Positions 1 through 64,000 of a stretch of DNA of 64,000 nt are shown one piece after another. The stretch comes from an uncultured delta proteobacterium (lineage in GTDB: Bacteria > Desulfobacterota > RBG-13-43-22). Position numbers and translations under genes: made by a program. Each line of letters starts with the position of its first letter. Within the stretch, counting starts at the first letter, position 1. Where the stretch lies: the NCBI GenBank assembly GCA_963790475.1, contig CAWBOS010000010.1:32001-96000 (forward strand), given 5' to 3'. Under the pieces are notes generated by a model. That model was not told the origin of the DNA. It did no database searches and was given only the letters and a program-made list of their open reading frames with translations.

Positions 1-2529
1 GAGTGCTACCAATGCCTGGAGGTCTGCAAGCCCGGAGCGATTGATCATACCCAGAAGGGAGAAGAGATCTCTTTGGAAGTCGGGGCCGTTATTCTGTCTC
101 CCGGATTTGAGGTCTTTGATGCCCGTCTTAAAGGGGAGTATGGTTACGGCCGCTATCCCAATGTCCTGACCAACCTGGAATTCGAGCGTATCCTTTCCGC
201 CTCCGGGCCTTATCTGGGGCATGTTCAGCGGCCTTCGGATGCTAAGGAACCTCAAAGAATAGCCTGGATCCAGTGTGTCGGTTCCCGGGATAGGTTGGTC
301 AATCAGGATTATTGCTCATCGGTCTGCTGTATGTCGGCCACCAAACAGGCCGTCATAGCCAAGGATCACCTGCCGGGTGTGGAACCGGCCATTTTTTTTA
401 TCGATATGCGGGCCCAGGGCAAAGGCTTTGAGCGCTATTATGAACGGGCTAAAAACGAGCACGGGATCCGTTATGTGCGCAGTCTGATTTCCAGGGTGGC
501 GGAAAATCCCCTGACCCACAACCTGGTCATTTCCTATATCGATGAAAACGATCATTTTCAAAACGAGGAATTCGACCTGGTCATCCTCTCCGTGGGAATG
601 AAGCCCCATTCGGATTCTAAGGCGCTTGTTGAAACTTCGAATATTCAAACCGATCGTTTCGGTTTCTGCCAACCCCCGCCTTTGAATATCGTCGGGACTT
701 CCCGACCGGGAATTTTTGTCTGTGGGGTCTTTCAGGGTCCCAAAGATATCCCCGAAACCGCCATTCAGGCCAGCGGGGCAGCCGGGGCGGCGGCGGCAAT
801 TCTCTCAGATGCGCGGGGCACTCAGGTCAGGGAATTCGTTTTTCCGGAGGAACGATTGGTTCAAGGGGAAGAGCCCAGAATAGGGGTCCTGATCTGCCAT
901 TGCGGGATTAATATCGCCGGTATCGTGGATGTGGATCAAGTCACGGAGTATGCCAAGACCCTGCCCGAAGTGGTCTATGCCGATCATTTTCTTTTTTCCT
1001 GTTCGACCGACAGTCAGGAACAACTGCAAACCGTTATTCGTGAGCATCGATTGAACCGGGTCATTGTGGCCTCCTGTTCCCCCCGGACGCATGAGGGTTT
1101 GTTTCAGAATACGCTTCGCCGGGCCGGGTTGAATAAATACCTTTTTGAAATGGCCAACATTCGCGATCAGTGCTCCTGGGTCCATCAAAATGAACCGGTT
1201 GCCGCAACAGAAAAGGCCAAAGACCTGGTGCGTATGGCCGTGGCCAGGTCCCGTCTATTAGAACCGCTGGCCGAATTTTCTTCCGAGATCGTAACCAAGG
1301 CCCTGGTTATCGGGGGTGGGGCGGCCGGGATGACTGCCGCCCTCAATTTGGGCGATCAGGGTTTTGAAACTTTTCTGGTCGAGCAAACGAATTGTTTGGG
1401 TGGGCAGGCCCTGCGCCTGTATCAAACCTTGGAAGAGCAGGGTGTGCAGGATTATATCAGCAACCTGATCCAACAAGTCACCCATCATCCGCGTATCCGA
1501 ACCTTTCTTCAAAGTCAAGTTACGGAAATAAAAGGCTCGCTGGGTAATTTTATCACCAGCATTGTTCATGAGGGGGGGAAGGTCCTGGTGAATCACGGGG
1601 TAGTCATTGTGGCCAGCGGCGGATCGGAACACCGCCCGGATGAATATTTGTTCGGATCGAATCCTTATGTGAAAACCCAACTCGATTTCCAGGAAATCCT
1701 GTTTCAGCAACCTGAAAAAATCAGGGAAGCCAAACAGGTGGTCATGATCCAATGTGTCGGGTCCCGGGAGGAAGCCCACCCTTATTGCAGCCGGGTCTGT
1801 TGTTCGACCGCAGTGGCCAATGCCTTGAAGATCAAGGAAATCAGCCCCAAGACTGAAGTCGCCATCCTGTACCGGGATATACGGACATACGGTTTGAAAG
1901 AACTTTATTACAAACAGGCCCGGGAAGCAGGGGTCCGTTTTATTCGTTTTGAACCCCCGGTCAAACCCGAAGTCATGGAAGATCAGGGGAATTTAATAGT
2001 AAAGGTTCTGGATCAGAATTTGAAAAAGCACCTTCGGCTGAAGGCTGATTTTCTGGTCCTTTCAGCGGCCATCCGCCCGGCCCCGGAAGCCAAGGCCCTG
2101 GCCAGCAGCCTGAAACTCCCCCTGGATGCCGACGGCTTTTTTCTGGAAGCCCATATAAAACTAAGACCCCTCGATTTTGCCAATGCCGGTATGTTTCTCT
2201 GCGGTTTGGGACATGGTCCTAAATCCCTGGAAGAATCCATCGCCCAGGCCAAAGGGGCCGCGGCCAGGGCGGCAACGATCCTGGCCAAAAAAGAAATTCA
2301 GGTCGGGGGCAATGTGGCCGTAGTGAATGAAGAGTTGTGCGTGGCTTGTCTGACCTGTATGCGGGTCTGCCCCTTCGGAGTCCCTGCGGTGAACGAACGT
2401 CATTTTGTCGGGATGGATCCGGCGGCCTGTCAAGGATGCGGAAACTGTGCCAGTGCCTGTCCCCAGGGGGCCATTCAGGTGGGGCATGCCCGGGGGAATC
2501 AGTATATGGCTCTTTTAGAAGCGTGTTAA
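1..2529 (+). CDS. hdrA: Heterodisulfide reductase subunit A-like polyferredoxin flavoprotein (5'-partial, frame open to window edge)
   Basis: Frame open from base 1 (ECYQCLEVC...). Two HdrA-type modules: IQCVGSRD...CSSVCC, ICHCG...CS...ASCSP...NIRDQCSWVH, GGGAAG FAD motif, second IQCVGSRE...CSRVCC, C-terminal 2x[4Fe-4S] CxxCxxCxxxCP. Confidence 0.9.
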   Translation, partial: ECYQCLEVCKPGAIDHTQKGEEISLEVGAVILSPGFEVFDARLKGEYGYGRYPNVLTNLEFERILSASGPYLGHVQRPSDAKEPQRIAWIQCVGSRDRLVNQDYCSSVCCMSATKQAVIAKDHLPGVEPAIFFIDMRAQGKGFERYYERAKNEHGIRYVRSLISRVAENPLTHNLVISYIDENDHFQNEEFDLVILSVGMKPHSDSKALVETSNIQTDRFGFCQPPPLNIVGTSRPGIFVCGVFQGPKDIPETAIQASGAAGAAAAILSDARGTQVREFVFPEERLVQGEEPRIGVLICHCGINIAGIVDVDQVTEYAKTLPEVVYADHFLFSCSTDSQEQLQTVIREHRLNRVIVASCSPRTHEGLFQNTLRRAGLNKYLFEMANIRDQCSWVHQNEPVAATEKAKDLVRMAVARSRLLEPLAEFSSEIVTKALVIGGGAAGMTAALNLGDQGFETFLVEQTNCLGGQALRLYQTLEEQGVQDYISNLIQQVTHHPRIRTFLQSQVTEIKGSLGNFITSIVHEGGKVLVNHGVVIVASGGSEHRPDEYLFGSNPYVKTQLDFQEILFQQPEKIREAKQVVMIQCVGSREEAHPYCSRVCCSTAVANALKIKEISPKTEVAILYRDIRTYGLKELYYKQAREAGVRFIRFEPPVKPEVMEDQGNLIVKVLDQNLKKHLRLKADFLVLSAAIRPAPEAKALASSLKLPLDADGFFLEAHIKLRPLDFANAGMFLCGLGHGPKSLEESIAQAKGAAARAATILAKKEIQVGGNVAVVNEELCVACLTCMRVCPFGVPAVNERHFVGMDPAACQGCGNCASACPQGAIQVGHARGNQYMALLEAC

Positions 2530-2551
2530 AAAAAGTTATTAATCGATATTT

Positions 2552-2965
2552 ATGCCCGAATCTTTCGAACCGAAAATAATCGCCCTGGTCTGTACCTACT
2601 GTACCTATACGGCAGCGGATATGGCCGGTTCCATGAGAATGCAATATCCGTCCAATGTCCGGATTGTTAAATATCTTTGTACCGGGAACATCGATATCCA
2701 ACATATCTTGAAGGGGTTTGAAAAGGGGGCTGATGCCATCCTGGTGGGCGGCTGAGAAATCGGAGACTGTCATTTCCTGGAAGGAAATCTAAGGGCCAAA
2801 GAAAGGGTTGAATATACTAAAGAGTTGTTGAAGGAAATCGGCTTGGAGCCTGACCGGCTGGAGATGTTTCATATCGGCGCCTCCGACGCCCCGGCCTGGG
2901 CCAGGGCAGTGACCGAGATGACTGAGCGGGGCAAGAAGCTGGGGCCGAACCCGTTAAAAAAATGA
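2552..2965 (+). CDS. mvhD: MvhD-type hydrogenase iron-sulfur subunit, selenoprotein (in-frame TGA 2753-2755)
   Basis: FEPKIIALVCTYC...ADMAG...CTG...GAD...VGG-U-EIGDCHFLEGN; the frame continues with MvhD-like sequence (IGLEPDRLEM...KLGPNP) to TGA at 2963-2965; U sits where MvhD has a conserved Cys. Confidence 0.92.
2772..2788 (+). promoter_or_regulatory. Putative bacterial SECIS apical hairpin of mvhD
   Basis: ATTTCCT-GGA-AGGAAAT, perfect 7-bp stem with G-containing loop, starting 16 nt after the UGA. Confidence 0.7.
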
Positions 2966-2980
2966 ATCAAATTTTTTTTG

Positions 2981-3146
2981 GACAGGATTTACCGGATCAC
3001 TTGAATTTATTTGCCTTTCCAGAAGAAAGGCAAATAGAAGATTTCCAAAATATAAACGCCTAAGTCTCCGCTGAAAACGGATTGAGGTTGCCCAGGGTGT
3101 CTTCCGGAACCTGGGCAATAAAGATGTAAATCCTGTTAATCCTGTC
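2981..3146. repeat. MITE-like palindromic intergenic element
   Basis: Terminal inverted repeats GACAGGATTTACCGGAT / ATCCTGTTAATCCTGTC (15/17 match); internal hairpins TATTTGCCTTTC..GAAAGGCAAATA and TTGCCCAGG..CCTGGGCAA. Confidence 0.65.
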
Positions 3147-3176
3147 AGATAGGAATATTTTAATTAAGGAAATTTT

Positions 3177-3860
3177 ATGATCGTTGCCAGTCGGAAGCCT
3201 TTTGAAGAGATCAAAAAGAGCCTTGCCGCTTATCAGAATATTTTGGTAGTGGGCTGTGGAACCTGTGTAGCCGTCTGCTTAGCCGGCGGGAAAAAAGAAG
3301 TGGGCCTCCTGGTCAGTCAGTTGAAGATGAGCTTCGGCTTGGAAAAGAAACAGGTACAGATCTCCGAAGAAACCCTGGAACGGCAATGTGACCGGGAGTT
3401 CCTGGAAACGATTCGAGAACCGTTGAAAGATGTCGATTGCCTTTTATCATTGGCCTGCGGGGCCGGGGTTCAGTTTTTGGCTGAGACTTATCCTGAAAAG
3501 AAAGTTTTCCCAGGTGTGAATACTTCCTTTATCGGCGTGGCCGAAGCCGCAGGATTATGGACCGAACGCTGCCGAGCCTGCGGGGATTGCGTGCTGGCCC
3601 TGACCGGCGGAATATGCCCAAGAACCCGGTGTACCAAAGGGCTTAATAATGGTCCCTGTGGAGGAATGGCGGGTGGAAAATGTGAGGTGGACCCGGAACG
3701 GCCCTGTGCCTGGGTCGCCATCTATGAACGGTTGGCCACTGAAGGAAGGCTCGACCAGATTGAAAGCATGCTTCCCCTAGCGGACTATCGCCGCCGGACA
3801 AAACCAGGGAAGGTCACTCATATGGCTTATTTGAGGAGGTACCATGCCGGGTCCAAGTAA
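3177..3860 (+). CDS. metV: MetV, methylene-THF reductase Zn/FeS subunit
   Basis: VGCGTCVAVCLAGG, ERQCD, LACGAGVQ, ERCRACGDC...GGICP.TRC.KGLNNGPCGG...GKCEV...CAW; directly upstream of metF. Confidence 0.88.
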   Translation: MIVASRKPFEEIKKSLAAYQNILVVGCGTCVAVCLAGGKKEVGLLVSQLKMSFGLEKKQVQISEETLERQCDREFLETIREPLKDVDCLLSLACGAGVQFLAETYPEKKVFPGVNTSFIGVAEAAGLWTERCRACGDCVLALTGGICPRTRCTKGLNNGPCGGMAGGKCEVDPERPCAWVAIYERLATEGRLDQIESMLPLADYRRRTKPGKVTHMAYLRRYHAGSK

Positions 3861-4722
3861 GTTGGCAAAGAATTTAGAGTCCGGTTCCTTTATCGTAACC
3901 TGTGAACTGGACCCCCCGAAGGGGACGGGCTGGTCGGTGGTTGATTCAAAAATTGCCGCCGTGAAAAATAAAATCCAGGCGGCAGTGGTTTCCGATAATC
4001 CCAAAGCCCGGCTTCTCATGGCCCCGATTGGGTTTTGTCGTTATCTGATCGAACAAGACCTCGAACCGGTTATGACTGTGACTTGCAGGGACCGAAACCG
4101 TCTGGCCTTACAATCCGACCTATTGGCGGCGGCTGGTCTAGGCATACAAAATATTCTGGCTGTAACCGGGGATTATATAACCTGGGGGGATCATCCGGAG
4201 AGCAAACCGGTTTATGATCTGGATTCCGTTCAACTGATCTGGGCCATATCCCAGATTAACCTGGGACGGGATATTTCCGGAGGAGTCATTGAAGGTCCGG
4301 CCGCTTTATTCACGGTCGGTGGGGCGGTAACGCTTACGGCCGATCTTATTTTTCCACAGATTCTAAAGTGCAGAAAAAAGCAGGAAGCCGGTGCCCATTT
4401 TTTGGTCAGCCATCCTATTTTTGATCTGGCCGGGGTTGAGGAATTTTTCAAGCAGGCCTCCGAAGTAAAAATCCCTTTGCTGGCCTCGGTCTGCTTGTTG
4501 AAGGAAGAACAGGTCCGGGAATATTTGCCGGGTAAATATCCCGGTTTATCAGTCCCTGAATCGGTGGTGGAAAGATTTAAATCTCTTAATTCAACCGAAT
4601 TCCGGTCCGGGATGATTGAGTACACAGCCAATTTGATTGAAACCATAAGGAAAGACAGGCGTTTTCGAGGGGTCCATTTGATGCTGCAAGGAGCTGAAGA
4701 ACAGATTGGGGAGTTAATTTAG
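3844..4722 (+). CDS. metF: Methylenetetrahydrofolate reductase MetF-like (divergent)
   Basis: VTCELDPPKG, TCRDRNRLALQSDLL, TGD...GDHP..KPVYDLDS, GVHLM. Confidence 0.85.
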   Translation: MPGPSKLAKNLESGSFIVTCELDPPKGTGWSVVDSKIAAVKNKIQAAVVSDNPKARLLMAPIGFCRYLIEQDLEPVMTVTCRDRNRLALQSDLLAAAGLGIQNILAVTGDYITWGDHPESKPVYDLDSVQLIWAISQINLGRDISGGVIEGPAALFTVGGAVTLTADLIFPQILKCRKKQEAGAHFLVSHPIFDLAGVEEFFKQASEVKIPLLASVCLLKEEQVREYLPGKYPGLSVPESVVERFKSLNSTEFRSGMIEYTANLIETIRKDRRFRGVHLMLQGAEEQIGELI

Positions 4723-4725
4723 ATT

Positions 4726-4841
4726 GGGGAGTTTTTAGTTCGGAGTATTTAGTTCGGAGGAAGAAGTTTTGAATTATAATGGAAATAATTTAACTCCGAA
4801 CTCAGAACTCAGAACTCAGAACTCCGAACTATTCACTCCCT
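4726..4841. repeat. Inverted pair of tandem heptamer arrays (TCGGAGT / ACTCAGA type)
   Basis: Left arm GGGGAGT TTTTAGT TCGGAGT ATTTAGT TCGGAGG; right arm ACTCCGA (ACTCAGA)x3 ACTCCGA ACTATTC ACTCCCT. Confidence 0.8.
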
Positions 4842-4880
4842 AACTCATGATTCAAAACCAAAATGATTAACTATTAATAT

Positions 4881-5930
4881 ATGAACCCGACCAACTCAAA
4901 AGTCCTCATACTCGGCGGCGGCATAGCCGGTATAACAACGTGCCCTGGCCCTGAGCCGCTTGAATATATCGGTGACCCTGATAGAAAAATCTGCCGTGTT
5001 GGGCGGTATGGTCCGGAATTTTTGCTGTAAGGCCGGCGAGGCCTGCCAGCAATGCGGCGTTTGCCTGTTAAATGATTCTTTGCAGGCCTTGAATAACGAT
5101 TCGAATATTGAAGTCCTTTTACAAACCGAAGTGATTGACCTGACCTTGAAGCCGACGAAATTTCTCTATACCTATAGCCGCCCTGGAGGGGGTGGCGAGG
5201 GGAGGGCCAAGGCCCTTCTTCTGGCAACCGGTTTTACCCCCTTCAGGGCTGAAGACAAACCCCAGTATCGGTATGGAATACTTCCGAATGTAGTGACCGG
5301 TTTGGATCTGGAAAGACAATTTCAGGAACACCGGTATGGTTTTCAGGCCTTCCGATCATGCCCTTCCCGCCTCTGTGGCCTTTATCCAATGTGTCGGCAG
5401 CAGGGATCTTCACTTGAATCACCCCTTTTGTTCTCAAGTCTGTTGTGCCTATGCCCTGCGGATGGCCAATCTCATCAAACACAAAAATCCACAAACCGAA
5501 GTAACAATTTTTTATATGGATATCCAGACCTTCGGCAAAGATTTTTCCCTTTTTATGGAACGTAGCAAAAAACAAATCCGTTTTATCCGGGCCATTCCCG
5601 GTGAAATTCAAAAGGCGGAAAATGATCAGGTTCTGTTGACCTTCCAGGACGAGTGACGGGTCTCCCAGCCGGAAGCAGGCCTTTGATCTGGCCGTACTTT
5701 CCGTCGGTATAATGCCCGGAGCGGATCATGAGTTTTTCAAAGAAAAACTGGGATTGCATTTAAATGCCGACGGTTTTTTGGAAAGAGGAAATGAAGCCCT
5801 TTCTTCTGATAATGGTATTTTCCTGGCCGGAACCGTCCGGGGTCCAAAAGGCATTGCCCAGAGTATTACCGAAGCCTACCGGACGGCGGAAGAAATTGCG
5901 GCTTATTTAAAAACAAGGCCCAGAGGATGA
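4881..5930 (+). CDS. hdrA: HdrA-like FAD oxidoreductase, N-terminal-half type (three +1 frameshifts, probably assembly errors)
   Basis: Stitched frames: KVLILGGGIAG, IEKSAVLGG..CCK...CQQCGVC, LLLATGF..Y.YG.LPNVVTGLDLE, IQCVGSRD..FCSQVCC, FDLAVLSVG, GIFLAGTVRGPKGIAQSI. Confidence 0.75.
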
Positions 5931-7591
5931 TCCCTCAAGAAGAATTCAGGAAAATACCCAGGGTGCTTATTTGGGGCAAGGGCCTTACGGCCGGGGAAAC
6001 GGCTTCCCGTCTTAAATCGTTAGGCTATGAAGTCATAACGGTGAATCCGGATAACCAAATCCAGGTGCTTGACATTAAAGGGTTTTGCCGGAGACTTCCA
6101 GGTGTCCCTTAGGCAAACCATCTCTCCCTTTGGACAAAGAGGAGAAGAAGGAGAATTTGGAAAGAAGGTGGACTGAGAATGTCGGGGCGATTGTATTTGC
6201 GCCGGAGCTGGTTTCCGAGGGAAATTATTCCTCCTATCGGTTAACCCCTTCTTCACAGATTATTACTTTAGAAGAACTGACTGCGATTCTATTTCCGGTT
6301 TCTCAAAATACTCTGATTTCCCCTCCCTCTTTAACCAGGGAGAATGAGAGTGGGGGTGAAAAGGGAAAAGGAGAAATTGAGCGTCTTAAGTCTGATTCTT
6401 ATGTCGCCTTTCTGGTAGGGCTAAGTAGTGAAGGCAATGTCCCGGACATGGAAAAGGCCTTGTCGGCGGCCCTATTGATTCGAGAGAAATATCAATTTCA
6501 AGTCTCCATGTTTTGCCGCCAGGTCAAGGTGGCCGGAGAAGGGATGGAACGACTCTATCAAGCCTGCCGGGATGAGGGGGTTTTGTTTTTCAAGTTTGAT
6601 CAAGAAGGTCCGGCATTGTTAAGAACGGGGGATGAGGTTGTGCTTCAATTTGAGGACCCCGTTTTGAAGCTGCCCTTTGAATTGACCCCTGATCTTCTGG
6701 TAGTTGATTCCCGGCATTCGCTGCCTTCGGAGGTCCGGGAAACTGCTTTGTCGTCCGGAATAGGGATGGATAAAAGCTGTTTTCTTCAGCCGGCCAATGT
6801 TCATCTTCTACCCCAGGCCTCTCAGCGGGAAGGTATATTTATCGCCGGTCCGGGTAAAGGCCCGATGCTTCCCCAAGCAGGTATGGAGGAGGCCGGGGCC
6901 GCGGCCCTTTCGGTCCATCATTTTTTCCAAGGCCGGACTTCCGAACCGATGAACCAGGAGATTACCGTGGATAAAGGGCTTTGCACCCTTTGTCTGACCT
7001 GTCTGCGGTATTGTCCCCACCAGGCTATCGGCTGGACCCACCGGATTTTTATTCACCCCCTGGCCTGCCGGCGCTGCGGTATCTGTGCCAGTGAATGCCC
7101 AATGGACGCCATCCAGATTGACGGTTATTCGGATGAGGAGGTCGAGGACCAAACTTGAGATCATTCGGGAAAGATGGGATCAGAGCGGAATCCAGTCAAC
7201 CCAGGATAGTCATCTTTGGATGCCAACGTTCGGCCGGGGTGGCCTGGGAGGAAGTTCAAGGTTCAAGGTTCAAGGCTCACAAGTTCAAAGTTCAAAGTGA
7301 TGTAGAATTTATTTCATTGCCCTGTGCCGGAAAGCTGGATCCGGATCATTTGTTGAGAGCCTTGACCATGGGCGCTGAGGGGGTAATGGTTTTGGCCTGT
7401 CCTGAAGAAAACTGCCGCTCCGTACATGGAAACTACCTATGCCCGGGAGCGTATCCGGGAGGCCCGAAATTATATTGAAGAGGCCGGAGTTCAATCCGGA
7501 AAGAATCCGTTTTGAACATCTTTCGAGCAATATGGAATGGTATTTAATCGAAGTAATTGATAATTTCTTAAAGCAATTAGCTGTCACTTAG
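5927..7591 (+). CDS. HdrA C-terminal-half / ferredoxin / MvhD-like fusion (about six +1 frameshifts)
   Basis: ERLYQACRDEGVLF, GIFIAGPGKGP, CTLCLTCLRYCP / CRRCGICASECP, then MvhD-like RIVIFGCQRSA, LPCAGKLD, VLACPEENCRSVHGN, PERIRFE to TAG 7589-7591. Confidence 0.72.
7254..7298 (+). repeat. Tandem heptamer GTTCAAG/GTTCAAA array inside a coding region
   Basis: GTTCAAG x3, GCTCACAA, GTTCAAA x2; read in frame as VQGSRFKAHKFKVQS. Confidence 0.75.
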
Positions 7592-7671
7592 AAGTGCTTC
7601 GGGCAATTGGCATTATTGTAAGGGCCGGTTTCGCAATCTGCCGAACATAGGGCATCTAGAGACCTTCGAAT

Positions 7672-8141
7672 ATGGATCCGCATCGATCTCAAAAAATTAG
7701 ATCCCGATTTCAAACATCGGGTGGCCCGGGAATTAGGCGGGGAACAGATAAAAAAATGTTTTTCCTGCGGGGTCTGTTCGGCCCGTTGTCCGATTGAAAA
7801 AATCGAACCGGAATATAATCCGCAGAAGGATTATCCGTATGATCCTGCTGGGGATGGAGGAAGAACTGCTCAAAGAAGAATTTCTCTGGCACTGTTCAAC
7901 CTGTTATACCTGCCAGGAAAGCTGTCCCCAGCAGGTCGATTTTACGGAAGTCGTTTTTGCCTTGCGCAATATGGCCGTTCGCAAGGGACTGGCTCCTCCG
8001 GGCATGGGGGCAGCCCGAAACCTGCTTGGTCAACAAGGGCGGATGTATGAGGTGGGAGAATTTGAAAATGAAAAACGGAAGGAAATGGGATTGCCGGAGA
8101 TTAAAGGGAATAGCAAAGATATTCAAAAGATCTTAAAATAA
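7672..8141 (+). CDS. hdrC: Heterodisulfide reductase subunit C (two +1 frameshifts)
   Basis: CFSCGVCSARCP and LWHCSTCYTCQESCPQQV in consecutive frames; hdrB downstream. Confidence 0.82.
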
Positions 8142-8197
8142 AGTTCAAAGAATGATAGATTTTATTATGATACCAACTACGATGATAGGCCTGAAGA

Positions 8198-8225
8198 TGT
8201 AGCACAGCCGCCCTCGGCTGTGTCC
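8198..8225 (+). repeat. REP (GTAG + palindrome), left flank of RAYT
   Basis: TGTAG-CACAGCCG-CCCT-CGGCTGTG-TCC. Confidence 0.85.
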
Positions 8226-8779
8226 TCTATATCCTTGGCAAAACCAAGCAAAGGATTTTCCCGACGTAACTTGCCGCACCTGCAAGCTGAAGAAAGAACG
8301 TTTTTTGTCACTTTTGCAACTTATAGACGATGGCACCTTCCCGAGTCGGTGAGAGAGATCATAATAAAGCACTGTCTCCATGATCATAAAACCAAATTGC
8401 AGGTCCATGGTGTTGTTGTTATGCCGGATCATGTTCACATGGTTTTTACACCTCTGAAGGATAGAATCAGGTAATCCCTTTGGCTTGCCTGAAATTATGA
8501 ATGGCATTAAAGGGGCTTCAGCCCACAGTATTAACAAGTTACTCAAGCGACGAGGTCATGTCTGGCAGGATGAATCTTTTGATCACATTTTGCGGTCAGA
8601 AGAAAAAATGATTAGTAAGGTCGAATATATCTGCCAAAATCCGGTGCGAAAGGGTCTGGTAAAAGAAGTCAGATGATTACCCCTGGCTCTGGCGGGAATG
8701 GGTGGAAGGGAAAAATGGACACAGCCGGGGGCGGCTGTGCTACAAAACGATAAATACAGGAATTTCTAAAATACTATGA
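8220..8779 (+). mobile_element. REP-associated tyrosine (Y1/HUH) transposase, RAYT (two +1 frameshifts)
   Basis: RRNLPHL, FFVTFAT, HUH motif VVMPDHVHM, VWQDESFDHILR, catalytic YICQNPVRKGLV, DYPW; flanked by inverted REPs; stop overlaps the hdrB start (ATGA). Confidence 0.85.
8717..8744 (-). repeat. REP, right flank of RAYT (inverted copy)
   Basis: Reverse complement matches 8198-8225 at 27 of 28 positions. Confidence 0.85.
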
Positions 8780-9657
8780 AATATGCCTTCTTTTTAGGAT
8801 GTACGGTTCCGGTTCGCAATCTGAACTATGAGCTATCCGCCCGGTGGGTGGCCCGGGAATTGGGATTGGAACTGGTTGATCTCGAAGATTTTCAATGCTG
8901 TGGATTTCCCTTAAAATCGATCAATAATTTTGATTCCCTGGTTGTCGCCGCCCGCAACCTGGCTTTGGCTGAACAGGCCGATCTGCCGGTTTGCACCTTA
9001 TGCAGCGCCTGTGGCGGCTTTTTAAGCGAGGCCAATCACCTGCTTCAACACCGCAGCGATTTAAAAACTCAGGTCAATGACCGATTGAAGGATTCCGGGT
9101 TGGAATATAAGGGAACAACCCAGGTCAAACATTTTATTCGTATCCTCTATGAAGAGATAGGAATTGAAAGAATACGGGAAAAAATCATTCGTCCGCTTTC
9201 CGGGTTTACCTTCGCCCCTCACTATGGCTGTCATTATATCAAACCGGCCCGGACCGCCGGCGGGATTGATCCGGTGGAGAATCCTAAATCATTGAGCGAA
9301 TTGATTGAAGTCACCGGGGCTAAGGCCCTCCATTATGAAACCCTGCTGGATTGCTGCGGGGGGAGTGTCTTGGGGGTCAAAGAGGATCTGGCCAATACCC
9401 TGGCCGGGAACAAACTCTCCGAAGTGGACCGGTTGGGAGGAAACGGGCTGGTCTTGATCTGCCCCTTCTGTAATGTAATGTTTGAAGGACAGCAAAAAAA
9501 GATAGAAAAAAAACTTGAACAAAAATTGAAGGTGCCTGTTCTGTACTACCCCCAGCTTTTGGGTTTGGCCCTGGGGGCCTCCCCGGAAGCCTTGGGATTT
9601 AAATTGAATCGAATCAAGGATAAAGAATTTTTAAACCGTTTTGAGGGGAGGGTCTGA
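8776..9657 (+). CDS. hdrB: Heterodisulfide reductase subunit B
   Basis: YAFFLGC, CCGFP, LCSAC, HYGCH, CCGG, ICPFC, VPVLYYPQLLGLA: two CCG domains. Confidence 0.92.
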   Translation: MKYAFFLGCTVPVRNLNYELSARWVARELGLELVDLEDFQCCGFPLKSINNFDSLVVAARNLALAEQADLPVCTLCSACGGFLSEANHLLQHRSDLKTQVNDRLKDSGLEYKGTTQVKHFIRILYEEIGIERIREKIIRPLSGFTFAPHYGCHYIKPARTAGGIDPVENPKSLSELIEVTGAKALHYETLLDCCGGSVLGVKEDLANTLAGNKLSEVDRLGGNGLVLICPFCNVMFEGQQKKIEKKLEQKLKVPVLYYPQLLGLALGASPEALGFKLNRIKDKEFLNRFEGRV

Positions 9658-9659
9658 TT

Positions 9660-10091
9660 ATGGAAATGGAAGGTTACTTTTTCCCGGATGATTTGTGGTA
9701 TGATAAAAATCATTTTTGGGCGCGGATCGAGGGCGATCACTTGGTGATGGGTACCACCGACTTCGCTCAAAGGCTGGCCGGCGATATCGGCTATGTGGAA
9801 CTGCCGGAAGAAGGGCGGAAGGTCCAGCAGGGCAAGCCCTTCGGTTCGATTGAATCCGGGAAATGGGTGGGGAGGATCTATGCGGTATTTTCCGGAGAGG
9901 TGACCGCAGTCAATGAAGCCCTGGAAGATCAACCGGAACTCATCAATGCCTCTCCCTATGACGAGGGCTGGATCTGTAAGATCGCTCCCGAGAATCTGGA
10001 AGGGGAAAAACAAAATCTGATGACCGCCGCGGATCTTAAACCGTTTATAGAGGCCGAGATCCTCCGGGTGAAAGAGTTGATGAACAAATAA
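9660..10091 (+). CDS. gcvH: Glycine cleavage H-like lipoyl-carrier protein (ESGKW type, LbpA-like)
   Basis: PDDLWY..HFWAR, GTTDFAQ..AGDI.YVELP, lipoyl-Lys in GSIESGKWVG, GEV.AVN..L...PELIN.SPY..GW. Confidence 0.85.
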   Translation: MEMEGYFFPDDLWYDKNHFWARIEGDHLVMGTTDFAQRLAGDIGYVELPEEGRKVQQGKPFGSIESGKWVGRIYAVFSGEVTAVNEALEDQPELINASPYDEGWICKIAPENLEGEKQNLMTAADLKPFIEAEILRVKELMNK

Positions 10092-10096
10092 AAGCA

Positions 10097-10204
10097 GGTA
10101 CACGGTAGAAGGTATAAGGTTTACGGTATAAGGTTCAAAACCAAAGGGGAAAAACTTCTCCCTAAAATCTTACACCTTAAACCTCGCACCTCAAACCTTA
10201 AACC
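10097..10204. repeat. Inverted pair of tandem heptamer arrays (GGTATAA / TTAAACC type)
   Basis: GGTACAC GGTAGAA GGTATAA GGTTTAC GGTATAA GGTTCAA ... TTACACC TTAAACC TCGCACC TCAAACC TTAAACC. Confidence 0.75.
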
Positions 10205-10227
10205 ATTTTGAGGGGAAGGAGTCTTAC

Positions 10228-12811
10228 ATGGGGTATGTTGAAGAATTAAAAACCATCGTCGGTGGAGAAAATGTCCATACCGGAATGATTGATCGAATCG
10301 GTTTTTCCCGGGACATGTCGGTTCATGAAGGTCTTCCTGATGTGATTGTTTTTGCCCAGACCTCGGATCAGGTCAGCCGGATTGTCAAAATTGCTGCCGC
10401 CCAAAACATCCCGGTTGTGCGCCCGTGGGGCAGGCACCAGTGTGACCGGAGCGGTGTTGCCGGCCAAGGGAGGCATCCTGCTGGATCTTTCCCGGATGAA
10501 TCAAGTCCTGGAACTCAATAAAAACGACGGTTATGTTATTGTCGAACCGGGGATAATCTGCAATGCCTTGAACGCCCGGTTGGAACCGACCCATTTTTTC
10601 CCACCCGATCCGGGCAGCGCCCCGGCCTGCACCATCGGCGGTATGATCGCCTGTAATGCCAGCGGGGTTCGGGCGGTCAAGTACGGAACCACCAGGGATT
10701 ATGTCAAGGGTCTGGAAGTGGTCTTGGCCGACGGCCAAGTGATCCATACCGGGACGCTGGCCCCTAAAAGTTCGGCCGGTTATGATCTGACCCGTCTATT
10801 TTGCACCTCTGAAGGGACCCTGGGGATAATCACCGCGGCCACCTTAAAGATTCTGCCCAAACCGGCCTATCTGGCCTTTGCCAAATTGCTCTTCCCTTCG
10901 GTCGATCAAGCCGGAGAAGCGGTGGTTAAGATATTGACCTCAGGCATCCCCTTGTCCGCCTGTGAGATCCTGGACGAGGTTTCCATCGGAGTGGTCAAAC
11001 AGGCCATGAAACTGGAAATCCCTCCCGAGGTCAAATGCCTTCTTTTTGTCGAGATCGACGGACACCGTCAAGCGATTTTGGATCAGATGACGCAAATTGA
11101 TGCCATCTGCAAAGAATTCGGGGGACTGGGGAATGAATGGTCCGATGACCCGGCCAAACGCCTGATCATGTGGTCGGCCAGGCAGGGACTGGTTCCTTCC
11201 CTGTCGCGAGTCAAGCCGGGTTACCGGCAGATTCCGATTGTCGAAGATTTTGGGGTGCCCATCAGCCAAATAAAGTCCATCATCCATGAAATTCAGAAAA
11301 TCGGGCGGGAACATGACTCTCCTATCGCCACCTTCGGCCATATCGGGGACGGAAATCTCCATGCCGTGCTGATTATGGATGTGCGTAAATCCAAGGAATG
11401 GGAGACCCTGCGCCAGATCGGCCGGGATTTTCTGGCCCTGACCTTGAAATATAAAGGGACCCTGACCGCCGAACATGGACTGGGGATGGCCAAATCGCCA
11501 TTTATCAAAGAAGAGCTGGGGGCATCCTTAGAAGTCATGAAGACCATAAAAAAGGCTTTAGATCCCCAAAATATCCTCAATCCGGGAAAACTGGGATTTG
11601 AGGACAGCATCAGGGATATTTATGAAAAGTCGGCTTATGCCCCTTTGATTGAAAAACCGGAAGCCTTTAAAAGTTTTGGGGAAAAGATTGACCATGAAAT
11701 TATGGCCTGCATCTTGTGCGGGTTCTGCCGGGCGGGATGCCCCACCTATGCCCAAACCGGCCTGGAAACCATGAATGCCCGGGGCAGGGTCCTGTTGGCC
11801 TTCGATTTGATGAGCGGCCGTCTGGAGCCCTCCGAAGAGATGGCCAAGCGACTGTATCAGTGCACCACTTGTCTCAATTGTAAATATACCTGTCCTTCCC
11901 GGGTAGAGGTGGCCGATGTGATGCAGGCGGCCCGTAAAAGATTGGCCGACAGCGGATTCCTGCCTCCGGTCTTTCAAAGCAGCAGTAAAAGCATCGCCCA
12001 ATACGGCAATCCTTTCGGCGAACCCAGGGAGAAGCGAACCGATGTCTTTCCTGCCGGATTTAAAACAGGTGGTCAGGGGGCCGAGGTCCTGCTCTTTGCC
12101 GGATGTGTGGCTTCCTATCAGGACATCAACATGATTCCCAACCTGATGACCATATTGGACAAGGCCGGTATCTCCTATACGACTCTGGGACAGGAGGAGG
12201 ATTGCTGCGGATATTTGAGCTATTTGATCGGGGCCGAAGAAGATTTTCAAACTTGTGTAAAAAACAACACCAAAAAATTTACCGACCTGGGGGTCAAGGA
12301 AATCGTCACCAGTTGCCCGGGGTGTTTTCGAACTCTTTCCAAATTGTATCCCCAATTTGGCGGAAATGCGGGGCTAAAGGTCCATCATGTGGTCACTTAT
12401 CTGAATGACCTGATGAGCCAGGGGAAGATCTCCTTAAAAGAGAAGGGATCATTAACTGTGGCCTACCATGACCCCTGCGATCTGGGGCGTCATATGCAGG
12501 TTTTTGAAGAGCCCAGGAATCTCCTGAAACAAATCCCCGGAGTGCAGCTAAATGAATTTAAGATGAATCGCCTTTTGGCCAAATGCTGCGGCAGCGGGGG
12601 AGGGGTCAAAGGTTTTGACAACCAGCTCAGTCAGGACATCGCCTACGACCGGGTCCTCCAGGCCCTGGAGGTTGGGGCCGAAGTAATCGTTTCCGCTTGC
12701 CCCTCCTGCAAGAGCAACCTGACCCAGGGGGCGGCCCGTCTGCGGAAGGAGAAAAAAGGAAAGATCAAGGTCAAAGACATTACTGAAATGATTGCTTCGG
12801 CCTTGGCCTAA
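10228..12811 (+). CDS. FAD-linked 2-hydroxyacid oxidoreductase (GlcD/D-LDH-like) fused to 4Fe-4S and CCG (GlcF/HdrD-like) domains; one +1 frameshift near 10420
   Basis: RGAGTSVTG, PPDPGS..CTIGG..ACNASG..VKYG, SEGTLGII, GHIGDGNLH, AEHGLG, LDPQNILNPGK; CILCGFCRAGCP, CTTCLNCKYTCP; CCG, YHDPCDLGR, CCGSGGG, SACPSC. Confidence 0.88.
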
Positions 12812-12886
12812 TAAAACAAGAATCCAGAATCCAGAGTCAGAATTCAGAAAGAAACCTTTATCAAAAAGGTATGAAGTCTTGTTGAG

Positions 12887-13066
12887 ATGAACTCGCAAAA
12901 AGTTGCCGAAATCCGTATTAGTCATTCCGGTCCCGCATCAAGTGCCGGATAGACTCCAGCCGGAATCCAGTGATTTTAAGTAGTCTTTGATCTCCTGGAC
13001 CCCGGTTTTTGCCCCCGGATTGAAACTTTCCGGGGCAGGCTTGGTGACGACTTTTTGCGAATCCAT
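12887..13066. repeat. Composite REP-like palindromic element (GTCATTCCGG...CCGGAATCCAG family)
   Basis: Core 12921-13050 with expanded loops; outer inverted repeat TCGCAAAAAGT / ACTTTTTGCGA. Confidence 0.7.
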
Positions 13067-13145
13067 TTTATTGATATTTTTAACTCATGCCTCTTATTGA
13101 GAATGAATTGACTTAAAAATCCTTGAGGAAAAGGAGAATATAATT

Positions 13146-14723
13146 ATGGCCAAAAGTAATTGGATGCACATGGGAACGGTACTCAAGATGAATGCCGTCA
13201 ACTTTCCGGACAAGCTTGGATGGCAGGACAAATCCAAAGAATTCACTTTTAAACAATGGAACGATCGCTCCTGTCGTTTGGCCAACGGTTTTAAAAAAAT
13301 GGGAGTTGGACATAGAGACCGTTTTGCCGTTCTGGCCTATAATCGGGGAGAATGGATGGATATCTATGCCGGGGCGGCCAAGGGGGGCCAGGTCATCGTT
13401 CCCCTGATGTTCAGGCTGGCCGGGCCGGACATCGAATTTATTGTCAATCATTCGGAATGCAAGGGAATGATCGTTGAGGCGCCTTTTGTTGATCTGGTCA
13501 ACGGGATCAAAGACAAACTGCAGGTTCCCAAAAATGCCTTTGTTTTTTTAGGGGAAGGCCCTGTGCCCAATGGATATATCGGCTACGAGGAATGGCTGGC
13601 CGGTTCCTCTCCTGAAGAACCGGATTTTGTGGTGGATGCCGCCGACCCCTGGACCTTTATGTACACTTCCGGCACCACCGGCCGTCCTAAAGGGGTGGTC
13701 CGCTCCCACGAAAGTTACATGGCCCAATATTACTTAGACATCATCAATATGGGTGTGCGCACTACAGATAAGGTGATGCTGGTCATGCCCATGTGCCACG
13801 TTAATTCCATTTTTTACTCTTTCCCCTACACCTTACTCACCGCCCCGGTCTTTGTCTACAACATGGTCTCCTTCGACCCCGAGGATCTCCTGAAGACTAT
13901 AGCCGAATATAAGATCACTTTTACCTCTCTGGTGCCCACCCACTACATCATGATCCTGTCCCTGCCGACTGAGATCAAGAATAGCATTGATGTCTCTTCC
14001 ATCCGGCAGCTTTTGATTTCTTCGGCCCCGGCCCGCAAGGACCTCAAGCTGGCCATTATGGATTACTTCAAGAATGCCGAACTGTGGGAGGCCTACGGGT
14101 CCACGGAAGGCGGGCTGGTGACCCTGCTCCGGCCGGAAGATCAATTTAAGAAATTAGGGTCTATCGGTCGTGAAATTTTCGGGACCGACCAAATCCGCAT
14201 TTTGAATGAAAAGCGTCAGCCGGTCCCGGAGGGAGAGGTAGGAGAGCTTTTTTACCGGACCCCCATGCTCTTTACCGAATACTGGAAAGAGCCGGAAAAA
14301 ACCAAAGAGGCCTTTGACAACGGCTGGTCTTCGGCCGGCGATATGGTCCGACGCGATGAAGACGGCTATTATGTCCTGGTGGACCGCAAGGCCAATATGA
14401 TTATCACCGGCGGGGAGAACGTCTATCCTTCCGAGGTGGAAAATGTGATCGGTAGTCATCCGGCGGTTAAAGATGTGGCTGTCATCGGGGTGCCGGATAA
14501 AAAATGGGGCGAGGCCATCAAGGCTATTGTTATCCTGCACGAAGGATATAAGGGAACCGCGGCCCTGGCCAAGGAAATCATTGATTACTGCCAGGGGAAA
14601 ATCGCCGCTTTTAAAAAACCCAAAACCATCGATTTTATCACCGACGCCGAAATGCCGCGAACCGGAACGGGGAAGATCCTGCACCGAATCTTGAGGGAAA
14701 AATACGGGAAGTGGAGTGATTAG
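13146..14723 (+). CDS. Acyl-CoA synthetase (AMP-forming, long-chain fatty acid-CoA ligase family)
   Basis: MYTSGTTGRPKGV, YGSTE, SAGDM, DRK..MIITGGENVYPSEVE, PRTGTGKI. Confidence 0.92.
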   Translation: MAKSNWMHMGTVLKMNAVNFPDKLGWQDKSKEFTFKQWNDRSCRLANGFKKMGVGHRDRFAVLAYNRGEWMDIYAGAAKGGQVIVPLMFRLAGPDIEFIVNHSECKGMIVEAPFVDLVNGIKDKLQVPKNAFVFLGEGPVPNGYIGYEEWLAGSSPEEPDFVVDAADPWTFMYTSGTTGRPKGVVRSHESYMAQYYLDIINMGVRTTDKVMLVMPMCHVNSIFYSFPYTLLTAPVFVYNMVSFDPEDLLKTIAEYKITFTSLVPTHYIMILSLPTEIKNSIDVSSIRQLLISSAPARKDLKLAIMDYFKNAELWEAYGSTEGGLVTLLRPEDQFKKLGSIGREIFGTDQIRILNEKRQPVPEGEVGELFYRTPMLFTEYWKEPEKTKEAFDNGWSSAGDMVRRDEDGYYVLVDRKANMIITGGENVYPSEVENVIGSHPAVKDVAVIGVPDKKWGEAIKAIVILHEGYKGTAALAKEIIDYCQGKIAAFKKPKTIDFITDAEMPRTGTGKILHRILREKYGKWSD

Positions 14724-14822
14724 GGATGACAAGTTCGTAAAAGATTCCTTTGCCTGGATTTAGATTTCTTACGTAGCTATCGGCGGTGATAGTCTGGGAA
14801 AAAATCGGCGAGTCGTGTTTGG

Positions 14823-14899
14823 GTCATTCCGGCGAAAGCCGGAATCCAGGGTTATCAATGCTTATTAACCTCCTGGACCCCGGTTTTCACCGGGGCGAC
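14823..14899. repeat. REP doublet
   Basis: GTCATTCCGGCGAAAGCCGGAATCCAG...CTGGACCCCGGTTTTCACCGGGGCGAC; related copies at 12921, 35274, 63818. Confidence 0.85.
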
Positions 14900-14951
14900 G
14901 ATCTGATTGGGAATTCATCAGAGGGGATACAAATAATTCAGAGGAGGGATT

Positions 14952-15350
14952 ATGGCCAAGAAGATTATCTACTCCGTGATCATTGTCTTTCTGGTTTGGA
15001 GTGTCCTGGATTATGTGATACACCAACTGATCCTGGGGGCCAGTTATCAGGCTACAGCCAACCTCTGGCGGCCCATGGCCCAGATGAAAATGGGACTCAT
15101 GTATGTGATGGTTTTTCTGGTGTCCATTGCCTTTGTCTGTCTCTATGCCCTGTTTGTGAGCAATCAAGGGATCAAAACCGGTTTCTTCTTCGGATTGATC
15201 TACGGATTCGGGGCGGCTATCTCCATGGGCTACGGAACCTTTTCCTTCATGCCCATCCCCTATCACAGGGCCTTCACCTGGTTTCTGGGGTCCGTGGTGG
15301 AGTTCACCCTTGCCGGTCTGATCGTGGGCGGGATCTGCGGGAGGAAATAA
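14952..15350 (+). CDS. Small four-helix membrane protein, unknown function
   Basis: GGAGG RBS, four hydrophobic segments, LWRP motif. Confidence 0.75.
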   Translation: MAKKIIYSVIIVFLVWSVLDYVIHQLILGASYQATANLWRPMAQMKMGLMYVMVFLVSIAFVCLYALFVSNQGIKTGFFFGLIYGFGAAISMGYGTFSFMPIPYHRAFTWFLGSVVEFTLAGLIVGGICGRK

Positions 15351-15375
15351 GCCCAACCATTAGGAGAAATTACCT

Positions 15376-16020
15376 ATGGCGAAATGCTGGTTCTGCAAAA
15401 CGACAAAAGGGAAGAGATATTGTTCGCCCATTGACAACCTTCTTTGCCCGGTTTGCTGCGGTGAAAAGAGATTAAAAAAAATCGACTGCAATGAAGATTG
15501 TAGATACCTTGAAGGGGTTGCCTTTCAAAAAAAGCGTGACCAGGAAAAAGAATTTTCAACCTTACTGGAAAGTGTTCCCCATGGACAACATAACGATATT
15601 TTGAATGAAACTGGAGTAGCATTGATCGCCGGGGAAATTGAAACTTTCGTCTGGGAAAAATATGTATTGGAAAACATCAACCTCACCGACAAGACCGTAT
15701 ATGAATCCTATAAAGAAATGTATAAACTTCATTTTGGTAATCAACCTCTTGAAGAACATCCTTCCGATTATTTTTTCCGAGAGTTAGAAAGACTCTATTT
15801 GGACAATAGAAGGCTTTGGGAATTGAAAACGAAGCATGAGAATATTGGCCGGGTATTTTTACGTTTAATGATTTCGATAAAAAATATGAGCGGGGGCCAA
15901 TTTGGAGAATTTGGGTATTTAAATTATCTGAAAAACAACTTTGGAAATATCGATACCGATGGGCAATTCATCGTTGAAGACAAGTTTGGAAACAAAACCG
16001 TGCGGACATTAAAACCTTAG
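15376..16020 (+). CDS. Hypothetical protein with N-terminal Cys-rich (Zn-binding) domain
   Basis: CWFC..KGKRYC...LCPVCCG..R...IDC..DCRYL; AGGAG RBS. Confidence 0.75.
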   Translation: MAKCWFCKTTKGKRYCSPIDNLLCPVCCGEKRLKKIDCNEDCRYLEGVAFQKKRDQEKEFSTLLESVPHGQHNDILNETGVALIAGEIETFVWEKYVLENINLTDKTVYESYKEMYKLHFGNQPLEEHPSDYFFRELERLYLDNRRLWELKTKHENIGRVFLRLMISIKNMSGGQFGEFGYLNYLKNNFGNIDTDGQFIVEDKFGNKTVRTLKP

Positions 16021-16025
16021 ATGAA

Positions 16026-16080
16026 TCGGATGTAAATTCCGACTTGACATCGGTCTTAATTTGGTACTATAAAGAGACCG
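16026..16080 (+). promoter_or_regulatory. Putative toxin-antitoxin promoter with operator inverted repeats
   Basis: TTGACA at 16044 and TATAAA at 16068; inverted repeats TCGGA..TCCGA (16026-16042) and CGGTCT..AGACCG (16051-16080). Confidence 0.45.
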
Positions 16081-16091
16081 GAGGTGATTCC

Positions 16092-16373
16092 ATGAATATA
16101 TCCCAAGACATAAAACCGGTTACCTACCTTAAATCAAGAGCCTCGGATCTGTTAAAGCAAATTAATGAAACCCATCGACCGGTTATCATTACTCAAAATG
16201 GAGAACCACGGGCCGTTCTGCAAGATCCTAAAAGTTATGAGGATATGCGGAACGCAATCGGAATACTGAAACTGATTTCCCAGGGCGAAGAGGAGATACA
16301 GGAAGGTAAATCTAAATCTCAGCAGGAGGTTTTTAAGGAAATTGACAATCTCTTGAAAGAAAAGTTGAAATGA
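16092..16373 (+). CDS. Type II antitoxin, Phd/YefM family
   Basis: DIKPVTYLK...PVIITQNGEPRAVL; GGAGGTG RBS; overlaps the toxin start. Confidence 0.9.
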   Translation: MNISQDIKPVTYLKSRASDLLKQINETHRPVIITQNGEPRAVLQDPKSYEDMRNAIGILKLISQGEEEIQEGKSKSQQEVFKEIDNLLKEKLK

Positions 16374-16705
16374 CCTTCCGTTATGAAGTTATCTGGGGTA
16401 GTAGTGCCGAAAGTGATCTAAAAAGAATTATCGAATACATCGCAGAGGATAACCCATCAGATGCTCTGAAAATATTCAAAACCATAAAACAAAAGACTTC
16501 CGGCCTTTTCACCTTTCCCGAAAGAGGCCGCATCGTCCCGGAGTTGCGAGATCATGGTATTTTGCAGTATCGGGAATTGATTGTTCCGCCCTGGAGAATC
16601 CTTTATCGAATATCTGAAAAACAGGTGTATGTCCTTTCCGTTCTGGATTCACGTCAAAATATAGAAGATATCCTGTTAAATAGACTCATCCGTTCAAATA
16701 CATGA
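16370..16705 (+). CDS. Type II toxin, RelE/ParE family
   Basis: AESDL..I.EYIAEDNP, FPERGRIVPEL, YRELI..PWRILYRI. Confidence 0.9.
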   Translation: MTFRYEVIWGSSAESDLKRIIEYIAEDNPSDALKIFKTIKQKTSGLFTFPERGRIVPELRDHGILQYRELIVPPWRILYRISEKQVYVLSVLDSRQNIEDILLNRLIRSNT

Positions 16706-16876
16706 AAACTCAAAGTTCTTGAAGGAAGCTAAAAAGAACTGGATAAACAGCAAGAAAGACTTATTATCCAGCCGTACAAGTATAGTAAACTTAATTAGTT
16801 ACACCAGAGAGTCTTTTCTATTTTATTGAACAGGCTGAGACTTTCTGATATTATCCAGAAAACTGTTCAATGATTT

Positions 16877-17725
16877 GTTAGCACTAATAAGAACATGGCA
16901 ATAGGATACGATTATGACATGCAGATTATGCCTTCAAACTTGCGACATTTGCAATTCACATATCGTTCCTGAATTCTTTTACAAGACTTTGTACAGCAAA
17001 GAAAAGCATAAGTTTGTCCAGCTATCTGGACCACCAAAAGTGAGAAAGTGGCAAAAAGGTTTTAAGGAAAAATTGCTTTGTAGAAATTGTGAGGACAAGC
17101 TGAACAAATGGGAAACATACGCGGCTCGAGTCTTGGTTGGTGGCACTGAGATTGGTGTTGAAAAACTACAAGAAATGATCATGGTTCATGATGTTGATTA
17201 TAAAAAATTTAAACTATTTCAACTCTCTTTATTATGGCGTGCTGGAGTGTCCGGACTGCGGCAATTCTCCAATGTCAAATTAGGACCACACGAAGAAAAG
17301 CTACGTTGCATGATAGAAAAAGATAATCCGGGCGTACCTGCTGACTATGGCTGTCTCATCATTTTTACACCATCTTATTTTGATTTAACGAGTCAAATGA
17401 TGATGCTCCCTCAAGAGTCGAAATTTGATGGCCACCGTTGCTACATATTCATAATGGCAGGTATGACATGGGTATTTTTTGTTTCTAGCCACGTGAAACA
17501 ACTGCAACATACAGAAAAAATGTTCCTTGGACTAGATGGGGTCTTGCCTGTGATGATCGAGAATGCTGCATCCAAGCTTTTTTTTGAAAGAACGTTCAGA
17601 GAATGGAAAGAATCTGGCAACCTTGATAAAGCGCTCAAAAGAATCTGATGAAATCCTAAAGAGGATTGAGGATTGAAATGCTAACTAAATCATTTCACCG
17701 GAGCGCTACCGCGCCCGGGAAATTT
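16877..17725 (+). mobile_element. Integron-type gene cassette with degenerate attC
   Basis: Core site GTTAGCA (16877-16883) upstream of the ORF and its exact inverse TGCTAAC (17679-17685) downstream, followed by an ATTTC(A)CCGG..CCGGGAAAT L-box stem; terminal GTT is missing. Confidence 0.55.
16914..17648 (+). CDS. Hypothetical protein with HNH-like Zn-finger nuclease N-terminus
   Basis: CRLC...SHIVPEF...LLCRNCEDKLN pattern; AT-rich cassette-borne ORF. Confidence 0.6.
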   Translation: MTCRLCLQTCDICNSHIVPEFFYKTLYSKEKHKFVQLSGPPKVRKWQKGFKEKLLCRNCEDKLNKWETYAARVLVGGTEIGVEKLQEMIMVHDVDYKKFKLFQLSLLWRAGVSGLRQFSNVKLGPHEEKLRCMIEKDNPGVPADYGCLIIFTPSYFDLTSQMMMLPQESKFDGHRCYIFIMAGMTWVFFVSSHVKQLQHTEKMFLGLDGVLPVMIENAASKLFFERTFREWKESGNLDKALKRI

Positions 17726-17757
17726 TTTGGGAATAAATATATTGAACAGGAGAGACT

Positions 17758-19596
17758 ATGGCAAAGATCGAAAACCATAAATACAGTATCGAAGAGGCAT
17801 TCCGCGAGTGTTTTTACATAGTCCCCGATTATCAGCGTGAGTACGTCTGGACCGACAAGGAAGTCCACCAACTCCTTGACGACATCAACGACGAAATAAC
17901 CGGACAATCGACCAAGGAATACTTCATCGGCACCATCCTGGTTTCGCCAGCCACCCTGAAAAATCATTACGAAGTGATAGACGGCCAACAACGCCTGACG
18001 ACCTTCTTTTTGCTACTCTGCGCCCTGAAGAACCTATTCAAGGGAGAATTCCAAGAATCGACCATCAGCGGGTTGATCTCCACCAGCTATACCGACAGCA
18101 ACGGTGACACCCAAACCAGCCTGAAGCTTGAACCCCGTTACGAAAATGCCGGGGAGATAATGAACAAGATAGTGGAATTAAATGAAGAGCCGATCAAAAT
18201 GAGAAATGCGGTGCAGGCTTCCGGAATCACCACTTTTGGCTCCCTGGAGAATATCATCAATGCTTACGGGACCATCTACCGCTATCTCCAAGAAAACTAC
18301 AAAGAGAAAGCACCGATGAAAAAATACTGGGGATACTTGGCAAACAACGTTGTCTTTATCCAGATATCCACCGACATCAGCAGCGCCCTGAAGATTTTCG
18401 AGACCATCAATGAGCGCGGCGTCGGCCTCAACCCGATGGACCTGCTGAAAAACCTGCTTTTCACCCACGTCAAAACCGATGAGTTCACCAAGCTGAAGGA
18501 TGAATGGAAGAAGATCACCAAGCCGCTGGAAAAGCAGAAAGAGAAGCCACTCCGCTTCCTCAGATACTTCCTGATGGCTAACTACAAGATCGAGAATGAC
18601 CGTAGCGACGCAATCGTGCGGGAAGATGAAATCTATGACTGGTTCATCAACAAGAAGAACGCAGCGCTTTGCGATTACAGCTCAAAGCCATTCGAGTTTG
18701 TCCGAAAGATCATCAGGAATGTTGAGTGGTTCATTGCCTTTTCATCAGGCAAGGGGAATGACAGTCTCGACAATTTGTACATGGACAACCTGCGGAGGCT
18801 CTGTGGCGGGGCCTTCAGTCTGCATTACGTGCTGCTTCTGGCTGCCAGCACATTCCCGAAAGCACTCTTTGACCACTTTGTCCAGCAACTGGAGAGCTTC
18901 CTGTTTTGCTACATTTTTACCAAGACGCCGACGAAAGACCTGGAGCGGAATTTCTCCGTATGGGCCGATGAACTGCGGGCAATTGCCGGGGTAACGGATG
19001 TCACGGAGCAGAAGCAAAAGCTGAACGAGTTTCTGAAGGAACGGTTCGACAAAAATATCCAGGCAAAACAGGGTGAGCTTGCCGATGACCTGAAACGCTA
19101 TACCCTCAATTCGATGCAGCAGTACCGGACTCGCTACCTGCTGGCCAAACTGACCCAGCATGTTGACATGGCCTACAAGGGACTCAGGACGCCAGGATCG
19201 TTGCAGGATTACACGGCCCTTGAGATTGAGCATATCCTTCCGAATAACCCCCAACAGGGCTTGCGTGACGACTTCACGCAGAACAACCCCGGCAAGCCGT
19301 ATGATCTCTACAAAACGATGTTGGGGAATCTTACCCTGCTGGAGAAACCGATCAATATTGTCGCCAGCAACAACTTCTTTCAGACGAAATGTGCAGAATA
19401 CAAAAAGTGCAAGTATTACCTCACCAGCAGCATTGCCGAACTTACCACCGTCGGCAACAACTCATCCATCAACCGGATCAATGCCAAGCTCCAGTCGTTC
19501 ACTGTCTGGGATGCCGCTGCCATAGAAAATCGGCAGGAACTGCTAAGCAATCTGGTTTCCGAGATTTGGAAGATCGAAGAGGTTGAAGTACCCTAA
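17758..19596 (+). CDS. gmrSD: GmrSD-family (DUF262 + DUF1524/HNH) modification-dependent restriction endonuclease
   Basis: PDYQREYVW, VIDGQQRLTT, IFETINERG, IEHILP, LGNLTLLEKPIN. Confidence 0.88.
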   Translation: MAKIENHKYSIEEAFRECFYIVPDYQREYVWTDKEVHQLLDDINDEITGQSTKEYFIGTILVSPATLKNHYEVIDGQQRLTTFFLLLCALKNLFKGEFQESTISGLISTSYTDSNGDTQTSLKLEPRYENAGEIMNKIVELNEEPIKMRNAVQASGITTFGSLENIINAYGTIYRYLQENYKEKAPMKKYWGYLANNVVFIQISTDISSALKIFETINERGVGLNPMDLLKNLLFTHVKTDEFTKLKDEWKKITKPLEKQKEKPLRFLRYFLMANYKIENDRSDAIVREDEIYDWFINKKNAALCDYSSKPFEFVRKIIRNVEWFIAFSSGKGNDSLDNLYMDNLRRLCGGAFSLHYVLLLAASTFPKALFDHFVQQLESFLFCYIFTKTPTKDLERNFSVWADELRAIAGVTDVTEQKQKLNEFLKERFDKNIQAKQGELADDLKRYTLNSMQQYRTRYLLAKLTQHVDMAYKGLRTPGSLQDYTALEIEHILPNNPQQGLRDDFTQNNPGKPYDLYKTMLGNLTLLEKPINIVASNNFFQTKCAEYKKCKYYLTSSIAELTTVGNNSSINRINAKLQSFTVWDAAAIENRQELLSNLVSEIWKIEEVEVP

Positions 19597-19669
19597 TGGC
19601 CCGTGGAGAAGCAAAAGGGGACAGCCTACTTTTTGAGCTATGCAGACAATATTTTCGAGATAGCGTGAC

Positions 19670-19717
19670 TACCAACCAGCGACTCGACCCCTCAAGCGGG
19701 TCAGCCGCGCGTTGGGC
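19670..19717 (+). mobile_element. attC-like recombination site
   Basis: TACCAAC-5nt-ACT(C)GACCC...GGGTCAGC-GTTGGGC; L boxes pair with one extra-helical base; short (48 nt). Confidence 0.65.
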
Positions 19718-19751
19718 ATCTAAACCAAAGAAAAACTCGTGAGGCGTAAGG

Positions 19752-21317
19752 ATGAAGGTACTACAGCGAATCAAACTGAAGAATTTCAAAAGATTCGAAA
19801 ATTTTGATTCGAATTTCGATGCAAACCTCAACCTTCTAATTGGCGATAACGAATCAGGCAAAAGTACAATCCTACTGGCCGTGGACCTTGTGTTGAGCGG
19901 CAGCAGGGGTAAGATAGAGGCCATTGGTTTGGAGAATCTCTTTAATACAGAAGTTGTCAGTACATTCTTGACTTCCGAGAAGAGGCTTGAGGATTTACCT
20001 ATTCTTTTTGTAGAGGTCTATCTGAATGAACAGAGCGACCCAGACTTCAACGGAAAGAACTGTTCAGAAGACAGAGTATGTGATGGGCTACAGTTTCTGT
20101 GTGAGCCAATCGATGCGCTCGGGAAAGACATAAAACGGATTTTGGACGAGAAAGACCCTGTTTTTCCTTTTGAATACTATGAGACGAAGTTTCTCTCTTT
20201 TGCCGGAAAACCCTACGTGGGTTATAACAGACCCATAAGACATCTTTTCATCGATAACACACAAATCGATAATGAGTATGCAACACGGGAGTACATAAAG
20301 GACCTTTATGATACCAACATCGAAGGAACTGAGAGGAATAAACATCGGAATGAATATAGGAAATACAAAGAGCAGTTCAAGAATAACGTCCTAAGCGGCC
20401 TCAACAAAAGACTCGATAGGTATTCTTTCGTTGTTAAAACAAGTGGCAAAGCGAATTTGGAATCAGACCTCACGATTTGCCAAGATGGGATTACTATCGA
20501 GAATAAAGGAAAGGGGCAGCAATGCTTCATTAAGACGGAGTTCGCTTTGAAAAAACCGGGGCAAAAGAAGAATATTGATATTCTGCTGTTGGAAGAGCCA
20601 GAAAATCACCTGAGCCATATCAACATGAAGAAGCTAATCCACCGAATACAGGAGCCCTCAGAGAAACAGATATTTATAGCGACTCACAGCAATCTCGTTA
20701 GTGCGAGACTTGACCTGAGAAAATGTATTTTGCTGAATAGTAGCAGTACCAATCCTACCTCGCTGGCCGACCTTTCTGAGCCGACGGCAGGGTTCTTCAT
20801 GAAGGCCCCGGACAACAACATTCTTGAGTTTATCTTGTCAAAGAAGGTGGTCCTTGTAGAAGGCGACGCCGAGTATATTTTGGCTGAATCATTTTACAAG
20901 AAGATCACAAAGGAGGCACCCGAAGACTCCGACACACATATAATTTCTGTTGGCGGGACAAGCTTTAAAAGATATCTTGAGTTGGCCCGACTTCTGAAAA
21001 TCAAAACAGCGGTGATTCGTGATAACGACGGAGACTACCAGCAAAATTGTGTCGATAGGTATTCGGAATACATTTGCGATCACATTAAGGTGTTTTCTGA
21101 CGGAGACAATGAGAGGCCTACCTTTGAAATCTGCCTATACGAAGACAATAAGGCTATCTGCGACGATCTCTTTGGGCAACAAAGGAAAACCTTAAGCGTA
21201 AAGGACTACATGCTTAAGAACAAGGCAGAGGCAGCTTTCTTATTGTTGCAGAACAAGGCGGACGCATTGTGTTCGCCGAATTACATAATGAAAGCAATAC
21301 AGTGGATAAGAGAGTAA
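19752..21317 (+). CDS. gajA: Gabija protein GajA (OLD-family ABC ATPase + TOPRIM nuclease)
   Basis: Walker A GDNESGKST, LLLEEPENHL, IATHS, TOPRIM LVEGDAE and IRDND; followed by a short UvrD-like gene. Confidence 0.85.
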   Translation: MKVLQRIKLKNFKRFENFDSNFDANLNLLIGDNESGKSTILLAVDLVLSGSRGKIEAIGLENLFNTEVVSTFLTSEKRLEDLPILFVEVYLNEQSDPDFNGKNCSEDRVCDGLQFLCEPIDALGKDIKRILDEKDPVFPFEYYETKFLSFAGKPYVGYNRPIRHLFIDNTQIDNEYATREYIKDLYDTNIEGTERNKHRNEYRKYKEQFKNNVLSGLNKRLDRYSFVVKTSGKANLESDLTICQDGITIENKGKGQQCFIKTEFALKKPGQKKNIDILLLEEPENHLSHINMKKLIHRIQEPSEKQIFIATHSNLVSARLDLRKCILLNSSSTNPTSLADLSEPTAGFFMKAPDNNILEFILSKKVVLVEGDAEYILAESFYKKITKEAPEDSDTHIISVGGTSFKRYLELARLLKIKTAVIRDNDGDYQQNCVDRYSEYICDHIKVFSDGDNERPTFEICLYEDNKAICDDLFGQQRKTLSVKDYMLKNKAEAAFLLLQNKADALCSPNYIMKAIQWIRE

Positions 21318-22339
21318 TACTTGCTGTTGCAGGTTCAGGCAAGACCACACACATCGTGAATAGTTTAGGCAGCCTCAACCCAGGTGTAAGATCACTTGTT
21401 ATAACGTATACCAGAAACAACCTCAGCAATTTGAGGACCAAGATAATTCGCAAATTCGGATACTTTCCAGAGAACATATCATTGTACGAGTATTTTGCGT
21501 TCTTGTATGGTTTCTGCTTCAGGCCGTTCCTGCTTAGGAATACAAGAGCAAAAGGTATCAACTGGGAGGCGCCGCCAGCTTGGACATTGCGTAAAGAAAG
21601 AACCAGCAAGGAATACTACTTCGACAAGTACAGTAAACTATACCACAACAGAATAGCCAAGTACCTGGAATTTAAAGGTGTCTTGGATCTCGTCAATCAG
21701 CGGATAGAGAGGTACTATGATAATCTTCTTGTTGATGAGGTGCAGGATTTCGGGGGACACGATTTCAACTTTCTTCGGACCATCGTGCAATCAAAAGTGA
21801 CCATACTTTTTGTCGGGGATTTCTACCAACACACATTCGACACAAGCAGGGATGGAAACGTTAACAAGAATCTGTACAGTGACCTGAATGTCTATAAAGG
21901 GCTTCTGAGAAAGATGGGTCTGGCGGTAGATTCGGACACATTGAGCAAGAGCTATAGATGTAGTCCAACGATTTGCCGCTTCATCTCAAAGAATTTGGGG
22001 ATAGATATGGAATCTCACCGAGACGACGAGACGGCAATGCACGCTCTTGCCACAAAAGGTGACGCCGGTGTGGTGCTTAAATGCAACAACACGGTAAAAC
22101 TCTTCTACAGAGAACATTACAAATACGGTTGTTACTCGAAAAACTGGGGCGACTCGAAGGGTGCAGATCACTATTCGGATGTTTGCGTTGTCCTAAATAA
22201 GGAAACATTTCAAAAGTTCCAAAAGAAGCGGCTAAGCGAGTTGAAGCCGCAAACGAGGAACAAGCTTTACGTTGCGTGCACGCGGGCAAGGAACAATCTC
22301 TACTTAATCCCAGAGACTTTCTACCAAGGAAGCGGATGA
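21302..22339 (+). CDS. gajB: Gabija protein GajB (short UvrD-like helicase)
   Basis: GTG start overlapping gajA; AVAGSGKTT, LVDEVQD, VGDFYQ, SYRCS, LYVACTRAR. Confidence 0.85.
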   Translation: MDKRVILAVAGSGKTTHIVNSLGSLNPGVRSLVITYTRNNLSNLRTKIIRKFGYFPENISLYEYFAFLYGFCFRPFLLRNTRAKGINWEAPPAWTLRKERTSKEYYFDKYSKLYHNRIAKYLEFKGVLDLVNQRIERYYDNLLVDEVQDFGGHDFNFLRTIVQSKVTILFVGDFYQHTFDTSRDGNVNKNLYSDLNVYKGLLRKMGLAVDSDTLSKSYRCSPTICRFISKNLGIDMESHRDDETAMHALATKGDAGVVLKCNNTVKLFYREHYKYGCYSKNWGDSKGADHYSDVCVVLNKETFQKFQKKRLSELKPQTRNKLYVACTRARNNLYLIPETFYQGSG

Positions 22340-22388
22340 AGACGGGGTCAGTGAAGTACAGAAGACAATTGTGAATCAGATGGGCATT

Positions 22389-22442
22389 GCCCAACAAAGC
22401 AATCCAGCGGGCGTCTTACAGCCGCTGATTTTGGCGTTATAA
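22389..22442 (+). mobile_element. attC site closing the Gabija cassette
   Basis: GCCCAAC-AAAGC-AATC(C)AGCGG...CCGCTGATT-TTGGC-GTTATAA; TGCCCAAC is the exact complement of GTTGGGCA at 19711. Confidence 0.82.
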
Positions 22443-22459
22443 GGTGAGTTTGTTGAGAA

Positions 22460-23062
22460 ATGAAAACAAATAAGGAAAGTATTATTAGTCGTTGTCCCTG
22501 GGTCGATTTGAGTAATGTCGATTATGTGGAATATCACGATAAGGAATGGGGTGTTCCGGTCTATGAAGACCGATTGATCTTTGAATTTTTGTCTTTGGAA
22601 TCCGCCCAGGCCGGTTTATCCTGGCTCACCGTTCTAAAAAAGAGAGAGAATTACCGCAGGGCCTTTGAAAATTTCGAACCGAAAAAGATTTCCCGATTTG
22701 ATCAGGCCAAAATTGAAGAATTGTTGCTGAATCCCGGAATCATTCGGAATAGATTGAAGATTGAAGCAACGGTAAATAATGCCCGGGAATTTCTTGAAGT
22801 TCAGAAAGAATATGGGAGTTTTTCGAAATATATATGGAGTTTTGTCGGCGGCAAACCCAAAATCAGCAAGATAAGGAAATTAGCGGATTACCCGGCAACC
22901 AGCAAAGAGTCGGACGCCTTGAGCCAAGACTTGAAACATAGAGGTTTTAAATTTTTGGGTTCTACCATATGTTACGCGCATATGCAGGCTACGGGGTTGG
23001 TAAACGACCACTCTCTGGATTGTTTCAGGAGAAGCGAAATAATTGAGCTATATGGAAAATAA
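22460..23062 (+). CDS. tag: DNA-3-methyladenine glycosylase I
   Basis: RCPW, YHDKEWGVP, LESAQAGLSW, GIIRNRLKI, GFKFLGSTICYAHMQATGLVNDH..C. Confidence 0.95.
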   Translation: MKTNKESIISRCPWVDLSNVDYVEYHDKEWGVPVYEDRLIFEFLSLESAQAGLSWLTVLKKRENYRRAFENFEPKKISRFDQAKIEELLLNPGIIRNRLKIEATVNNAREFLEVQKEYGSFSKYIWSFVGGKPKISKIRKLADYPATSKESDALSQDLKHRGFKFLGSTICYAHMQATGLVNDHSLDCFRRSEIIELYGK

Positions 23063-23191
23063 CCCATCCGGTAAGGGCATGTCTGAATTCAATCATTTGT
23101 TTCTTTATTTAGGGGACCTGCCCTAATATTTAAGAAACCAATAAGTCCTGGTTTTGGGAACCTTAGAGTCGGATTAATTTTGGAGGTAAGG

Positions 23192-23692
23192 ATGGACACG
23201 GGGGGAATTGTTCGTGAAGTCTTGAATAACTATGCTTTGCCGGCACGGGGACGGCACGGGGTCGTTCACTGGGCCCGGGTGCTGGAAAACGGTCTATCCC
23301 TGGCGGAAAAGACCGGCGCCAATGTGCAAGTGGTAACCCTCTTTGCCTTATTCCACGACAGCCGACGGGTGAATGAGCATTTGGATGAGGGGCACGGGCT
23401 GCGCGGCGGGGAGTTTGCTCGAACATTTCGGACAACGCTCTTCGATCTCGAAGATCAGGAGTTTGAACTATTTTTTAGGGCCTGCCACTTTCACACCGAC
23501 GGATATACCGAAGGCGATGTGACCCTGCAGACCTGCTGGGATGCCGATCGTCTCGATCTCGGCCGGGTCGGCATCACACCCAAGCCCGATCTTTTATGCA
23601 CTGACGCTGCCCGGGGTCTGGTCGATTGGGCGAATCAACGGGCTGTTAAGGGATATGAACCCGAGATGGTGAACGAGGTCTGGGGATTATGA
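23192..23692 (+). CDS. HD-domain phosphohydrolase-like protein
   Basis: HGVVHWARV, ALFHDSRR, HG.RG, TCWDADRLDL. Confidence 0.85.
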   Translation: MDTGGIVREVLNNYALPARGRHGVVHWARVLENGLSLAEKTGANVQVVTLFALFHDSRRVNEHLDEGHGLRGGEFARTFRTTLFDLEDQEFELFFRACHFHTDGYTEGDVTLQTCWDADRLDLGRVGITPKPDLLCTDAARGLVDWANQRAVKGYEPEMVNEVWGL

Positions 23693-23732
23693 TTCAAGGC
23701 CCATTTATCCGCTTTCCCGATCGCTTCCAGAC

Positions 23733-24473
23733 TTATTTAAGGTATTTTCCATACCAGGCAAAGACCTTTTTCCAACCGTCCACCGCCGCCTCCACCCGGT
23801 AGCTGGGCCGGTCCACAGAAAAGAATCCATGGCCGGCATTTTCATAAGTGTGAAACTCGTAGGTCTTATTATAGCGTTTCAACTCTTCCTCCATACGCCG
23901 AACGTGCTCAGGGGAAGGGTTTTGGTCTTCCGCCCCGAACAGGCCCAGCAAGGGGCAGGCCAGATCCTTGGTCAGGTCAATGGGGGCAACCGTCCAACCC
24001 TTGGTAAGTTCCTCGGGCTTGGCCACCACCCGCCCCCCATAACAATCCACAGCGGCATTGATGCGTTTGATGGTACAAGCCGCCAGGTAAACCTGCCGGC
24101 CGCCTGAACAATACCCGATAATACCGACTTTGCCGCTGTAATAGGGCTGGGTCTCCAGATATCTAATGGCCGCATCGAGATCGCCGATACAGCGTTCGTC
24201 AGGAACCATACCGGCAGCCCAGATCTTGGCCATGATTTCCTCGGGAGTTCCCGGACCCTCACGATGGTGGAGGTGGGGCGAAAACCCAACATACCCGTGA
24301 TAGGCCAGTTTCCTGGTTATTTCTTTGGTGGCTTCATCCCAGCCCGGCAGGTGATGTATCACGACAACCCCCGGAAACGGCCCCGCACCCAGCGGGCGGG
24401 CCAGATACCCTTCAATTAAATCATCATTATGTCCCCTAAAACCGACCGTCTCGGCTATCATCCCTTCGTACAT
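23733..24473 (-). CDS. Dienelactone hydrolase family protein
   Basis: PGVVVIHH, nucleophile GYCSGG, YENAGHGF. Confidence 0.9.
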   Translation of the reverse strand: MYEGMIAETVGFRGHNDDLIEGYLARPLGAGPFPGVVVIHHLPGWDEATKEITRKLAYHGYVGFSPHLHHREGPGTPEEIMAKIWAAGMVPDERCIGDLDAAIRYLETQPYYSGKVGIIGYCSGGRQVYLAACTIKRINAAVDCYGGRVVAKPEELTKGWTVAPIDLTKDLACPLLGLFGAEDQNPSPEHVRRMEEELKRYNKTYEFHTYENAGHGFFSVDRPSYRVEAAVDGWKKVFAWYGKYLK

Positions 24474-24635
24474 GGCAGCTTCCCCCTTTACTAATGATTC
24501 AGTTTCAGTTAATTTAAGTATATAAAAAAGGGATAAGGGTGTCAAGGAGACTGTAATCTCTTCATCGGGGGGAGTGACAAGAATATTAATATCGGATCTT
24601 TTTGAATGAACGAATCACACTAAGAAAGGGGAAAA

Positions 24636-25499
24636 ATGATGGATCAAAAAATCATTAACTTGTTCGATGACTACGCTTGTGAAAGGTTGAATCGTCGTGA
24701 ATTCATCGGGAGGTTGTCTGTCCTTGCCGGGGGGACCGCCGCCGCCCTGGTATTGATGCCTGTCCTGGAGAATAACTTGGCCCAAGCCCAAATCGTTTCC
24801 AAGGATGATCCCCGCCTGGTCACGGAACATATCAAATACCCCGGCCTGACAGGGGATATCCGGGCCTATTCGGCGAAACCGAAAGGAACGGAAAAGCTTC
24901 CTGCAGTTCTCGTCATTCATGAAAACAGGGGATTGGTTCCCCATATCGAAGATGTCACCAGGCGTATTGCCTTGGAGGGTTTTCTGACTTTGGCCCCGGA
25001 TGCCTTAACCCCCCTGGGGGGGACTCCGGAAGACCAAGAAAAAGCACCGGCACTGATTCAACAACTAAACGGTCCGACCACCCTGCAAAACTATCTGGCG
25101 GCGGTGAAATTTTTAAAGAATCATCCTGTTTCCACCGGAAAAGTGGGGGTTGTCGGATTCTGCTGGGGTGGGGGGATGGCCAATCAACTGGCCGTACACT
25201 CACCGGATTTATCGGCCGTGGTGCCCTATTATGGCAAACAGCCCGATCCCGAAGATGTTCCCAAGATCAAAGCCCCTTTGCTCCTTCACTACGCCGGGGT
25301 GGACCAATGGATCAATGGAGGGATTCCGGCTTATGAGGCCGCCCTGAAGAAGGCCTCCGCGGACTATAAGATTTATATGTACGAGGGTGCCCAACATGCC
25401 TTTAACAACGACACCAATCCTGCTCGATATCATAAAGAGGCGGCCCAACTGGCCTGGCAGCGCACCATTGCATTTTTTAAAGAGAAGCTAAAGAATTGA
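24636..25499 (+). CDS. Dienelactone hydrolase family protein (YghX-like, twin-arginine-like leader)
   Basis: NRREFI, VIHENRGL.PHIEDV.RR, VGFCWGG, HAFNNDT. Confidence 0.9.
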   Translation: MMDQKIINLFDDYACERLNRREFIGRLSVLAGGTAAALVLMPVLENNLAQAQIVSKDDPRLVTEHIKYPGLTGDIRAYSAKPKGTEKLPAVLVIHENRGLVPHIEDVTRRIALEGFLTLAPDALTPLGGTPEDQEKAPALIQQLNGPTTLQNYLAAVKFLKNHPVSTGKVGVVGFCWGGGMANQLAVHSPDLSAVVPYYGKQPDPEDVPKIKAPLLLHYAGVDQWINGGIPAYEAALKKASADYKIYMYEGAQHAFNNDTNPARYHKEAAQLAWQRTIAFFKEKLKN

Positions 25500-25521
25500 T
25501 TAAATGATTGGAACCATCTCC

Positions 25522-25601
25522 GTTGCGAGTCACGAGTTGCGGGTTACGAGTTCTTAAAGAAAAGGTTTTATTCTAAACCTGTAACTCGCAACCCGTAACC
25601 C
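25522..25601. repeat. Inverted pair of tandem heptamer arrays (GTTGCGA / AACTCGC type) between convergent genes
   Basis: GTTGCGA GTCACGA GTTGCGG GTTACGA ... AACCTGT AACTCGC AACCCGT AACCC. Confidence 0.75.
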
Positions 25602-25614
25602 TATTCAACTACAT

Positions 25615-26874
25615 TTACTTCCCCATACAACATTTCTTGTACTTTAAACCGCTGCCGCAGGGACAGGGCTCATTGCGGCCGACTTTGGGGGAGGCCGGTA
25701 TGGTCTTGCCTTTGGTCGGAGAATCGGGCCGTTCCAGGGATTGCCGGCGCCATAGACTGGATAGCTGAGAGACAAAAGGTTGGGCATGGGTGAAGAAGTT
25801 TTTATAGCCTGCGCACAGGTAGTTCAGCCCTGCTTGGCCGTCCGGGGTGTGAAGGATGCGATCTTTGGGGCACCCGCCGTGACACATATACAGTACTTCG
25901 CAGTTCCGGCAAAATTGGGGCAGCGTATCCCATTTTGCCCGGCCGAAGGCCCTCTGGGCCGGACTTTCCAATAAATCAACCAGCGCGACTTGCTGAATAT
26001 TTCCCAGGCGGTATTCCTGATCGACGAAATGATCACAGGAATAGAAGTCTCCATTGTGTTCGATAACTGGAATATCACCGCAGGTCTTCCGGAAGATGCA
26101 CAGGGCATGTTCCTGCCCAAAGGCGGTTCTGGCTGTCTCCTCGAATATCTGCACTTTGATCCGTTCGATATCCTCGGCCTTCCATTCATCAAAGATCGTG
26201 CAGAGAAAATCACCCCATGATTCAGCCGGCACAGTTCGAGGACTGACTCCTTGCTCGGTACCCGGATCCAGTTCGATCAAGGGTAGAAAGGTCATATATT
26301 GGGCCTTGATCTGTTTGAAGAACCGGTAAACCTGGTTGGGATAGTCGACGTTCTGGGAATGGACCACGCATAACAGATCGCAGGGGATCCCATGCTCCTG
26401 GAGGATCCGGTAGCCGCGCATTACCTGGGCATGGGTAGCTTTTCCTCCCTTGAAGACACGGTGCTGATCGTGTATTTCCTGCGGTCCGTCCAGGCTGAGA
26501 CCAACGGTAAAATCCTCAGCCGCTAAAAAGCGGCCCCAATCTTCATCAAGGAGGGTGCCGTTAGTCTGCATCCCGTTGAAGATGGACCGGTTGGGGGGCA
26601 GATGTTGGCGTTGGAGGGCCCTGATCTTACGAAAATAATCGAGACCCAGGAGGGTGGGCTCTCCGCCGTGCCAGGAAAAATTGACCGTTGTACCGGGGGC
26701 GGCTTCAATGTGTTGGATGATATATTTTTCCAGGAGGGCATCGGGCATGCGAAACGACTCACCCGCTGGATAGAGGCCTTCTTTCTTCAGGTAGTAACAA
26801 TAATGACAACCCAGGTTGCAGAGGGAACCAATGGGTTTGGTGAAGACCTGGAATTCGCGGGAAGCTCTGACCAT
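25615..26874 (-). CDS. Anaerobic sulfatase-maturating radical SAM/SPASM enzyme with C-terminal SEC-C motif
   Basis: CNLGCHYCYY, WHGGEPTL, YSCDHFV, CRNC...CHGGCPK, GRNEPCPCGSG.KYKKCC. Confidence 0.92.
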   Translation of the reverse strand: MVRASREFQVFTKPIGSLCNLGCHYCYYLKKEGLYPAGESFRMPDALLEKYIIQHIEAAPGTTVNFSWHGGEPTLLGLDYFRKIRALQRQHLPPNRSIFNGMQTNGTLLDEDWGRFLAAEDFTVGLSLDGPQEIHDQHRVFKGGKATHAQVMRGYRILQEHGIPCDLLCVVHSQNVDYPNQVYRFFKQIKAQYMTFLPLIELDPGTEQGVSPRTVPAESWGDFLCTIFDEWKAEDIERIKVQIFEETARTAFGQEHALCIFRKTCGDIPVIEHNGDFYSCDHFVDQEYRLGNIQQVALVDLLESPAQRAFGRAKWDTLPQFCRNCEVLYMCHGGCPKDRILHTPDGQAGLNYLCAGYKNFFTHAQPFVSQLSSLWRRQSLERPDSPTKGKTIPASPKVGRNEPCPCGSGLKYKKCCMGK

Positions 26875-26875
26875 C

Positions 26876-27853
26876 TCATTCAGCCAGGTGCTGGAGTTCC
26901 CGCTGCAGGTCGTCTATTGAGATCGTACCCGGGGCCAGTTTTTCCCGTGCGGCACGGTTGGCTGTTTTTTGCAGCAAGCGGTTTACGGGTGCGGGCACTC
27001 CGTAAAGACGCCCAAGCAAACAGATTTCCCCGTTCAGCCAGTCCGCTTCAATCGTGCCTGTCCCCCGTGTTTGGCTTTGCCACGAAGATCCCCCTTGCCG
27101 CCGGCCGTCACCTATGGGCCGGACCTGGATGAGATTCCCTCGACGGGCCCGAAATTCTTTATCCGTGGAGAAGGCGATACCGGCGGTTCGGTAGCAGGTT
27201 AGCGCTTCCTCCCGGGCAGCTCGGAGGAGATCCCTGCCGTCGGCCTCAGGTCCACAGATGGCCTGAAGGGCATTGCCGAGGTTCAATAAGAGCTTAGCGT
27301 ATTTCTGTCGCATTACCGCGGGATCGGGTTGGGCGCTGAAGTCGGCCTCCCGGAGGTCAGCGCAGACGGCCTCGATCGTGGAGTCGGTCCCCTGAGGATA
27401 TCTTCCGGCATCCAGAATCCCCGGGGTCGGCGCCGAGTTTTGCTGGACGACGCCCGGTTCCAGATGAGTGGCCGGCAGCATGACCACCATGGCATAAACC
27501 TTTTCGAACCGGCGCAGGGCCATGCGTTCGTTGGCTACCCCATTCTGGGTACAGATCACCGGAATGTTGTCGCCGGCCGCGGCCCGAAGGGCCGTAAGCG
27601 CGGCCACTGTGTCCTGAGACTTCATGCCCAGGATGACCAGGTCGTTCTCCCGGAAGGGGATGTCGGCTGGAGTTGACACCGCCGGAATTTTGAAGGTTTG
27701 AGTCCATTCGGGGGTTTCCAATGTGAGTCCGCGCCCTCCGATCACCTCCAGGTGCCGACCGCGGGCAATGAGCACCACCTCCTTGCCGGCCTGATGCAAC
27801 CGGGCCCCGATCACCCCGCCGATAGCCCCTGCACCAAAGATAATGTACCTCAT
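26876..27853 (-). CDS. Ketopantoate reductase (PanE/ApbA) family protein
   Basis: GAGAIGG, KSQDT, QNGV, KLL.NL.N, SSWQS, EAD.LNGEI. Confidence 0.88.
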   Translation of the reverse strand: MRYIIFGAGAIGGVIGARLHQAGKEVVLIARGRHLEVIGGRGLTLETPEWTQTFKIPAVSTPADIPFRENDLVILGMKSQDTVAALTALRAAAGDNIPVICTQNGVANERMALRRFEKVYAMVVMLPATHLEPGVVQQNSAPTPGILDAGRYPQGTDSTIEAVCADLREADFSAQPDPAVMRQKYAKLLLNLGNALQAICGPEADGRDLLRAAREEALTCYRTAGIAFSTDKEFRARRGNLIQVRPIGDGRRQGGSSWQSQTRGTGTIEADWLNGEICLLGRLYGVPAPVNRLLQKTANRAAREKLAPGTISIDDLQRELQHLAE

Positions 27854-27875
27854 AATAAGCCCCCCCATTCTGGAA

Positions 27876-29321
27876 TTATTTTCCGGCAGATTTACCGGAT
27901 TCTAACCATTGCTGATATCGGATGAATTTACTCAAGGCCATGGCCGCCCGCGGGATAGACAGGAAAACGGGAAATCCCGCTCCGGTCAGGGAAACCTGCA
28001 TCTCTTTGGCCAGTTTCCCGGCCCGGTCGGTGACGAAGGAATGTAATATAACGGCCATGGGTTTTTTTACCTTATGGATCAAATCGAGAATCATCACATG
28101 GAAAAGTCCGGTCATCATAGCCTTGTCGTCACCGGAGATCAAACCGAAATGGTCAAAAGCCACATGCAGGATCAACGAATCTACGTTGTTGTCGGCCTCA
28201 ATCATCTTGATGGTTTCAGCAAAGATTTCCGGACTTTCAAAATTATTCATGTCTATGGGATTTTTAAAAATCCGGCCGGCTTCAGAAGAATAAAGTTTTA
28301 TTAAATCCTGTCGCAATTCATTGGAGAATCTGGGCAATTCCAGGCCGGCCCGGGAGAATTCATCGGCGGCGATAACACTGGCACCTCCTCCAATCCCCAC
28401 AATCACCGCATTAATCCCTTTGGGGACCGGCATGTATCGAAAGGCTACGGAGACATCAATCATCTCTTCGATACTCTGGACTTGAATAACCCCGGCCTGC
28501 CTTAATAGTCCCTCCCAAACCGGGGTGGAACCGGCCAGGGCCGTGGTATGCGAAGCCGCTGTCTCAGCTCCGGATTCTGAGGTTCCGACCTTAAATACAA
28601 TAACCGGTTTTATTTTCGCGGCGGCTTTAATGGCCTTCAGAAAACGGAGGCCGTCTTTGATCCCCTCCAGGTAGGCGGTGATGATCTTGGTCTCCGGGTC
28701 ATGGGTTAAATACTCCAGAAAATCCGATTCATTGAGATCGGCACCGTTCCCCATGCTGATGACCTTGCTGAAATGGATACCTCGTGAATTTCCTTCGGCG
28801 ATGGCATGGGATGCGTTCCCCCCGCTTTGAGAAATCATCGCCACCGGGCCGCTCTCTCTGGACACTTCCGGATTGAAGGTCAAGCCGCCTTTAGGACAAT
28901 ACAGCCCCAGACAGTTCGGGCCGATAATCCGAACACCTCCCCCCCGGGCTCTGGCAAGAATTTCCCTTTGCAGCCTTTCCCCTTCCAAATTCTCAATTTC
29001 TCCGAAGCCGGAAGTGAAAAAATGGATGGCCTTTACTCTTTTGGCTACTGCGTCGGTGACCAATTGCGGCGTATTTTTGGACGGGATAGCTGAAATGAGG
29101 TAATCAACCGTGTCCGGTATTTCTTTAACATTTTTATGAACTTTCAGTCCCAGGACTTCCCCGCCGGCGGGGTTGAGGGGATAAAGCCGACCTTTATATC
29201 CAAACTTGATCAGTGCTTCCAAAAACATCAGGCCGGTATTAAATTTTATATTGACATCTTTCACTCCGGCAATAGCGATAGATCGGGGATGAAATAAATA
29301 ATCAAGATCCAAAACACCCAT
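27876..29321 (-). CDS. Acyl-CoA synthetase (NDP-forming) alpha subunit / CoA-binding protein
   Basis: LFHPRSIAIAG, RIIGPNCLG, ISQSGG, GNGADL, AASHT.ALAG, KNPID. Confidence 0.88.
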   Translation of the reverse strand: MGVLDLDYLFHPRSIAIAGVKDVNIKFNTGLMFLEALIKFGYKGRLYPLNPAGGEVLGLKVHKNVKEIPDTVDYLISAIPSKNTPQLVTDAVAKRVKAIHFFTSGFGEIENLEGERLQREILARARGGGVRIIGPNCLGLYCPKGGLTFNPEVSRESGPVAMISQSGGNASHAIAEGNSRGIHFSKVISMGNGADLNESDFLEYLTHDPETKIITAYLEGIKDGLRFLKAIKAAAKIKPVIVFKVGTSESGAETAASHTTALAGSTPVWEGLLRQAGVIQVQSIEEMIDVSVAFRYMPVPKGINAVIVGIGGGASVIAADEFSRAGLELPRFSNELRQDLIKLYSSEAGRIFKNPIDMNNFESPEIFAETIKMIEADNNVDSLILHVAFDHFGLISGDDKAMMTGLFHVMILDLIHKVKKPMAVILHSFVTDRAGKLAKEMQVSLTGAGFPVFLSIPRAAMALSKFIRYQQWLESGKSAGK

Positions 29322-29375
29322 GTTTTACCTTTCCTTTTTATCTTTTGATACAAAATTAGGGTTCAAGCGGAAATA

Positions 29376-29450
29376 AGGCGATAGGGGATAGGACGTTTAA
29401 AGGCTTATCGATACCTCCTAGCCATAGGCCAAGTGCCTCTCGCCTATCCT
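29376..29450. repeat. Degenerate inverted heptamer arrays (AGGCGAT / CCTATCC type)
   Basis: AGGCGAT AGGGGAT AGG ... CCTCTCG CCTATCC. Confidence 0.45.
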
Positions 29451-29706
29451 TTATTTATGTCATATTTTTTCCTAAAAGAAAAGAAAATGAGAAGGCCTTT
29501 ATTTGCCTTGACTTTTCAAATTAAGATATGTTAGAAAAAGTGAGCGAGCGCTCGGAAATGTATCCTATGTTCTCTTTCTTTGAAAAGATGACGCTCGTCA
29601 ATTAGGAGGGGGAGTTTGAAATATTTCAGGACCTGTTTCGACATTTCAACCCTCAGGATAAAACCCGGAATCGACTTTTTATTAAAAGGAAAAGGAGGTA
29701 AGGGAT

Positions 29707-30471
29707 ATGGAGTTTAAAAACATACTTTTTACAAAACAGGGAAATATCGGCACACTCACTCTGAACCGTCCGCCAGCCAATGCGATAAATCTGGCAACCT
29801 TGCTTGACATTGAAAAGGCCCTTGACGAAGCGGAAGCCGACAAAGAGGTCAGGGTCATTGTTATTACAGGTGCCGGTGAAAAAGGATTCTCTGCCGGTTT
29901 CGATGTCTCCGATCCGGCCGGCGCCGGTCAGACCGGCCCCAAGGGGCAAGATGTTTGGACAAGGATCGATCGGTTTCCCAAGGTGGTGATTGCTGCCATT
30001 AACGGCTATGCCTTTGGCGGCGGTTGTGAACTGGCCATGGCCTCCACCTTCAGGGTCATGCAGGAAAACGCCAAAATAGGTCTTACCGAACTCAATCTGG
30101 GTATCATTCCCGGATGGGGGGGGACCCAGCGCATGCCCAGGATACTGGGAAAATCAAAGGCCCTGGATTTGATCCTTTTCAGCAAACGTTTATCTGCCCA
30201 GGAGGCCCTGGAAATCGGATTGGTGGATAAGGTCTCCAAGGTCGGTGAATTGATGAAAGATGTGATGGAGATGTCCGAAATTCTGGCTTCGCGGCCACCC
30301 TTGGCGGTTAAGGCCGTCCTTAATGCCGTCAATGTCGGGATCGAGAAGGGACTGGATGAGGGGATCAAAGTGGAACTGGAAGGTATCCGTTTGGTGTCCA
30401 GCTCGAAAGACGCCATGGAAGGTTTCGCCGCTTTCCTGGAAAAACGAAAACCAAATTTTAAAGGAGAATAA
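29707..30471 (+). CDS. Enoyl-CoA hydratase/isomerase (crotonase)
   Basis: LNRPPANA, FSAGFD, AAINGYAFGGGCELA, ELNLGIIPGWGGTQR, FLEKRKP.FKG. Confidence 0.93.
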   Translation: MEFKNILFTKQGNIGTLTLNRPPANAINLATLLDIEKALDEAEADKEVRVIVITGAGEKGFSAGFDVSDPAGAGQTGPKGQDVWTRIDRFPKVVIAAINGYAFGGGCELAMASTFRVMQENAKIGLTELNLGIIPGWGGTQRMPRILGKSKALDLILFSKRLSAQEALEIGLVDKVSKVGELMKDVMEMSEILASRPPLAVKAVLNAVNVGIEKGLDEGIKVELEGIRLVSSSKDAMEGFAAFLEKRKPNFKGE

Positions 30472-30492
30472 TGACCTCAGGAGGACGAAGAT

Positions 30493-31671
30493 ATGAAAGA
30501 ATGTGTATTTATCGATGGTATCCGGACAGCTAATGCCCGGGCTCACAATGAAAAGGGATGGTTTAGAAATGTCCGGCCGGACGAATTGCTGACCGTTCTT
30601 TACACCGCCCTTTTTGAGAGGAATCCCAAGGTAAAACCGGAGATGGTGGAGGGAGTGTTTATCGGTACTGCCAACCCTTCCGGAATGCAGAATGACATTG
30701 GAAGGGCGGCCTGGCTGGCTTCCGGTCTACCGGAAAGTGTGCCCTCTCAGACTATCTGCAATCAATGTCCTTCCGGGATGTCAGCCACCATGGATGCCGC
30801 CAGGGCTATCATGACCGGCGAAACGGACATTATGATCGCCGGTGGGGCTGAGGATATGGAGAAGGTGCCCATGATGGCCAATATGGATATATCGCCAAGG
30901 CTGTTTCAACGTTACAACCCCATGGAGATCCCCATGGGTGCTACAGCGGAAAAGGTGGCCGATCTATACAATGTATCCGTGGATGACATGATCAAATTTG
31001 CCATATTTTCCCATGAAGGGGCCAAAATGGCCAGGGATACGGGGAGATTTAAGAAAGAGATCATCCCGGTAAAGGGGGTGAAGGATGACGGGACCGAGTT
31101 CATGGTCGACCGGGATCAGTGGATCCGGGAATCTATGAACCCGGATGAAATGAAAGCCATGAAAACCCCCTTTAAAGAGAATGGGAAGATCACCGCCGCC
31201 TTATCGTCACCGTTGACCGCCGGCGCGGCCCTCCTGCTGATGATGAGTCGTGACAAGGCCGATGAACTGGGTCTTTCCTATAATTACAAATACAAATTCG
31301 GGGCCCAGGCCGGCAATGATCCCACCGTTATGGGTGTTGGACCTATTTTTTCCGTCAGAAAGCTTTTCGAAAAAACGGGATTAAAGCCTGAGGAAATCGG
31401 CGCGGTGGAGCTCAATGAGGCCTTTGCCAGCCAGGCCCTGGCCTGCATCAGGGAATTAAAGCTGGATGGTCAAAACGCCCCCTTCAAGAAAGTGAACACC
31501 TGGGGTGGTGCCATTGCTTTGGGACATCCCCTCGGTGAATCGGGGGCCCGTCTCCTGGTGACCCTTTTGAATCGGATGAAGACCGATTATCCCAATGAGA
31601 AATACGGACTGGCATCCCTGTGCGGCGGTTTTGGAAATTCCAACGCGGTAGTTATTGAAAAAATAAAATAG
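30493..31671 (+). CDS. Thiolase (acetyl-CoA C-acyltransferase)
   Basis: NQCPSGM, NEAFA, GGAIALGHPLG.SGAR, LCGGFG. Confidence 0.93.
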   Translation: MKECVFIDGIRTANARAHNEKGWFRNVRPDELLTVLYTALFERNPKVKPEMVEGVFIGTANPSGMQNDIGRAAWLASGLPESVPSQTICNQCPSGMSATMDAARAIMTGETDIMIAGGAEDMEKVPMMANMDISPRLFQRYNPMEIPMGATAEKVADLYNVSVDDMIKFAIFSHEGAKMARDTGRFKKEIIPVKGVKDDGTEFMVDRDQWIRESMNPDEMKAMKTPFKENGKITAALSSPLTAGAALLLMMSRDKADELGLSYNYKYKFGAQAGNDPTVMGVGPIFSVRKLFEKTGLKPEEIGAVELNEAFASQALACIRELKLDGQNAPFKKVNTWGGAIALGHPLGESGARLLVTLLNRMKTDYPNEKYGLASLCGGFGNSNAVVIEKIK

Positions 31672-31833
31672 TCGCCGATTATTAAGTTTTCACCATTAAG
31701 ATTCTATGGAAGGTTCCTACCCCTTGACGCAGAAACCTTCAATAGACCTCCATTTTTCATCAAAGTTAATTCAACCTCAAGAAACCTCTCGACCTCTTAG
31801 AACTCACAGATATTTTTCAAATGGACCGGCCCA

Positions 31834-33534
31834 ATGACCACTGCAGTTAAAAATGAATCCATGTCCCGAAAGATAATGACCAGACAGCAAAGGACGGTCA
31901 CTTTGATCGGGGCTCTGTTGTCCATGTTCATGAGTTCCCTTAATCAGACGGTAATCGGCACGGCCATGCCCCGTATCATTATCGAGCTGGGAGGATTCGC
32001 TCATTATACCTGGGTGGCCACCGGTTTTTTGATTACCTCCACCATCACCGTGCCGATTGTCGGCAAACTTTCCGATATGTACGGCCGCAAACGGTTTTAT
32101 CTCATCGGCCAGGGGATTTTTATCATCGGATCCCTGCTTTCCGGTTTTAGTCAAACCATCACCCAACTCATTTTGTTTCGCGCTTTTCAGGGCATTGGGG
32201 CCGGTATGATGATGGCCAATACCGTGGCCATTGTCGCCGATCTCTTCCCTCCTGCCGAGCGGGGGAAATATTCCGGAATGATGACCGGGATCATGGGGCT
32301 ATCGTCTATAATCGGGCCTACTCTGGGAGGATTTATAACTGATGCCCTTTCCTGGCATTGGGTCTTCTGGGTGAACATCCCTATCGGGGTTTCGATCGTT
32401 ATCCTTATTTTTTTCTTTTTTCCCGATATCAAACCGGAAAATCTTAAAGGACGTGTGGACTTTCCCGGCGTGGCGACCTTTATTTTGGCCCTGGTACCGG
32501 CTATGCTGGCTTTGTCCTGGGGCGGGGTGGAACAGCCCTGGGGTTCCGCCCCCATCCTCGGACTATTGGCTTTCTCCCTGATAATGGGCATCCTTTTTCT
32601 GATTATTGAAACCAGAACTGAGGAGCCCCTCATTCCATTATCGCTGTACAAAAACAAAATTTTCAAGATTTCTCAAATCATCATATTCCTGATGGGTATG
32701 GGGATGTTCGGCAGTCTTATCTTCATCCCCCTTTTTTTCCAGGGCGTATTGGGGGCCTCAGCCACCATCAGTGGAAGCTTCATGACTCCCATGATGCTGG
32801 GCCTGGTGGTGGGGAGTTTTACTTCCGGACAGTTCTTATCCCGGGCCGGGGGGCATTACCGCATTCAGGGCATGATCGGACTGGGGGCCATGGCTGTGGG
32901 GATGGGCCTGATTTCCAGGATGACTACTCAGACCGGGTTTTCGATGGCCGTAACCAACATTATCTTCACCGGGGTGGGCATTGGGATCATCATGCCCTGT
33001 TATACGATCGCCGTGCAGAATTCGGTTCCCTATCATCTTCTGGGGATCGCCACTTCTTTAATGGTTTTTGCCCGATCGATCGGAGGGACCCTGGGACTGG
33101 CCTTTTTAGGGGCGGTGATGAACAACCGCTTTTCTCACTACTTTTCGTATCATCTTCCCCCGGCGATAAAGGACTTGGTCACAACGACACAGGTGACTGC
33201 TTTGGCGAAGAATCCGCAGGCCCTGGTCAGCCCCAAGGCCCAGATGAGATTGAAAGCCTTTTTCGCTGGCTTTGGAAACCAAGGGGCTGCCCTATCGGAC
33301 CAGTTTCTCCAGGCTATGCGACAGGCCCTGGCCTTTGCCATATCCCAGGTTTTCACCATCGCCCTTGGCCTGATCCTCATCGGATTCATCGCCAATTTCT
33401 TTATCAAGGAAATGCCCCTGCGCAAACATCATGATTTTGCCGGACATGACAATCAAAGGACCTTCGGCCTAATAGCCTTGTTAACTCTTATTTCAGGAAG
33501 AGAAAGGGTACAGTCTTTTTATGACCGCTTCTAA
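31834..33534 (+). CDS. MFS DHA2 (EmrB/QacA-type) efflux transporter
   Basis: QTVIGTAMP, GKLSDMYGRK, FRAFQGIGAG, GPTLGG, WVFWVNIPIG; many TM segments. Confidence 0.92.
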   Translation: MTTAVKNESMSRKIMTRQQRTVTLIGALLSMFMSSLNQTVIGTAMPRIIIELGGFAHYTWVATGFLITSTITVPIVGKLSDMYGRKRFYLIGQGIFIIGSLLSGFSQTITQLILFRAFQGIGAGMMMANTVAIVADLFPPAERGKYSGMMTGIMGLSSIIGPTLGGFITDALSWHWVFWVNIPIGVSIVILIFFFFPDIKPENLKGRVDFPGVATFILALVPAMLALSWGGVEQPWGSAPILGLLAFSLIMGILFLIIETRTEEPLIPLSLYKNKIFKISQIIIFLMGMGMFGSLIFIPLFFQGVLGASATISGSFMTPMMLGLVVGSFTSGQFLSRAGGHYRIQGMIGLGAMAVGMGLISRMTTQTGFSMAVTNIIFTGVGIGIIMPCYTIAVQNSVPYHLLGIATSLMVFARSIGGTLGLAFLGAVMNNRFSHYFSYHLPPAIKDLVTTTQVTALAKNPQALVSPKAQMRLKAFFAGFGNQGAALSDQFLQAMRQALAFAISQVFTIALGLILIGFIANFFIKEMPLRKHHDFAGHDNQRTFGLIALLTLISGRERVQSFYDRF

Positions 33535-34294
33535 ACAAAAGGATTTTTCCAAGTGGGTCTGGGGGAAACAAGCGGTTCTTGAACTCCTCAGGGTCCATCC
33601 CCAAAAAGTTCATCAAGTCCTGATGAGTCCTCCTGAACAGGATCAGGAAAGAAAAGAGATAATCGATTTGTGTTCCAAAGCCGGGATTCCCGTCTCTCTA
33701 AAAGATAGAAAAGAGATAACCCGGATCCTGCCGGTCCCCGCTCATCAAAGTGTGGCGGCCCGATTGAACATCGATAATCTTTTTGTAACCCTGGAATCTT
33801 TGATCTCCGGGATGACCGTTGACCAACCGACTCCGTCGCTATTGCTGGCTGTGGACCATATCCAGGATCCCCAGAATTTAGGGGCTATGATCCGGACCGC
33901 TCATTGCACCGGAGTTCAGGGGATTATCCTGCCTAAGGACCGGTCTTGCCCGGTGTCCGGAACCGTCCGCAAGACCGCGGCCGGGGCTCTCGAATATATG
34001 CCTCTGATCCAGGTCACCAACCTGGCCAGGACCTTGGAGTTGTTGAAAGAGAGAGGATTCTGGATCCTCAGTCTGGAAGCCGATTCTCCCGTCTCTTTAT
34101 ATAGTTTGGATCTGCGAGTGCCGCTGGTAGTGGTTGTTGGCGGGGAATCCGGAGGGATTAGCTCTTTGATCCGGAAACGGTCCGATTGGCTGGCCTCCAT
34201 TCCCATGAAGGGACAGGTTACCTCTCTCAATGCCTCGGCGGCCTGTGCTGTGGTCTTGTATGAGATTCTAAGGCAAAGGCTGACAAAGCCTTAG
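33521..34294 (+). CDS. rlmB: 23S rRNA (guanosine-2251-2'-O)-methyltransferase
   Basis: SPOUT motifs IQDPQNLGAMIRTA, KTAAGALE, GGESGG, IPMKG.V.SLNAS. Confidence 0.9.
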   Translation: MTASKQKDFSKWVWGKQAVLELLRVHPQKVHQVLMSPPEQDQERKEIIDLCSKAGIPVSLKDRKEITRILPVPAHQSVAARLNIDNLFVTLESLISGMTVDQPTPSLLLAVDHIQDPQNLGAMIRTAHCTGVQGIILPKDRSCPVSGTVRKTAAGALEYMPLIQVTNLARTLELLKERGFWILSLEADSPVSLYSLDLRVPLVVVVGGESGGISSLIRKRSDWLASIPMKGQVTSLNASAACAVVLYEILRQRLTKP

Positions 34295-34350
34295 ATTGCA
34301 TTTTTCGGATTGTTATTGACAACTAATTAAAATGGTTTAAAAATATTATA

Positions 34351-34782
34351 ATGCTAAACAGATTTTTAACAGCCCTGGAGGATATATCAAGATTTTATAG
34401 CCTGACGGCCATCTATGTTTTTGGCAGTCAGGCGGTCGAAGCCGTTTCTTTCCTGCAAGGGGATGCGGGCGCATCCCTGAATCCTGAAGCAGACTTAGAT
34501 ATTGGCATACAACCCTTGAAGGACGTGCGACTTACGGCTCAAGATCGAGTGGCTATTACTCAGGCTTTAGAGGAATTGTTTAAGGCCCGGAGAGTAGACC
34601 TGGTGGTTTTACCTGAAGCCACGCCTTTTTTAGCCCTGGATATCATCAAGGGGGAACTCATCTATTGTGATGATCCGGACCGACAGGCTGAGGATGAACT
34701 TTATGTGCTGAGAAGGGCAGGGGATCTGGCCTACTATGAAAAAAAACGAAGACAGCAGATCATAAACGGAGATACTCCATGA
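34351..34782 (+). CDS. MNT (minimal nucleotidyltransferase) antitoxin, type VII TA
   Basis: YVFGS...DLDIG, VDLVVL; overlaps the HEPN gene. Confidence 0.85.
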   Translation: MLNRFLTALEDISRFYSLTAIYVFGSQAVEAVSFLQGDAGASLNPEADLDIGIQPLKDVRLTAQDRVAITQALEELFKARRVDLVVLPEATPFLALDIIKGELIYCDDPDRQAEDELYVLRRAGDLAYYEKKRRQQIINGDTP

Positions 34783-35237
34783 CTCCAAACAGGCTTCGTG
34801 TCAAGATCATTGCCGAACGCAGCGCCTGGATTTCCGAGATGATTGTGCGCCTTCGTTTATTACCACTCGAAACTCTGGAAAATTTTCAAAATGATCGGCG
34901 AAATCCGGCCGCAGCGGAATCCTATTTAAGAAGGGCACTGGAGGCCCTGTTTGATCTTGGTCGCCATATCCTGGCCAAAGGATTTGGTCAGGCAGTAAGT
35001 GAATACAAAGAGATCGCCTGTGTATTGGCCCAGCGAGGGGTATTATCAAAGGAAGATGGAAAGATTTTATTCAAAATAGCCGGGTATCGAAACCGGATGG
35101 TTCACTTTTACCAGGAAATTTCCATTCAGGAACTCTATGAAATCTGCACCAGAGACTTGAACGATGTCGAAACCCTCTTGTCGTCAATTCTGAAGTGGGT
35201 TAAAGATCATCCGGAATTGGTTGACCAAGGGCTATAA
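34779..35237 (+). CDS. HEPN (DUF86) RNase toxin
   Basis: RX4HXY motif GYRNRMVHFY; ALEALFDLGRHIL. Confidence 0.88.
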   Translation: MTPNRLRVKIIAERSAWISEMIVRLRLLPLETLENFQNDRRNPAAAESYLRRALEALFDLGRHILAKGFGQAVSEYKEIACVLAQRGVLSKEDGKILFKIAGYRNRMVHFYQEISIQELYEICTRDLNDVETLLSSILKWVKDHPELVDQGL

Positions 35238-35273
35238 GCCAATTATTAGAGCCTCTTGCAAAAGTCCAGTGAT

Positions 35274-35342
35274 GTCATTCCGGCGAAAGCCGGAATCCAG
35301 TCTTTTCAATGCATTCTGGACACCGGCTTTCGCCGGTGTGAC
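35274..35342. repeat. REP doublet
   Basis: GTCATTCCGGCGAAAGCCGGAATCCAG...CTGGACACCGGCTTTCGCCGGTGTGAC, with outer inverted repeat TCTTGCAAA / TTTGCAAGA. Confidence 0.85.
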
Positions 35343-35499
35343 GAAATTTGGGAGATTTGCAAGAACCTCATTAGAATCAAAATAAAAAAAGGTTAAGCCG
35401 CACATTTACAGTTGAGACGAACGAAACGATTTTTGGGGTAGACGAATTCGCTTAGAATGAGGGCGACCAGCTCAATCCCCTTTGGCCAGTTTTGCGTAT

Positions 35500-36048
35500 T
35501 CATACTTCTTCCTTTCTCCGGCGGGCCTCTTTCAGAATGTCCAGCATCTCCTCATCACTGACTTGTCCGAAGTCGCGGTAAAACTGGCCTACCCCTCTGA
35601 AATCAGGCGGCAAACGAAGGCAGACGGTTTCATCCGCCTCCTCGGCCAGTTGTCTGACCGCATCTTCGGGACCTACCGGGAGGGCAAGAATCAACCTGGA
35701 CGGATCTTCAAAACGGGCTGCCCGAATTGCGGTCAAAGTTGTGGCCCCGGTCGCCACCCCATCATCGGTAATGATAACCGGACGGCCTTTAACAGGCACC
35801 TTGGGCAAAATTCGGCGTATTTTCTCCGCCCGACGATTCAATTCGGATAACTGATAAGCCTTCTCCTCCTCAATCAGGTTAACGCTGATGCCCAGCAGGC
35901 GAACGATCTCGGGATCAACAAAGGTGATGCCCAACACGACTACCTTCTGTCCCTGCAGGAAATCGAGTTCCTGCGCCAGCAGAAGGCCGGCCTCCACCCG
36001 GTTTAAAAAAGATTCGCCGCTGCGAGAGACAATATGCAGTTTCCCCAT
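35500..36048 (-). CDS. Phosphoribosyltransferase-like protein, apparently internally deleted
   Basis: F.NRVEAG..LA, VIITDDGVATGAT, VGQFY.DF.QVSD; the usual PRGG...RK segment after VVLG is absent. Confidence 0.75.
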   Translation of the reverse strand: MGKLHIVSRSGESFLNRVEAGLLLAQELDFLQGQKVVVLGITFVDPEIVRLLGISVNLIEEEKAYQLSELNRRAEKIRRILPKVPVKGRPVIITDDGVATGATTLTAIRAARFEDPSRLILALPVGPEDAVRQLAEEADETVCLRLPPDFRGVGQFYRDFGQVSDEEMLDILKEARRRKEEV

Positions 36049-36057
36049 GGTGGTCGG

Positions 36058-36507
36058 TTACCCCTCAATTTTTATCTGCTTGGTTTCGGTCGCCTTTTTC
36101 TGGGGCATGGTCAGTTTCAGTACCCCATTTTGGAAAATGGCCTGCACCTTCCCCTCATCGACTTCTCCGGGCAGCCTAAGGCTCCTGGAAAAAGAACCGT
36201 ACGACGATTCCAATAGAAAGTAATTCGCCTTCTTTTCCTCAACCTTGGATTCCTTTTTCCCGCTGACGGTCAGTACATTTTTGTCAATCGTCACGGAGAT
36301 GTCCTCCTTATCGACCCCCGGGATTTCGGCCTCTAACTTGTAATTCCCCTCTTCCTCATAAAAGTTAAAGGTTGGGACCCGCTCTTCTCCCTTCATTCTC
36401 TGCCATACCGGGAAGAGGCGGTCCGACCAGACATCCCCCATGGCTTCATCCCCCCAGGGTGACATCCACCACGGCCTTCTCTCTTTCTCGATCAAGGGCA
36501 TGTTCAT
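36058..36507 (-). CDS. Hsp20/alpha-crystallin small heat-shock protein
   Basis: EIPGVDKEDI.V, LTVSG, ESSYGSFSRS.RLP, NGVL.LT.P. Confidence 0.92.
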   Translation of the reverse strand: MNMPLIEKERRPWWMSPWGDEAMGDVWSDRLFPVWQRMKGEERVPTFNFYEEEGNYKLEAEIPGVDKEDISVTIDKNVLTVSGKKESKVEEKKANYFLLESSYGSFSRSLRLPGEVDEGKVQAIFQNGVLKLTMPQKKATETKQIKIEG

Positions 36508-36934
36508 AATTATTACCTCCTTTATTTCTTAATAAAGAGTTTAACAACTAACTTTAGAAAGTAAATTACGGCAACCCGTAATTCTTTTATAAAAAAAACA
36601 GTATATTTAAGGTTGGTCATTTAAGGTCGGGCGAAACGATGAAAGGAAAAAGTATATGGAGGGTTTCAAGAGAGTCCCTTTTTGGAAAAGGAGGAGTTAG
36701 AAGGATTTAAATCTATATTCAAATTATATTTCCAGAAGTTCTCACTTTATGGAGGACGGGGGGTCTATACTGTTGCACATTTATTCCCAGAAAGTCCGCC
36801 ATCAGCCGAAGATAACAATGGGAGGAAAATTACACAAAAGAATTGCTTAACATTGAACATAGATTTATATTACTGGTATTATCCTTGAAGTCCGAGGCGG
36901 GGTTTATTAAGGCCACCAATGAGGTATTTCTAAA

Positions 36935-37636
36935 TTGAGGGATACTAATAAAACCAAGATAAAGCGGGTTCCCCATAATTTGACCCAAGACAAAAAAAGC
37001 CATTCTGGAACCAAAGCTTTGAGAAAAAATAACAAATCCGCCGCCCCTTCTCCGCTCCCCAAACCGCCTTTTGAAATCGTGGCCTTGGCCGCCTCGGCCG
37101 GCGGACTGGCGGCCATAAGTGAAGTCCTGGGGGCATTGCCGGCCGATTTCCCGGCGATCATAGTCGTGGTCCAGCACCTGGACCCCAGGCACCGCAGCCT
37201 GTTGGCCGAGATCATCAGCCGGCGAACTCCTCTGAAGGTCCAACAGGCCCAAGAGGGGGATATCTTGACGCCGTCTACCGTGTACATAGCCCCGCCCAAC
37301 AACCACCTGTTGATCAATCCCAATGGCTCCATATCCCTTTCCCAGTCGGAACTGGTCCATTTTGTTCGACCCTCGGCGGACCTGTTGTTTGAGTCCGTTG
37401 CTGCCAGTTTTCGGGAAAGGGCCATCGCCGTCATCTTAACCGGTACCGGTCATGACGGCAATATGGGGGTTAAGGCTATCAAACAGATGGGCGGTACGGT
37501 CATTGCCCAGGACGAGAAAACTTCGGATTTTTTTGGGATGCCGGAGGCCGCGATTGCCACCGGGGGTGTGGATTTTATTTTACCCTTGAAGGACATCGCC
37601 ACAGCCCTGATAACCTTAGTCATGAAAGGCTTTTAA
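36935..37636 (+). CDS. cheB: Stand-alone CheB methylesterase domain protein
   Basis: AASAGG, VVQHLDP, RPSADLLFES, LTGTGHDG, AQDEKTS.FFGMP; start uncertain. Confidence 0.88.
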   Translation: MRDTNKTKIKRVPHNLTQDKKSHSGTKALRKNNKSAAPSPLPKPPFEIVALAASAGGLAAISEVLGALPADFPAIIVVVQHLDPRHRSLLAEIISRRTPLKVQQAQEGDILTPSTVYIAPPNNHLLINPNGSISLSQSELVHFVRPSADLLFESVAASFRERAIAVILTGTGHDGNMGVKAIKQMGGTVIAQDEKTSDFFGMPEAAIATGGVDFILPLKDIATALITLVMKGF

Positions 37637-38493
37637 TGGAGAACCCTGACCCCAGTCCAAATTTGAATCCCTTTTGGATTATCTAAAGAACACCCGCAGC
37701 TTTGATTTTTCCGGTTATAAACGCAACACCCTGATCCGCCGGGTACTGAAGCGCATGCAGATGGTCGGCATTAAAGAGTTCGGCGATTATATTGATTTTC
37801 TGGAAGTCCATCCGGAGGAATTCAGCCAGCTTTTCAATACGGTCCTGATCAATGTCACCTCATTTTTTCGGGATCAGCCGGCCTGGGATGCCCTGGCCAG
37901 GGAAGTCATTCCCCGCCTGCGGGCCGGAAAATCAAAGGGCGCCGGGGACAGGGTCTGGAGTGCTGGCTGTGCCTCCGGGGAAGAGGCCTATTCCCTGGCC
38001 ATCATCCTGGCTGAGGCTTTGGGGGAAAAGGCCTTCCGTCAACGGGTCAAGATTTATGCCACCGATGTGGATGAGGAGGCCCTGGCCTAGGCCCGTCAGG
38101 CCAGTTATTCCGAAAAAGACCTGAAGCTTGTCCCGGCGGCTTTAAGGGAGAAATATTTTGAACAAGCCCAGGGCCGCTTTCTTTTCAGGATGTTACGGAA
38201 CATAGAAAAATCATAGAGGGGTACCATCGCTCCAGACAAGAACTGGACTGGGTCTTCTGCCCGATGAGGTGGCAGGTCGGCCTTTCCTGAAATTAGACAT
38301 CGGCCTGCCGGTTAAGAAACTCAAAGAACCTCTTCAGACCTTTTTACAGGGTCCCAAGAACAACCTGAAAATCCTGCTTAAGGCTGTCAATCGTAAGGGG
38401 CAGGCCATCGAATGTATGATCAGGATTGCCCCGATCATCGGCCCAAAAAAGGAACGGCAGGGATTGGTTTTGCTTATGGAGGAGGAAAAATAG
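37636..38493 (+). pseudogene. cheR: CheR-type methyltransferase-PAS protein, disrupted
   Basis: FDFSGYKR, LINVTSFFRD, VWSAGCASGEEAYS, IYATDVD; -1 frameshift near 37660, in-frame TAG at 38088, C-terminal half largely deleted, PAS remnant 38269-38493. Confidence 0.8.
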
Positions 38494-38502
38494 GATCAAA
38501 AG

Positions 38503-39881
38503 ATGGGAGACAAAAAAAAGATTAAGACGCAGTCGGTCCGGGAGCTGCCTGGCCTTCGCCGAAAGGTAAGGACGGCCCCTAAAAGGGCGTCAAAAAAGGG
38601 CCACCGCGTAGGGTCAGGAAAAGAGAAAAGATCAGCGCCACAGATTGAAATCTCAAAGGAACGACTGAAAGCGCTTCAAGAGCGGGCGGCATTATCAAAG
38701 GACCCTTTATTGACCGAAGCCATTGAAGAGCTTTCCACCAGTCTTGAAGAGCTGAGTGTATCCGGAGAGGAATTGCATCAGCAATTTGAGGAGCTGGTTG
38801 CCGCTCAGCAGGAAATAGAAGTTCAACGCCAACGCTACCAGGACTTGTTTAATTTTTCCCCGGACGGTTACCTGGTGACTTCCCCGGAAGGGATTATAAC
38901 CGAAGCCAACCGGGCGGCGGCCCTCCTTTTAGGAGTGGGACAGGAATTCTTGCCAGGGAAACCTTTTCGAGTTTTTGTTAAAGATCGAAGGGCTTTTGGA
39001 CACTTACTAAACCGGTTACAGAAAATAGAAAGGGGGAGCACCGGAGAGTGGGAAGGTCTTTTGAACGCCCGTAAGAAACCGGCCTTTTATGCCTGGATCC
39101 TCATGCCCCCGTCCATAATAATCGAGGTGAACTTATCAGCTTAAGTTGGCTGTTCCGTGATATTACCGAACGCAGGAATATGGAGGAGGCAACCCGGGAA
39201 TCAAGAAAGCAACTGCGCCTGCTCGCCTCCAAGCTCATTACCACCCAGGAAAATGAAAGGAAACGGATCGCCCTTGACGTTCATGACAGCCTGGGATCGT
39301 CCCTGGCGGCCATCAAGTACAAGGCGGAAGATGCTCTATACAATATTTCCAAGGGAAAGGCCATGAATGAATACAAACCCCTGGAGTCCATCATTGCCAT
39401 GGTCCTGGAAGTTATCAAAGACACCCGGAGAATTCAGACCAATCTGCGGCCTCCTCATTTGGACGATCTGGGTATTATAGGCACTATCTCCTGGTTCTGT
39501 CGGGAATTTCAAGCGCTTTATTCGGATATCAGGGTTGAACAAACAATTACCGTTCAGGAAAATGAAATACCCTCTCCTCTAAAAGGTGTTATTTTCAGAA
39601 TCACCCAAGAGGCGATGAATAATATCGCCAAACACGCCAGGGCGGATAATGTTCATCTCAGTTTACAAAAAGTTGATAACACCTTAGAACTGGTTATCAA
39701 GGACAATGGAGAGGGGTTTGATTTGAAAGGTCTAAACCGCAGAAAGACCCTTGGAAAAGGCCTGGGCCTTTCCAGTATGAAAGAGCGTACCGAGATATCG
39801 GGTGGCTCTCTCGGCTTGGAGTCCGCCGTAGGAAAGGGGACGGTTATCAAGGCCGGTTGGTGTCTACCTGACTTTGAATGA
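38503..39881 (+). pseudogene. PAS sensor histidine kinase (HisKA_3/NarX-type), frameshifted near 39100
   Basis: PDGYLVT..GII.EAN PAS; DITERR continues in another frame into ERKRIALDVHD, QEAMNNIAKHA, DNGEGF, GLGL. Confidence 0.75.
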
Positions 39882-39898
39882 GGATTGAGGCTTGAATC

Positions 39899-40564
39899 GT
39901 GATGTCCGGGCAATCTCGTAGAAAATTTATAACAAAGATTCTTTTAGGTTTTGGGGGAGTAGCCCTTTTGGGGGAGCCTTTGATTTCCTTTTGGGCCAGG
40001 GCCTGGGGGAAGGCTGCAAAAAAGGTTTTGCCCAAAGGAACGGATCGTAACAGTTTGATTAATGAACGTCCTCAAGATTTGGATGCCGGCAACCTTGAGG
40101 TTACCCCCACCAAAGAGTTCGGAATCATGGGATTGTCGGATCATAAAGTGGATTTAGATCAGTGGACCCTCAAAGTGAAAGGGTGGGTTAAGAACCCTTT
40201 GATCATTTCCCATAGTCAGATCAGAGCCCTCCCTTTTATCGAGAGAAAAGTTCTATTGATTTGCCCCGGATTCTTTGCCAACCAGGGCTTGTGGAAAGGG
40301 ATTTCCCTCCGGACCTTGTTGGATATGTCGGGGGCCAAGCCTGGTGTAAAATATATAACCATCAGAGGTCCGGAAGGAGATTATTCCAAGCCGGAACGTT
40401 TTCCCTTGGATGAGATCCGTTCGGATCAACTCTTTCTGGCCTATCAGGTCAACGGAGAGGACTTACCTCAAAAAAACGGATTTCCTTTGCGCCTGGTGGC
40501 TGAAAATTACTATGGCAATACCTGGGTAAAATATGTGGATACCGTCGAGGTGGATAGAATATAA
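39899..40564 (+). CDS. Tat-exported molybdopterin-dependent oxidoreductase (sulfite oxidase/MsrP-like)
   Basis: SRRKFI Tat motif, W.L.V.G.V, LICPG, WKG, AYQVNGE.LP..NGFPLRLV..YG..WVKYV. Confidence 0.85.
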   Translation: MMSGQSRRKFITKILLGFGGVALLGEPLISFWARAWGKAAKKVLPKGTDRNSLINERPQDLDAGNLEVTPTKEFGIMGLSDHKVDLDQWTLKVKGWVKNPLIISHSQIRALPFIERKVLLICPGFFANQGLWKGISLRTLLDMSGAKPGVKYITIRGPEGDYSKPERFPLDEIRSDQLFLAYQVNGEDLPQKNGFPLRLVAENYYGNTWVKYVDTVEVDRI

Positions 40565-40619
40565 GCTCTGAGTTAATCCAAAGAGAGGAGCTGACTATGA
40601 GCAAGAAAAAAGGACATCT

Positions 40620-40665
40620 GGATAACGTCTATCAACGATTCTAAACGTCTTATCAATATCTTCCT
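40620..40665 (-). pseudogene. 5' remnant of the multiheme cytochrome c gene
   Basis: GGATAACGTCTATCAACGATTCTAAACGTCTTATCAATATC nearly identical to 54965-55005. Confidence 0.75.
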
Positions 40666-40724
40666 CTGCGGTACCCTTGAGGACCCCCTCGCTTATTGAT
40701 CAAGTGTACGACCCGTGACTCACT

Positions 40725-41135
40725 CTATTTCCGCTCAGTCGGATAATTCGCTCCATCCCATTCACGCCAGCCCCCTTTGAGGGCGTAGACCTTTTTGAAT
40801 CCCAGACCGATAAGTTTCTGTGCCACACTGGCACTAGTCGCCTCATCTTGTCAGGCGCAATAAAGAACGATAGTTTTTTCCTTAGAATATTTCTTCGCCC
40901 AGGATTTCACCTTGGATGGGTCCGGATCTTCCCGAACCGACCCTTTGATTTGCTTCACGCTCATTTTCCGGTCAAAGAAGGTCCGGACATCAATAACCAC
41001 CACCTCCGGATTCCCAAGCATTGATTTGAGTTTTTCCTTGCTGATGCGGGGAACATCCAGGGCGAAAGCCGTTACCACCCAGATCCCCAAAGCCATAAAG
41101 GCCATCACCATGCATACCATCGCCTTCCTTACCAT
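40725..41135 (-). CDS. Secreted rhodanese-like selenoprotein, copy 1 (TGA 40851-40853 = Sec)
   Basis: Signal peptide, VVIDVR, IVLYCA-U-QDEATSA.VAQ.L...GFKKVYALKGGW.EW..A.YPTE.K to TAG 40725; the rhodanese C-terminal signature lies after the TGA. Confidence 0.9.
40820..40834 (-). promoter_or_regulatory. Putative SECIS apical hairpin
   Basis: GTGCCA-GTG-TGGCAC starting 16 nt after the UGA; lower stem GATGAG/CTTATC. Confidence 0.7.
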
Positions 41136-41344
41136 CCCTTTGCCTGCCTTTCTTGATCGCCTGGAGGGCAACCTAAAATATGAGAAATAAGAGCATGGGT
41201 GCTTTTTAATGGAACACCCTTTTTTCTCCCAATGCATTTACTTTAATCACGATTTTTTTAAAAACAAGTTGTTAAAATATCCGGAATATGATTTCCTGAT
41301 ATTTTTAATGAAAGCTCACCTCTTTTTACTATTATCCTCTTAAC

Positions 41345-41866
41345 TTAAGAGGTTACCTTTGTTGGCTTGGCCCTTTTCTTTCGTTTGAGGGGGAGGCTTA
41401 CTTCATGAGATAAAATAAGGTGGGGGAGAGTACCCTCGGCACCCAGAATGGAAACCAACCTTTTCAGCCCTTTACTAACCTCCTTCAGTTCCCTTAGCGG
41501 TGTTTTTTCCAACCCCATCACCAATAAGCCCTGAGCCACTTCCGGGGCAGAGGCCACCAGTTTTTTCCCCTTTGGGGTCAATTCCACCCAGACAATCCGA
41601 CGGTCTTCCTCTGACCTGGTTTTTTTTATCAGGCCATGAGCTTCGAGGCGGTTGAGTATTCCGACCACGGTTGCCGGGTGAAGATACATCCGGCGGGCTA
41701 ATTCTGAAACCATCATAGGAGCGGTTTCTGCCAGGATCTTAATGGCCCAAAGCTGGGAGCTGGTAAGCCCGGTATTATGCTCGACCCGCTTGGAATATTC
41801 CTGGATCACCTGAAAGACCCTTCTTAAATCATCAATGGTATCGGCTATCAATTCCGACTGGGTCAT
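41345..41866 (-). CDS. MarR family transcriptional regulator, copy 1
   Basis: GLT..QLW, SELARRMYLHPATV.GIL.RLE..GLI...RS.EDRR.V.V.LT.KG. Confidence 0.92.
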   Translation of the reverse strand: MTQSELIADTIDDLRRVFQVIQEYSKRVEHNTGLTSSQLWAIKILAETAPMMVSELARRMYLHPATVVGILNRLEAHGLIKKTRSEEDRRIVWVELTPKGKKLVASAPEVAQGLLVMGLEKTPLRELKEVSKGLKRLVSILGAEGTLPHLILSHEVSLPLKRKKRAKPTKVTS

Positions 41867-41915
41867 TTTTTCATCCTTATGAGAAAATCCTTGACATCAC
41901 TTTTGGGATATATTA

Positions 41916-41929
41916 ATTGGTATACCAAT
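41916..41929. promoter_or_regulatory. Putative MarR operator
   Basis: Perfect 14-bp palindrome ATTGGTATACCAAT in the divergent intergenic region, next to TTGACA (41891); conserved in copy 2. Confidence 0.6.
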
Positions 41930-42428
41930 CATTTTTATAGAAATCAATGCTATTGTTCTTGAGATTATTTTGTTATAATTCATATGAGGAGGTGAATAAA
42001 AAGGCTCTCGTTTAAGCCATTGAAGAAGCTGATGGAGGCCCTGTAGTCCTGTTTTTCCATATTTAATTTGTCATGGTGAGAGACTATATTATGCAAAAAA
42101 TACTGTCTTTTTTTTTGAAAGATACTCTCTCCATGTTATTTATTTTACAGTTCTTTTAAAATAGATTGGGGGTAAAAAGTGTTCTGAGACCTCTTGCAGA
42201 TGTAACTTTCCAAAAAAAACCGCAAGGGAATGGTAGAGAAATCCAAAGCCATATCAACATTGATCAAAGTTATCGGCAATAAAGGGGGGAGATTCGGGAT
42301 TAAGTCTGGCGGAAGCGAAGGCCCAAAAGGCCGGACTTTCAGCCGAAAGGTTGGAGATCGCTGCTGATTGTGTAGAGCGCGCCCCAAAAAAAAGCATTTT
42401 ATTTTTATTCCAAAGGGAGGATGGCATC

Positions 42429-43007
42429 GTGAAGACAAAGCAAATCAGTTTTTGGACATTGATCCTGGTGTTAATTATTTCCGGTCTTTTTCTTTTTTCT
42501 TGCAGTAAAACCAAGGAAGTCAAAAAAGAAGAACCTGTTTCCAAACCTCCAGCCGTTGTTAAGGAAGGAGCGGAAAAGCCTAAGGTACAGGTTGGCCCCA
42601 GTGACCGGGAATTAAGGGAAAAGGCCCTGAGAGAAGAAGAGGCCAGACGATTAAAAGAGGCAGCGGAAAAGGCCAATTTTGAATCCGAGGATGTCCATTT
42701 TGAATTTGATCAGGCAATCTTATCAGAAACGGACAAACAAATTTTGAATAAAAGAGCCAAATGGTTAAAAGATAATCCGGCGGCCAAGGCCTCGATCGAA
42801 GGTCACTGCGATGAAAGAGGAAGTGCGGAATATAACCTGGCTCTGGGTCAGAGAAGGGCCGATGCGACCATGGCTTACATGACTTCTCTGGGTGTCGAGG
42901 CCAGCCGGCTTTCAACGATCAGTTACGGCAAGGAAAAACCACTGGATACAGGACATGATGAGGCTGCTTGGGCCAAAAACCGCAGGGCTCATTTTGTCTT
43001 GAAATAA
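42429..43007 (+). CDS. pal: Peptidoglycan-associated lipoprotein (OmpA-C domain), copy 1
   Basis: Lipobox LFSC, VHFEFD, IEGHCDERGS.EYN.ALGQRRA, ISYGKEKP, KNRRA. Confidence 0.9.
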   Translation: MKTKQISFWTLILVLIISGLFLFSCSKTKEVKKEEPVSKPPAVVKEGAEKPKVQVGPSDRELREKALREEEARRLKEAAEKANFESEDVHFEFDQAILSETDKQILNKRAKWLKDNPAAKASIEGHCDERGSAEYNLALGQRRADATMAYMTSLGVEASRLSTISYGKEKPLDTGHDEAAWAKNRRAHFVLK

Positions 43008-43058
43008 GCTATTATTTTTAAAAAAAATATTAAATCTATTTTCCTTACCTGCACCGAT

Positions 43059-43097
43059 TAGCCGAGAAGCCCTCCGTGGTTTCTCGGCTATTTTTTA
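43059..43097 (+). terminator. Rho-independent terminator
   Basis: TAGCCGAGAAGCC..GGTTTCTCGGCTA followed by T7. Confidence 0.8.
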
Positions 43098-43102
43098 TAG
43101 GT

Positions 43103-43170
43103 TCAAGATCCGGAAGCCGGTAACCTTGAAGTTACCCCTGCCAAAGAGTTCGGACAATGGGATTATCGGG
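43103..43170 (+). pseudogene. Fragment of a second molybdopterin oxidoreductase gene
   Basis: GCCGGTAACCTTGAAGTTACCCCTGCCAAAGAGTTCGGA resembles 40085-40125. Confidence 0.7.
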
Positions 43171-43236
43171 GCCCTGTAAATGGGATAGAATTTTTTACAG
43201 GGTTATCCAATTCAGTTTGCCCAGGGAGATCCGATT

Positions 43237-43941
43237 ATGACCAATGAAAAAATTCTGGTAATTGAAGATGAAGAAAAGATTTCCAGTATCGTCAAATCTT
43301 ATCTGGAGCGGGAAGGGTTTACAGTCACCCTGGCCGATACCGGACAGAAGGCACTCCAGTTGATCAAAGGAGGCCATGATCTTATCATCCTCGATCTAAT
43401 GCTCCCGGATATGGAAGGGGAAACTTTATGCGGTCAGATAAGAGAATTTTCCGATGTGCCGATAATCATGCTCACGGCTAAAAGTTCGGAAGATGAGAGG
43501 GTGAGAGGATTGGGTTTAGGGGCCGATGATTACGTGATCAAACCTTTCAGCCCAAGAGAACTGGTGGCCCGGGTCAAAGCCCATCTGAGACGATCGGAAA
43601 AAAAGGAGGGCAAGATTTTGTCTTTCAACAAGGGTTTGCTCAAAATCAACCCCTTGGCGATGGAAGTTCGAAAGGGAGATAAAACCATACCTTTTACATC
43701 CACGGAATTCAAAGTATTGCTATATCTGGCCCAAAAAGCCCAAGTGGTGGTCAACCGGTTTCAGATAGTCAATAAGGTCCTGGGGTATGAATTCGAGGGA
43801 TACGACCGGGTCATCGATGCCCATATCAAAAATATCAGGCATAAAATCGAAGAAGATTCACAGAACCCCCTGTTTATAAAAACCGTTTATGGGGCCGGGT
43901 ATAAATTTATTGGTCTGCCGGATGATGATATGAGGTCATGA
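43237..43941 (+). CDS. OmpR-family response regulator
   Basis: ILVIEDE, ILDLMLP, PIIMLTAK, GADDYVIKPF, wHTH DRVIDAHIKNIRHKIE, TVYGAGYK. Confidence 0.93.
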   Translation: MTNEKILVIEDEEKISSIVKSYLEREGFTVTLADTGQKALQLIKGGHDLIILDLMLPDMEGETLCGQIREFSDVPIIMLTAKSSEDERVRGLGLGADDYVIKPFSPRELVARVKAHLRRSEKKEGKILSFNKGLLKINPLAMEVRKGDKTIPFTSTEFKVLLYLAQKAQVVVNRFQIVNKVLGYEFEGYDRVIDAHIKNIRHKIEEDSQNPLFIKTVYGAGYKFIGLPDDDMRS

Positions 43942-45299
43942 TGCGGACAAAACTGTTCCGATCCTTTCTGATCGTAATCCTGGCCGCGTTGTTATCCGGT
44001 TTTATTTTTCAATGGCTGATTATTAAGGACTTTGACAACTACGTCAACGGGGTGAAAGAAGACCAGATTCGCTGGATCCGCGCTTCGCTGGAAAGCTCCT
44101 ACTTAGGCGGGCAATGGGACAAAATGGCCTTATCCGAGACTATCCATTGGGCTATGATGTTAGGGCTGGACCTGAAGATCTTCGATTCCCAGGATCGGGA
44201 AATTATCACCTCCCAAATGGTTATGGATACCGTTTCGGAAATAATGAAACATCAGATGGCCGAGCTTTACCTCCAAACTTCCCTGAAGGAAAAATATGAT
44301 CGGCAATTTCTCTACTCTAAAAATCAAAGGATAGGAACGCTTTTGTTCCGACAGCTTCCCAAAAAAGAAATTATAAAAAAGGAAATTGTATTTAAAAAAC
44401 GGATTCAAAACTTTCTTTTTGTCTCTCTCCTGATCGCTGGTTTTGGAGCCTTGCTTTTGGCCCTGATCTTCAGCCGGTATCTTTCCAAGCCGTTGACCGA
44501 TCTAAAGGAGGCGGCTCAAAAAACCGCCGGGGGGGATTTTTCTGTCCGAATACCCCTTAGTGCCGATCAAAAATCTGATGAGATAACCCAGCTTTCTGAA
44601 ACCTTTAATTTCATGGTATCTTCCTTGCAAAAAGAAGAAGAATTGCGAAGGCACCTGCTATCCAATATCCATCATGAGCTGAGGACCCCCCTGACGATCA
44701 TGAAAACCCATATCGAGGCCATGGCCGACGGGATCGTTACCGATCAGGAAAAAGGATTGGAAGTGCTCAGAAATGAAACAGAAAAACTGATTAGATTGGT
44801 CAAAGGCATTGAGGACGTTACCGTAGCTGAGGCGAGCTTTCTTAAACGCACCCAAAAAACACAAATCAATGTCAAAGATTTCCTTTCCGGGGTGGTTGAT
44901 GGGCTGGCTCCGATGGCTCAAGAAAAAGGACTCTTCATACGAATGACCAAGAGTATTGATCTTATGGTTTCTACTGACGTAGAGAAGCTGGAAATCATAT
45001 TGCAGAATATTCTTTCCAATGCCCTTAAATTTACCGATAGAGGGGGAATTGAGATTGGGTACGGAAAAGAGAGAAGATCCTTTTGGATTGAAATCAAGGA
45101 TTCGGGAAAGGGCATCCCGGAAGATAAAATACCCTTAATCTTTAATCGCTTCTATCAAATAGGGCCTACGAACTTTCAAGGGTCCGGCATCGGGTTGGCC
45201 ATTGTTAAGGACCTGGTAACCGCCCTGGGCGGGACCATCGAGGTGGAAAGCAAGCTTCAAAAAGGAACAACATTTAAAATGGTTTTTCCGGTATCTTAG
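43938..45299 (+). CDS. HAMP sensor histidine kinase (BaeS/CusS-like)
   Basis: Two TM helices, HAMP, HELRTPL, NILSNALKFT, DSGKGIP, GSGIGLAIV. Confidence 0.92.
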   Translation: MMRTKLFRSFLIVILAALLSGFIFQWLIIKDFDNYVNGVKEDQIRWIRASLESSYLGGQWDKMALSETIHWAMMLGLDLKIFDSQDREIITSQMVMDTVSEIMKHQMAELYLQTSLKEKYDRQFLYSKNQRIGTLLFRQLPKKEIIKKEIVFKKRIQNFLFVSLLIAGFGALLLALIFSRYLSKPLTDLKEAAQKTAGGDFSVRIPLSADQKSDEITQLSETFNFMVSSLQKEEELRRHLLSNIHHELRTPLTIMKTHIEAMADGIVTDQEKGLEVLRNETEKLIRLVKGIEDVTVAEASFLKRTQKTQINVKDFLSGVVDGLAPMAQEKGLFIRMTKSIDLMVSTDVEKLEIILQNILSNALKFTDRGGIEIGYGKERRSFWIEIKDSGKGIPEDKIPLIFNRFYQIGPTNFQGSGIGLAIVKDLVTALGGTIEVESKLQKGTTFKMVFPVS

Positions 45300-45311
45300 C
45301 CCCAGCTAAAT

Positions 45312-45351
45312 CTTCACAATTTCTTCACAAAGTATGCATAATTTCTTCACC
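45312..45351 (+). promoter_or_regulatory. Putative OmpR-family binding array
   Basis: Half-sites CTTCACA, CTTCACA, ATGCATA, CTTCACC at exact 11-bp spacing; same array at 47714. Confidence 0.65.
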
Positions 45352-45405
45352 CTTTTTTCTTATCCTAAGATACATCAAAAATCATTCACTCGGAAGGAAT
45401 GGGTT

Positions 45406-45864
45406 ATGAAAAAAAGATTTCGAGTATTTTTTGTGGCCTTAACGTTGGTTATTGCTTTGATAGCCGGCAGCGGTCTGGCTCTGGCCATGATGGGCGGTGG
45501 GGGCGGAGCTGGAGGTGGCATGGGTGGCGGCGCCGGAGGAGGAATGGGTGGCGGAGCCATGGGTGGTGGTCCCGGGGCCGGAATGGGCGGAGGGGACATG
45601 AGCGGCGGTCCCGGATCTGGAATGGGCACTTCCATGGGGATGTCCGGTACCCAAGGTATGACCGGGACTACCTCCGGCCCAGGATCTTCCATGATGGGAC
45701 CCCAAAACGCAATGACCGGTCAGGGAATGGCCACCTCCCATATGTCCGGTAACCAGGGCATGACCGGGACTATGTTTGGTCAAGGCACTTCCTTGATGGG
45801 ACCCCAAAACGCAATGACCGGTCAGGGAATGATCCCCTCTCACAGCCAGGGAGGCGCGAAATGA
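45406..45864 (+). CDS. Secreted Gly/Met-rich low-complexity protein, copy 1
   Basis: Signal peptide ending ALA-MMGGG; GGMGG repeats; 34-aa (102-bp) internal duplication containing MGPQNAMTGQGM. Confidence 0.75.
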   Translation: MKKRFRVFFVALTLVIALIAGSGLALAMMGGGGGAGGGMGGGAGGGMGGGAMGGGPGAGMGGGDMSGGPGSGMGTSMGMSGTQGMTGTTSGPGSSMMGPQNAMTGQGMATSHMSGNQGMTGTMFGQGTSLMGPQNAMTGQGMIPSHSQGGAK

Positions 45865-45944
45865 AAATCATATGACAACCGGTCAGGCCGCTGGGGATCA
45901 TAGCAGTAGAGGATTCATACCCCTAAGAATGGAGATGAACTGAC

Positions 45945-46589
45945 GTGAGAAAGAAAATTATATTCCTGATAACAGGTCTTTTGTTAGGTCTTGGGTATAT
46001 TCCGACCCTGATGGCTGAAGAAGGACCGGTTCTAAACAAAGAGTATCAACAAAGCTTCGAGACTTCTTATGCCAAGGCCTTAAACAACAAATATGACGAG
46101 GCCATAGCTCCTCTTCGAAAGCTGATTAAAAAATATCCTTCCGATTACATAATGAATGTAAGGCTGGGTTATTTATACTTTCTTAAAGGGGACTTCAAGG
46201 CCTCGGTCGATTACTATGAAAAAGGTGTTCAAATCAAATCCAAAGCAGTAGAGCCCTATCAGGGCATTCTATTACCCCTCATGGGCCTCAAGAATTATAA
46301 AGAGTCCATTAAGTGGGGGCAGAGGGCCCTTATAGTAGATCCTTTCAACTACACGGTTTTAAGCACCGTAGCCTATGCCTGTTATCTAAACGGGGATTAT
46401 AAAAGAGCTACTTTTTATTACTTGAGACTTACCGAGCTCTATCCCTCCGACGTAACTATGCGTGTCGGGCTGGGTTGGTCCTATCTGAAAGCCGGGGACA
46501 AAATGAAGGCCCAGAAGGAATTCATTCAGGTGCTCAATTTAAGCCCGACCAATCAATTGGCCTTCACCGGGTATGATCTTTCTAAATGA
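45945..46589 (+). CDS. Secreted TPR-repeat protein
   Basis: Signal peptide; TPR-like helices LGYLYF.KGDF..S..YY, LGWSYLKAGD..KA..EF. Confidence 0.8.
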   Translation: MRKKIIFLITGLLLGLGYIPTLMAEEGPVLNKEYQQSFETSYAKALNNKYDEAIAPLRKLIKKYPSDYIMNVRLGYLYFLKGDFKASVDYYEKGVQIKSKAVEPYQGILLPLMGLKNYKESIKWGQRALIVDPFNYTVLSTVAYACYLNGDYKRATFYYLRLTELYPSDVTMRVGLGWSYLKAGDKMKAQKEFIQVLNLSPTNQLAFTGYDLSK

Positions 46590-46786
46590 TTTTAAAATAC
46601 TGTAATAATTTCCAAATAATACAGTGTTTATCCTATTTATTTGTCCAGGCATTTTTATGATATTGAATAGCAAAAAGGGGAAATAATATGAAAATCAAAT
46701 TTATTTTTAGGGTTAAATGAATCCGTTTTTTTAAACTATTGATTAATAGGAAAGGGGCTTAACCTGCAGGAAAAAAAGGAGGAATT

Positions 46787-47167
46787 ATGAACAATCTTAA
46801 AGTATTAGTCCTGGGAATTACTGTGCTGGCCCTGTTGGTCTTTTTGTCAGCTTGTGCCACGGCCACCCCCTCAACTCAGGCAAAAGCCACCATTACAGCC
46901 AAATCCGGAGATATCGTCCATCTCTTCCATGGAGGAAATAAACTGGCCAAAGAGGAATTTTGCCCTGACGAAACCGTACCTGTATATCGCTATTTCGGCA
47001 GCCGCTGGAAGGAAGCCAGACCGGTGGGCAAAGTCAAGGTCACCCAATACTTGGGTGATCATTTCATTGAAGGGAAGGTAGTCGAGGGAAATCTGAAGGA
47101 CGGTGACGTGGCCATAAAACCCAACAGCGCTTGTATGATAAGGATCCCGGAACCCGAAAATAAATAG
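46787..47167 (+). CDS. Hypothetical lipoprotein
   Basis: Lipobox LSAC; AGGAGG RBS. Confidence 0.75.
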   Translation: MNNLKVLVLGITVLALLVFLSACATATPSTQAKATITAKSGDIVHLFHGGNKLAKEEFCPDETVPVYRYFGSRWKEARPVGKVKVTQYLGDHFIEGKVVEGNLKDGDVAIKPNSACMIRIPEPENK

Positions 47168-47289
47168 AAGCAGGTGATATTCTGCTTTGATAGTCCGGGA
47201 ATTTTATCTGCAGACTATCCGGCCCTTATTGAAGGAGTAGGCCCGTGACAACAAGGTCCTGGTCATTTACTATGAATATCCTTTGAATA

Positions 47290-47658
47290 TCCACAGCAGA
47301 AAATCCCTTACAGTTTGCGGTCGCTGTCGAAGGATACCAATTATTATCTCCTGGCTCAGTTATCTGGGTGGTCAAGATTCTTCCCTGGCTGGAGATAATT
47401 TTAGGAATAGCCCTGTTCAGCGGCATCAAAATTCGATATATGGCCGGCTTTGCCGTTGCCTTTCTCGCCTTTTTCATCGGAGTCATGTTGGTGACTTATC
47501 TCCGGGGCATTGAAGCCGATTGCGGTTGTTTCGGAATAGGAGAGCGAATCTCACCTTTTACGCTGGTCCGGGATACCCTTTTCATTCTACCGGCCTTATT
47601 TCTGGTTGTCCAACCCTGGCTGGAATTGCGTCGATGGTTAAGGGGGCAAGGGCGGTAA
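47290..47658 (+). pseudogene. MauE/DoxX-family membrane protein, 5'-truncated
   Basis: NP.QFA.AV.GYQLL, LPWLEI.LG, RGI..DCGCFG; first TM helix and start are missing. Confidence 0.65.
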
Positions 47659-47713
47659 ACAGGCCGATGAGACCCTTTAGCAAATCATTCTAAGCCCCTT
47701 CCCCGGAAAAAAA

Positions 47714-47753
47714 CTTCATAATTTCTTCACAAAGTCAGCATACTTTATTCAAA
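47714..47753 (+). promoter_or_regulatory. Putative OmpR-family binding array, copy 2
   Basis: CTTCATA, CTTCACA, CAGCATA, ATTCAAA at 11-bp spacing; TATAAT at 47763. Confidence 0.65.
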
Positions 47754-47805
47754 TTTATCTCTTATAATTTTTCTAAAAATAACAACTTAAAAGGAGGAAG
47801 TGGCA

Positions 47806-48210
47806 ATGAAAAAATTATTTTTAGTAACCTTTGTGATTAGCATGATGGCTGTCTCTTTGATAGCCGGAAATGGCCTTGCGCTGGCCATGATGGGCGGCGG
47901 GGGTGGAGGTGGCGGCGGCATGGCTGGCGGCGCCGGAGGAGGAATGGGAGGCGGAGCCATGGGTGGTGGTGCCGGGGCTGGCATGACCGGCCCGGGGAGC
48001 ATGTCCGGAGGTGACGGCACTTCCATGGGTATGAGCGGTAACCACGGCGGGGCCGGTACGATGCCCGGCCACGGCACTTCACAAATGGGAACCCATAGCG
48101 GAATGTCCGGTCGGGGAACCACAACCAATGCTCATACCCACAGTGGCTCGACTGGGAATCATACGGCTGGCAGTCATTCCGTGGCGGGTCCTTACGGAAC
48201 GACTAATTAA
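47806..48210 (+). CDS. Secreted Gly/Met/His-rich low-complexity protein, copy 2
   Basis: AGGAGG RBS, signal peptide ALA-MMGGG homologous to 45406; His-rich C-terminus. Confidence 0.75.
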   Translation: MKKLFLVTFVISMMAVSLIAGNGLALAMMGGGGGGGGGMAGGAGGGMGGGAMGGGAGAGMTGPGSMSGGDGTSMGMSGNHGGAGTMPGHGTSQMGTHSGMSGRGTTTNAHTHSGSTGNHTAGSHSVAGPYGTTN

Positions 48211-48297
48211 TTCCGGTTTCAGTGGGACAAGCCAGCTTGATTATCACCCACGAAGCAATTCATAAAGTGGAAGATAAGAAACCAAAAATCTTTCAAA

Positions 48298-48326
48298 CGG
48301 CAGGAAAGGGGAATCCTTTCCTGCCG
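48298..48326. terminator. Terminator-like hairpin
   Basis: CGGCAGGAAAGG-GGAAT-CCTTTCCTGCCG; A-run follows, so the U-tail is on the minus strand. Confidence 0.6.
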
Positions 48327-48519
48327 ACAAAAAAGTAAAAAAGCTTTTAAGAGTATCCAAAGGCCCAAGATCTTTTATGCCCGCCGATGTTTCCAGGGTA
48401 AAATGAAATCCCTCAATCGACTTTGTCCTTGCTTTTTAGGTACCCCTTCTTGATAATATTCCTCAGCTTTTAATCAACTTCTGTTTGAAGAGCTGGGGAA
48501 AACAAGGAATATTTCAAAA

Positions 48520-50349
48520 ATGACCGCCGAAAGAAAATGTCTTCTCGCACCCGGGACCATTCTCAATGACAAATGGATGATCATGGACCTCATCGGAAAA
48601 GGGGCCATGGGAGAGGTCTATCGAGCCCATCAATTAAACTTGCAGCGGGATGTGGCTATAAAGATCGTTTCCAGAGAATGGCTGCGAACAGCGGAAGAAG
48701 AGGGCCTGGAGATTGAACCCATTATTCAAAGGTTTCGCCGGGAATTTCAGGCCATGGCCCAGGTCCGACACCCCAATGCCCTTCAAATCTATGATTATGG
48801 GACCTGCTCAATTCTGAAAGACGAAAAAGAAGTGGACGTCGAATTCATTGTCATGGAGTATATCCCCGGGGCCACCTTACGATTCACCATGTCCGATGAG
48901 GGTTTTGAGCCGGATGAAAAACTGATAAAAGATTGGATAATAGAATATTTTTTTCCCGTGCTCGAAGGGGTTCAGGCCTTGCATACCCTGGGGATCGTCC
49001 ACCGGGACCTCAAGCCGGAAAATGTTCTCTTGGACGGAACTATTCCCAAGATTACTGATTTTGGACTGGCCCGTTCCACCCGCCTCAAACCCCTTTCCCA
49101 AACGGTAGATTCCCAGGGGACATTAACGTATATGCCTCCTGAACAATTTGTTGATTTCAAAAGAGTGGATCAGCGAGGCGACATCTTTTCTTTGGGAAGG
49201 ATTCTTTATGAGGCTATAGCCGGGAAAATCTCCAAAGAGACCATTCCCTTTAAAACAGTAAAGCTGGCCAATCCCAATACCCCGTTTCTTGAAAAGCTAG
49301 ACAAAATCATCCAATGGTCCACCGCTGAAGAACGGGAACAGCGTCTGGATTCGGTTGAAAAAATGGGCCAATTGCTTAAAGAAGCCATTCAAGAATTAGA
49401 AGCGGAATCAAATAAACCGGATATAACGGCTTTCCCGGCAGCCGGTCCCTGGTGGGCCCATCCCCAATGGATCTGGATTGGAATTGCCCTTGTTCTTGTT
49501 ACTGTTTTAGGAATGACCTTTTGGCACCTGTTTGGGAACCCCGGTCAGACAGACCGGTCGGCGAAGGAAGGAAAACCAGCACCACAAGCCGTTGAAAGTC
49601 CTCCCGCATCTTCTTCGGTCCAGGGATTGCCTAAATCTATAGTGGGGGAAGACGGAATGACTATGGTTTTGATCTCCGGAGGTTCTATGCCCGCGGTTTC
49701 CGGAGTGTCAAATGGGTCAATAAGAAGTGGGCAAATGAAACCCTTTTATATGGATGAGACTAAAGTAACCTTTCAGCAATATGTGGAATTTTTGAATATA
49801 GAAAAAAAGAATTTGAAGATTGAAAACGGGTTGCTCAAGAGCAAAGGGCAAGTCTGGTATCTAATTGGAGAGGCAAACGAGAATTATAATCAAATTATCT
49901 TTGAACATGGGCGTTTTCATGTTCGCGATCCCCAAAAAGCATCTCAACCGGTAGTTCGGGTAACCTGGGGTGGAGCTGCCGCCTATGCTAAATATTTTAG
50001 AAAACGTCTCCCCACCGAGCTGGAATGGGAATACGCCGCTTCTTTGAATAGACCCAAAGGGATTTCTCCATCTTCCGGGCCCTCCAATAAGGAAATAGAA
50101 ATTAAGGACCTATATGGAAAAATCAATGAATGGGCTATTCGGGAGATGGATTTCCAGGAAATGGGACGGACCGCTCTCACAAAAAAGCCTTCTCCAATAA
50201 TTTTCCTTGGGCTATCCACTTCTCAGGGCAAATTGCTAAGACGCCCTTCCTTTCCTTGGGAAGGACACTGGGATGTGGGGTTTCGTTGTGTTCTCGATAT
50301 AACGGAAAACGAGAAGGTCGAGAAAAAGGTGCTGACTGAGAAAAAGTGA
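48520..50349 (+). CDS. Membrane Ser/Thr protein kinase with periplasmic FGE-sulfatase (SUMF1-like) domain
   Basis: IGKGAMGEVY, VAIK, HRDLKPEN, DFG; TM helix; PVVRVTW..A.AYA, RLPTELEWEYAA, VGFRCV. Confidence 0.9.
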   Translation: MTAERKCLLAPGTILNDKWMIMDLIGKGAMGEVYRAHQLNLQRDVAIKIVSREWLRTAEEEGLEIEPIIQRFRREFQAMAQVRHPNALQIYDYGTCSILKDEKEVDVEFIVMEYIPGATLRFTMSDEGFEPDEKLIKDWIIEYFFPVLEGVQALHTLGIVHRDLKPENVLLDGTIPKITDFGLARSTRLKPLSQTVDSQGTLTYMPPEQFVDFKRVDQRGDIFSLGRILYEAIAGKISKETIPFKTVKLANPNTPFLEKLDKIIQWSTAEEREQRLDSVEKMGQLLKEAIQELEAESNKPDITAFPAAGPWWAHPQWIWIGIALVLVTVLGMTFWHLFGNPGQTDRSAKEGKPAPQAVESPPASSSVQGLPKSIVGEDGMTMVLISGGSMPAVSGVSNGSIRSGQMKPFYMDETKVTFQQYVEFLNIEKKNLKIENGLLKSKGQVWYLIGEANENYNQIIFEHGRFHVRDPQKASQPVVRVTWGGAAAYAKYFRKRLPTELEWEYAASLNRPKGISPSSGPSNKEIEIKDLYGKINEWAIREMDFQEMGRTALTKKPSPIIFLGLSTSQGKLLRRPSFPWEGHWDVGFRCVLDITENEKVEKKVLTEKK

Positions 50350-50488
50350 CGGCCGAGAAAAAGGATGTCAAAAAAAGAGAAGGAGCCAACTATCCGGCTA
50401 AGGCTCCCTTGGGAGTAGTTCCCCAAGGAAACCAGCTTCCATCATTAAGGCGAAAGTTCGGTTGAGCTTTCCCGGAATAGTTTGGACA

Positions 50489-51196
50489 ATGGAATCATAC
50501 GCTATTACCCATCAAGGGTTAAAAAGAAAAGAAAACCAGGACCGATATTTTATGGGGGAATTGAATAACCATACGTTCCTCATGGCCGTGGCCGATGGGA
50601 TGGGGGGTGAAGCCGGAGGAGGATTGGCGGCTCAAATAGCCATAGAGGCTTTCGAAGATTTTAATCCCGGCCCGAGAAGCATTAAGACTCAACTCCTCAA
50701 AGTATTCCAGGCGGCTTCCCAAAGGATTGGCGAGGAAGTCCAAAAGGATCTTAAGTTAGAAGGAATGGGGACCACCCTGACTGCGGCCTATATAAAAAAC
50801 AGGACAACATACTGGTCCCATGTCGGCGACAGCCGGCTTTATCTCTGGCGGGCGGGACACCTGACTCAAGTGACCGAAGATCACACTTTCGTAAATAGCC
50901 TCGTAAAAGATGGGGTGATAACCCAAGGAGAGGCCGACGTCCATTCCATGCAAAATATTTTGCTTCACTGCATCGGCTGTGACCCACTGGAGATCAGTTC
51001 GGGCGGATTCAAGGTTTTCAAAGAAGATATAATTTTTCTTTCCACGGATGGACTTCATCACATGGTCCCCGGGGGGAAAATAGTTTCCATCCTAAGGAAG
51101 GACATCGGTATCAGGAAAAAGTTTGAGAAACTTATCCGGGTTGCTTTAAAGGCCGGTGGTCAGGATAATATTACTATAGCGGGCCTGACGATTTAA
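50489..51196 (+). CDS. PP2C-family Ser/Thr phosphatase
   Basis: RKENQD, AVADGMGG, MGTTLT, HVGDSRLY, STDGL, GGQDNIT. Confidence 0.93.
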   Translation: MESYAITHQGLKRKENQDRYFMGELNNHTFLMAVADGMGGEAGGGLAAQIAIEAFEDFNPGPRSIKTQLLKVFQAASQRIGEEVQKDLKLEGMGTTLTAAYIKNRTTYWSHVGDSRLYLWRAGHLTQVTEDHTFVNSLVKDGVITQGEADVHSMQNILLHCIGCDPLEISSGGFKVFKEDIIFLSTDGLHHMVPGGKIVSILRKDIGIRKKFEKLIRVALKAGGQDNITIAGLTI

Positions 51197-51318
51197 TTCC
51201 AAATCCTGTTGTTTCTAAATGCATTTCCCGTAGGAACCTCTTCCAAGAATAATGCAAATAGCCTCTGGTAGCTCTTTCTCTCTGATATGACGCAGTCTAA
51301 CTCCAGAATAACAAACAT

Positions 51319-51795
51319 TTATTGCCCACTGTATATTTTTTTCATCTCTTTTTTTATCCGGTCAATCGGAACACCCAGTTCATTCAATAAAAAAGCATGT
51401 ATCGCTTGCGCATCGCAGACGTTACAGTTGGATGCGTGGTCATCAAATTTACCAAATTTGCCCTGTTTGAGAAAGCAATAAGAAAGGTTCTTATGCCCCA
51501 TTTCTTCACAAAAGCAGTAACAGGTAAAATGAGCCAGAAGTTGTGGTTCTTTAACCGCGATCTTGTAAGCCACCTGAACAGAATCATTGATGTAGACGAA
51601 CTTCGGAAATTTATATTTCTCCCAATTCTCTCCCGCATATTTTTTGGCTACCAGGGCCTGAGATCTGGCGGTGAGTTCCTTGAGATTCATCTTGGCCAGG
51701 TTTTGAATTTCTTTTTCCTGATCCGATGCTAAAACGATAGGAACCGTAATAAGGAGCAACAAGGAAAGTAAGATGGTTTTTTTGATGGTTTTCAT
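51319..51795 (-). CDS. PCYCGC-motif-like secreted Cys/His protein
   Basis: Signal peptide; TCYCFC..MGH.NL..CF...DDHA..C.VC. Confidence 0.75.
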   Translation of the reverse strand: MKTIKKTILLSLLLLITVPIVLASDQEKEIQNLAKMNLKELTARSQALVAKKYAGENWEKYKFPKFVYINDSVQVAYKIAVKEPQLLAHFTCYCFCEEMGHKNLSYCFLKQGKFGKFDDHASNCNVCDAQAIHAFLLNELGVPIDRIKKEMKKIYSGQ

Positions 51796-51815
51796 TTTCG
51801 AGTTCCCTCCTATTT

Positions 51816-52868
51816 TCACCAAGGAAATTTAAAAAGCCAGTTTTCGCCACGGAACCAATGACCGACAACGATGGCCAGTAATTGGCTCAAAATAATAAAC
51901 GCGAAAGCCAGGTTAAGGATCAGCCTTTCCCTTACAAACCATTTGCCGCCCGGTAGCTTTGAGCGATCGAGCGCAGGGACGAGGACTAAGAAAAGTCCGA
52001 TAAATAAGGGCACAACTATGCCGCCGACCAAGGCCGAATGACTTACCATTTCCTGGATACCGACAAAATACCAGGGTGCTTTAGCCGGATTGGGTGGACG
52101 CAGAGGATCAGCCCTGCCCGACAGTGGGGCTTCAAGGAAAAACGCAAGAACGAGCAGAAAGGAAAGGGTCAGGAGGCCGACGGCCAGTTCCGCTTTAAAG
52201 AGTATCGGCGAAGAAGCTATTCTCTCAGGATCCGGTTCCTGGGAGGATGCCAAGCCCCCGGCTTTTCTGATACGCCAGAGATGCAGGGCAATCAGGAGTA
52301 CCCACAGCGCGGGGAGGAAGGCGACGTGCAGAGCAAAGGACCGGATAAGGGTATCGGTGCCGATTTCCTGGCCACCCAGGAGAAACCGTCGAAAAGAGGG
52401 ACCGATGATAGGGAAGTAGGAGGCAAGATTTGAACCCACTTTGATTGCCCAATAGGAAGTCTGGTCCCAGGGCAAGAGGTAGCCGGTATAATTGCTGGCC
52501 AGGATTAGAGTCAACAAGCCCAGCCCATAGACCCAATTCAGATAGCGCCCCTGATAGCTTCCGGTGAAAAAAACCCTGGTAAGGTGCAGGAAGCTAGCGA
52601 TCAGGAGGACATTGGCCGCCAGATAATGGAGGTTTCTCACCAGCCCGCCATAACGCAGAGTAGTCATGATGTGAATGGTCCGGTCATAGGCCACACTTTC
52701 AGAAGGAATGTAATAGAGCAGGAGTGTAACTCCGGATAAGAAAAGTAAAACAAGACAGGATAGGCAGATGATACCCAGACCGAGAGTCGTGATGGGTTGC
52801 AGGGTACGCACCCGAATCATCGGGGAATGGAGGTGTTTCAGAAAATTCATTCTCAACCTTTCCTTCAC
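51816..52868 (-). CDS. Cytochrome b of a Rieske/cytb complex (b6-like N-terminus fused to subunit IV-like part)
   Basis: RNLHYLAAN...HLTRVF.TGSY, TGYLLPWDQ.SYWA, ALHV...LHLWRIRK.GG, PNPAKAPWYF. Confidence 0.9.
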   Translation of the reverse strand: MKERLRMNFLKHLHSPMIRVRTLQPITTLGLGIICLSCLVLLFLSGVTLLLYYIPSESVAYDRTIHIMTTLRYGGLVRNLHYLAANVLLIASFLHLTRVFFTGSYQGRYLNWVYGLGLLTLILASNYTGYLLPWDQTSYWAIKVGSNLASYFPIIGPSFRRFLLGGQEIGTDTLIRSFALHVAFLPALWVLLIALHLWRIRKAGGLASSQEPDPERIASSPILFKAELAVGLLTLSFLLVLAFFLEAPLSGRADPLRPPNPAKAPWYFVGIQEMVSHSALVGGIVVPLFIGLFLVLVPALDRSKLPGGKWFVRERLILNLAFAFIILSQLLAIVVGHWFRGENWLFKFPW

Positions 52869-53371
52869 GCCTCACCCCTTTTTGATCTAATAGGGACGGG
52901 TTCTTTTATCTCAAGCCAACTCGACCTCGTCAATTTTTCTCCTATATGCACCCATAGCCTGCCGTCGCGTTCAGTTACTTCGTGCCAGGGAAGCGGGTCT
53001 GTAGCCGGGCCTGAATAGACCTGGCCCAGCGGACCGAATTCGCTGCCGTGGCAGGGACAAAAGAACCCCTGGTCGACCACATTGAGAAGACAGCCCAAAT
53101 GGGTGCATTCCAGGCTGATGGCCCCGATCTTCCGGGAAGATCTGATGACGGCGATCTTGTGCTCCGGGAAAGGGGTCAGTGTCCCGGGCGCAAACCGGTC
53201 CAGCGAGGAGATCTGAACCCAACTGCCTGAAGAGAATTGGGAGGCTGCCGTCCAGACATTGCCGAAAATCCAAGTGAAGGCCGTCCCCACCGCCCCCAGG
53301 CCGGCGATGATCAGCCAGTTGAATAGAAATTTCCGCCGGCTAACGGGGCTCATAATCGGCACCTCGCTCAC
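52865..53371 (-). CDS. Tat-exported Rieske 2Fe-2S protein
   Basis: SRRKFL, CTHLGC, CPCHGSEF, GPA..PL. Confidence 0.92.
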   Translation of the reverse strand: MSEVPIMSPVSRRKFLFNWLIIAGLGAVGTAFTWIFGNVWTAASQFSSGSWVQISSLDRFAPGTLTPFPEHKIAVIRSSRKIGAISLECTHLGCLLNVVDQGFFCPCHGSEFGPLGQVYSGPATDPLPWHEVTERDGRLWVHIGEKLTRSSWLEIKEPVPIRSKRGEA

Positions 53372-55001
53372 TGGAAAGATTTCGGACCAGGCTAACCAGG
53401 CCCCAGATCGACTCCGGGCGGAGATTGTTAAGAAAGGGCCGCATCTCGGTTCCGGGAATCCCGTAAGTTATAGCGATGGCAATCCTCTCATCGCTGAGTG
53501 ATCTGAAGTAGGGATAATTGGTGAGGTCTCTTGGCCTGGGCAGATATTTCAGGTAGGCCGGTCCTTTTCCCTTGCCTTGAACACCGTGGCAGAGCGAACA
53601 TTTTTTCCTGAATGTAGAGAGGTTCTCTTCAGATGAAGGCAAAGTTTTTGGTCTGGGCGGAGGTGCAGTCATTACCTTAACCCTCCTTTCCGTTCTAATG
53701 AATACCTGGAAAAGAAGGTCAACCAAAGAATTGATGGACTCTTTTCCCAATAACTCCCCATAGGGCGGCATCGAGGTACCCGGAATGCCCTTGGTGATGC
53801 TTCCTATGATTCGCGTGTCCGGGACTGACTTGAAAAACAGGACGTTGTTGCGGAATGCTCGGGGAAAGTTGGCCAGGTTCGGCTCAATGATACCAAAGCC
53901 ATCACCCAGGGCGGCATGACAACGTTGGCAAAGCATCATGTAAGCATTTTTGGGGGTCCCTCTGTGAAAGTGGCTTTTTTCTTTCTGTTGAAGGACAAAG
54001 AGGAGCCCTTCCTCCTCTCTTTGGCTCATCGGGATTATCGGCATGATGGCCCCGGGGATTTCGATTCCTGGACTATGCAGGAAATTCCGGATATAACCCT
54101 TGGGCCGCATAAAGGCCATATAGGAAAGGTCCGGTCCGATCTGGCCATCGAACTCGCTGAACTTGTGGCAGGCCAGGCATTTCTTTTCCTTTAGCAACGC
54201 CTTTCCCTTTGGAACGGGTTTGGGCATACCTTCTTTCTCCAGCCGTTCCTGCTCTCTTTCCTTTAAAAGGCGCATCATCGGGGTTTCATAGTATGGTGCT
54301 TTCACTCGACTCTTTAAGAAATAGGAGAGGGATTTCACTTCTTCAGGAGAAAGAGCGAATTTCGGCATGATTGAGTTCTCAAGGATTGCTTTGGGATTTT
54401 CGATGGCTTTTCTGATCTGCACCAAACCCAGGAAGGATCCGGCATCACTAAGATCAGGGCCGTAGCGGCCACCCCTACCCCCGCCGCCGCTTGTGTGACA
54501 GGTATCACAGGCGGTTTTTGAGAACAGTTGGACCCCCTGCCAGGCTTTATCAGCTCCCCGTAGTGGTTTCAATTCATGGCATTGGTAACAACTGGCCTGG
54601 AGGTCTTCCCCGGCCAAGACTTTTCGGGCTTCATTACCCGTTCGGCCATGGGATATCTTGAGATCGGCAGCCATTCCTTCGCCCAAATGACAGGCCGTGC
54701 ATCCCAGGTCAACCATTGAATGGGGAGCGATATTCGGGTGGCTGCGCCCTGGTATAGGGGAATCCATTCGGACCGCGGCTCTACCCTCCGGGTGACACGT
54801 CCGGCAATGCTCTTGTTTCGGTGCTCCGCCGAGGTTGACGGTTATGTTGGCAATGTGGTGTGAACCAATCTTTTCATAGCGATAATAACGGCCCGACTGC
54901 TCCTCCCATCCCTTGTAGCTCCAAAGGATAAGAAGCCCCAGGGTCAAAGCTATTGCGATCATTAGGATAACGTTTATCAAAGATTCTAAACGTCTTATCA
55001 A
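53340..55001 (-). CDS. Membrane-anchored multiheme cytochrome c (7 CxxCH)
   Basis: CRTCH, CTACH, CYQCH, CDTCH, CLACH, CQRCH, CSLCH; GPDLS...MP class I-like repeats; N-terminal TM helix. Confidence 0.9.
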   Translation of the reverse strand: MIRRLESLINVILMIAIALTLGLLILWSYKGWEEQSGRYYRYEKIGSHHIANITVNLGGAPKQEHCRTCHPEGRAAVRMDSPIPGRSHPNIAPHSMVDLGCTACHLGEGMAADLKISHGRTGNEARKVLAGEDLQASCYQCHELKPLRGADKAWQGVQLFSKTACDTCHTSGGGGRGGRYGPDLSDAGSFLGLVQIRKAIENPKAILENSIMPKFALSPEEVKSLSYFLKSRVKAPYYETPMMRLLKEREQERLEKEGMPKPVPKGKALLKEKKCLACHKFSEFDGQIGPDLSYMAFMRPKGYIRNFLHSPGIEIPGAIMPIIPMSQREEEGLLFVLQQKEKSHFHRGTPKNAYMMLCQRCHAALGDGFGIIEPNLANFPRAFRNNVLFFKSVPDTRIIGSITKGIPGTSMPPYGELLGKESINSLVDLLFQVFIRTERRVKVMTAPPPRPKTLPSSEENLSTFRKKCSLCHGVQGKGKGPAYLKYLPRPRDLTNYPYFRSLSDERIAIAITYGIPGTEMRPFLNNLRPESIWGLVSLVRNLSSERGADYEPR

Positions 55002-55068
55002 GATCTTCCTCTGCGGTACCCTTGAAGAAACCTCGGTTATTGATCAAGAACACGACCCGTGACTCATT

Positions 55069-55479
55069 CTATTTCCGCTCAGTCGGATAATTCGCCCCTT
55101 CCCATTCACGCCAGCCCCCTTTGAGGGCATAAACTTTTTTAAATCCCAGACTGATAAGCTTCTGTGCCACACTGGCACTGGTCGCCTCATCCAGTCAGGC
55201 ACAATAAAGGACAATGGTCTTTCCCTTGGAATACTTCTTCGCCCAGGATTTCACCTTAGTTGGATCAGGATCTTCCCGAACCGCCCCCTTGATTTGCTTC
55301 GTACTCATTTTCCGGTCAAAGAAGGTCCGGACATCAATAACCACCACATCCGGATTCCCAAGCATCGATTTGAGTTCTTCTTTGCTGATGCGGGGAACAT
55401 CCAGGGAGACAGCCGTAACCACCCAGATCCCCAACATCATAACGACCATTCCTATACTAACTATCACCTTTTTTGCCAA
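55069..55479 (-). CDS. Secreted rhodanese-like selenoprotein, copy 2 (TGA 55195-55197 = Sec)
   Basis: IVLYCA-U-LDEATSASVAQKL...GFKKVYALKGGWREWEGANYPTERK to TAG 55069; TGA conserved in both paralogues. Confidence 0.9.
55164..55178 (-). promoter_or_regulatory. Putative SECIS apical hairpin
   Basis: GTGCCA-GTG-TGGCAC starting 16 nt after the UGA, identical to copy 1. Confidence 0.7.
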
Positions 55480-55631
55480 CTCTTCACCTGCCTTTCTTGA
55501 TCGCCTGGAGGGCAACCTAAAATATGAGAAATAAGAACATGGGCTCTCTTTAAATGAATACCAACCCTTCAAATCTGCTTCCTATGAACGCTTTCTTACA
55601 TTTTAAGATCATTTTTAATAAAAACAACTTT

Positions 55632-56150
55632 TTAAATATCCGGAATCCTTCTCCCCCTTTTTTTTCGATCGAGAGGGAGGCTAACTTCCTGAGATAAGAT
55701 AAGATGCGGAAGAGTACCCTCGGCGCCCAGAATGGAAACCAACCTTCTCAGACCTTTATTAACTTCCTTTAGTTCGCTTAACGGTGTCTTTTCCAACCCC
55801 ATGACCAATAAGCCCTGAGCCACTTCCGGGGCGGCGGCCACCAGCTTTTTCCCTTTTGAGGTCAATTGCACCCAGACAACACGCCGATCTTCCTTCGATC
55901 TGGTCCTCTTTATCAGGTCGTGAGACTCAAGCCGGTTGAGGATCCCGACTATGGTTGCCGGGTGAAGATACATACGGCGGGCCAATTCGGAAACTATCAT
56001 CGGAGCGGTTTCGGCCAGGACCTTAATGGTCCAAAGCTGGGGACTAGTCAAACCGGTGGCATGCTCCACCTTTTTGGAATATTCTTGAATAACCTGAAAG
56101 ACCCTTCTTAAATTATCAATGGCATCAGCTATTAATTCTGATTGGTTCAT
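55632..56150 (-). CDS. MarR family transcriptional regulator, copy 2
   Basis: Close paralogue of 41345-41866. Confidence 0.92.
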   Translation of the reverse strand: MNQSELIADAIDNLRRVFQVIQEYSKKVEHATGLTSPQLWTIKVLAETAPMIVSELARRMYLHPATIVGILNRLESHDLIKRTRSKEDRRVVWVQLTSKGKKLVAAAPEVAQGLLVMGLEKTPLSELKEVNKGLRRLVSILGAEGTLPHLILSQEVSLPLDRKKRGRRIPDI

Positions 56151-56201
56151 TGTTCACCCAAGAAATGAAAAAATTCTTGACATCACTTTTTGAATATATT
56201 A

Positions 56202-56230
56202 ATTTGTATACCAATCATTTGTATATAAAT
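56202..56230. promoter_or_regulatory. Putative tandem MarR operators
   Basis: ATTTGTATACCAAT and ATTTGTATATAAAT, near-palindromic, after TTGACA (56177). Confidence 0.55.
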
Positions 56231-56282
56231 CAATATTTTTTTAAAGTTATCTTTTCCCAACTGGGAAAGGAGGTGAACGAAA

Positions 56283-56879
56283 ATGATCTCCTTCAAGCAT
56301 TGGATGAAATTGATGGTAGTCCTTTTTATTCTGTCTTTTTTCTTATTTGTTTTCGGGTGGGGCTGCACAACTTATAAAGAAGCAGTGGCAAACCCTGTAA
56401 AAGTTACACCTGGTCCTATGGTTGTGTCTAACCCTCCGAAAGCCTTGGAAGATGAGATAGAAAAGGCCCTGAGAGAGGAAGAGGCCAAACGATTGAAAGA
56501 GGCAGCTGAAAATGCTCTTTTTGAATCCGAGGATGTCCATTTTGAATTTGATCAGGCAATCTTGTCAGAAACCGACAAGCGAATTTTAAATAAAAAAGCG
56601 AAATGGTTAAAAGATCATCGGGCGGCCAAAGCCATAATCGAAGGTCACTGCGATGAAAGAGGAAGTGCAGAATATAACCTCGCTCTGGGTCAGAGAAGGG
56701 CCGATGCGGCCATGAATTACCTAACTTCTCTGGGCATCAATGCCAACCGGATTTCAACGATCAGTTACGGCAAGGAAAAACCCTTAGACCCAAGATCCAC
56801 AGAGGAGGCTTGGGCCAAGAATCGTCGGGCCCATTTTGAATTGAAAATAGAGATAAACGAACTTCCACCCAAGGCTTAA
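56283..56879 (+). CDS. pal: Peptidoglycan-associated lipoprotein (OmpA-C domain), copy 2
   Basis: Lipobox-like GWGC, IEGHCDERGSAEYNLALGQRRA, ISYGKEKP, KNRRA. Confidence 0.88.
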   Translation: MISFKHWMKLMVVLFILSFFLFVFGWGCTTYKEAVANPVKVTPGPMVVSNPPKALEDEIEKALREEEAKRLKEAAENALFESEDVHFEFDQAILSETDKRILNKKAKWLKDHRAAKAIIEGHCDERGSAEYNLALGQRRADAAMNYLTSLGINANRISTISYGKEKPLDPRSTEEAWAKNRRAHFELKIEINELPPKA

Positions 56880-57280
56880 AGAGGAAACATAGTATGTTGA
56901 TTTTGCCTGAAGGGTCCAGGCCTTCAAATTCCCGGTAAGAAAGCCATTAAACCACGGTTTCACAGATGTGGTCGAATGCCAACCGTTATGATAAATTGCA
57001 TTTTTTTATAAAAAAAATGAAAAAGTAATAAACTTTTTTTATCGCTCACTCGGGTTGGCCGAGAGACCACTGAATTCTCCCGGCCATTTTATTATAGAGT
57101 TGAGCACAATGCGATCAATTGTCAGTTTCAAATATCCATGGAGGAATTTCTGAAGGATGTCGTTTTGTTGTTCCTACTTGATATTTTGGATAATAGGCCT
57201 GATATTATTGAAAGTCCCAGTTTTTGTTATTGAGAATATATCCGGAACATCTGATCTTTAAAGGAAATGCCTTTCCTGAG

Positions 57281-58672
57281 ATGGCTTTAGACATTAAAAA
57301 AAATCACGACCGGGTTAAGATAAAAATAACCGAGGAATCTGTTATTTTTATCAGTATATTGAAATGGTTTATCCTGTCTACGGCCATTGGGATAATTGTC
57401 GGCGTAGCCACCGCCTTCTTTTTAAAGGTCTTGGAATGGACTACCCTTCGGGCCAATACCATTCCTTACTATTTTCTTTTCCTGCCAATCGTCCTTTTTT
57501 TAAGTGCCTTAATGATTAAATATCTGGCCCCGGGGGCGGAAGGGCATGGGACAGAAAAGGTAATTGAAGCCGTTCACAAACATTCCGGAAGAATCAAACC
57601 CATGGTAGTTCCTATAAAACTGGTGGCCACGATCATCACCTTAGCCTTTGGAGGATCGGCTGGTAAGGAAGGTCCCTGTGCGCAGATAGGGGCTGGCTTG
57701 GCCTCTATTTTTGCCTCCTTGCTTCGTTTTGATGATTTAGACCGGAAAAAACTGGTCATCTGTGGGATCAGCGCCGGCTTCGCCAGCGTCTTCGGGACCC
57801 CTATAGCCGGGGCGATTTTCGGGGTAGAGGTCCTGATGGTAGGTAGCGTTCTTTATGAAGTTCTCTTCCCTTGTTTTATTGCCGGGGTCACTTCCTATCA
57901 GGTTTCATCGGCTATCGGGATCACCTACTATTATCATCCCCTGCATTTTGTTCCGGTTTTCAAGGAATTGTTTTTTATCAAAGTTGCTTTGGCCGGTATT
58001 TTTTTCGGGATCGTTTCCTTCCTGTTGGTTGAATTTTTGAATTTGGGAAAAAAACTGGCCGATCGCCTACCGGTCTGGCCGCCTCTTAAAGGGATATTAG
58101 GAGGTTTTCTTGTGGCCGGTCTGGCCTTGGGATTTTCAAAAGACTATTTAGGGTTGGGATTGCCCACCATCCAGGCCTCCCTTCAAGGCCTGAAGATGGC
58201 TTGGTCGGCCTTTTTTTTGAAGATTATTTTTACCAGTATAACGCTTAATTTTGGAGGCAGCGGAGGAATCGTTACCCCCATCTTTTTCATCGGGGTAACC
58301 TCCGGAAGTCTTTTTGCTCAAATTTTCAGATTGGATATAGCCACCTTTTCAGCCATCGGCATGGTGGCACTGTTGGCCGGGGCGGCCAACACTCCTATTG
58401 CCGCCAGCATTATGGCCGTGGAACTTTTTGGTCCCCAAATCGCCCCCTATGCGGCTGTGGGCTGCGTCATCAGCTTCCTGATGACGGGACACCGCAGCGT
58501 CTATCCCTCCCAGATTTTATCGGTTACCAAATCACCTTCTTTTGAGTTAGAGATCGGCGACGATATCGATAGCACCCATGTCCACTATAAACCAAGAAAG
58601 AAAAGTTTGATAGGGGCTTTCTTGCTGGCCTTCGAATCCCTAAAAAGCAGAAAAAATCGGAAAAAGCGGTAA
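57281..58672 (+). CDS. ClC-family chloride channel/antiporter
   Basis: GGSAGKEGP, SAGFA.VFGTP.AGAIF..E, GGSGGIVTP, AANTPIA. Confidence 0.9.
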   Translation: MALDIKKNHDRVKIKITEESVIFISILKWFILSTAIGIIVGVATAFFLKVLEWTTLRANTIPYYFLFLPIVLFLSALMIKYLAPGAEGHGTEKVIEAVHKHSGRIKPMVVPIKLVATIITLAFGGSAGKEGPCAQIGAGLASIFASLLRFDDLDRKKLVICGISAGFASVFGTPIAGAIFGVEVLMVGSVLYEVLFPCFIAGVTSYQVSSAIGITYYYHPLHFVPVFKELFFIKVALAGIFFGIVSFLLVEFLNLGKKLADRLPVWPPLKGILGGFLVAGLALGFSKDYLGLGLPTIQASLQGLKMAWSAFFLKIIFTSITLNFGGSGGIVTPIFFIGVTSGSLFAQIFRLDIATFSAIGMVALLAGAANTPIAASIMAVELFGPQIAPYAAVGCVISFLMTGHRSVYPSQILSVTKSPSFELEIGDDIDSTHVHYKPRKKSLIGAFLLAFESLKSRKNRKKR

Positions 58673-58707
58673 ACCCAAAACTTTTGATATGAGCATGGAG
58701 GTAGGTT

Positions 58708-59055
58708 ATGAAATCTTTAATATTTGGTTTCAAGATTTTCATTGGTACGGCCGTGCTGTTTATGTTTAAAAAGGAGGCCTTGGCCCAGTATAGAGATTAT
58801 TACGGTTGGGGAATGGGACCGGGAATGATGGGCTGGGGGAACATGGGCTGGTTCGGTCCGATTTTTATGGGGCTATTTTGGGTCCTGTTGGCTATCTTGA
58901 TTATTTTGCTGATACGCCGGCTTTTGTCATCAGGTCATATCGGTAATCAGGACCATGGGCGGGGGGAATCAGCCCTGGAAATCCTCAAGAAAAGGTACGC
59001 GCGGGGAGAGATTGATAAGGAAGAATTTGAAACTAAAAAGAAAGACTTGAGTTGA
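58708..59055 (+). CDS. SHOCT-domain membrane protein with GMGPGMMG motif
   Basis: ALEILKKRYARGEIDKEEF; Gly/Met-rich linker; TM helix. Confidence 0.85.
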   Translation: MKSLIFGFKIFIGTAVLFMFKKEALAQYRDYYGWGMGPGMMGWGNMGWFGPIFMGLFWVLLAILIILLIRRLLSSGHIGNQDHGRGESALEILKKRYARGEIDKEEFETKKKDLS

Positions 59056-59137
59056 GTACACTTTTGATTTCCAAATTTTATAGTAATCTCATTTTCATAG
59101 AGAAAAACCAAAAAACCAAGGAGTTAAATTTGTTCCT

Positions 59138-59800
59138 ATGCTTACCCATGAAGAGGCTAGGATATTTTATGATCGGTTTGGTTCCAAGCAGGACTGGCAA
59201 CGGTTTTACGAATCAAGAGCCGTCGATGATCTGATTGCCCATTTGAAACTTAATCAAGCCCAATCCGTTTTTGAATTTGGATGTGGAACGGGCCGCTTAG
59301 CCGAAATCCTCCTCGATCACTTCCTTCCAGTAAAGGCGGCCTATACCGGTGTGGATATCAGTACGACCATGGTCTCCCTCAGCCGGAATCGCCTGGCCAG
59401 ATTCGGCAAGCGGGTTCAGATTATCCAGACCAATGGCGAATCAAAGCTGCCCTTCGAAACAAAAAGTTATGACCGTTTTGTGTCCACCTATGTTCTTGAT
59501 CTTTTGGAAGATGAAGAGATCGTTGCTTTAATTGCCGAAGCTCATCGTATTCTCAATTCGAAAGGGCTGGCCGGACTGGTTAGCCTGACCCGAGGTTTCA
59601 CCCTTGGCTCATGGTTAATCGGGGGTATCTGGTCTGCGGTTCATTCCCTGGCCCCGTCTGTTGTCGGTGGTTGCCGGCCTATTTCGCTTCTTGAGTTTTT
59701 TAATCCCCCGGACTGGGTGGTAAGGTACCGGACTCGAATTTCGGCTTTTGGTGTTCCATCAGAAATTATTGTGGCTGAGCAGGTTGCGATGGAATCCTGA
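59138..59800 (+). CDS. Class I SAM-dependent methyltransferase
   Basis: VFEFGCGTG, GVDIS..M, YDRFVSTYVLDL. Confidence 0.88.
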   Translation: MLTHEEARIFYDRFGSKQDWQRFYESRAVDDLIAHLKLNQAQSVFEFGCGTGRLAEILLDHFLPVKAAYTGVDISTTMVSLSRNRLARFGKRVQIIQTNGESKLPFETKSYDRFVSTYVLDLLEDEEIVALIAEAHRILNSKGLAGLVSLTRGFTLGSWLIGGIWSAVHSLAPSVVGGCRPISLLEFFNPPDWVVRYRTRISAFGVPSEIIVAEQVAMES

Positions 59801-59865
59801 GGAACAGGTTTAAGTTACCTTTTTTGTTTTCTGAATTCAATATGGCCGGTAAGGCCATGGTCTGC

Positions 59866-59895
59866 AGTGAATGAATATCTAGTGAATGAATATCT
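59866..59895. repeat. 15-bp tandem duplication
   Basis: AGTGAATGAATATCT x2. Confidence 0.8.
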
Positions 59896-60011
59896 TTGGT
59901 TAAATAAAGATTTATCTTTGAAAAGATGTTCAATTCTTCGGACCTATTTTCAAAACCAAGTTATTTTTATTTTAGGCATTATAAAAAACGGACAATTAAG
60001 AGAGTAATAGG

Positions 60012-60443
60012 ATGAAAATTCTTGGTTTGGATCTGGGTGGCAAGAACATCGGGGTGGCTATCAGTGATGATCTGACTTTAACCGCCCAGGTTTTGACCTC
60101 CATCAAAAGGACCTTCCCGGAAAAAGACTTGGTTGAAATACTGGCTCTGGCGAAGGAATATCAGGTACGGGAGATCGTCGTTGGTATGCAAATCAAGATG
60201 GACGGCACGAAAGGGAAATCAGCCCTGGAAGTTGAAGAATTCATCGAGAAACTCCATGAAACCTTATTGATTCGAATTATTCCCTGGGATGAGCGCTTTT
60301 CCAATGTTACAGCGGAACGGATTCTTTTGGAAGGAGACCTAAGCCAGAAAAAACGACAAAAAGTGATTGTCAGATTGTCGGCCGCCATTATCCTCCAAGG
60401 CTATCTGAACAGCCGCCGACGGGGAAATGGGCCAGCCTCCTGA
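60012..60443 (+). CDS. ruvX: YqgF/RuvX-family nuclease (degenerate)
   Basis: ILGLDLG...IGVAISD, WDERFS, AAIILQGYL. Confidence 0.85.
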   Translation: MKILGLDLGGKNIGVAISDDLTLTAQVLTSIKRTFPEKDLVEILALAKEYQVREIVVGMQIKMDGTKGKSALEVEEFIEKLHETLLIRIIPWDERFSNVTAERILLEGDLSQKKRQKVIVRLSAAIILQGYLNSRRRGNGPAS

Positions 60444-60506
60444 AAAGGTACCTGGGACTTCTCCTTTTGCTTCCATTATATCATTGAAAGCCTAAGGAGG
60501 TAGCCG

Positions 60507-60650
60507 ATGTTGAAACCATTGGGGGTTTTGGGCAGTGGAGGGATGGGTGGTATCATCAAAGATTCACCTCTGGACATCCTCAAAAGAAGATACGCGCGCG
60601 GAGAGATTGATAGGGAAGAATTTGAAGCAAAGAAGAAAGATCTAAGTTGA
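60507..60650 (+). CDS. Short SHOCT-domain peptide (47 aa, likely truncated; not in the ORF track)
   Basis: AAGGAGG RBS; DSPLDILKRRYARGEIDREEFEAKKKDLS. Confidence 0.7.
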   Translation: MLKPLGVLGSGGMGGIIKDSPLDILKRRYARGEIDREEFEAKKKDLS

Positions 60651-60689
60651 AGCAGGCTTCGAAGCAAGGAATTGATTGACCACAAGTTT

Positions 60690-61886
60690 ATGAAAACAAG
60701 AATTAGCAAACTTTTTGTGGAATTTCTTGAAAGTGAACAGGCTTCAGGAATTCTCCTGATTCTCTGCACAGTGGCTTCAATCATTATTGCCAATTCCTAT
60801 TTTGGAAAAGGATACTCGGGTTTTTGGCGTACCGCAGTTGGTTTTGAGGCAGGAAATATTGCTTTGAAATATAGCGTTGAGTATTGGATTAATGACGGCT
60901 TGATGGCAATTTTTTTCCTGCTGATTGGACTTGAAATTGAAAGGGAACTTTATATCGGGGAACTGTCGGATTTAAAAAAAGCCACTCTGCCTATTTTTGC
61001 CGCCATCGGTGGCATGGCAATCCCCGCTCTTCTTCACTTTTTGTTCAATCAAGGAACCGGAACGCAAGGTGGCATTGGAATTCCAATGGCAACGGACATT
61101 GCCTTCGCACTGGGCGCGCTTGCCCTGTTAGGCAGCAAGGTTCCAGCGTCTCTGAAGGTATTCCTTGCCGCCTTAGCCATCACAGATGACTTGGGGGCAA
61201 TCGTCATTATTGCTCTGTTTTATGTGGGTGACTTCTTTGTTCTGTATCTTGTTTTGGCTTTAGGGGTATTTATGGGACTCTTGGTATTAAATCGTCTCGA
61301 TGTGCTTTGTTTGCCCTTTTACCTAATTCCGGGCGTTATCATGTGGTACTTTATACTCAAATCCGGCATCCACCCCAGCTTTGCGGGCGTCTTGCTCGCC
61401 TTTGTTATTCCGTTTAGGCGTGGTGATGAAAAATCGCCATCCTACAAATTGCAACATTTCCTGCACAAACCAGTGGCCTTTATCATCATGCCGCTTTTTG
61501 CGCTGGCCAATACCGGCATTGCTCTGGCAGGAAACTGGATTGAGGGCCTGGTAACATCAAACAGTTTAGGTATTTTCGCTGGCTTGTTTCTTGGCAAGCC
61601 GCTTGGCATTGCTCTGTTTAGTTTTTTAGGGTTCAGATTGGGCTTATCTCAATTGCCAAACGATATGTCCTGGAAGCACATAGTTGGCGCTGGTTTTCTT
61701 GGAGGTATCGGGTTTACCATGTCAATCTTCATCACGCTTTTGGCCTTTAATGACCCTGAAATCATCCGGAGTTCCAAAACTGTCGTCTTGCTCAGTTCGC
61801 TTTTGGCAGGTACGGCCGGCTATCTTATATTGAATTCGACGGCAACCCGAAAGAGAAGCAGTAAAACGAAAATTGCACCCCGATGA
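60690..61886 (+). CDS. nhaA: Na+/H+ antiporter NhaA
   Basis: WINDGLMAIFF, GLEIERE, GIPMATDIAF, LAITDDLGAI, GIGFTMSIFI. Confidence 0.95.
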   Translation: MKTRISKLFVEFLESEQASGILLILCTVASIIIANSYFGKGYSGFWRTAVGFEAGNIALKYSVEYWINDGLMAIFFLLIGLEIERELYIGELSDLKKATLPIFAAIGGMAIPALLHFLFNQGTGTQGGIGIPMATDIAFALGALALLGSKVPASLKVFLAALAITDDLGAIVIIALFYVGDFFVLYLVLALGVFMGLLVLNRLDVLCLPFYLIPGVIMWYFILKSGIHPSFAGVLLAFVIPFRRGDEKSPSYKLQHFLHKPVAFIIMPLFALANTGIALAGNWIEGLVTSNSLGIFAGLFLGKPLGIALFSFLGFRLGLSQLPNDMSWKHIVGAGFLGGIGFTMSIFITLLAFNDPEIIRSSKTVVLLSSLLAGTAGYLILNSTATRKRSSKTKIAPR

Positions 61887-62024
61887 TTCCATAACAGGCC
61901 TAAGGGCAATGGTCTGAAAAAAGGGTAAGGCCCCGTCATCGAAAGAGGGGGAATATTTGGATTTGATTATTATCAGGAAGCCTATAGAACCTGGGTAAAA
62001 GGTATATTTTTCAAATAAGCAAAA

Positions 62025-63053
62025 ATGAGGGAGAGGATCTTGGGGAGAAAAGAGAAAACCTTTAAGATAAGCCTGGTGATTGGGGTGATCCTTGTTATCA
62101 GTCTGCTTCATTACCTGACTCAAAGACAGGAAAGATATTACCATCTCTTTTATCGAGAACTTTATTTCCTCCCCATGATTCTGGCTGGGATTTGGTTCGG
62201 TCTTCAGGGTGCGGTTTTAACTTCGTTGTTTATAACTATATTATTTCTCCCAATGGTATTTAATGAATGGCAGGGGTTTTCAGTAAACGATTTCGATCGG
62301 ATATTAGAAATTATTCTATTAAATATTATTTCCATTATCTTAGGACTTCTTTCGGACAGGGAGAAGACAGTTCTGAAAACCTTACAGGAGGCTGAAACGC
62401 TGGCGGCATTAGGAGGTGCCATTTCCAATATCGTCCATGACATGAAAATACCCCTGATAGCGATCGGAGGCTATGCCCGATCCGTGAAGCGGAAGCTTAA
62501 AGAAGAGGACCCTAATCGTGAAAAATTGGATGTCATTGTCAGGGAGACCAACAGACTGGAAGAATTGACCCAAGACATATTGGCTTATGCCCGGCCAGTT
62601 CCTTCGAATCGAGTTACGGGTGATTTAAATAAAATGGTCATAGAATGTTGCCGGGTCGCCCGTGAAATAGCCGAACCCAGAGGGGTGAAGATAGAGATTC
62701 ATTCGGTTCAATCACTTCCAGCCATCAATCTTGATCCGAAAGCCATGGAAAGGGCTCTCTTAAACCTGATCTGGAATGCCGTTCAAGCCTCCCCCGAAGG
62801 GGGGGTGGTGGTGGTCAAGACAAATATGGAAGGAAGAGAAGCGGCCATCACCGTAGCGGATGAGGGTCCAGGAATCCCACCTGAGATCAGAAAAGAAATA
62901 TTTTCTCCATTTTTTACCACTAAAAAAGAGGGAACGGGCCTGGGCCTGCCTATCGCTTTAAAGATCTTCAAAGCCCACGGTGGAAGTATTACGGTAACTG
63001 ACAATGAAGAAAAAGGGACAATTTTTAAGGTGATTTTACCCGCAGGAAGATAA
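62025..63053 (+). CDS. Membrane sensor histidine kinase (orphan)
   Basis: N-terminal TM bundle (H.FYRELYFLP), HDMKIPL, NL.WNAVQA, DEGPGIP, PFFTTK..GTGLGL. Confidence 0.9.
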   Translation: MRERILGRKEKTFKISLVIGVILVISLLHYLTQRQERYYHLFYRELYFLPMILAGIWFGLQGAVLTSLFITILFLPMVFNEWQGFSVNDFDRILEIILLNIISIILGLLSDREKTVLKTLQEAETLAALGGAISNIVHDMKIPLIAIGGYARSVKRKLKEEDPNREKLDVIVRETNRLEELTQDILAYARPVPSNRVTGDLNKMVIECCRVAREIAEPRGVKIEIHSVQSLPAINLDPKAMERALLNLIWNAVQASPEGGVVVVKTNMEGREAAITVADEGPGIPPEIRKEIFSPFFTTKKEGTGLGLPIALKIFKAHGGSITVTDNEEKGTIFKVILPAGR

Positions 63054-63079
63054 ACGAAATTGAAGAGAGGTAGTTTTAG

Positions 63080-63277
63080 ATGTTTATCATGATTTTTTTT
63101 GGGGTAGCCTTGATTGTGGGTATCGTTTACTTATCCAGACGGTCGCGGGGTTACACGGAAGGCTTTGGTGGAGATACCCAGGAAGATTCTCCTTTGGATA
63201 TTCTTAAAAAAAGATATGCCAAAAGTGAGATCACTAAAGAAGAGTTTGAGCAAAAGAAAAAGGGCTTGGGATATTGA
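63080..63277 (+). CDS. SHOCT-domain membrane protein
   Basis: TM helix plus DSPLDILKKRYAK.EITKEEF. Confidence 0.8.
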   Translation: MFIMIFFGVALIVGIVYLSRRSRGYTEGFGGDTQEDSPLDILKKRYAKSEITKEEFEQKKKGLGY

Positions 63278-63388
63278 GGAAATAAAAGGAGTTGTACCCT
63301 TGACAGTGGTCTTCGTTGGTGTTAGCTTATATCAGATTATGGGTAATTGACCCATAATAATTAACAAAATAAGAAAATGGAGGTTGCA

Positions 63389-63778
63389 ATGAAAAAAGGT
63401 TTATTTTTGTTAATGATGTTGACCTTAATAGCCGGGACGGCTTGGGGAAAAAATTATGAAGTGACCAAAAAGGCAGATGATTACACCGTAAAAGTTGAAA
63501 TAGATAAAAATCCGCCTATCGTTGGCAATAACAACATGGCCATTACTATTCAAGATGCTTCCGGTAAAAACATTACCGACGCCAAAGTGAAAGTGGGATA
63601 CTCCATGCCACCCATGTCCGGGATGCCGGCGGCGAACTACAAGACCGACGCTGCCCTACAAGGGAATGAATACAAGACCAAGGTGAATTTTTCCATGGCC
63701 GGAAGTTGGAACGTCGAGGTTCAAATAACTGAGCCCTGGAAGGTTAAAAAGGTTAAACTCAATGTGGATGTCAAATAA
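63389..63778 (+). CDS. YtkA/FixH-like secreted Ig-fold protein
   Basis: Signal peptide; NPP.VG.N, D..GK.ITDA.V, YSMPPM.GMP, FSMAG.W.V. Confidence 0.8.
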   Translation: MKKGLFLLMMLTLIAGTAWGKNYEVTKKADDYTVKVEIDKNPPIVGNNNMAITIQDASGKNITDAKVKVGYSMPPMSGMPAANYKTDAALQGNEYKTKVNFSMAGSWNVEVQITEPWKVKKVKLNVDVK

Positions 63779-63817
63779 AGATAATCCAAAAATTAGAAAT
63801 CAAAAAAATCACTTCAA

Positions 63818-63895
63818 GTCATTCCGGCGAAAGCCGGAATCCAGTTTTCCAATGTACCTGAAAGTCTCCTGGACCCCGGTTTTCACCGGGGTGAC
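63818..63895. repeat. REP doublet
   Basis: GTCATTCCGGCGAAAGCCGGAATCCAG...CTGGACCCCGGTTTTCACCGGGGTGAC. Confidence 0.85.
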
Positions 63896-64000
63896 AACTT
63901 TTTTTGGGACCATCAACTATAAGAAAACCGCCCTCTTTTTTCTTGCCTTTTTGTGGAGTACATCGGCCATTGCCTCGGATTTGAGACTCCGGGACCTGAT
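63891..64000 (+). CDS. Possible start of a secreted protein (3'-partial)
   Basis: Open frame with signal-peptide-like KKTALFFLAFLWSTSAIA-SDLRLRDL; start uncertain. Confidence 0.35.
   Translation, partial: MTTFFGTINYKKTALFFLAFLWSTSAIASDLRLRDL

Follow-up and report, generated by a model that had tools for sequence, protein, structure and literature searches.

A distinct KW-type H protein encoded between CCG enzymes of an uncultured delta proteobacterium: a candidate lipoyl partner for HdrB and an HdrD-like module

CCG proteins, HdrABC and HdrD included, are encoded by some of the commonest energy-metabolism genes of anaerobic bacteria. To our knowledge, a thiol/disulfide substrate of a CCG enzyme is known only for methanogens (CoM-S-S-CoB), sulfate reducers (DsrC for DsrK) and sulfur oxidisers (LbpA). 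For the Hdr-type MTHFR, the available part of one report gives both the second electron acceptor and the HdrB substrate as unknown (PMC9430772). Here we consider 64,000 nucleotides of the genome of an uncultured delta proteobacterium (the window), in which a gene for a GcvH-like lipoyl carrier stands between hdrB and a gene for a dehydrogenase fused to a second CCG module, in one cluster with metV and metF. What does an H protein do in such company, and could it be the partner of the CCG enzymes on either side of it?

Gene content and integrity of the cluster

The named genes of the cluster are all present, all lie on the + strand and all have Pfam matches; their order is hdrL, mvhD(Sec), metV, metF, hdrA2, hdrA3-mvhD, hdrC, hdrB, GcvH-like, FAD/FeS/CCG fusion and acyl-CoA ligase. 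The window opens within hdrL (1..2529, frame intact), with the 3' 842 codons of the gene for a 1476-aa HdrA-like protein that matches the Pfam Pyr_redox_2, Fer4 and FAD-binding families. The start of hdrL lies 1901 nt upstream of the window (G000:C10:30099), and the full-length protein adds Fer4_20 and Pyr_redox_2, a GltD-like NAD(P)H module according to Pfam. The mvhD gene (2552..2965; MvhD/FlpD, E 3.3e-46) contains a TGA at 2753-2755 which is in frame in 10/10 close orthologues, with Cys in the distant orthologue L021. We call it a selenocysteine codon because the TGA is conserved and the genome encodes a tRNA-Sec (contig C6); in a search for a SECIS element, the 60 nt 3' of the TGA folded no more stably than shuffled sequences (z 0.98). 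There follow metV (3177..3860; DUF5981, the MTHFR C-terminal family, E 8.7e-36) and a divergent metF (3844..4722; MTHFR, E 1.8e-17); counting this one, the genome has 7 MetF homologues.

The next two genes encode a small HdrA-like FAD protein, hdrA2 (4881..5930; 348 aa in the intact copy, from frame analysis, comparison with the duplicate contig C9 and a Pyr_redox_2 match on that copy), and an hdrA3-mvhD fusion (5927..7591; 562 aa in the intact copy) composed of a 2x[4Fe-4S] ferredoxin part and MvhD, with Fer4 and FlpD matches on both the C9 copy and the window pieces. Downstream are hdrC (7672..8141; 155 aa in the intact copy; Fer4_8/Fer4_17 on the C9 copy) and hdrB (8776..9657; Pfam CCG x2), which has two complete CCG motifs. 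The stop codon of hdrB ends at 9657 and the ATG of the GcvH-like gene (9660..10091; GCV_H, E 1.5e-39; Lys68 in ESGKWVGRIYA) is at 9660. The sequence-only reading of this locus had described a co-oriented set of hdrA, mvhD, metV, metF, hdrC, hdrB, GcvH-like and CCG oxidoreductase genes, a 2-nt gap after hdrB and a split hdrA/hdrA-mvhD pair; all three descriptions hold, and the pair is a genuine two-gene arrangement that related loci retain.

Beyond the carrier gene lies that of a D-lactate-type 2-hydroxyacid dehydrogenase with an HdrD/TfrB-like FeS/2xCCG module (10228..12811; 860 aa in the intact copy; Pfam). A REP-like dispersed repeat (12886..13066, no strand assigned), with dozens of blastn copies across the genome, fills the spacer where 7/11 related loci have HGD-D and activase genes; HGD-D and BcrAD_BadFG were located in L016 and L011. 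The cluster closes with an AMP-forming acyl-CoA ligase (13146..14723; AMP-binding, E 8e-71), whose best NCBIfam model, a long-chain-fatty-acid--CoA ligase subfamily, scores 427.8 bits against a cut-off of 476. Close relatives and more distant ones alike keep this ligase linked to the cluster, and it lies beside the GcvH-like gene in L020-L023.

The window copy carries single-base frameshifts in five genes, among them hdrA2, hdrA3-mvhD, hdrC and the glcD part of the fusion, all four of which are intact on contig C9 (7959 bp, 94.5-98% identical to the window). Compared with C9, the window copy contains 14 additional single letters, of which 13 fall within genes: at 4942, 5326 and 5651 in hdrA2; at 6086, 6128, 7144, 7183, 7280, 7433 and 7495 in hdrA3-mvhD; at 7680 and 7819 in hdrC; and at 10419 in the glcD part. 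Furthermore, a frameshifted IS200/RAYT-like transposase remnant of 626 bp (8142..8767, + strand), absent from C9, splits hdrC from hdrB. Its pieces have no Pfam match at 1e-4, the one weak Y1_Tnp match (E 0.0083) being below cut-off, and by eye it holds an 'HVH' motif which we take to be HUH-like.

Taken at face value, these lesions would make this a decaying, non-functional copy of the locus, and the clustering of the extra letters in 4942-7819 and at 10419, between intact flanking genes, is in keeping with that account. On the other hand, every single-letter change is an insertion, C9 carries a 1-nt insertion of its own (in gcvH), and split matches also occur in other metagenome-derived relatives, such as L008 and L012. 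Contigs from public sequencing runs, which represent relatives and not the source sample (best DNA word share 0.23), omit the extra letter within 0-4 nt of six insertion sites, and one of them joins 8141 to 8768, that is, without the remnant. The defects are thus private to this assembly, since they are absent from the duplicate contig, 13 related loci and the other public contigs. The pattern of frameshifts points to an assembly of mixed strains with errors in its consensus (the genome is rated 100% complete with 9.68% contamination), and we regard decay of the locus as improbable.

The KW-type H protein and its neighbourhoods

The product of the GcvH-like gene aligns over its full length with the solved H proteins 1onl (E 5.8e-30) and 3a8i, placing Lys68 on the lipoyl-lysine, and passes the NCBIfam gcvH equivalog TIGR00527 (127.8 bits; cut-off 115.85). 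Its lysine context is SGKWVGR, as against SVKAASD in GcvH, and E65-R72 (ESGKWVGR) is invariant in 18/18 aligned sequences. In the H-protein tree these 18 sequences and one relative that lacks the lysine form an Hdr-linked clade, which a branch of length 0.67 with support 100/99 sets apart from every other H protein. Across this branch lies L104, an H protein of the same class that is linked to gcvP; the H proteins with this linkage in the class represent another paralogue, 36-44% identical.

The rest of the genome agrees with this placement. GcvP (GDC-P) and GcvT (GCV_T) have 0 family matches in the whole genome at its rated completeness of 100%, and Lpd homologues occur outside the window only. 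Across the class, gcvP is present in 7/21 genomes, beside the other H paralogue, and a KW-type H protein is present in 9 genomes without gcvP. The lack of gcvP, gcvT and lpd in the window, part of the earlier reading, is borne out, for GcvP and GcvT on a genome-wide scale; the grouping with ordinary glycine-cleavage GcvH that would have refuted that reading is not what the tree shows. Judged by its sequence, the product of 9660-10091 belongs to an H-protein subfamily of its own, the 'KW-type', and is not a glycine-cleavage component. A reductive glycine pathway was considered and rejected, as the genome has no gcvP or gcvT. The protein clears the gcvH threshold although its genome has no glycine cleavage system; the result is a systematic mis-annotation, by which metabolic reconstructions can be misled as to reductive-glycine or glycine-cleavage capacity.

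Lipoylation of this protein appears possible, given lipB-lipA, an lplA-like gene found by tblastn and the position of Lys68. The lipB assignment is presumptive, being a reading by eye that relies on a sequence motif and on the gene's place just ahead of lipA. A PF03099 search of the genome returned BirA only, missing both lipB and the lplA-like gene, and is thus uninformative on ligase absence. The lysine is missing from some members of the clade: L109 has a K->D substitution and all three H-protein domains of a natural fusion, P0001, are without it. The existence of these relatives implies that the fold has at least one role independent of lipoate.

The proposed synteny of hdrB, gcvH and glcDF proved to be conserved. 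Thirteen close loci (GcvH 80-92% identical) keep the same 11-gene order from hdrL through the ligase, and four distant loci (59-62% identity) show rearranged linkage: gcvH-hdrC-hdrB-hdrL-mvhD-flxCBA-like-glcD/CCG next to a ligase on the - strand in L021, gcvH-lplA-glcD/CCG in L022 (where the lipoate ligase scores 114 bits on LplA-B_cat), gcvH-glcD/CCG in L020, and gcvH-nuoE-nuoF in L023. Orthologues of gcvH, glcD/CCG, hdrB and metF occur in the same 15/21 genomes of the class; the 6 genomes that lack them are likewise the same for all four, and one has kept a broken glcD/CCG remnant. P0001 itself, at 1391 aa, joins 3 GCV_H domains to FAD_binding_4, FAD-oxidase_C, Fer4_8 and 2 CCG domains in a single chain.

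The pairing extends to two phyla, in counts that overstate the number of independent events, as related genomes are not independent. A KW-type member is present in 66/401 genomes of the phylum sample. Of 67 places outside the class, a CCG gene (HdrB or HdrD-like) lies within 6 kb at 57, and within 400 bp at 43, leaving 10/67 with no CCG gene within 6 kb. A GlcD-like gene is nearby at 33/67 places and an LplA-like gene at 25/67, while MetV lies within 6 kb at 3/67 and GcvT/PA at 0/67. Canonical GcvH controls show the reverse, with a CCG gene at 0/63 loci and GcvT/PA at 60/63; in the present genome, sequence no more than 6 kb away from a CCG gene makes up 3.7%. In the Bacillota sample 38/401 genomes matched, and a CCG gene was found within 6 kb at 25/28 KWVG rows, 5/5 SGKWAGK rows and 0/11 canonical-like rows. 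Five Bacillota loci have the order metV-metF-gcvH-hdrC-hdrB-hdrL-mvhD. The synteny counts against an ordinary GcvH placed beside hdr genes by chance, a candidate that we rejected.

The same counts bear on a second role, in which the H protein would be a one-carbon carrier that exchanges aminomethyl or methylene groups with tetrahydrofolate, as part of some non-canonical glycine or C1 pathway tied to MetVF. Roles of this sort are commonly assumed for gcvH in the Wood-Ljungdahl (WL) clusters of acetogens. The protein shares its cluster with metVF here, its gene is directly 3' of metF in the five Bacillota loci, and its score clears the gcvH equivalog cut-off; gcvH and lpdA also occur in acetogen WL clusters, where the available parts of two papers leave their role unclear (PMC5039349, PMC8515935). 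Against this stand the lack of GcvT and GcvP in the genome, the absence of GcvT/PA from the 67 phylum places, the rarity of nearby MetV relative to CCG genes, and a clade separate from GCS-linked H proteins. We consider a one-carbon carrier highly unlikely.

Candidate partners of the lipoyl carrier

HdrB and the fusion each have the two CCG motifs (10 Cys) expected for two non-cubane [4Fe-4S] clusters (Pfam CCG x2 in each). In HdrB, Cys 9, 41, 42, 73, 76, 79, 152, 193, 194, 229 and 232 are invariant in 13 sequences. HdrB scores 256.9 bits on NCBIfam CoB_CoM_SS_B, under the cut-off of 345, and 165.5 bits on the model of quinol-linked SdhE (quinol:fumarate reductase anchor). The fusion has the domain order FAD_binding_4, FAD-oxidase_C, Fer4_8, 2xCCG, and its best solved relatives are LDHD 8jdc (E 4.7e-75) and LctD 7qh2. 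Its GHIGDGNLH and EHGLG align with GHVGDGNFH and EHGIG, so that the GHxGDGNxH and EHG motifs, presumably the His/His/Glu-His metal and catalytic sites, are kept. Residues 410-781 score 177.7 bits on NCBIfam TfrB, the best model of the C-terminal half; the fusion also matches the YdiJ, GlcF and LdhH models, with all scores below the family cut-offs.

We propose that the KW-type H protein would act as dedicated protein-bound lipoate, with its dithiolane/dithiol as the substrate for the CCG modules whose genes flank its own. HdrCB would be one partner, connected with MetVF and NAD(P)H by way of HdrA2, HdrA3-MvhD, HdrL and MvhD(Sec); the HdrD/TfrB-like C-terminal module of the D-lactate-dehydrogenase-like flavoenzyme would be the second. 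The carrier would then fill the role of CoM-S-S-CoB in methanogens, or of LbpA with sHdr, and shuttle two electrons between 2-hydroxyacid/2-oxoacid chemistry and the flavin-based Hdr/MetVF machinery. The gene content, the conserved and rearranged synteny, the separate clade, the independence from gcvP/gcvT and the lipoylation genes are observed; that Lys68 is lipoylated, that the carrier contacts HdrB and the CCG module, and which way the electrons run are inferred. A dedicated lipoyl protein as dithiol/disulfide partner of these CCG modules, a variant of the sHdr-LbpA principle, has in our judgement a slightly better than even prospect of being correct. Complex prediction for HdrB with the H protein (13-row and 18-row alignments) gave a score of 0.00 in two runs, which carries no weight either way.

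An alternative is that the CCG modules use DsrC trisulfide/disulfide or, in the manner of Dld-II, YdiJ and SdhE-type enzymes, menaquinone, with the H protein as an accessory (lipoyl relay, redox buffer, regulator or docking subunit). The genome does encode DsrAB and DsrC (DsrA 615 bits, DsrC 129 bits), DsrC being the candidate published for Hdr-type disulfide chemistry in bacteria; the SdhE score of HdrB and the YdiJ, GlcF and LdhH matches of the fusion point the same way, as a CCG module need not be a thiol/disulfide site, and the clade members without lysine, L109 and the P0001 domains, suggest a structural role. However, dsrC lies elsewhere, on contig C12, while the H-protein gene adjoins CCG genes at most places in both phyla; in L022 a lipoate ligase gene separates the H gene from that of the fusion, LplA-like genes recur near the phylum places, and the lipoyl-lysine motif is invariant. 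We find this alternative rather unlikely.

Lipoamide has a potential of about -290 mV, D-lactate/pyruvate about -190 mV and methylene-/methyl-THF about -200 mV. Since lipoamide is the more negative, lactate oxidation cannot simply reduce lipoate, and by the same values lipoamide is too negative to be a high-potential acceptor like CoM-S-S-CoB in NADH-driven bifurcation. Electron flow from the dihydrolipoyl form to a 2-oxoacid or to methylene-THF would be likelier than from lactate to lipoate. Of the original proposal, then, lipoamide as thiol/disulfide partner of HdrB and the CCG domain gains from the synteny, the clade and the independence from gcvP, with lipoylation and turnover at the level of prediction, whereas the route from lactate oxidation through lipoate to methylene-THF reduction is doubtful as written. 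In Clostridium ljungdahlii, NADH, DLDH and free lipoamide failed to drive MetFV with or without ferredoxin, according to the part of that study available (PMC8515935). The enzyme in that test was without Hdr, and a lipoyl H protein was not included.

It may even be that KW-type lipoate is a general dithiol/disulfide substrate of HdrB/HdrD-type CCG enzymes outside the methanogens, including the second substrate of the Hdr-type MTHFR and the acceptor or donor of GlcD-HdrD enzymes; this extension is tentative, and we lean against it. If true, a lipoyl protein would be a widespread soluble electron carrier of anaerobes alongside ferredoxin and NAD. A small, easily expressed candidate that adjoins CCG enzymes in two phyla opens the substrate question to simple assays.

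Comparison with known systems

The KW-type protein shares with GcvH (1onl, 3a8i) its fold and lipoyl-lysine position, and differs in a C-terminal extension of about 10 residues, in the lack of a P or T protein in the genome and in its neighbours, which are CCG enzymes and never gcvT or gcvP. The fusion has the domain order of YdiJ D-2-hydroxyglutarate dehydrogenase and TfrB, its C-terminal half being most like TfrB; Dld-II of Shewanella is likewise a GlcD-FeS-CCG fusion dehydrogenase. Proteobacterial fusions are thought to feed quinone and TfrB acts with CoM-SH and CoB-SH, whereas the fusion seen here has a lipoyl protein gene as its constant neighbour. In Desulfovibrio FlxABCD-HdrABC the HdrB disulfide substrate is unsettled, with DsrC proposed. 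L021 resembles that system, with the H gene heading hdrCB-hdrL-mvhD-flxCBA-like genes; in the window, MetVF replaces the Flx NADH module.

The Hdr-type MTHFR HdrCBA-MvhD-MetVF of Moorella thermoacetica and Sporomusa ovata, as far as described in the available text (PMC9430772), is likewise encoded by one cluster of metV, metF, mvhD, hdrA, hdrB and hdrC; the order seen here is kept in 13 loci. The present locus adds a second HdrA set, HdrL, selenocysteine in MvhD, the H protein, the GlcD-HdrD fusion and an acyl-CoA ligase.

Our literature searches on pairing of a KW-type H protein with Hdr or CCG enzymes returned only the sHdr-LbpA papers and unrelated work; lipoate, glycine cleavage and heterodisulfide all go unmentioned in PMC10102598. 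Sulfur oxidisers provide a published precedent for a lipoyl protein that partners an Hdr-like complex: the accessible account has lipoyl LbpA as essential for the Hdr-like sulfur-oxidising complex (PMC6067878). In Hyphomicrobium denitrificans, Thioalkalivibrio and Aquifex, LbpA is likewise a GcvH-like single-domain lipoyl protein encoded beside HdrB/HdrC/HdrA-like genes, independent of glycine cleavage and proposed to present sulfur/disulfide to non-cubane FeS sites, and lipoate ligase genes often adjoin, as in L022 (PMC6067878, PMC10332631, each in the part available). Our H-protein tree contained no LbpA sequence, and no solved structure named LbpA matched. LbpA has two conserved cysteines, by the accessible part of a preprint (10.64898/2026.10.01.755906), whereas the KW-type proteins have no invariant Cys in the 18-sequence alignment. 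The present cluster has one hdrC-hdrB pair in place of shdrC1B1AHC2B2, and the cluster proteins submitted to Pfam gave no match to sulfur-transferase families, unlike sHdr loci. The present system is further distinguished by a KW motif of its own in the carrier, by lipB-lipA in the genome, and by its partners: HdrCB with HdrA/HdrL, MvhD(Sec), MetVF and the GlcD-HdrD fusion, in a dsr-carrying anaerobe.

Gene content of the cluster

Eleven genes, all in one orientation, occupy the first 14.7 kb of the window. Pfam and NCBIfam searches identified them and confirmed the presence and common orientation of those named by the sequence-only reading. The series comprises hdrL (1476 residues, the last 842 codons in the window), with a GltD-like Fer4_20 and Pyr_redox_2 NAD(P)H module; mvhD; the metV and metF pair; hdrA2, encoding a small HdrA-like FAD protein; an hdrA3-mvhD fusion with ferredoxin and MvhD parts; the hdrC and hdrB pair; a GCV_H-family gene (9660-10091, forward strand) that starts 2 nt past the hdrB stop codon; an 860-residue fusion of a GlcD/LDHD-type flavoenzyme with an FeS and 2xCCG module (10228-12811); and an AMP-forming acyl-CoA ligase, the last of the eleven.

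An in-frame TGA lies at 2753-2755 in mvhD. This codon is conserved in 10/10 close orthologues, Cys takes its place in a more distant protein, and tRNA-Sec is encoded in the window's genome; the identification of MvhD as a selenoprotein is therefore well supported. A search for a SECIS-like fold after the TGA gave none that was demonstrable. Both CCG motifs are intact in HdrB. For the N-terminal half of the fusion, which retains GHxGDGNxH and EHG motifs, the nearest solved relatives are D-lactate dehydrogenase of mammals (8jdc, E 4.7e-75) and the LctD subunit of a bifurcating lactate dehydrogenase (7qh2). In NCBIfam, the C-terminal half most resembles TfrB, the subunit that oxidises thiols in thiol:fumarate reductase.

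Short REP/MITE-like dispersed repeats, with dozens of copies in the genome, occupy intergenic spacers of the cluster (2967-3151, 12886-13066 and 14787-14924). Upstream of hdrL (contig C10, 22827-29947), ORF translations read by eye suggest etfBA, on the other strand, and five genes of a Liv-type ABC transporter. A defence island at 17758-22339 encodes a DUF262-type protein (PADLOC Orf5/HEC-06, 301.6 bits) and then a Gabija pair made up of GajA (374.7 bits) and GajB (177.5 bits). The genome has an unusual multiplicity of MetVF-Hdr modules: seven places are homologous to MetF and six to MetV, with homologues near those of HdrA or HdrB on contigs C13 (~143-150 kb), C15 (~540-543 kb) and C12 (~1336-1347 kb).

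Integrity of the window copy

In the window copy, frameshifts break hdrA2, hdrA3-mvhD, hdrC and, in its 5' part, the fusion gene, and a 626-bp IS200/RAYT-like transposase remnant, itself frameshifted, separates hdrC from hdrB (8142-8767). Many public-run contigs also contain the two ends of this remnant (~8198-8221 and ~8720-8745), separated there by different inserts. The assembly includes another contig (C9, 7959 bp) that matches the window at 4624-8141 with 94.5% identity and at 8768-13142 with 98%; C9 is free of the insertion and has hdrA2, hdrA3-mvhD, hdrC and the fusion gene intact, while its gcvH has a 1-nt insertion of its own. Comparison with C9 shows 14 additional single letters in the window, 13 of which fall inside genes, and zero single-letter losses in those genes. 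At six of these positions, one letter is absent within 0-4 nt in contigs from four public metagenome runs, which represent related populations; one public-run contig joins 8141 straight to 8768, and the genes are uninterrupted in close relatives. The frameshifts are thus private to the window's assembly. They and the insertion may represent genuine strain-specific decay; most likely, the frameshifts are consensus errors in a mixed-strain bin, as indicated by the complementary single-base insertions (14 in the window, one in the C9 gcvH). Contamination of the bin is 9.68%.

The H protein and its neighbourhood

The H protein encoded at 9660-10091 is no component of glycine cleavage. GDC-P and GCV_T have zero matches in the genome, which is rated 100% complete, and its six GCV_H matches comprise five full or partial H-type genes (one being the C9 duplicate) and one weak match. 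The protein aligns over its full length with solved H proteins, Lys68 falling on the lipoyl-lysine, and lipoylation is possible given lipA, an upstream gene read by eye as lipB and an lplA-like gene in the genome. It passes the NCBIfam gcvH equivalog cut-off, so annotation pipelines will label it GcvH. Among the 21 genomes of the class, gcvP is found in seven, always adjoining a different H paralogue (36-44% identical to that of the window); the Hdr-linked orthologue (80-100% identical) is found in 15, of which nine lack gcvP. Grouping with ordinary GcvH was examined in a maximum-likelihood tree of 57 H proteins, kept from 91 sequences by thinning Prevotella-type loci to one in three and omitting the fused paralogue. 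There, 18 Hdr-linked proteins and one Lys-less relative split off on a branch with support 100/99 and length 0.67, leaving the class's own gcvP-linked H protein on the opposite side with all others. The motif E65-S-G-K-W-V-G-R72 is invariant in the Hdr-linked clade.

Further H-type paralogues were observed. One (L002; C15, 549330-549767) adjoins tolQ/tolR and has lost the lipoyl-lysine, as have its relatives at loci L103, L105-L107, L112, L113, L115 and L116; these paralogues carry ES-Q/R/H-N/D/G in place of ES-x-K and are followed in several relatives by a Sir2-type deacylase gene (by eye from translation). Another (L005; C12, 441771-442694) encodes 307 residues with a GCV_H domain at 135-244 and a cysteine-rich N-terminal region that has no Pfam match; its homologues, of ~310-330 aa, occur across the class. 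A third paralogue (47-51% identical), at loci L102, L110 and L111 of class relatives, is paired with a dihydrolipoamide-dehydrogenase-like gene and in L111 sits behind apparent FeS and molybdopterin oxidoreductase genes (all by eye, ORF translations).

The survey of synteny called for by the sequence-only reading bore out the association. With one genome scanned per species, 17 loci had H proteins at 59-92% identity; the next matches, at 48% or less, are canonical GcvH. Thirteen loci repeat the order of the eleven genes; the four distant ones rearrange it and keep the association (L021, gcvH-hdrC-hdrB-hdrL-mvhD-flxCBA-like-glcD/CCG; L022, gcvH-lplA-glcD/CCG; L020, gcvH-glcD/CCG; L023, gcvH-nuoE-nuoF). 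Orthologues of gcvH, glcD/CCG, hdrB and metF occur together in the same 15 genomes of the class and are missing from the same six, one of which holds a broken remnant of the fusion gene. Since the genes are adjacent, this reflects gain and loss as a block and not independent co-variation.

In a wider sample of Desulfobacterota, 66 of 401 genomes matched the L021 protein at E <= 1e-38. We dropped 10 rows belonging to the window's class, took 6 kb on either side of all 67 remaining places, and mapped 21 query proteins onto them by tblastn. The KW motif is present at 67/67, and an HdrB or HdrD-like gene lies within 6 kb at 57 and within 400 bp at 43. GlcD-like (33/67), LplA-like (25/67) and HdrA (17/67) genes also occur within 6 kb, and GcvT or GcvPA was found within that distance at none. 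At the 63 canonical GcvH control loci, mostly from Prevotella and so from other phyla than the sample, the counts are 0/63 for a CCG gene and 60/63 for GcvT/PA. The window's genome has 21 CCG places, and only 3.7% of its positions are 6 kb or less from one of them.

A profile of the clade matched 38 of 401 Bacillota genomes at E <= 1e-38, and all 39 places, with 44 H-protein rows, were taken. A CCG gene lies within 6 kb for 25/28 KWVG rows, 5/5 rows of an SGKWAGK variant and 0/11 canonical-like rows (K then V/T/A-A/V-S). Five Bacillota loci have the order hdrA2-hdrA3/mvhD-metV-metF-gcvH-hdrC-hdrB-hdrL-mvhD, nine of the window's components reordered and lacking the GlcD fusion. Several of the Bacillota and Desulfobacterota genomes that carry the cluster are single closed contigs, and some may therefore come from isolates. 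The pairing is seen across many families in two phyla, its fractions overstating the number of events because related genomes are non-independent. Searched with a profile, 1.84 billion cluster representatives yielded 63 proteins at E <= 1e-30, with KW[VAIL]G in 52 of the best 150 matches. The top match (P0001, 1391 aa) fuses three GCV_H domains, all without the lysine, to the same FAD/FeS/2xCCG architecture.

A possible lipoyl partner for the CCG modules

In the arrangement we propose, two disulfide-reductase-type modules would flank one lipoyl carrier. That of the fusion would be wired to a hydroxyacid/oxoacid flavin site, and that of HdrB, through HdrC, the HdrA-type flavoproteins and MvhD, to MetVF and the NAD(P)H module. 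On the simplest reading, the dithiolane of the carrier would be the 'heterodisulfide' of the cluster. By textbook potentials, dihydrolipoyl groups are able to reduce 2-oxoacids or methylene-THF; reduction of lipoate by lactate would need coupling, and the potential of lipoate is too low for the high-potential arm of an NADH-driven bifurcation. In seven of the 11 loci showing both flanks, the fusion and ligase genes are separated by genes for a 2-hydroxyacyl-CoA-dehydratase-type HGD-D and its activase; in the window's genome this pair stands apart from the cluster (C15, 85426-87608). Together with the CoA ligase, these genes suggest a 2-hydroxyacid as the organic substrate, passing to or from a 2-hydroxyacyl-CoA dehydratase route.

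Several observations count against the carrier as substrate of the CCG modules. Quinone-linked enzymes also have such modules, the SdhE model giving HdrB a score of 165.5 bits; the fusion resembles YdiJ, GlcF and LdhH; DsrAB and DsrC are encoded in the genome; Lys-less relatives exist; and 10 of the 67 Desulfobacterota places have no CCG gene within 6 kb. In C. ljungdahlii, free lipoamide plus DLDH failed to drive MetFV, an enzyme without Hdr that was assayed without H protein (PMC8515935). The association on which the sequence-only reading built its lipoyl partner is genuine and conserved, and it is specific to an H-protein clade of its own; the reading is supported in part, the biochemical role being one that we infer.

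Wood-Ljungdahl clusters of acetogens are reported to contain gcvH and lpdA, whose role there is unclear (PMC5039349, PMC8515935), and Hdr-type MTHFR is reported to have a second acceptor that is unknown (PMC9430772). We found no publication in which a GcvH-like protein serves HdrCB, HdrD or GlcD-CCG enzymes of anaerobes as their partner; subscription journals or closed supplements, including LbpA phylogenies, could contain one. The nearest published system is sHdr-LbpA, which pairs a lipoyl protein of GcvH type with an Hdr-like complex on the same principle as proposed here (PMC6067878, PMC10332631, preprint 10.64898/2026.10.01.755906). The cluster of the window differs from it in partners, organisms and carrier subfamily, LbpA being compared by its published description; in contrast to LbpA as described there, the window-type carrier lacks the conserved cysteine pair.
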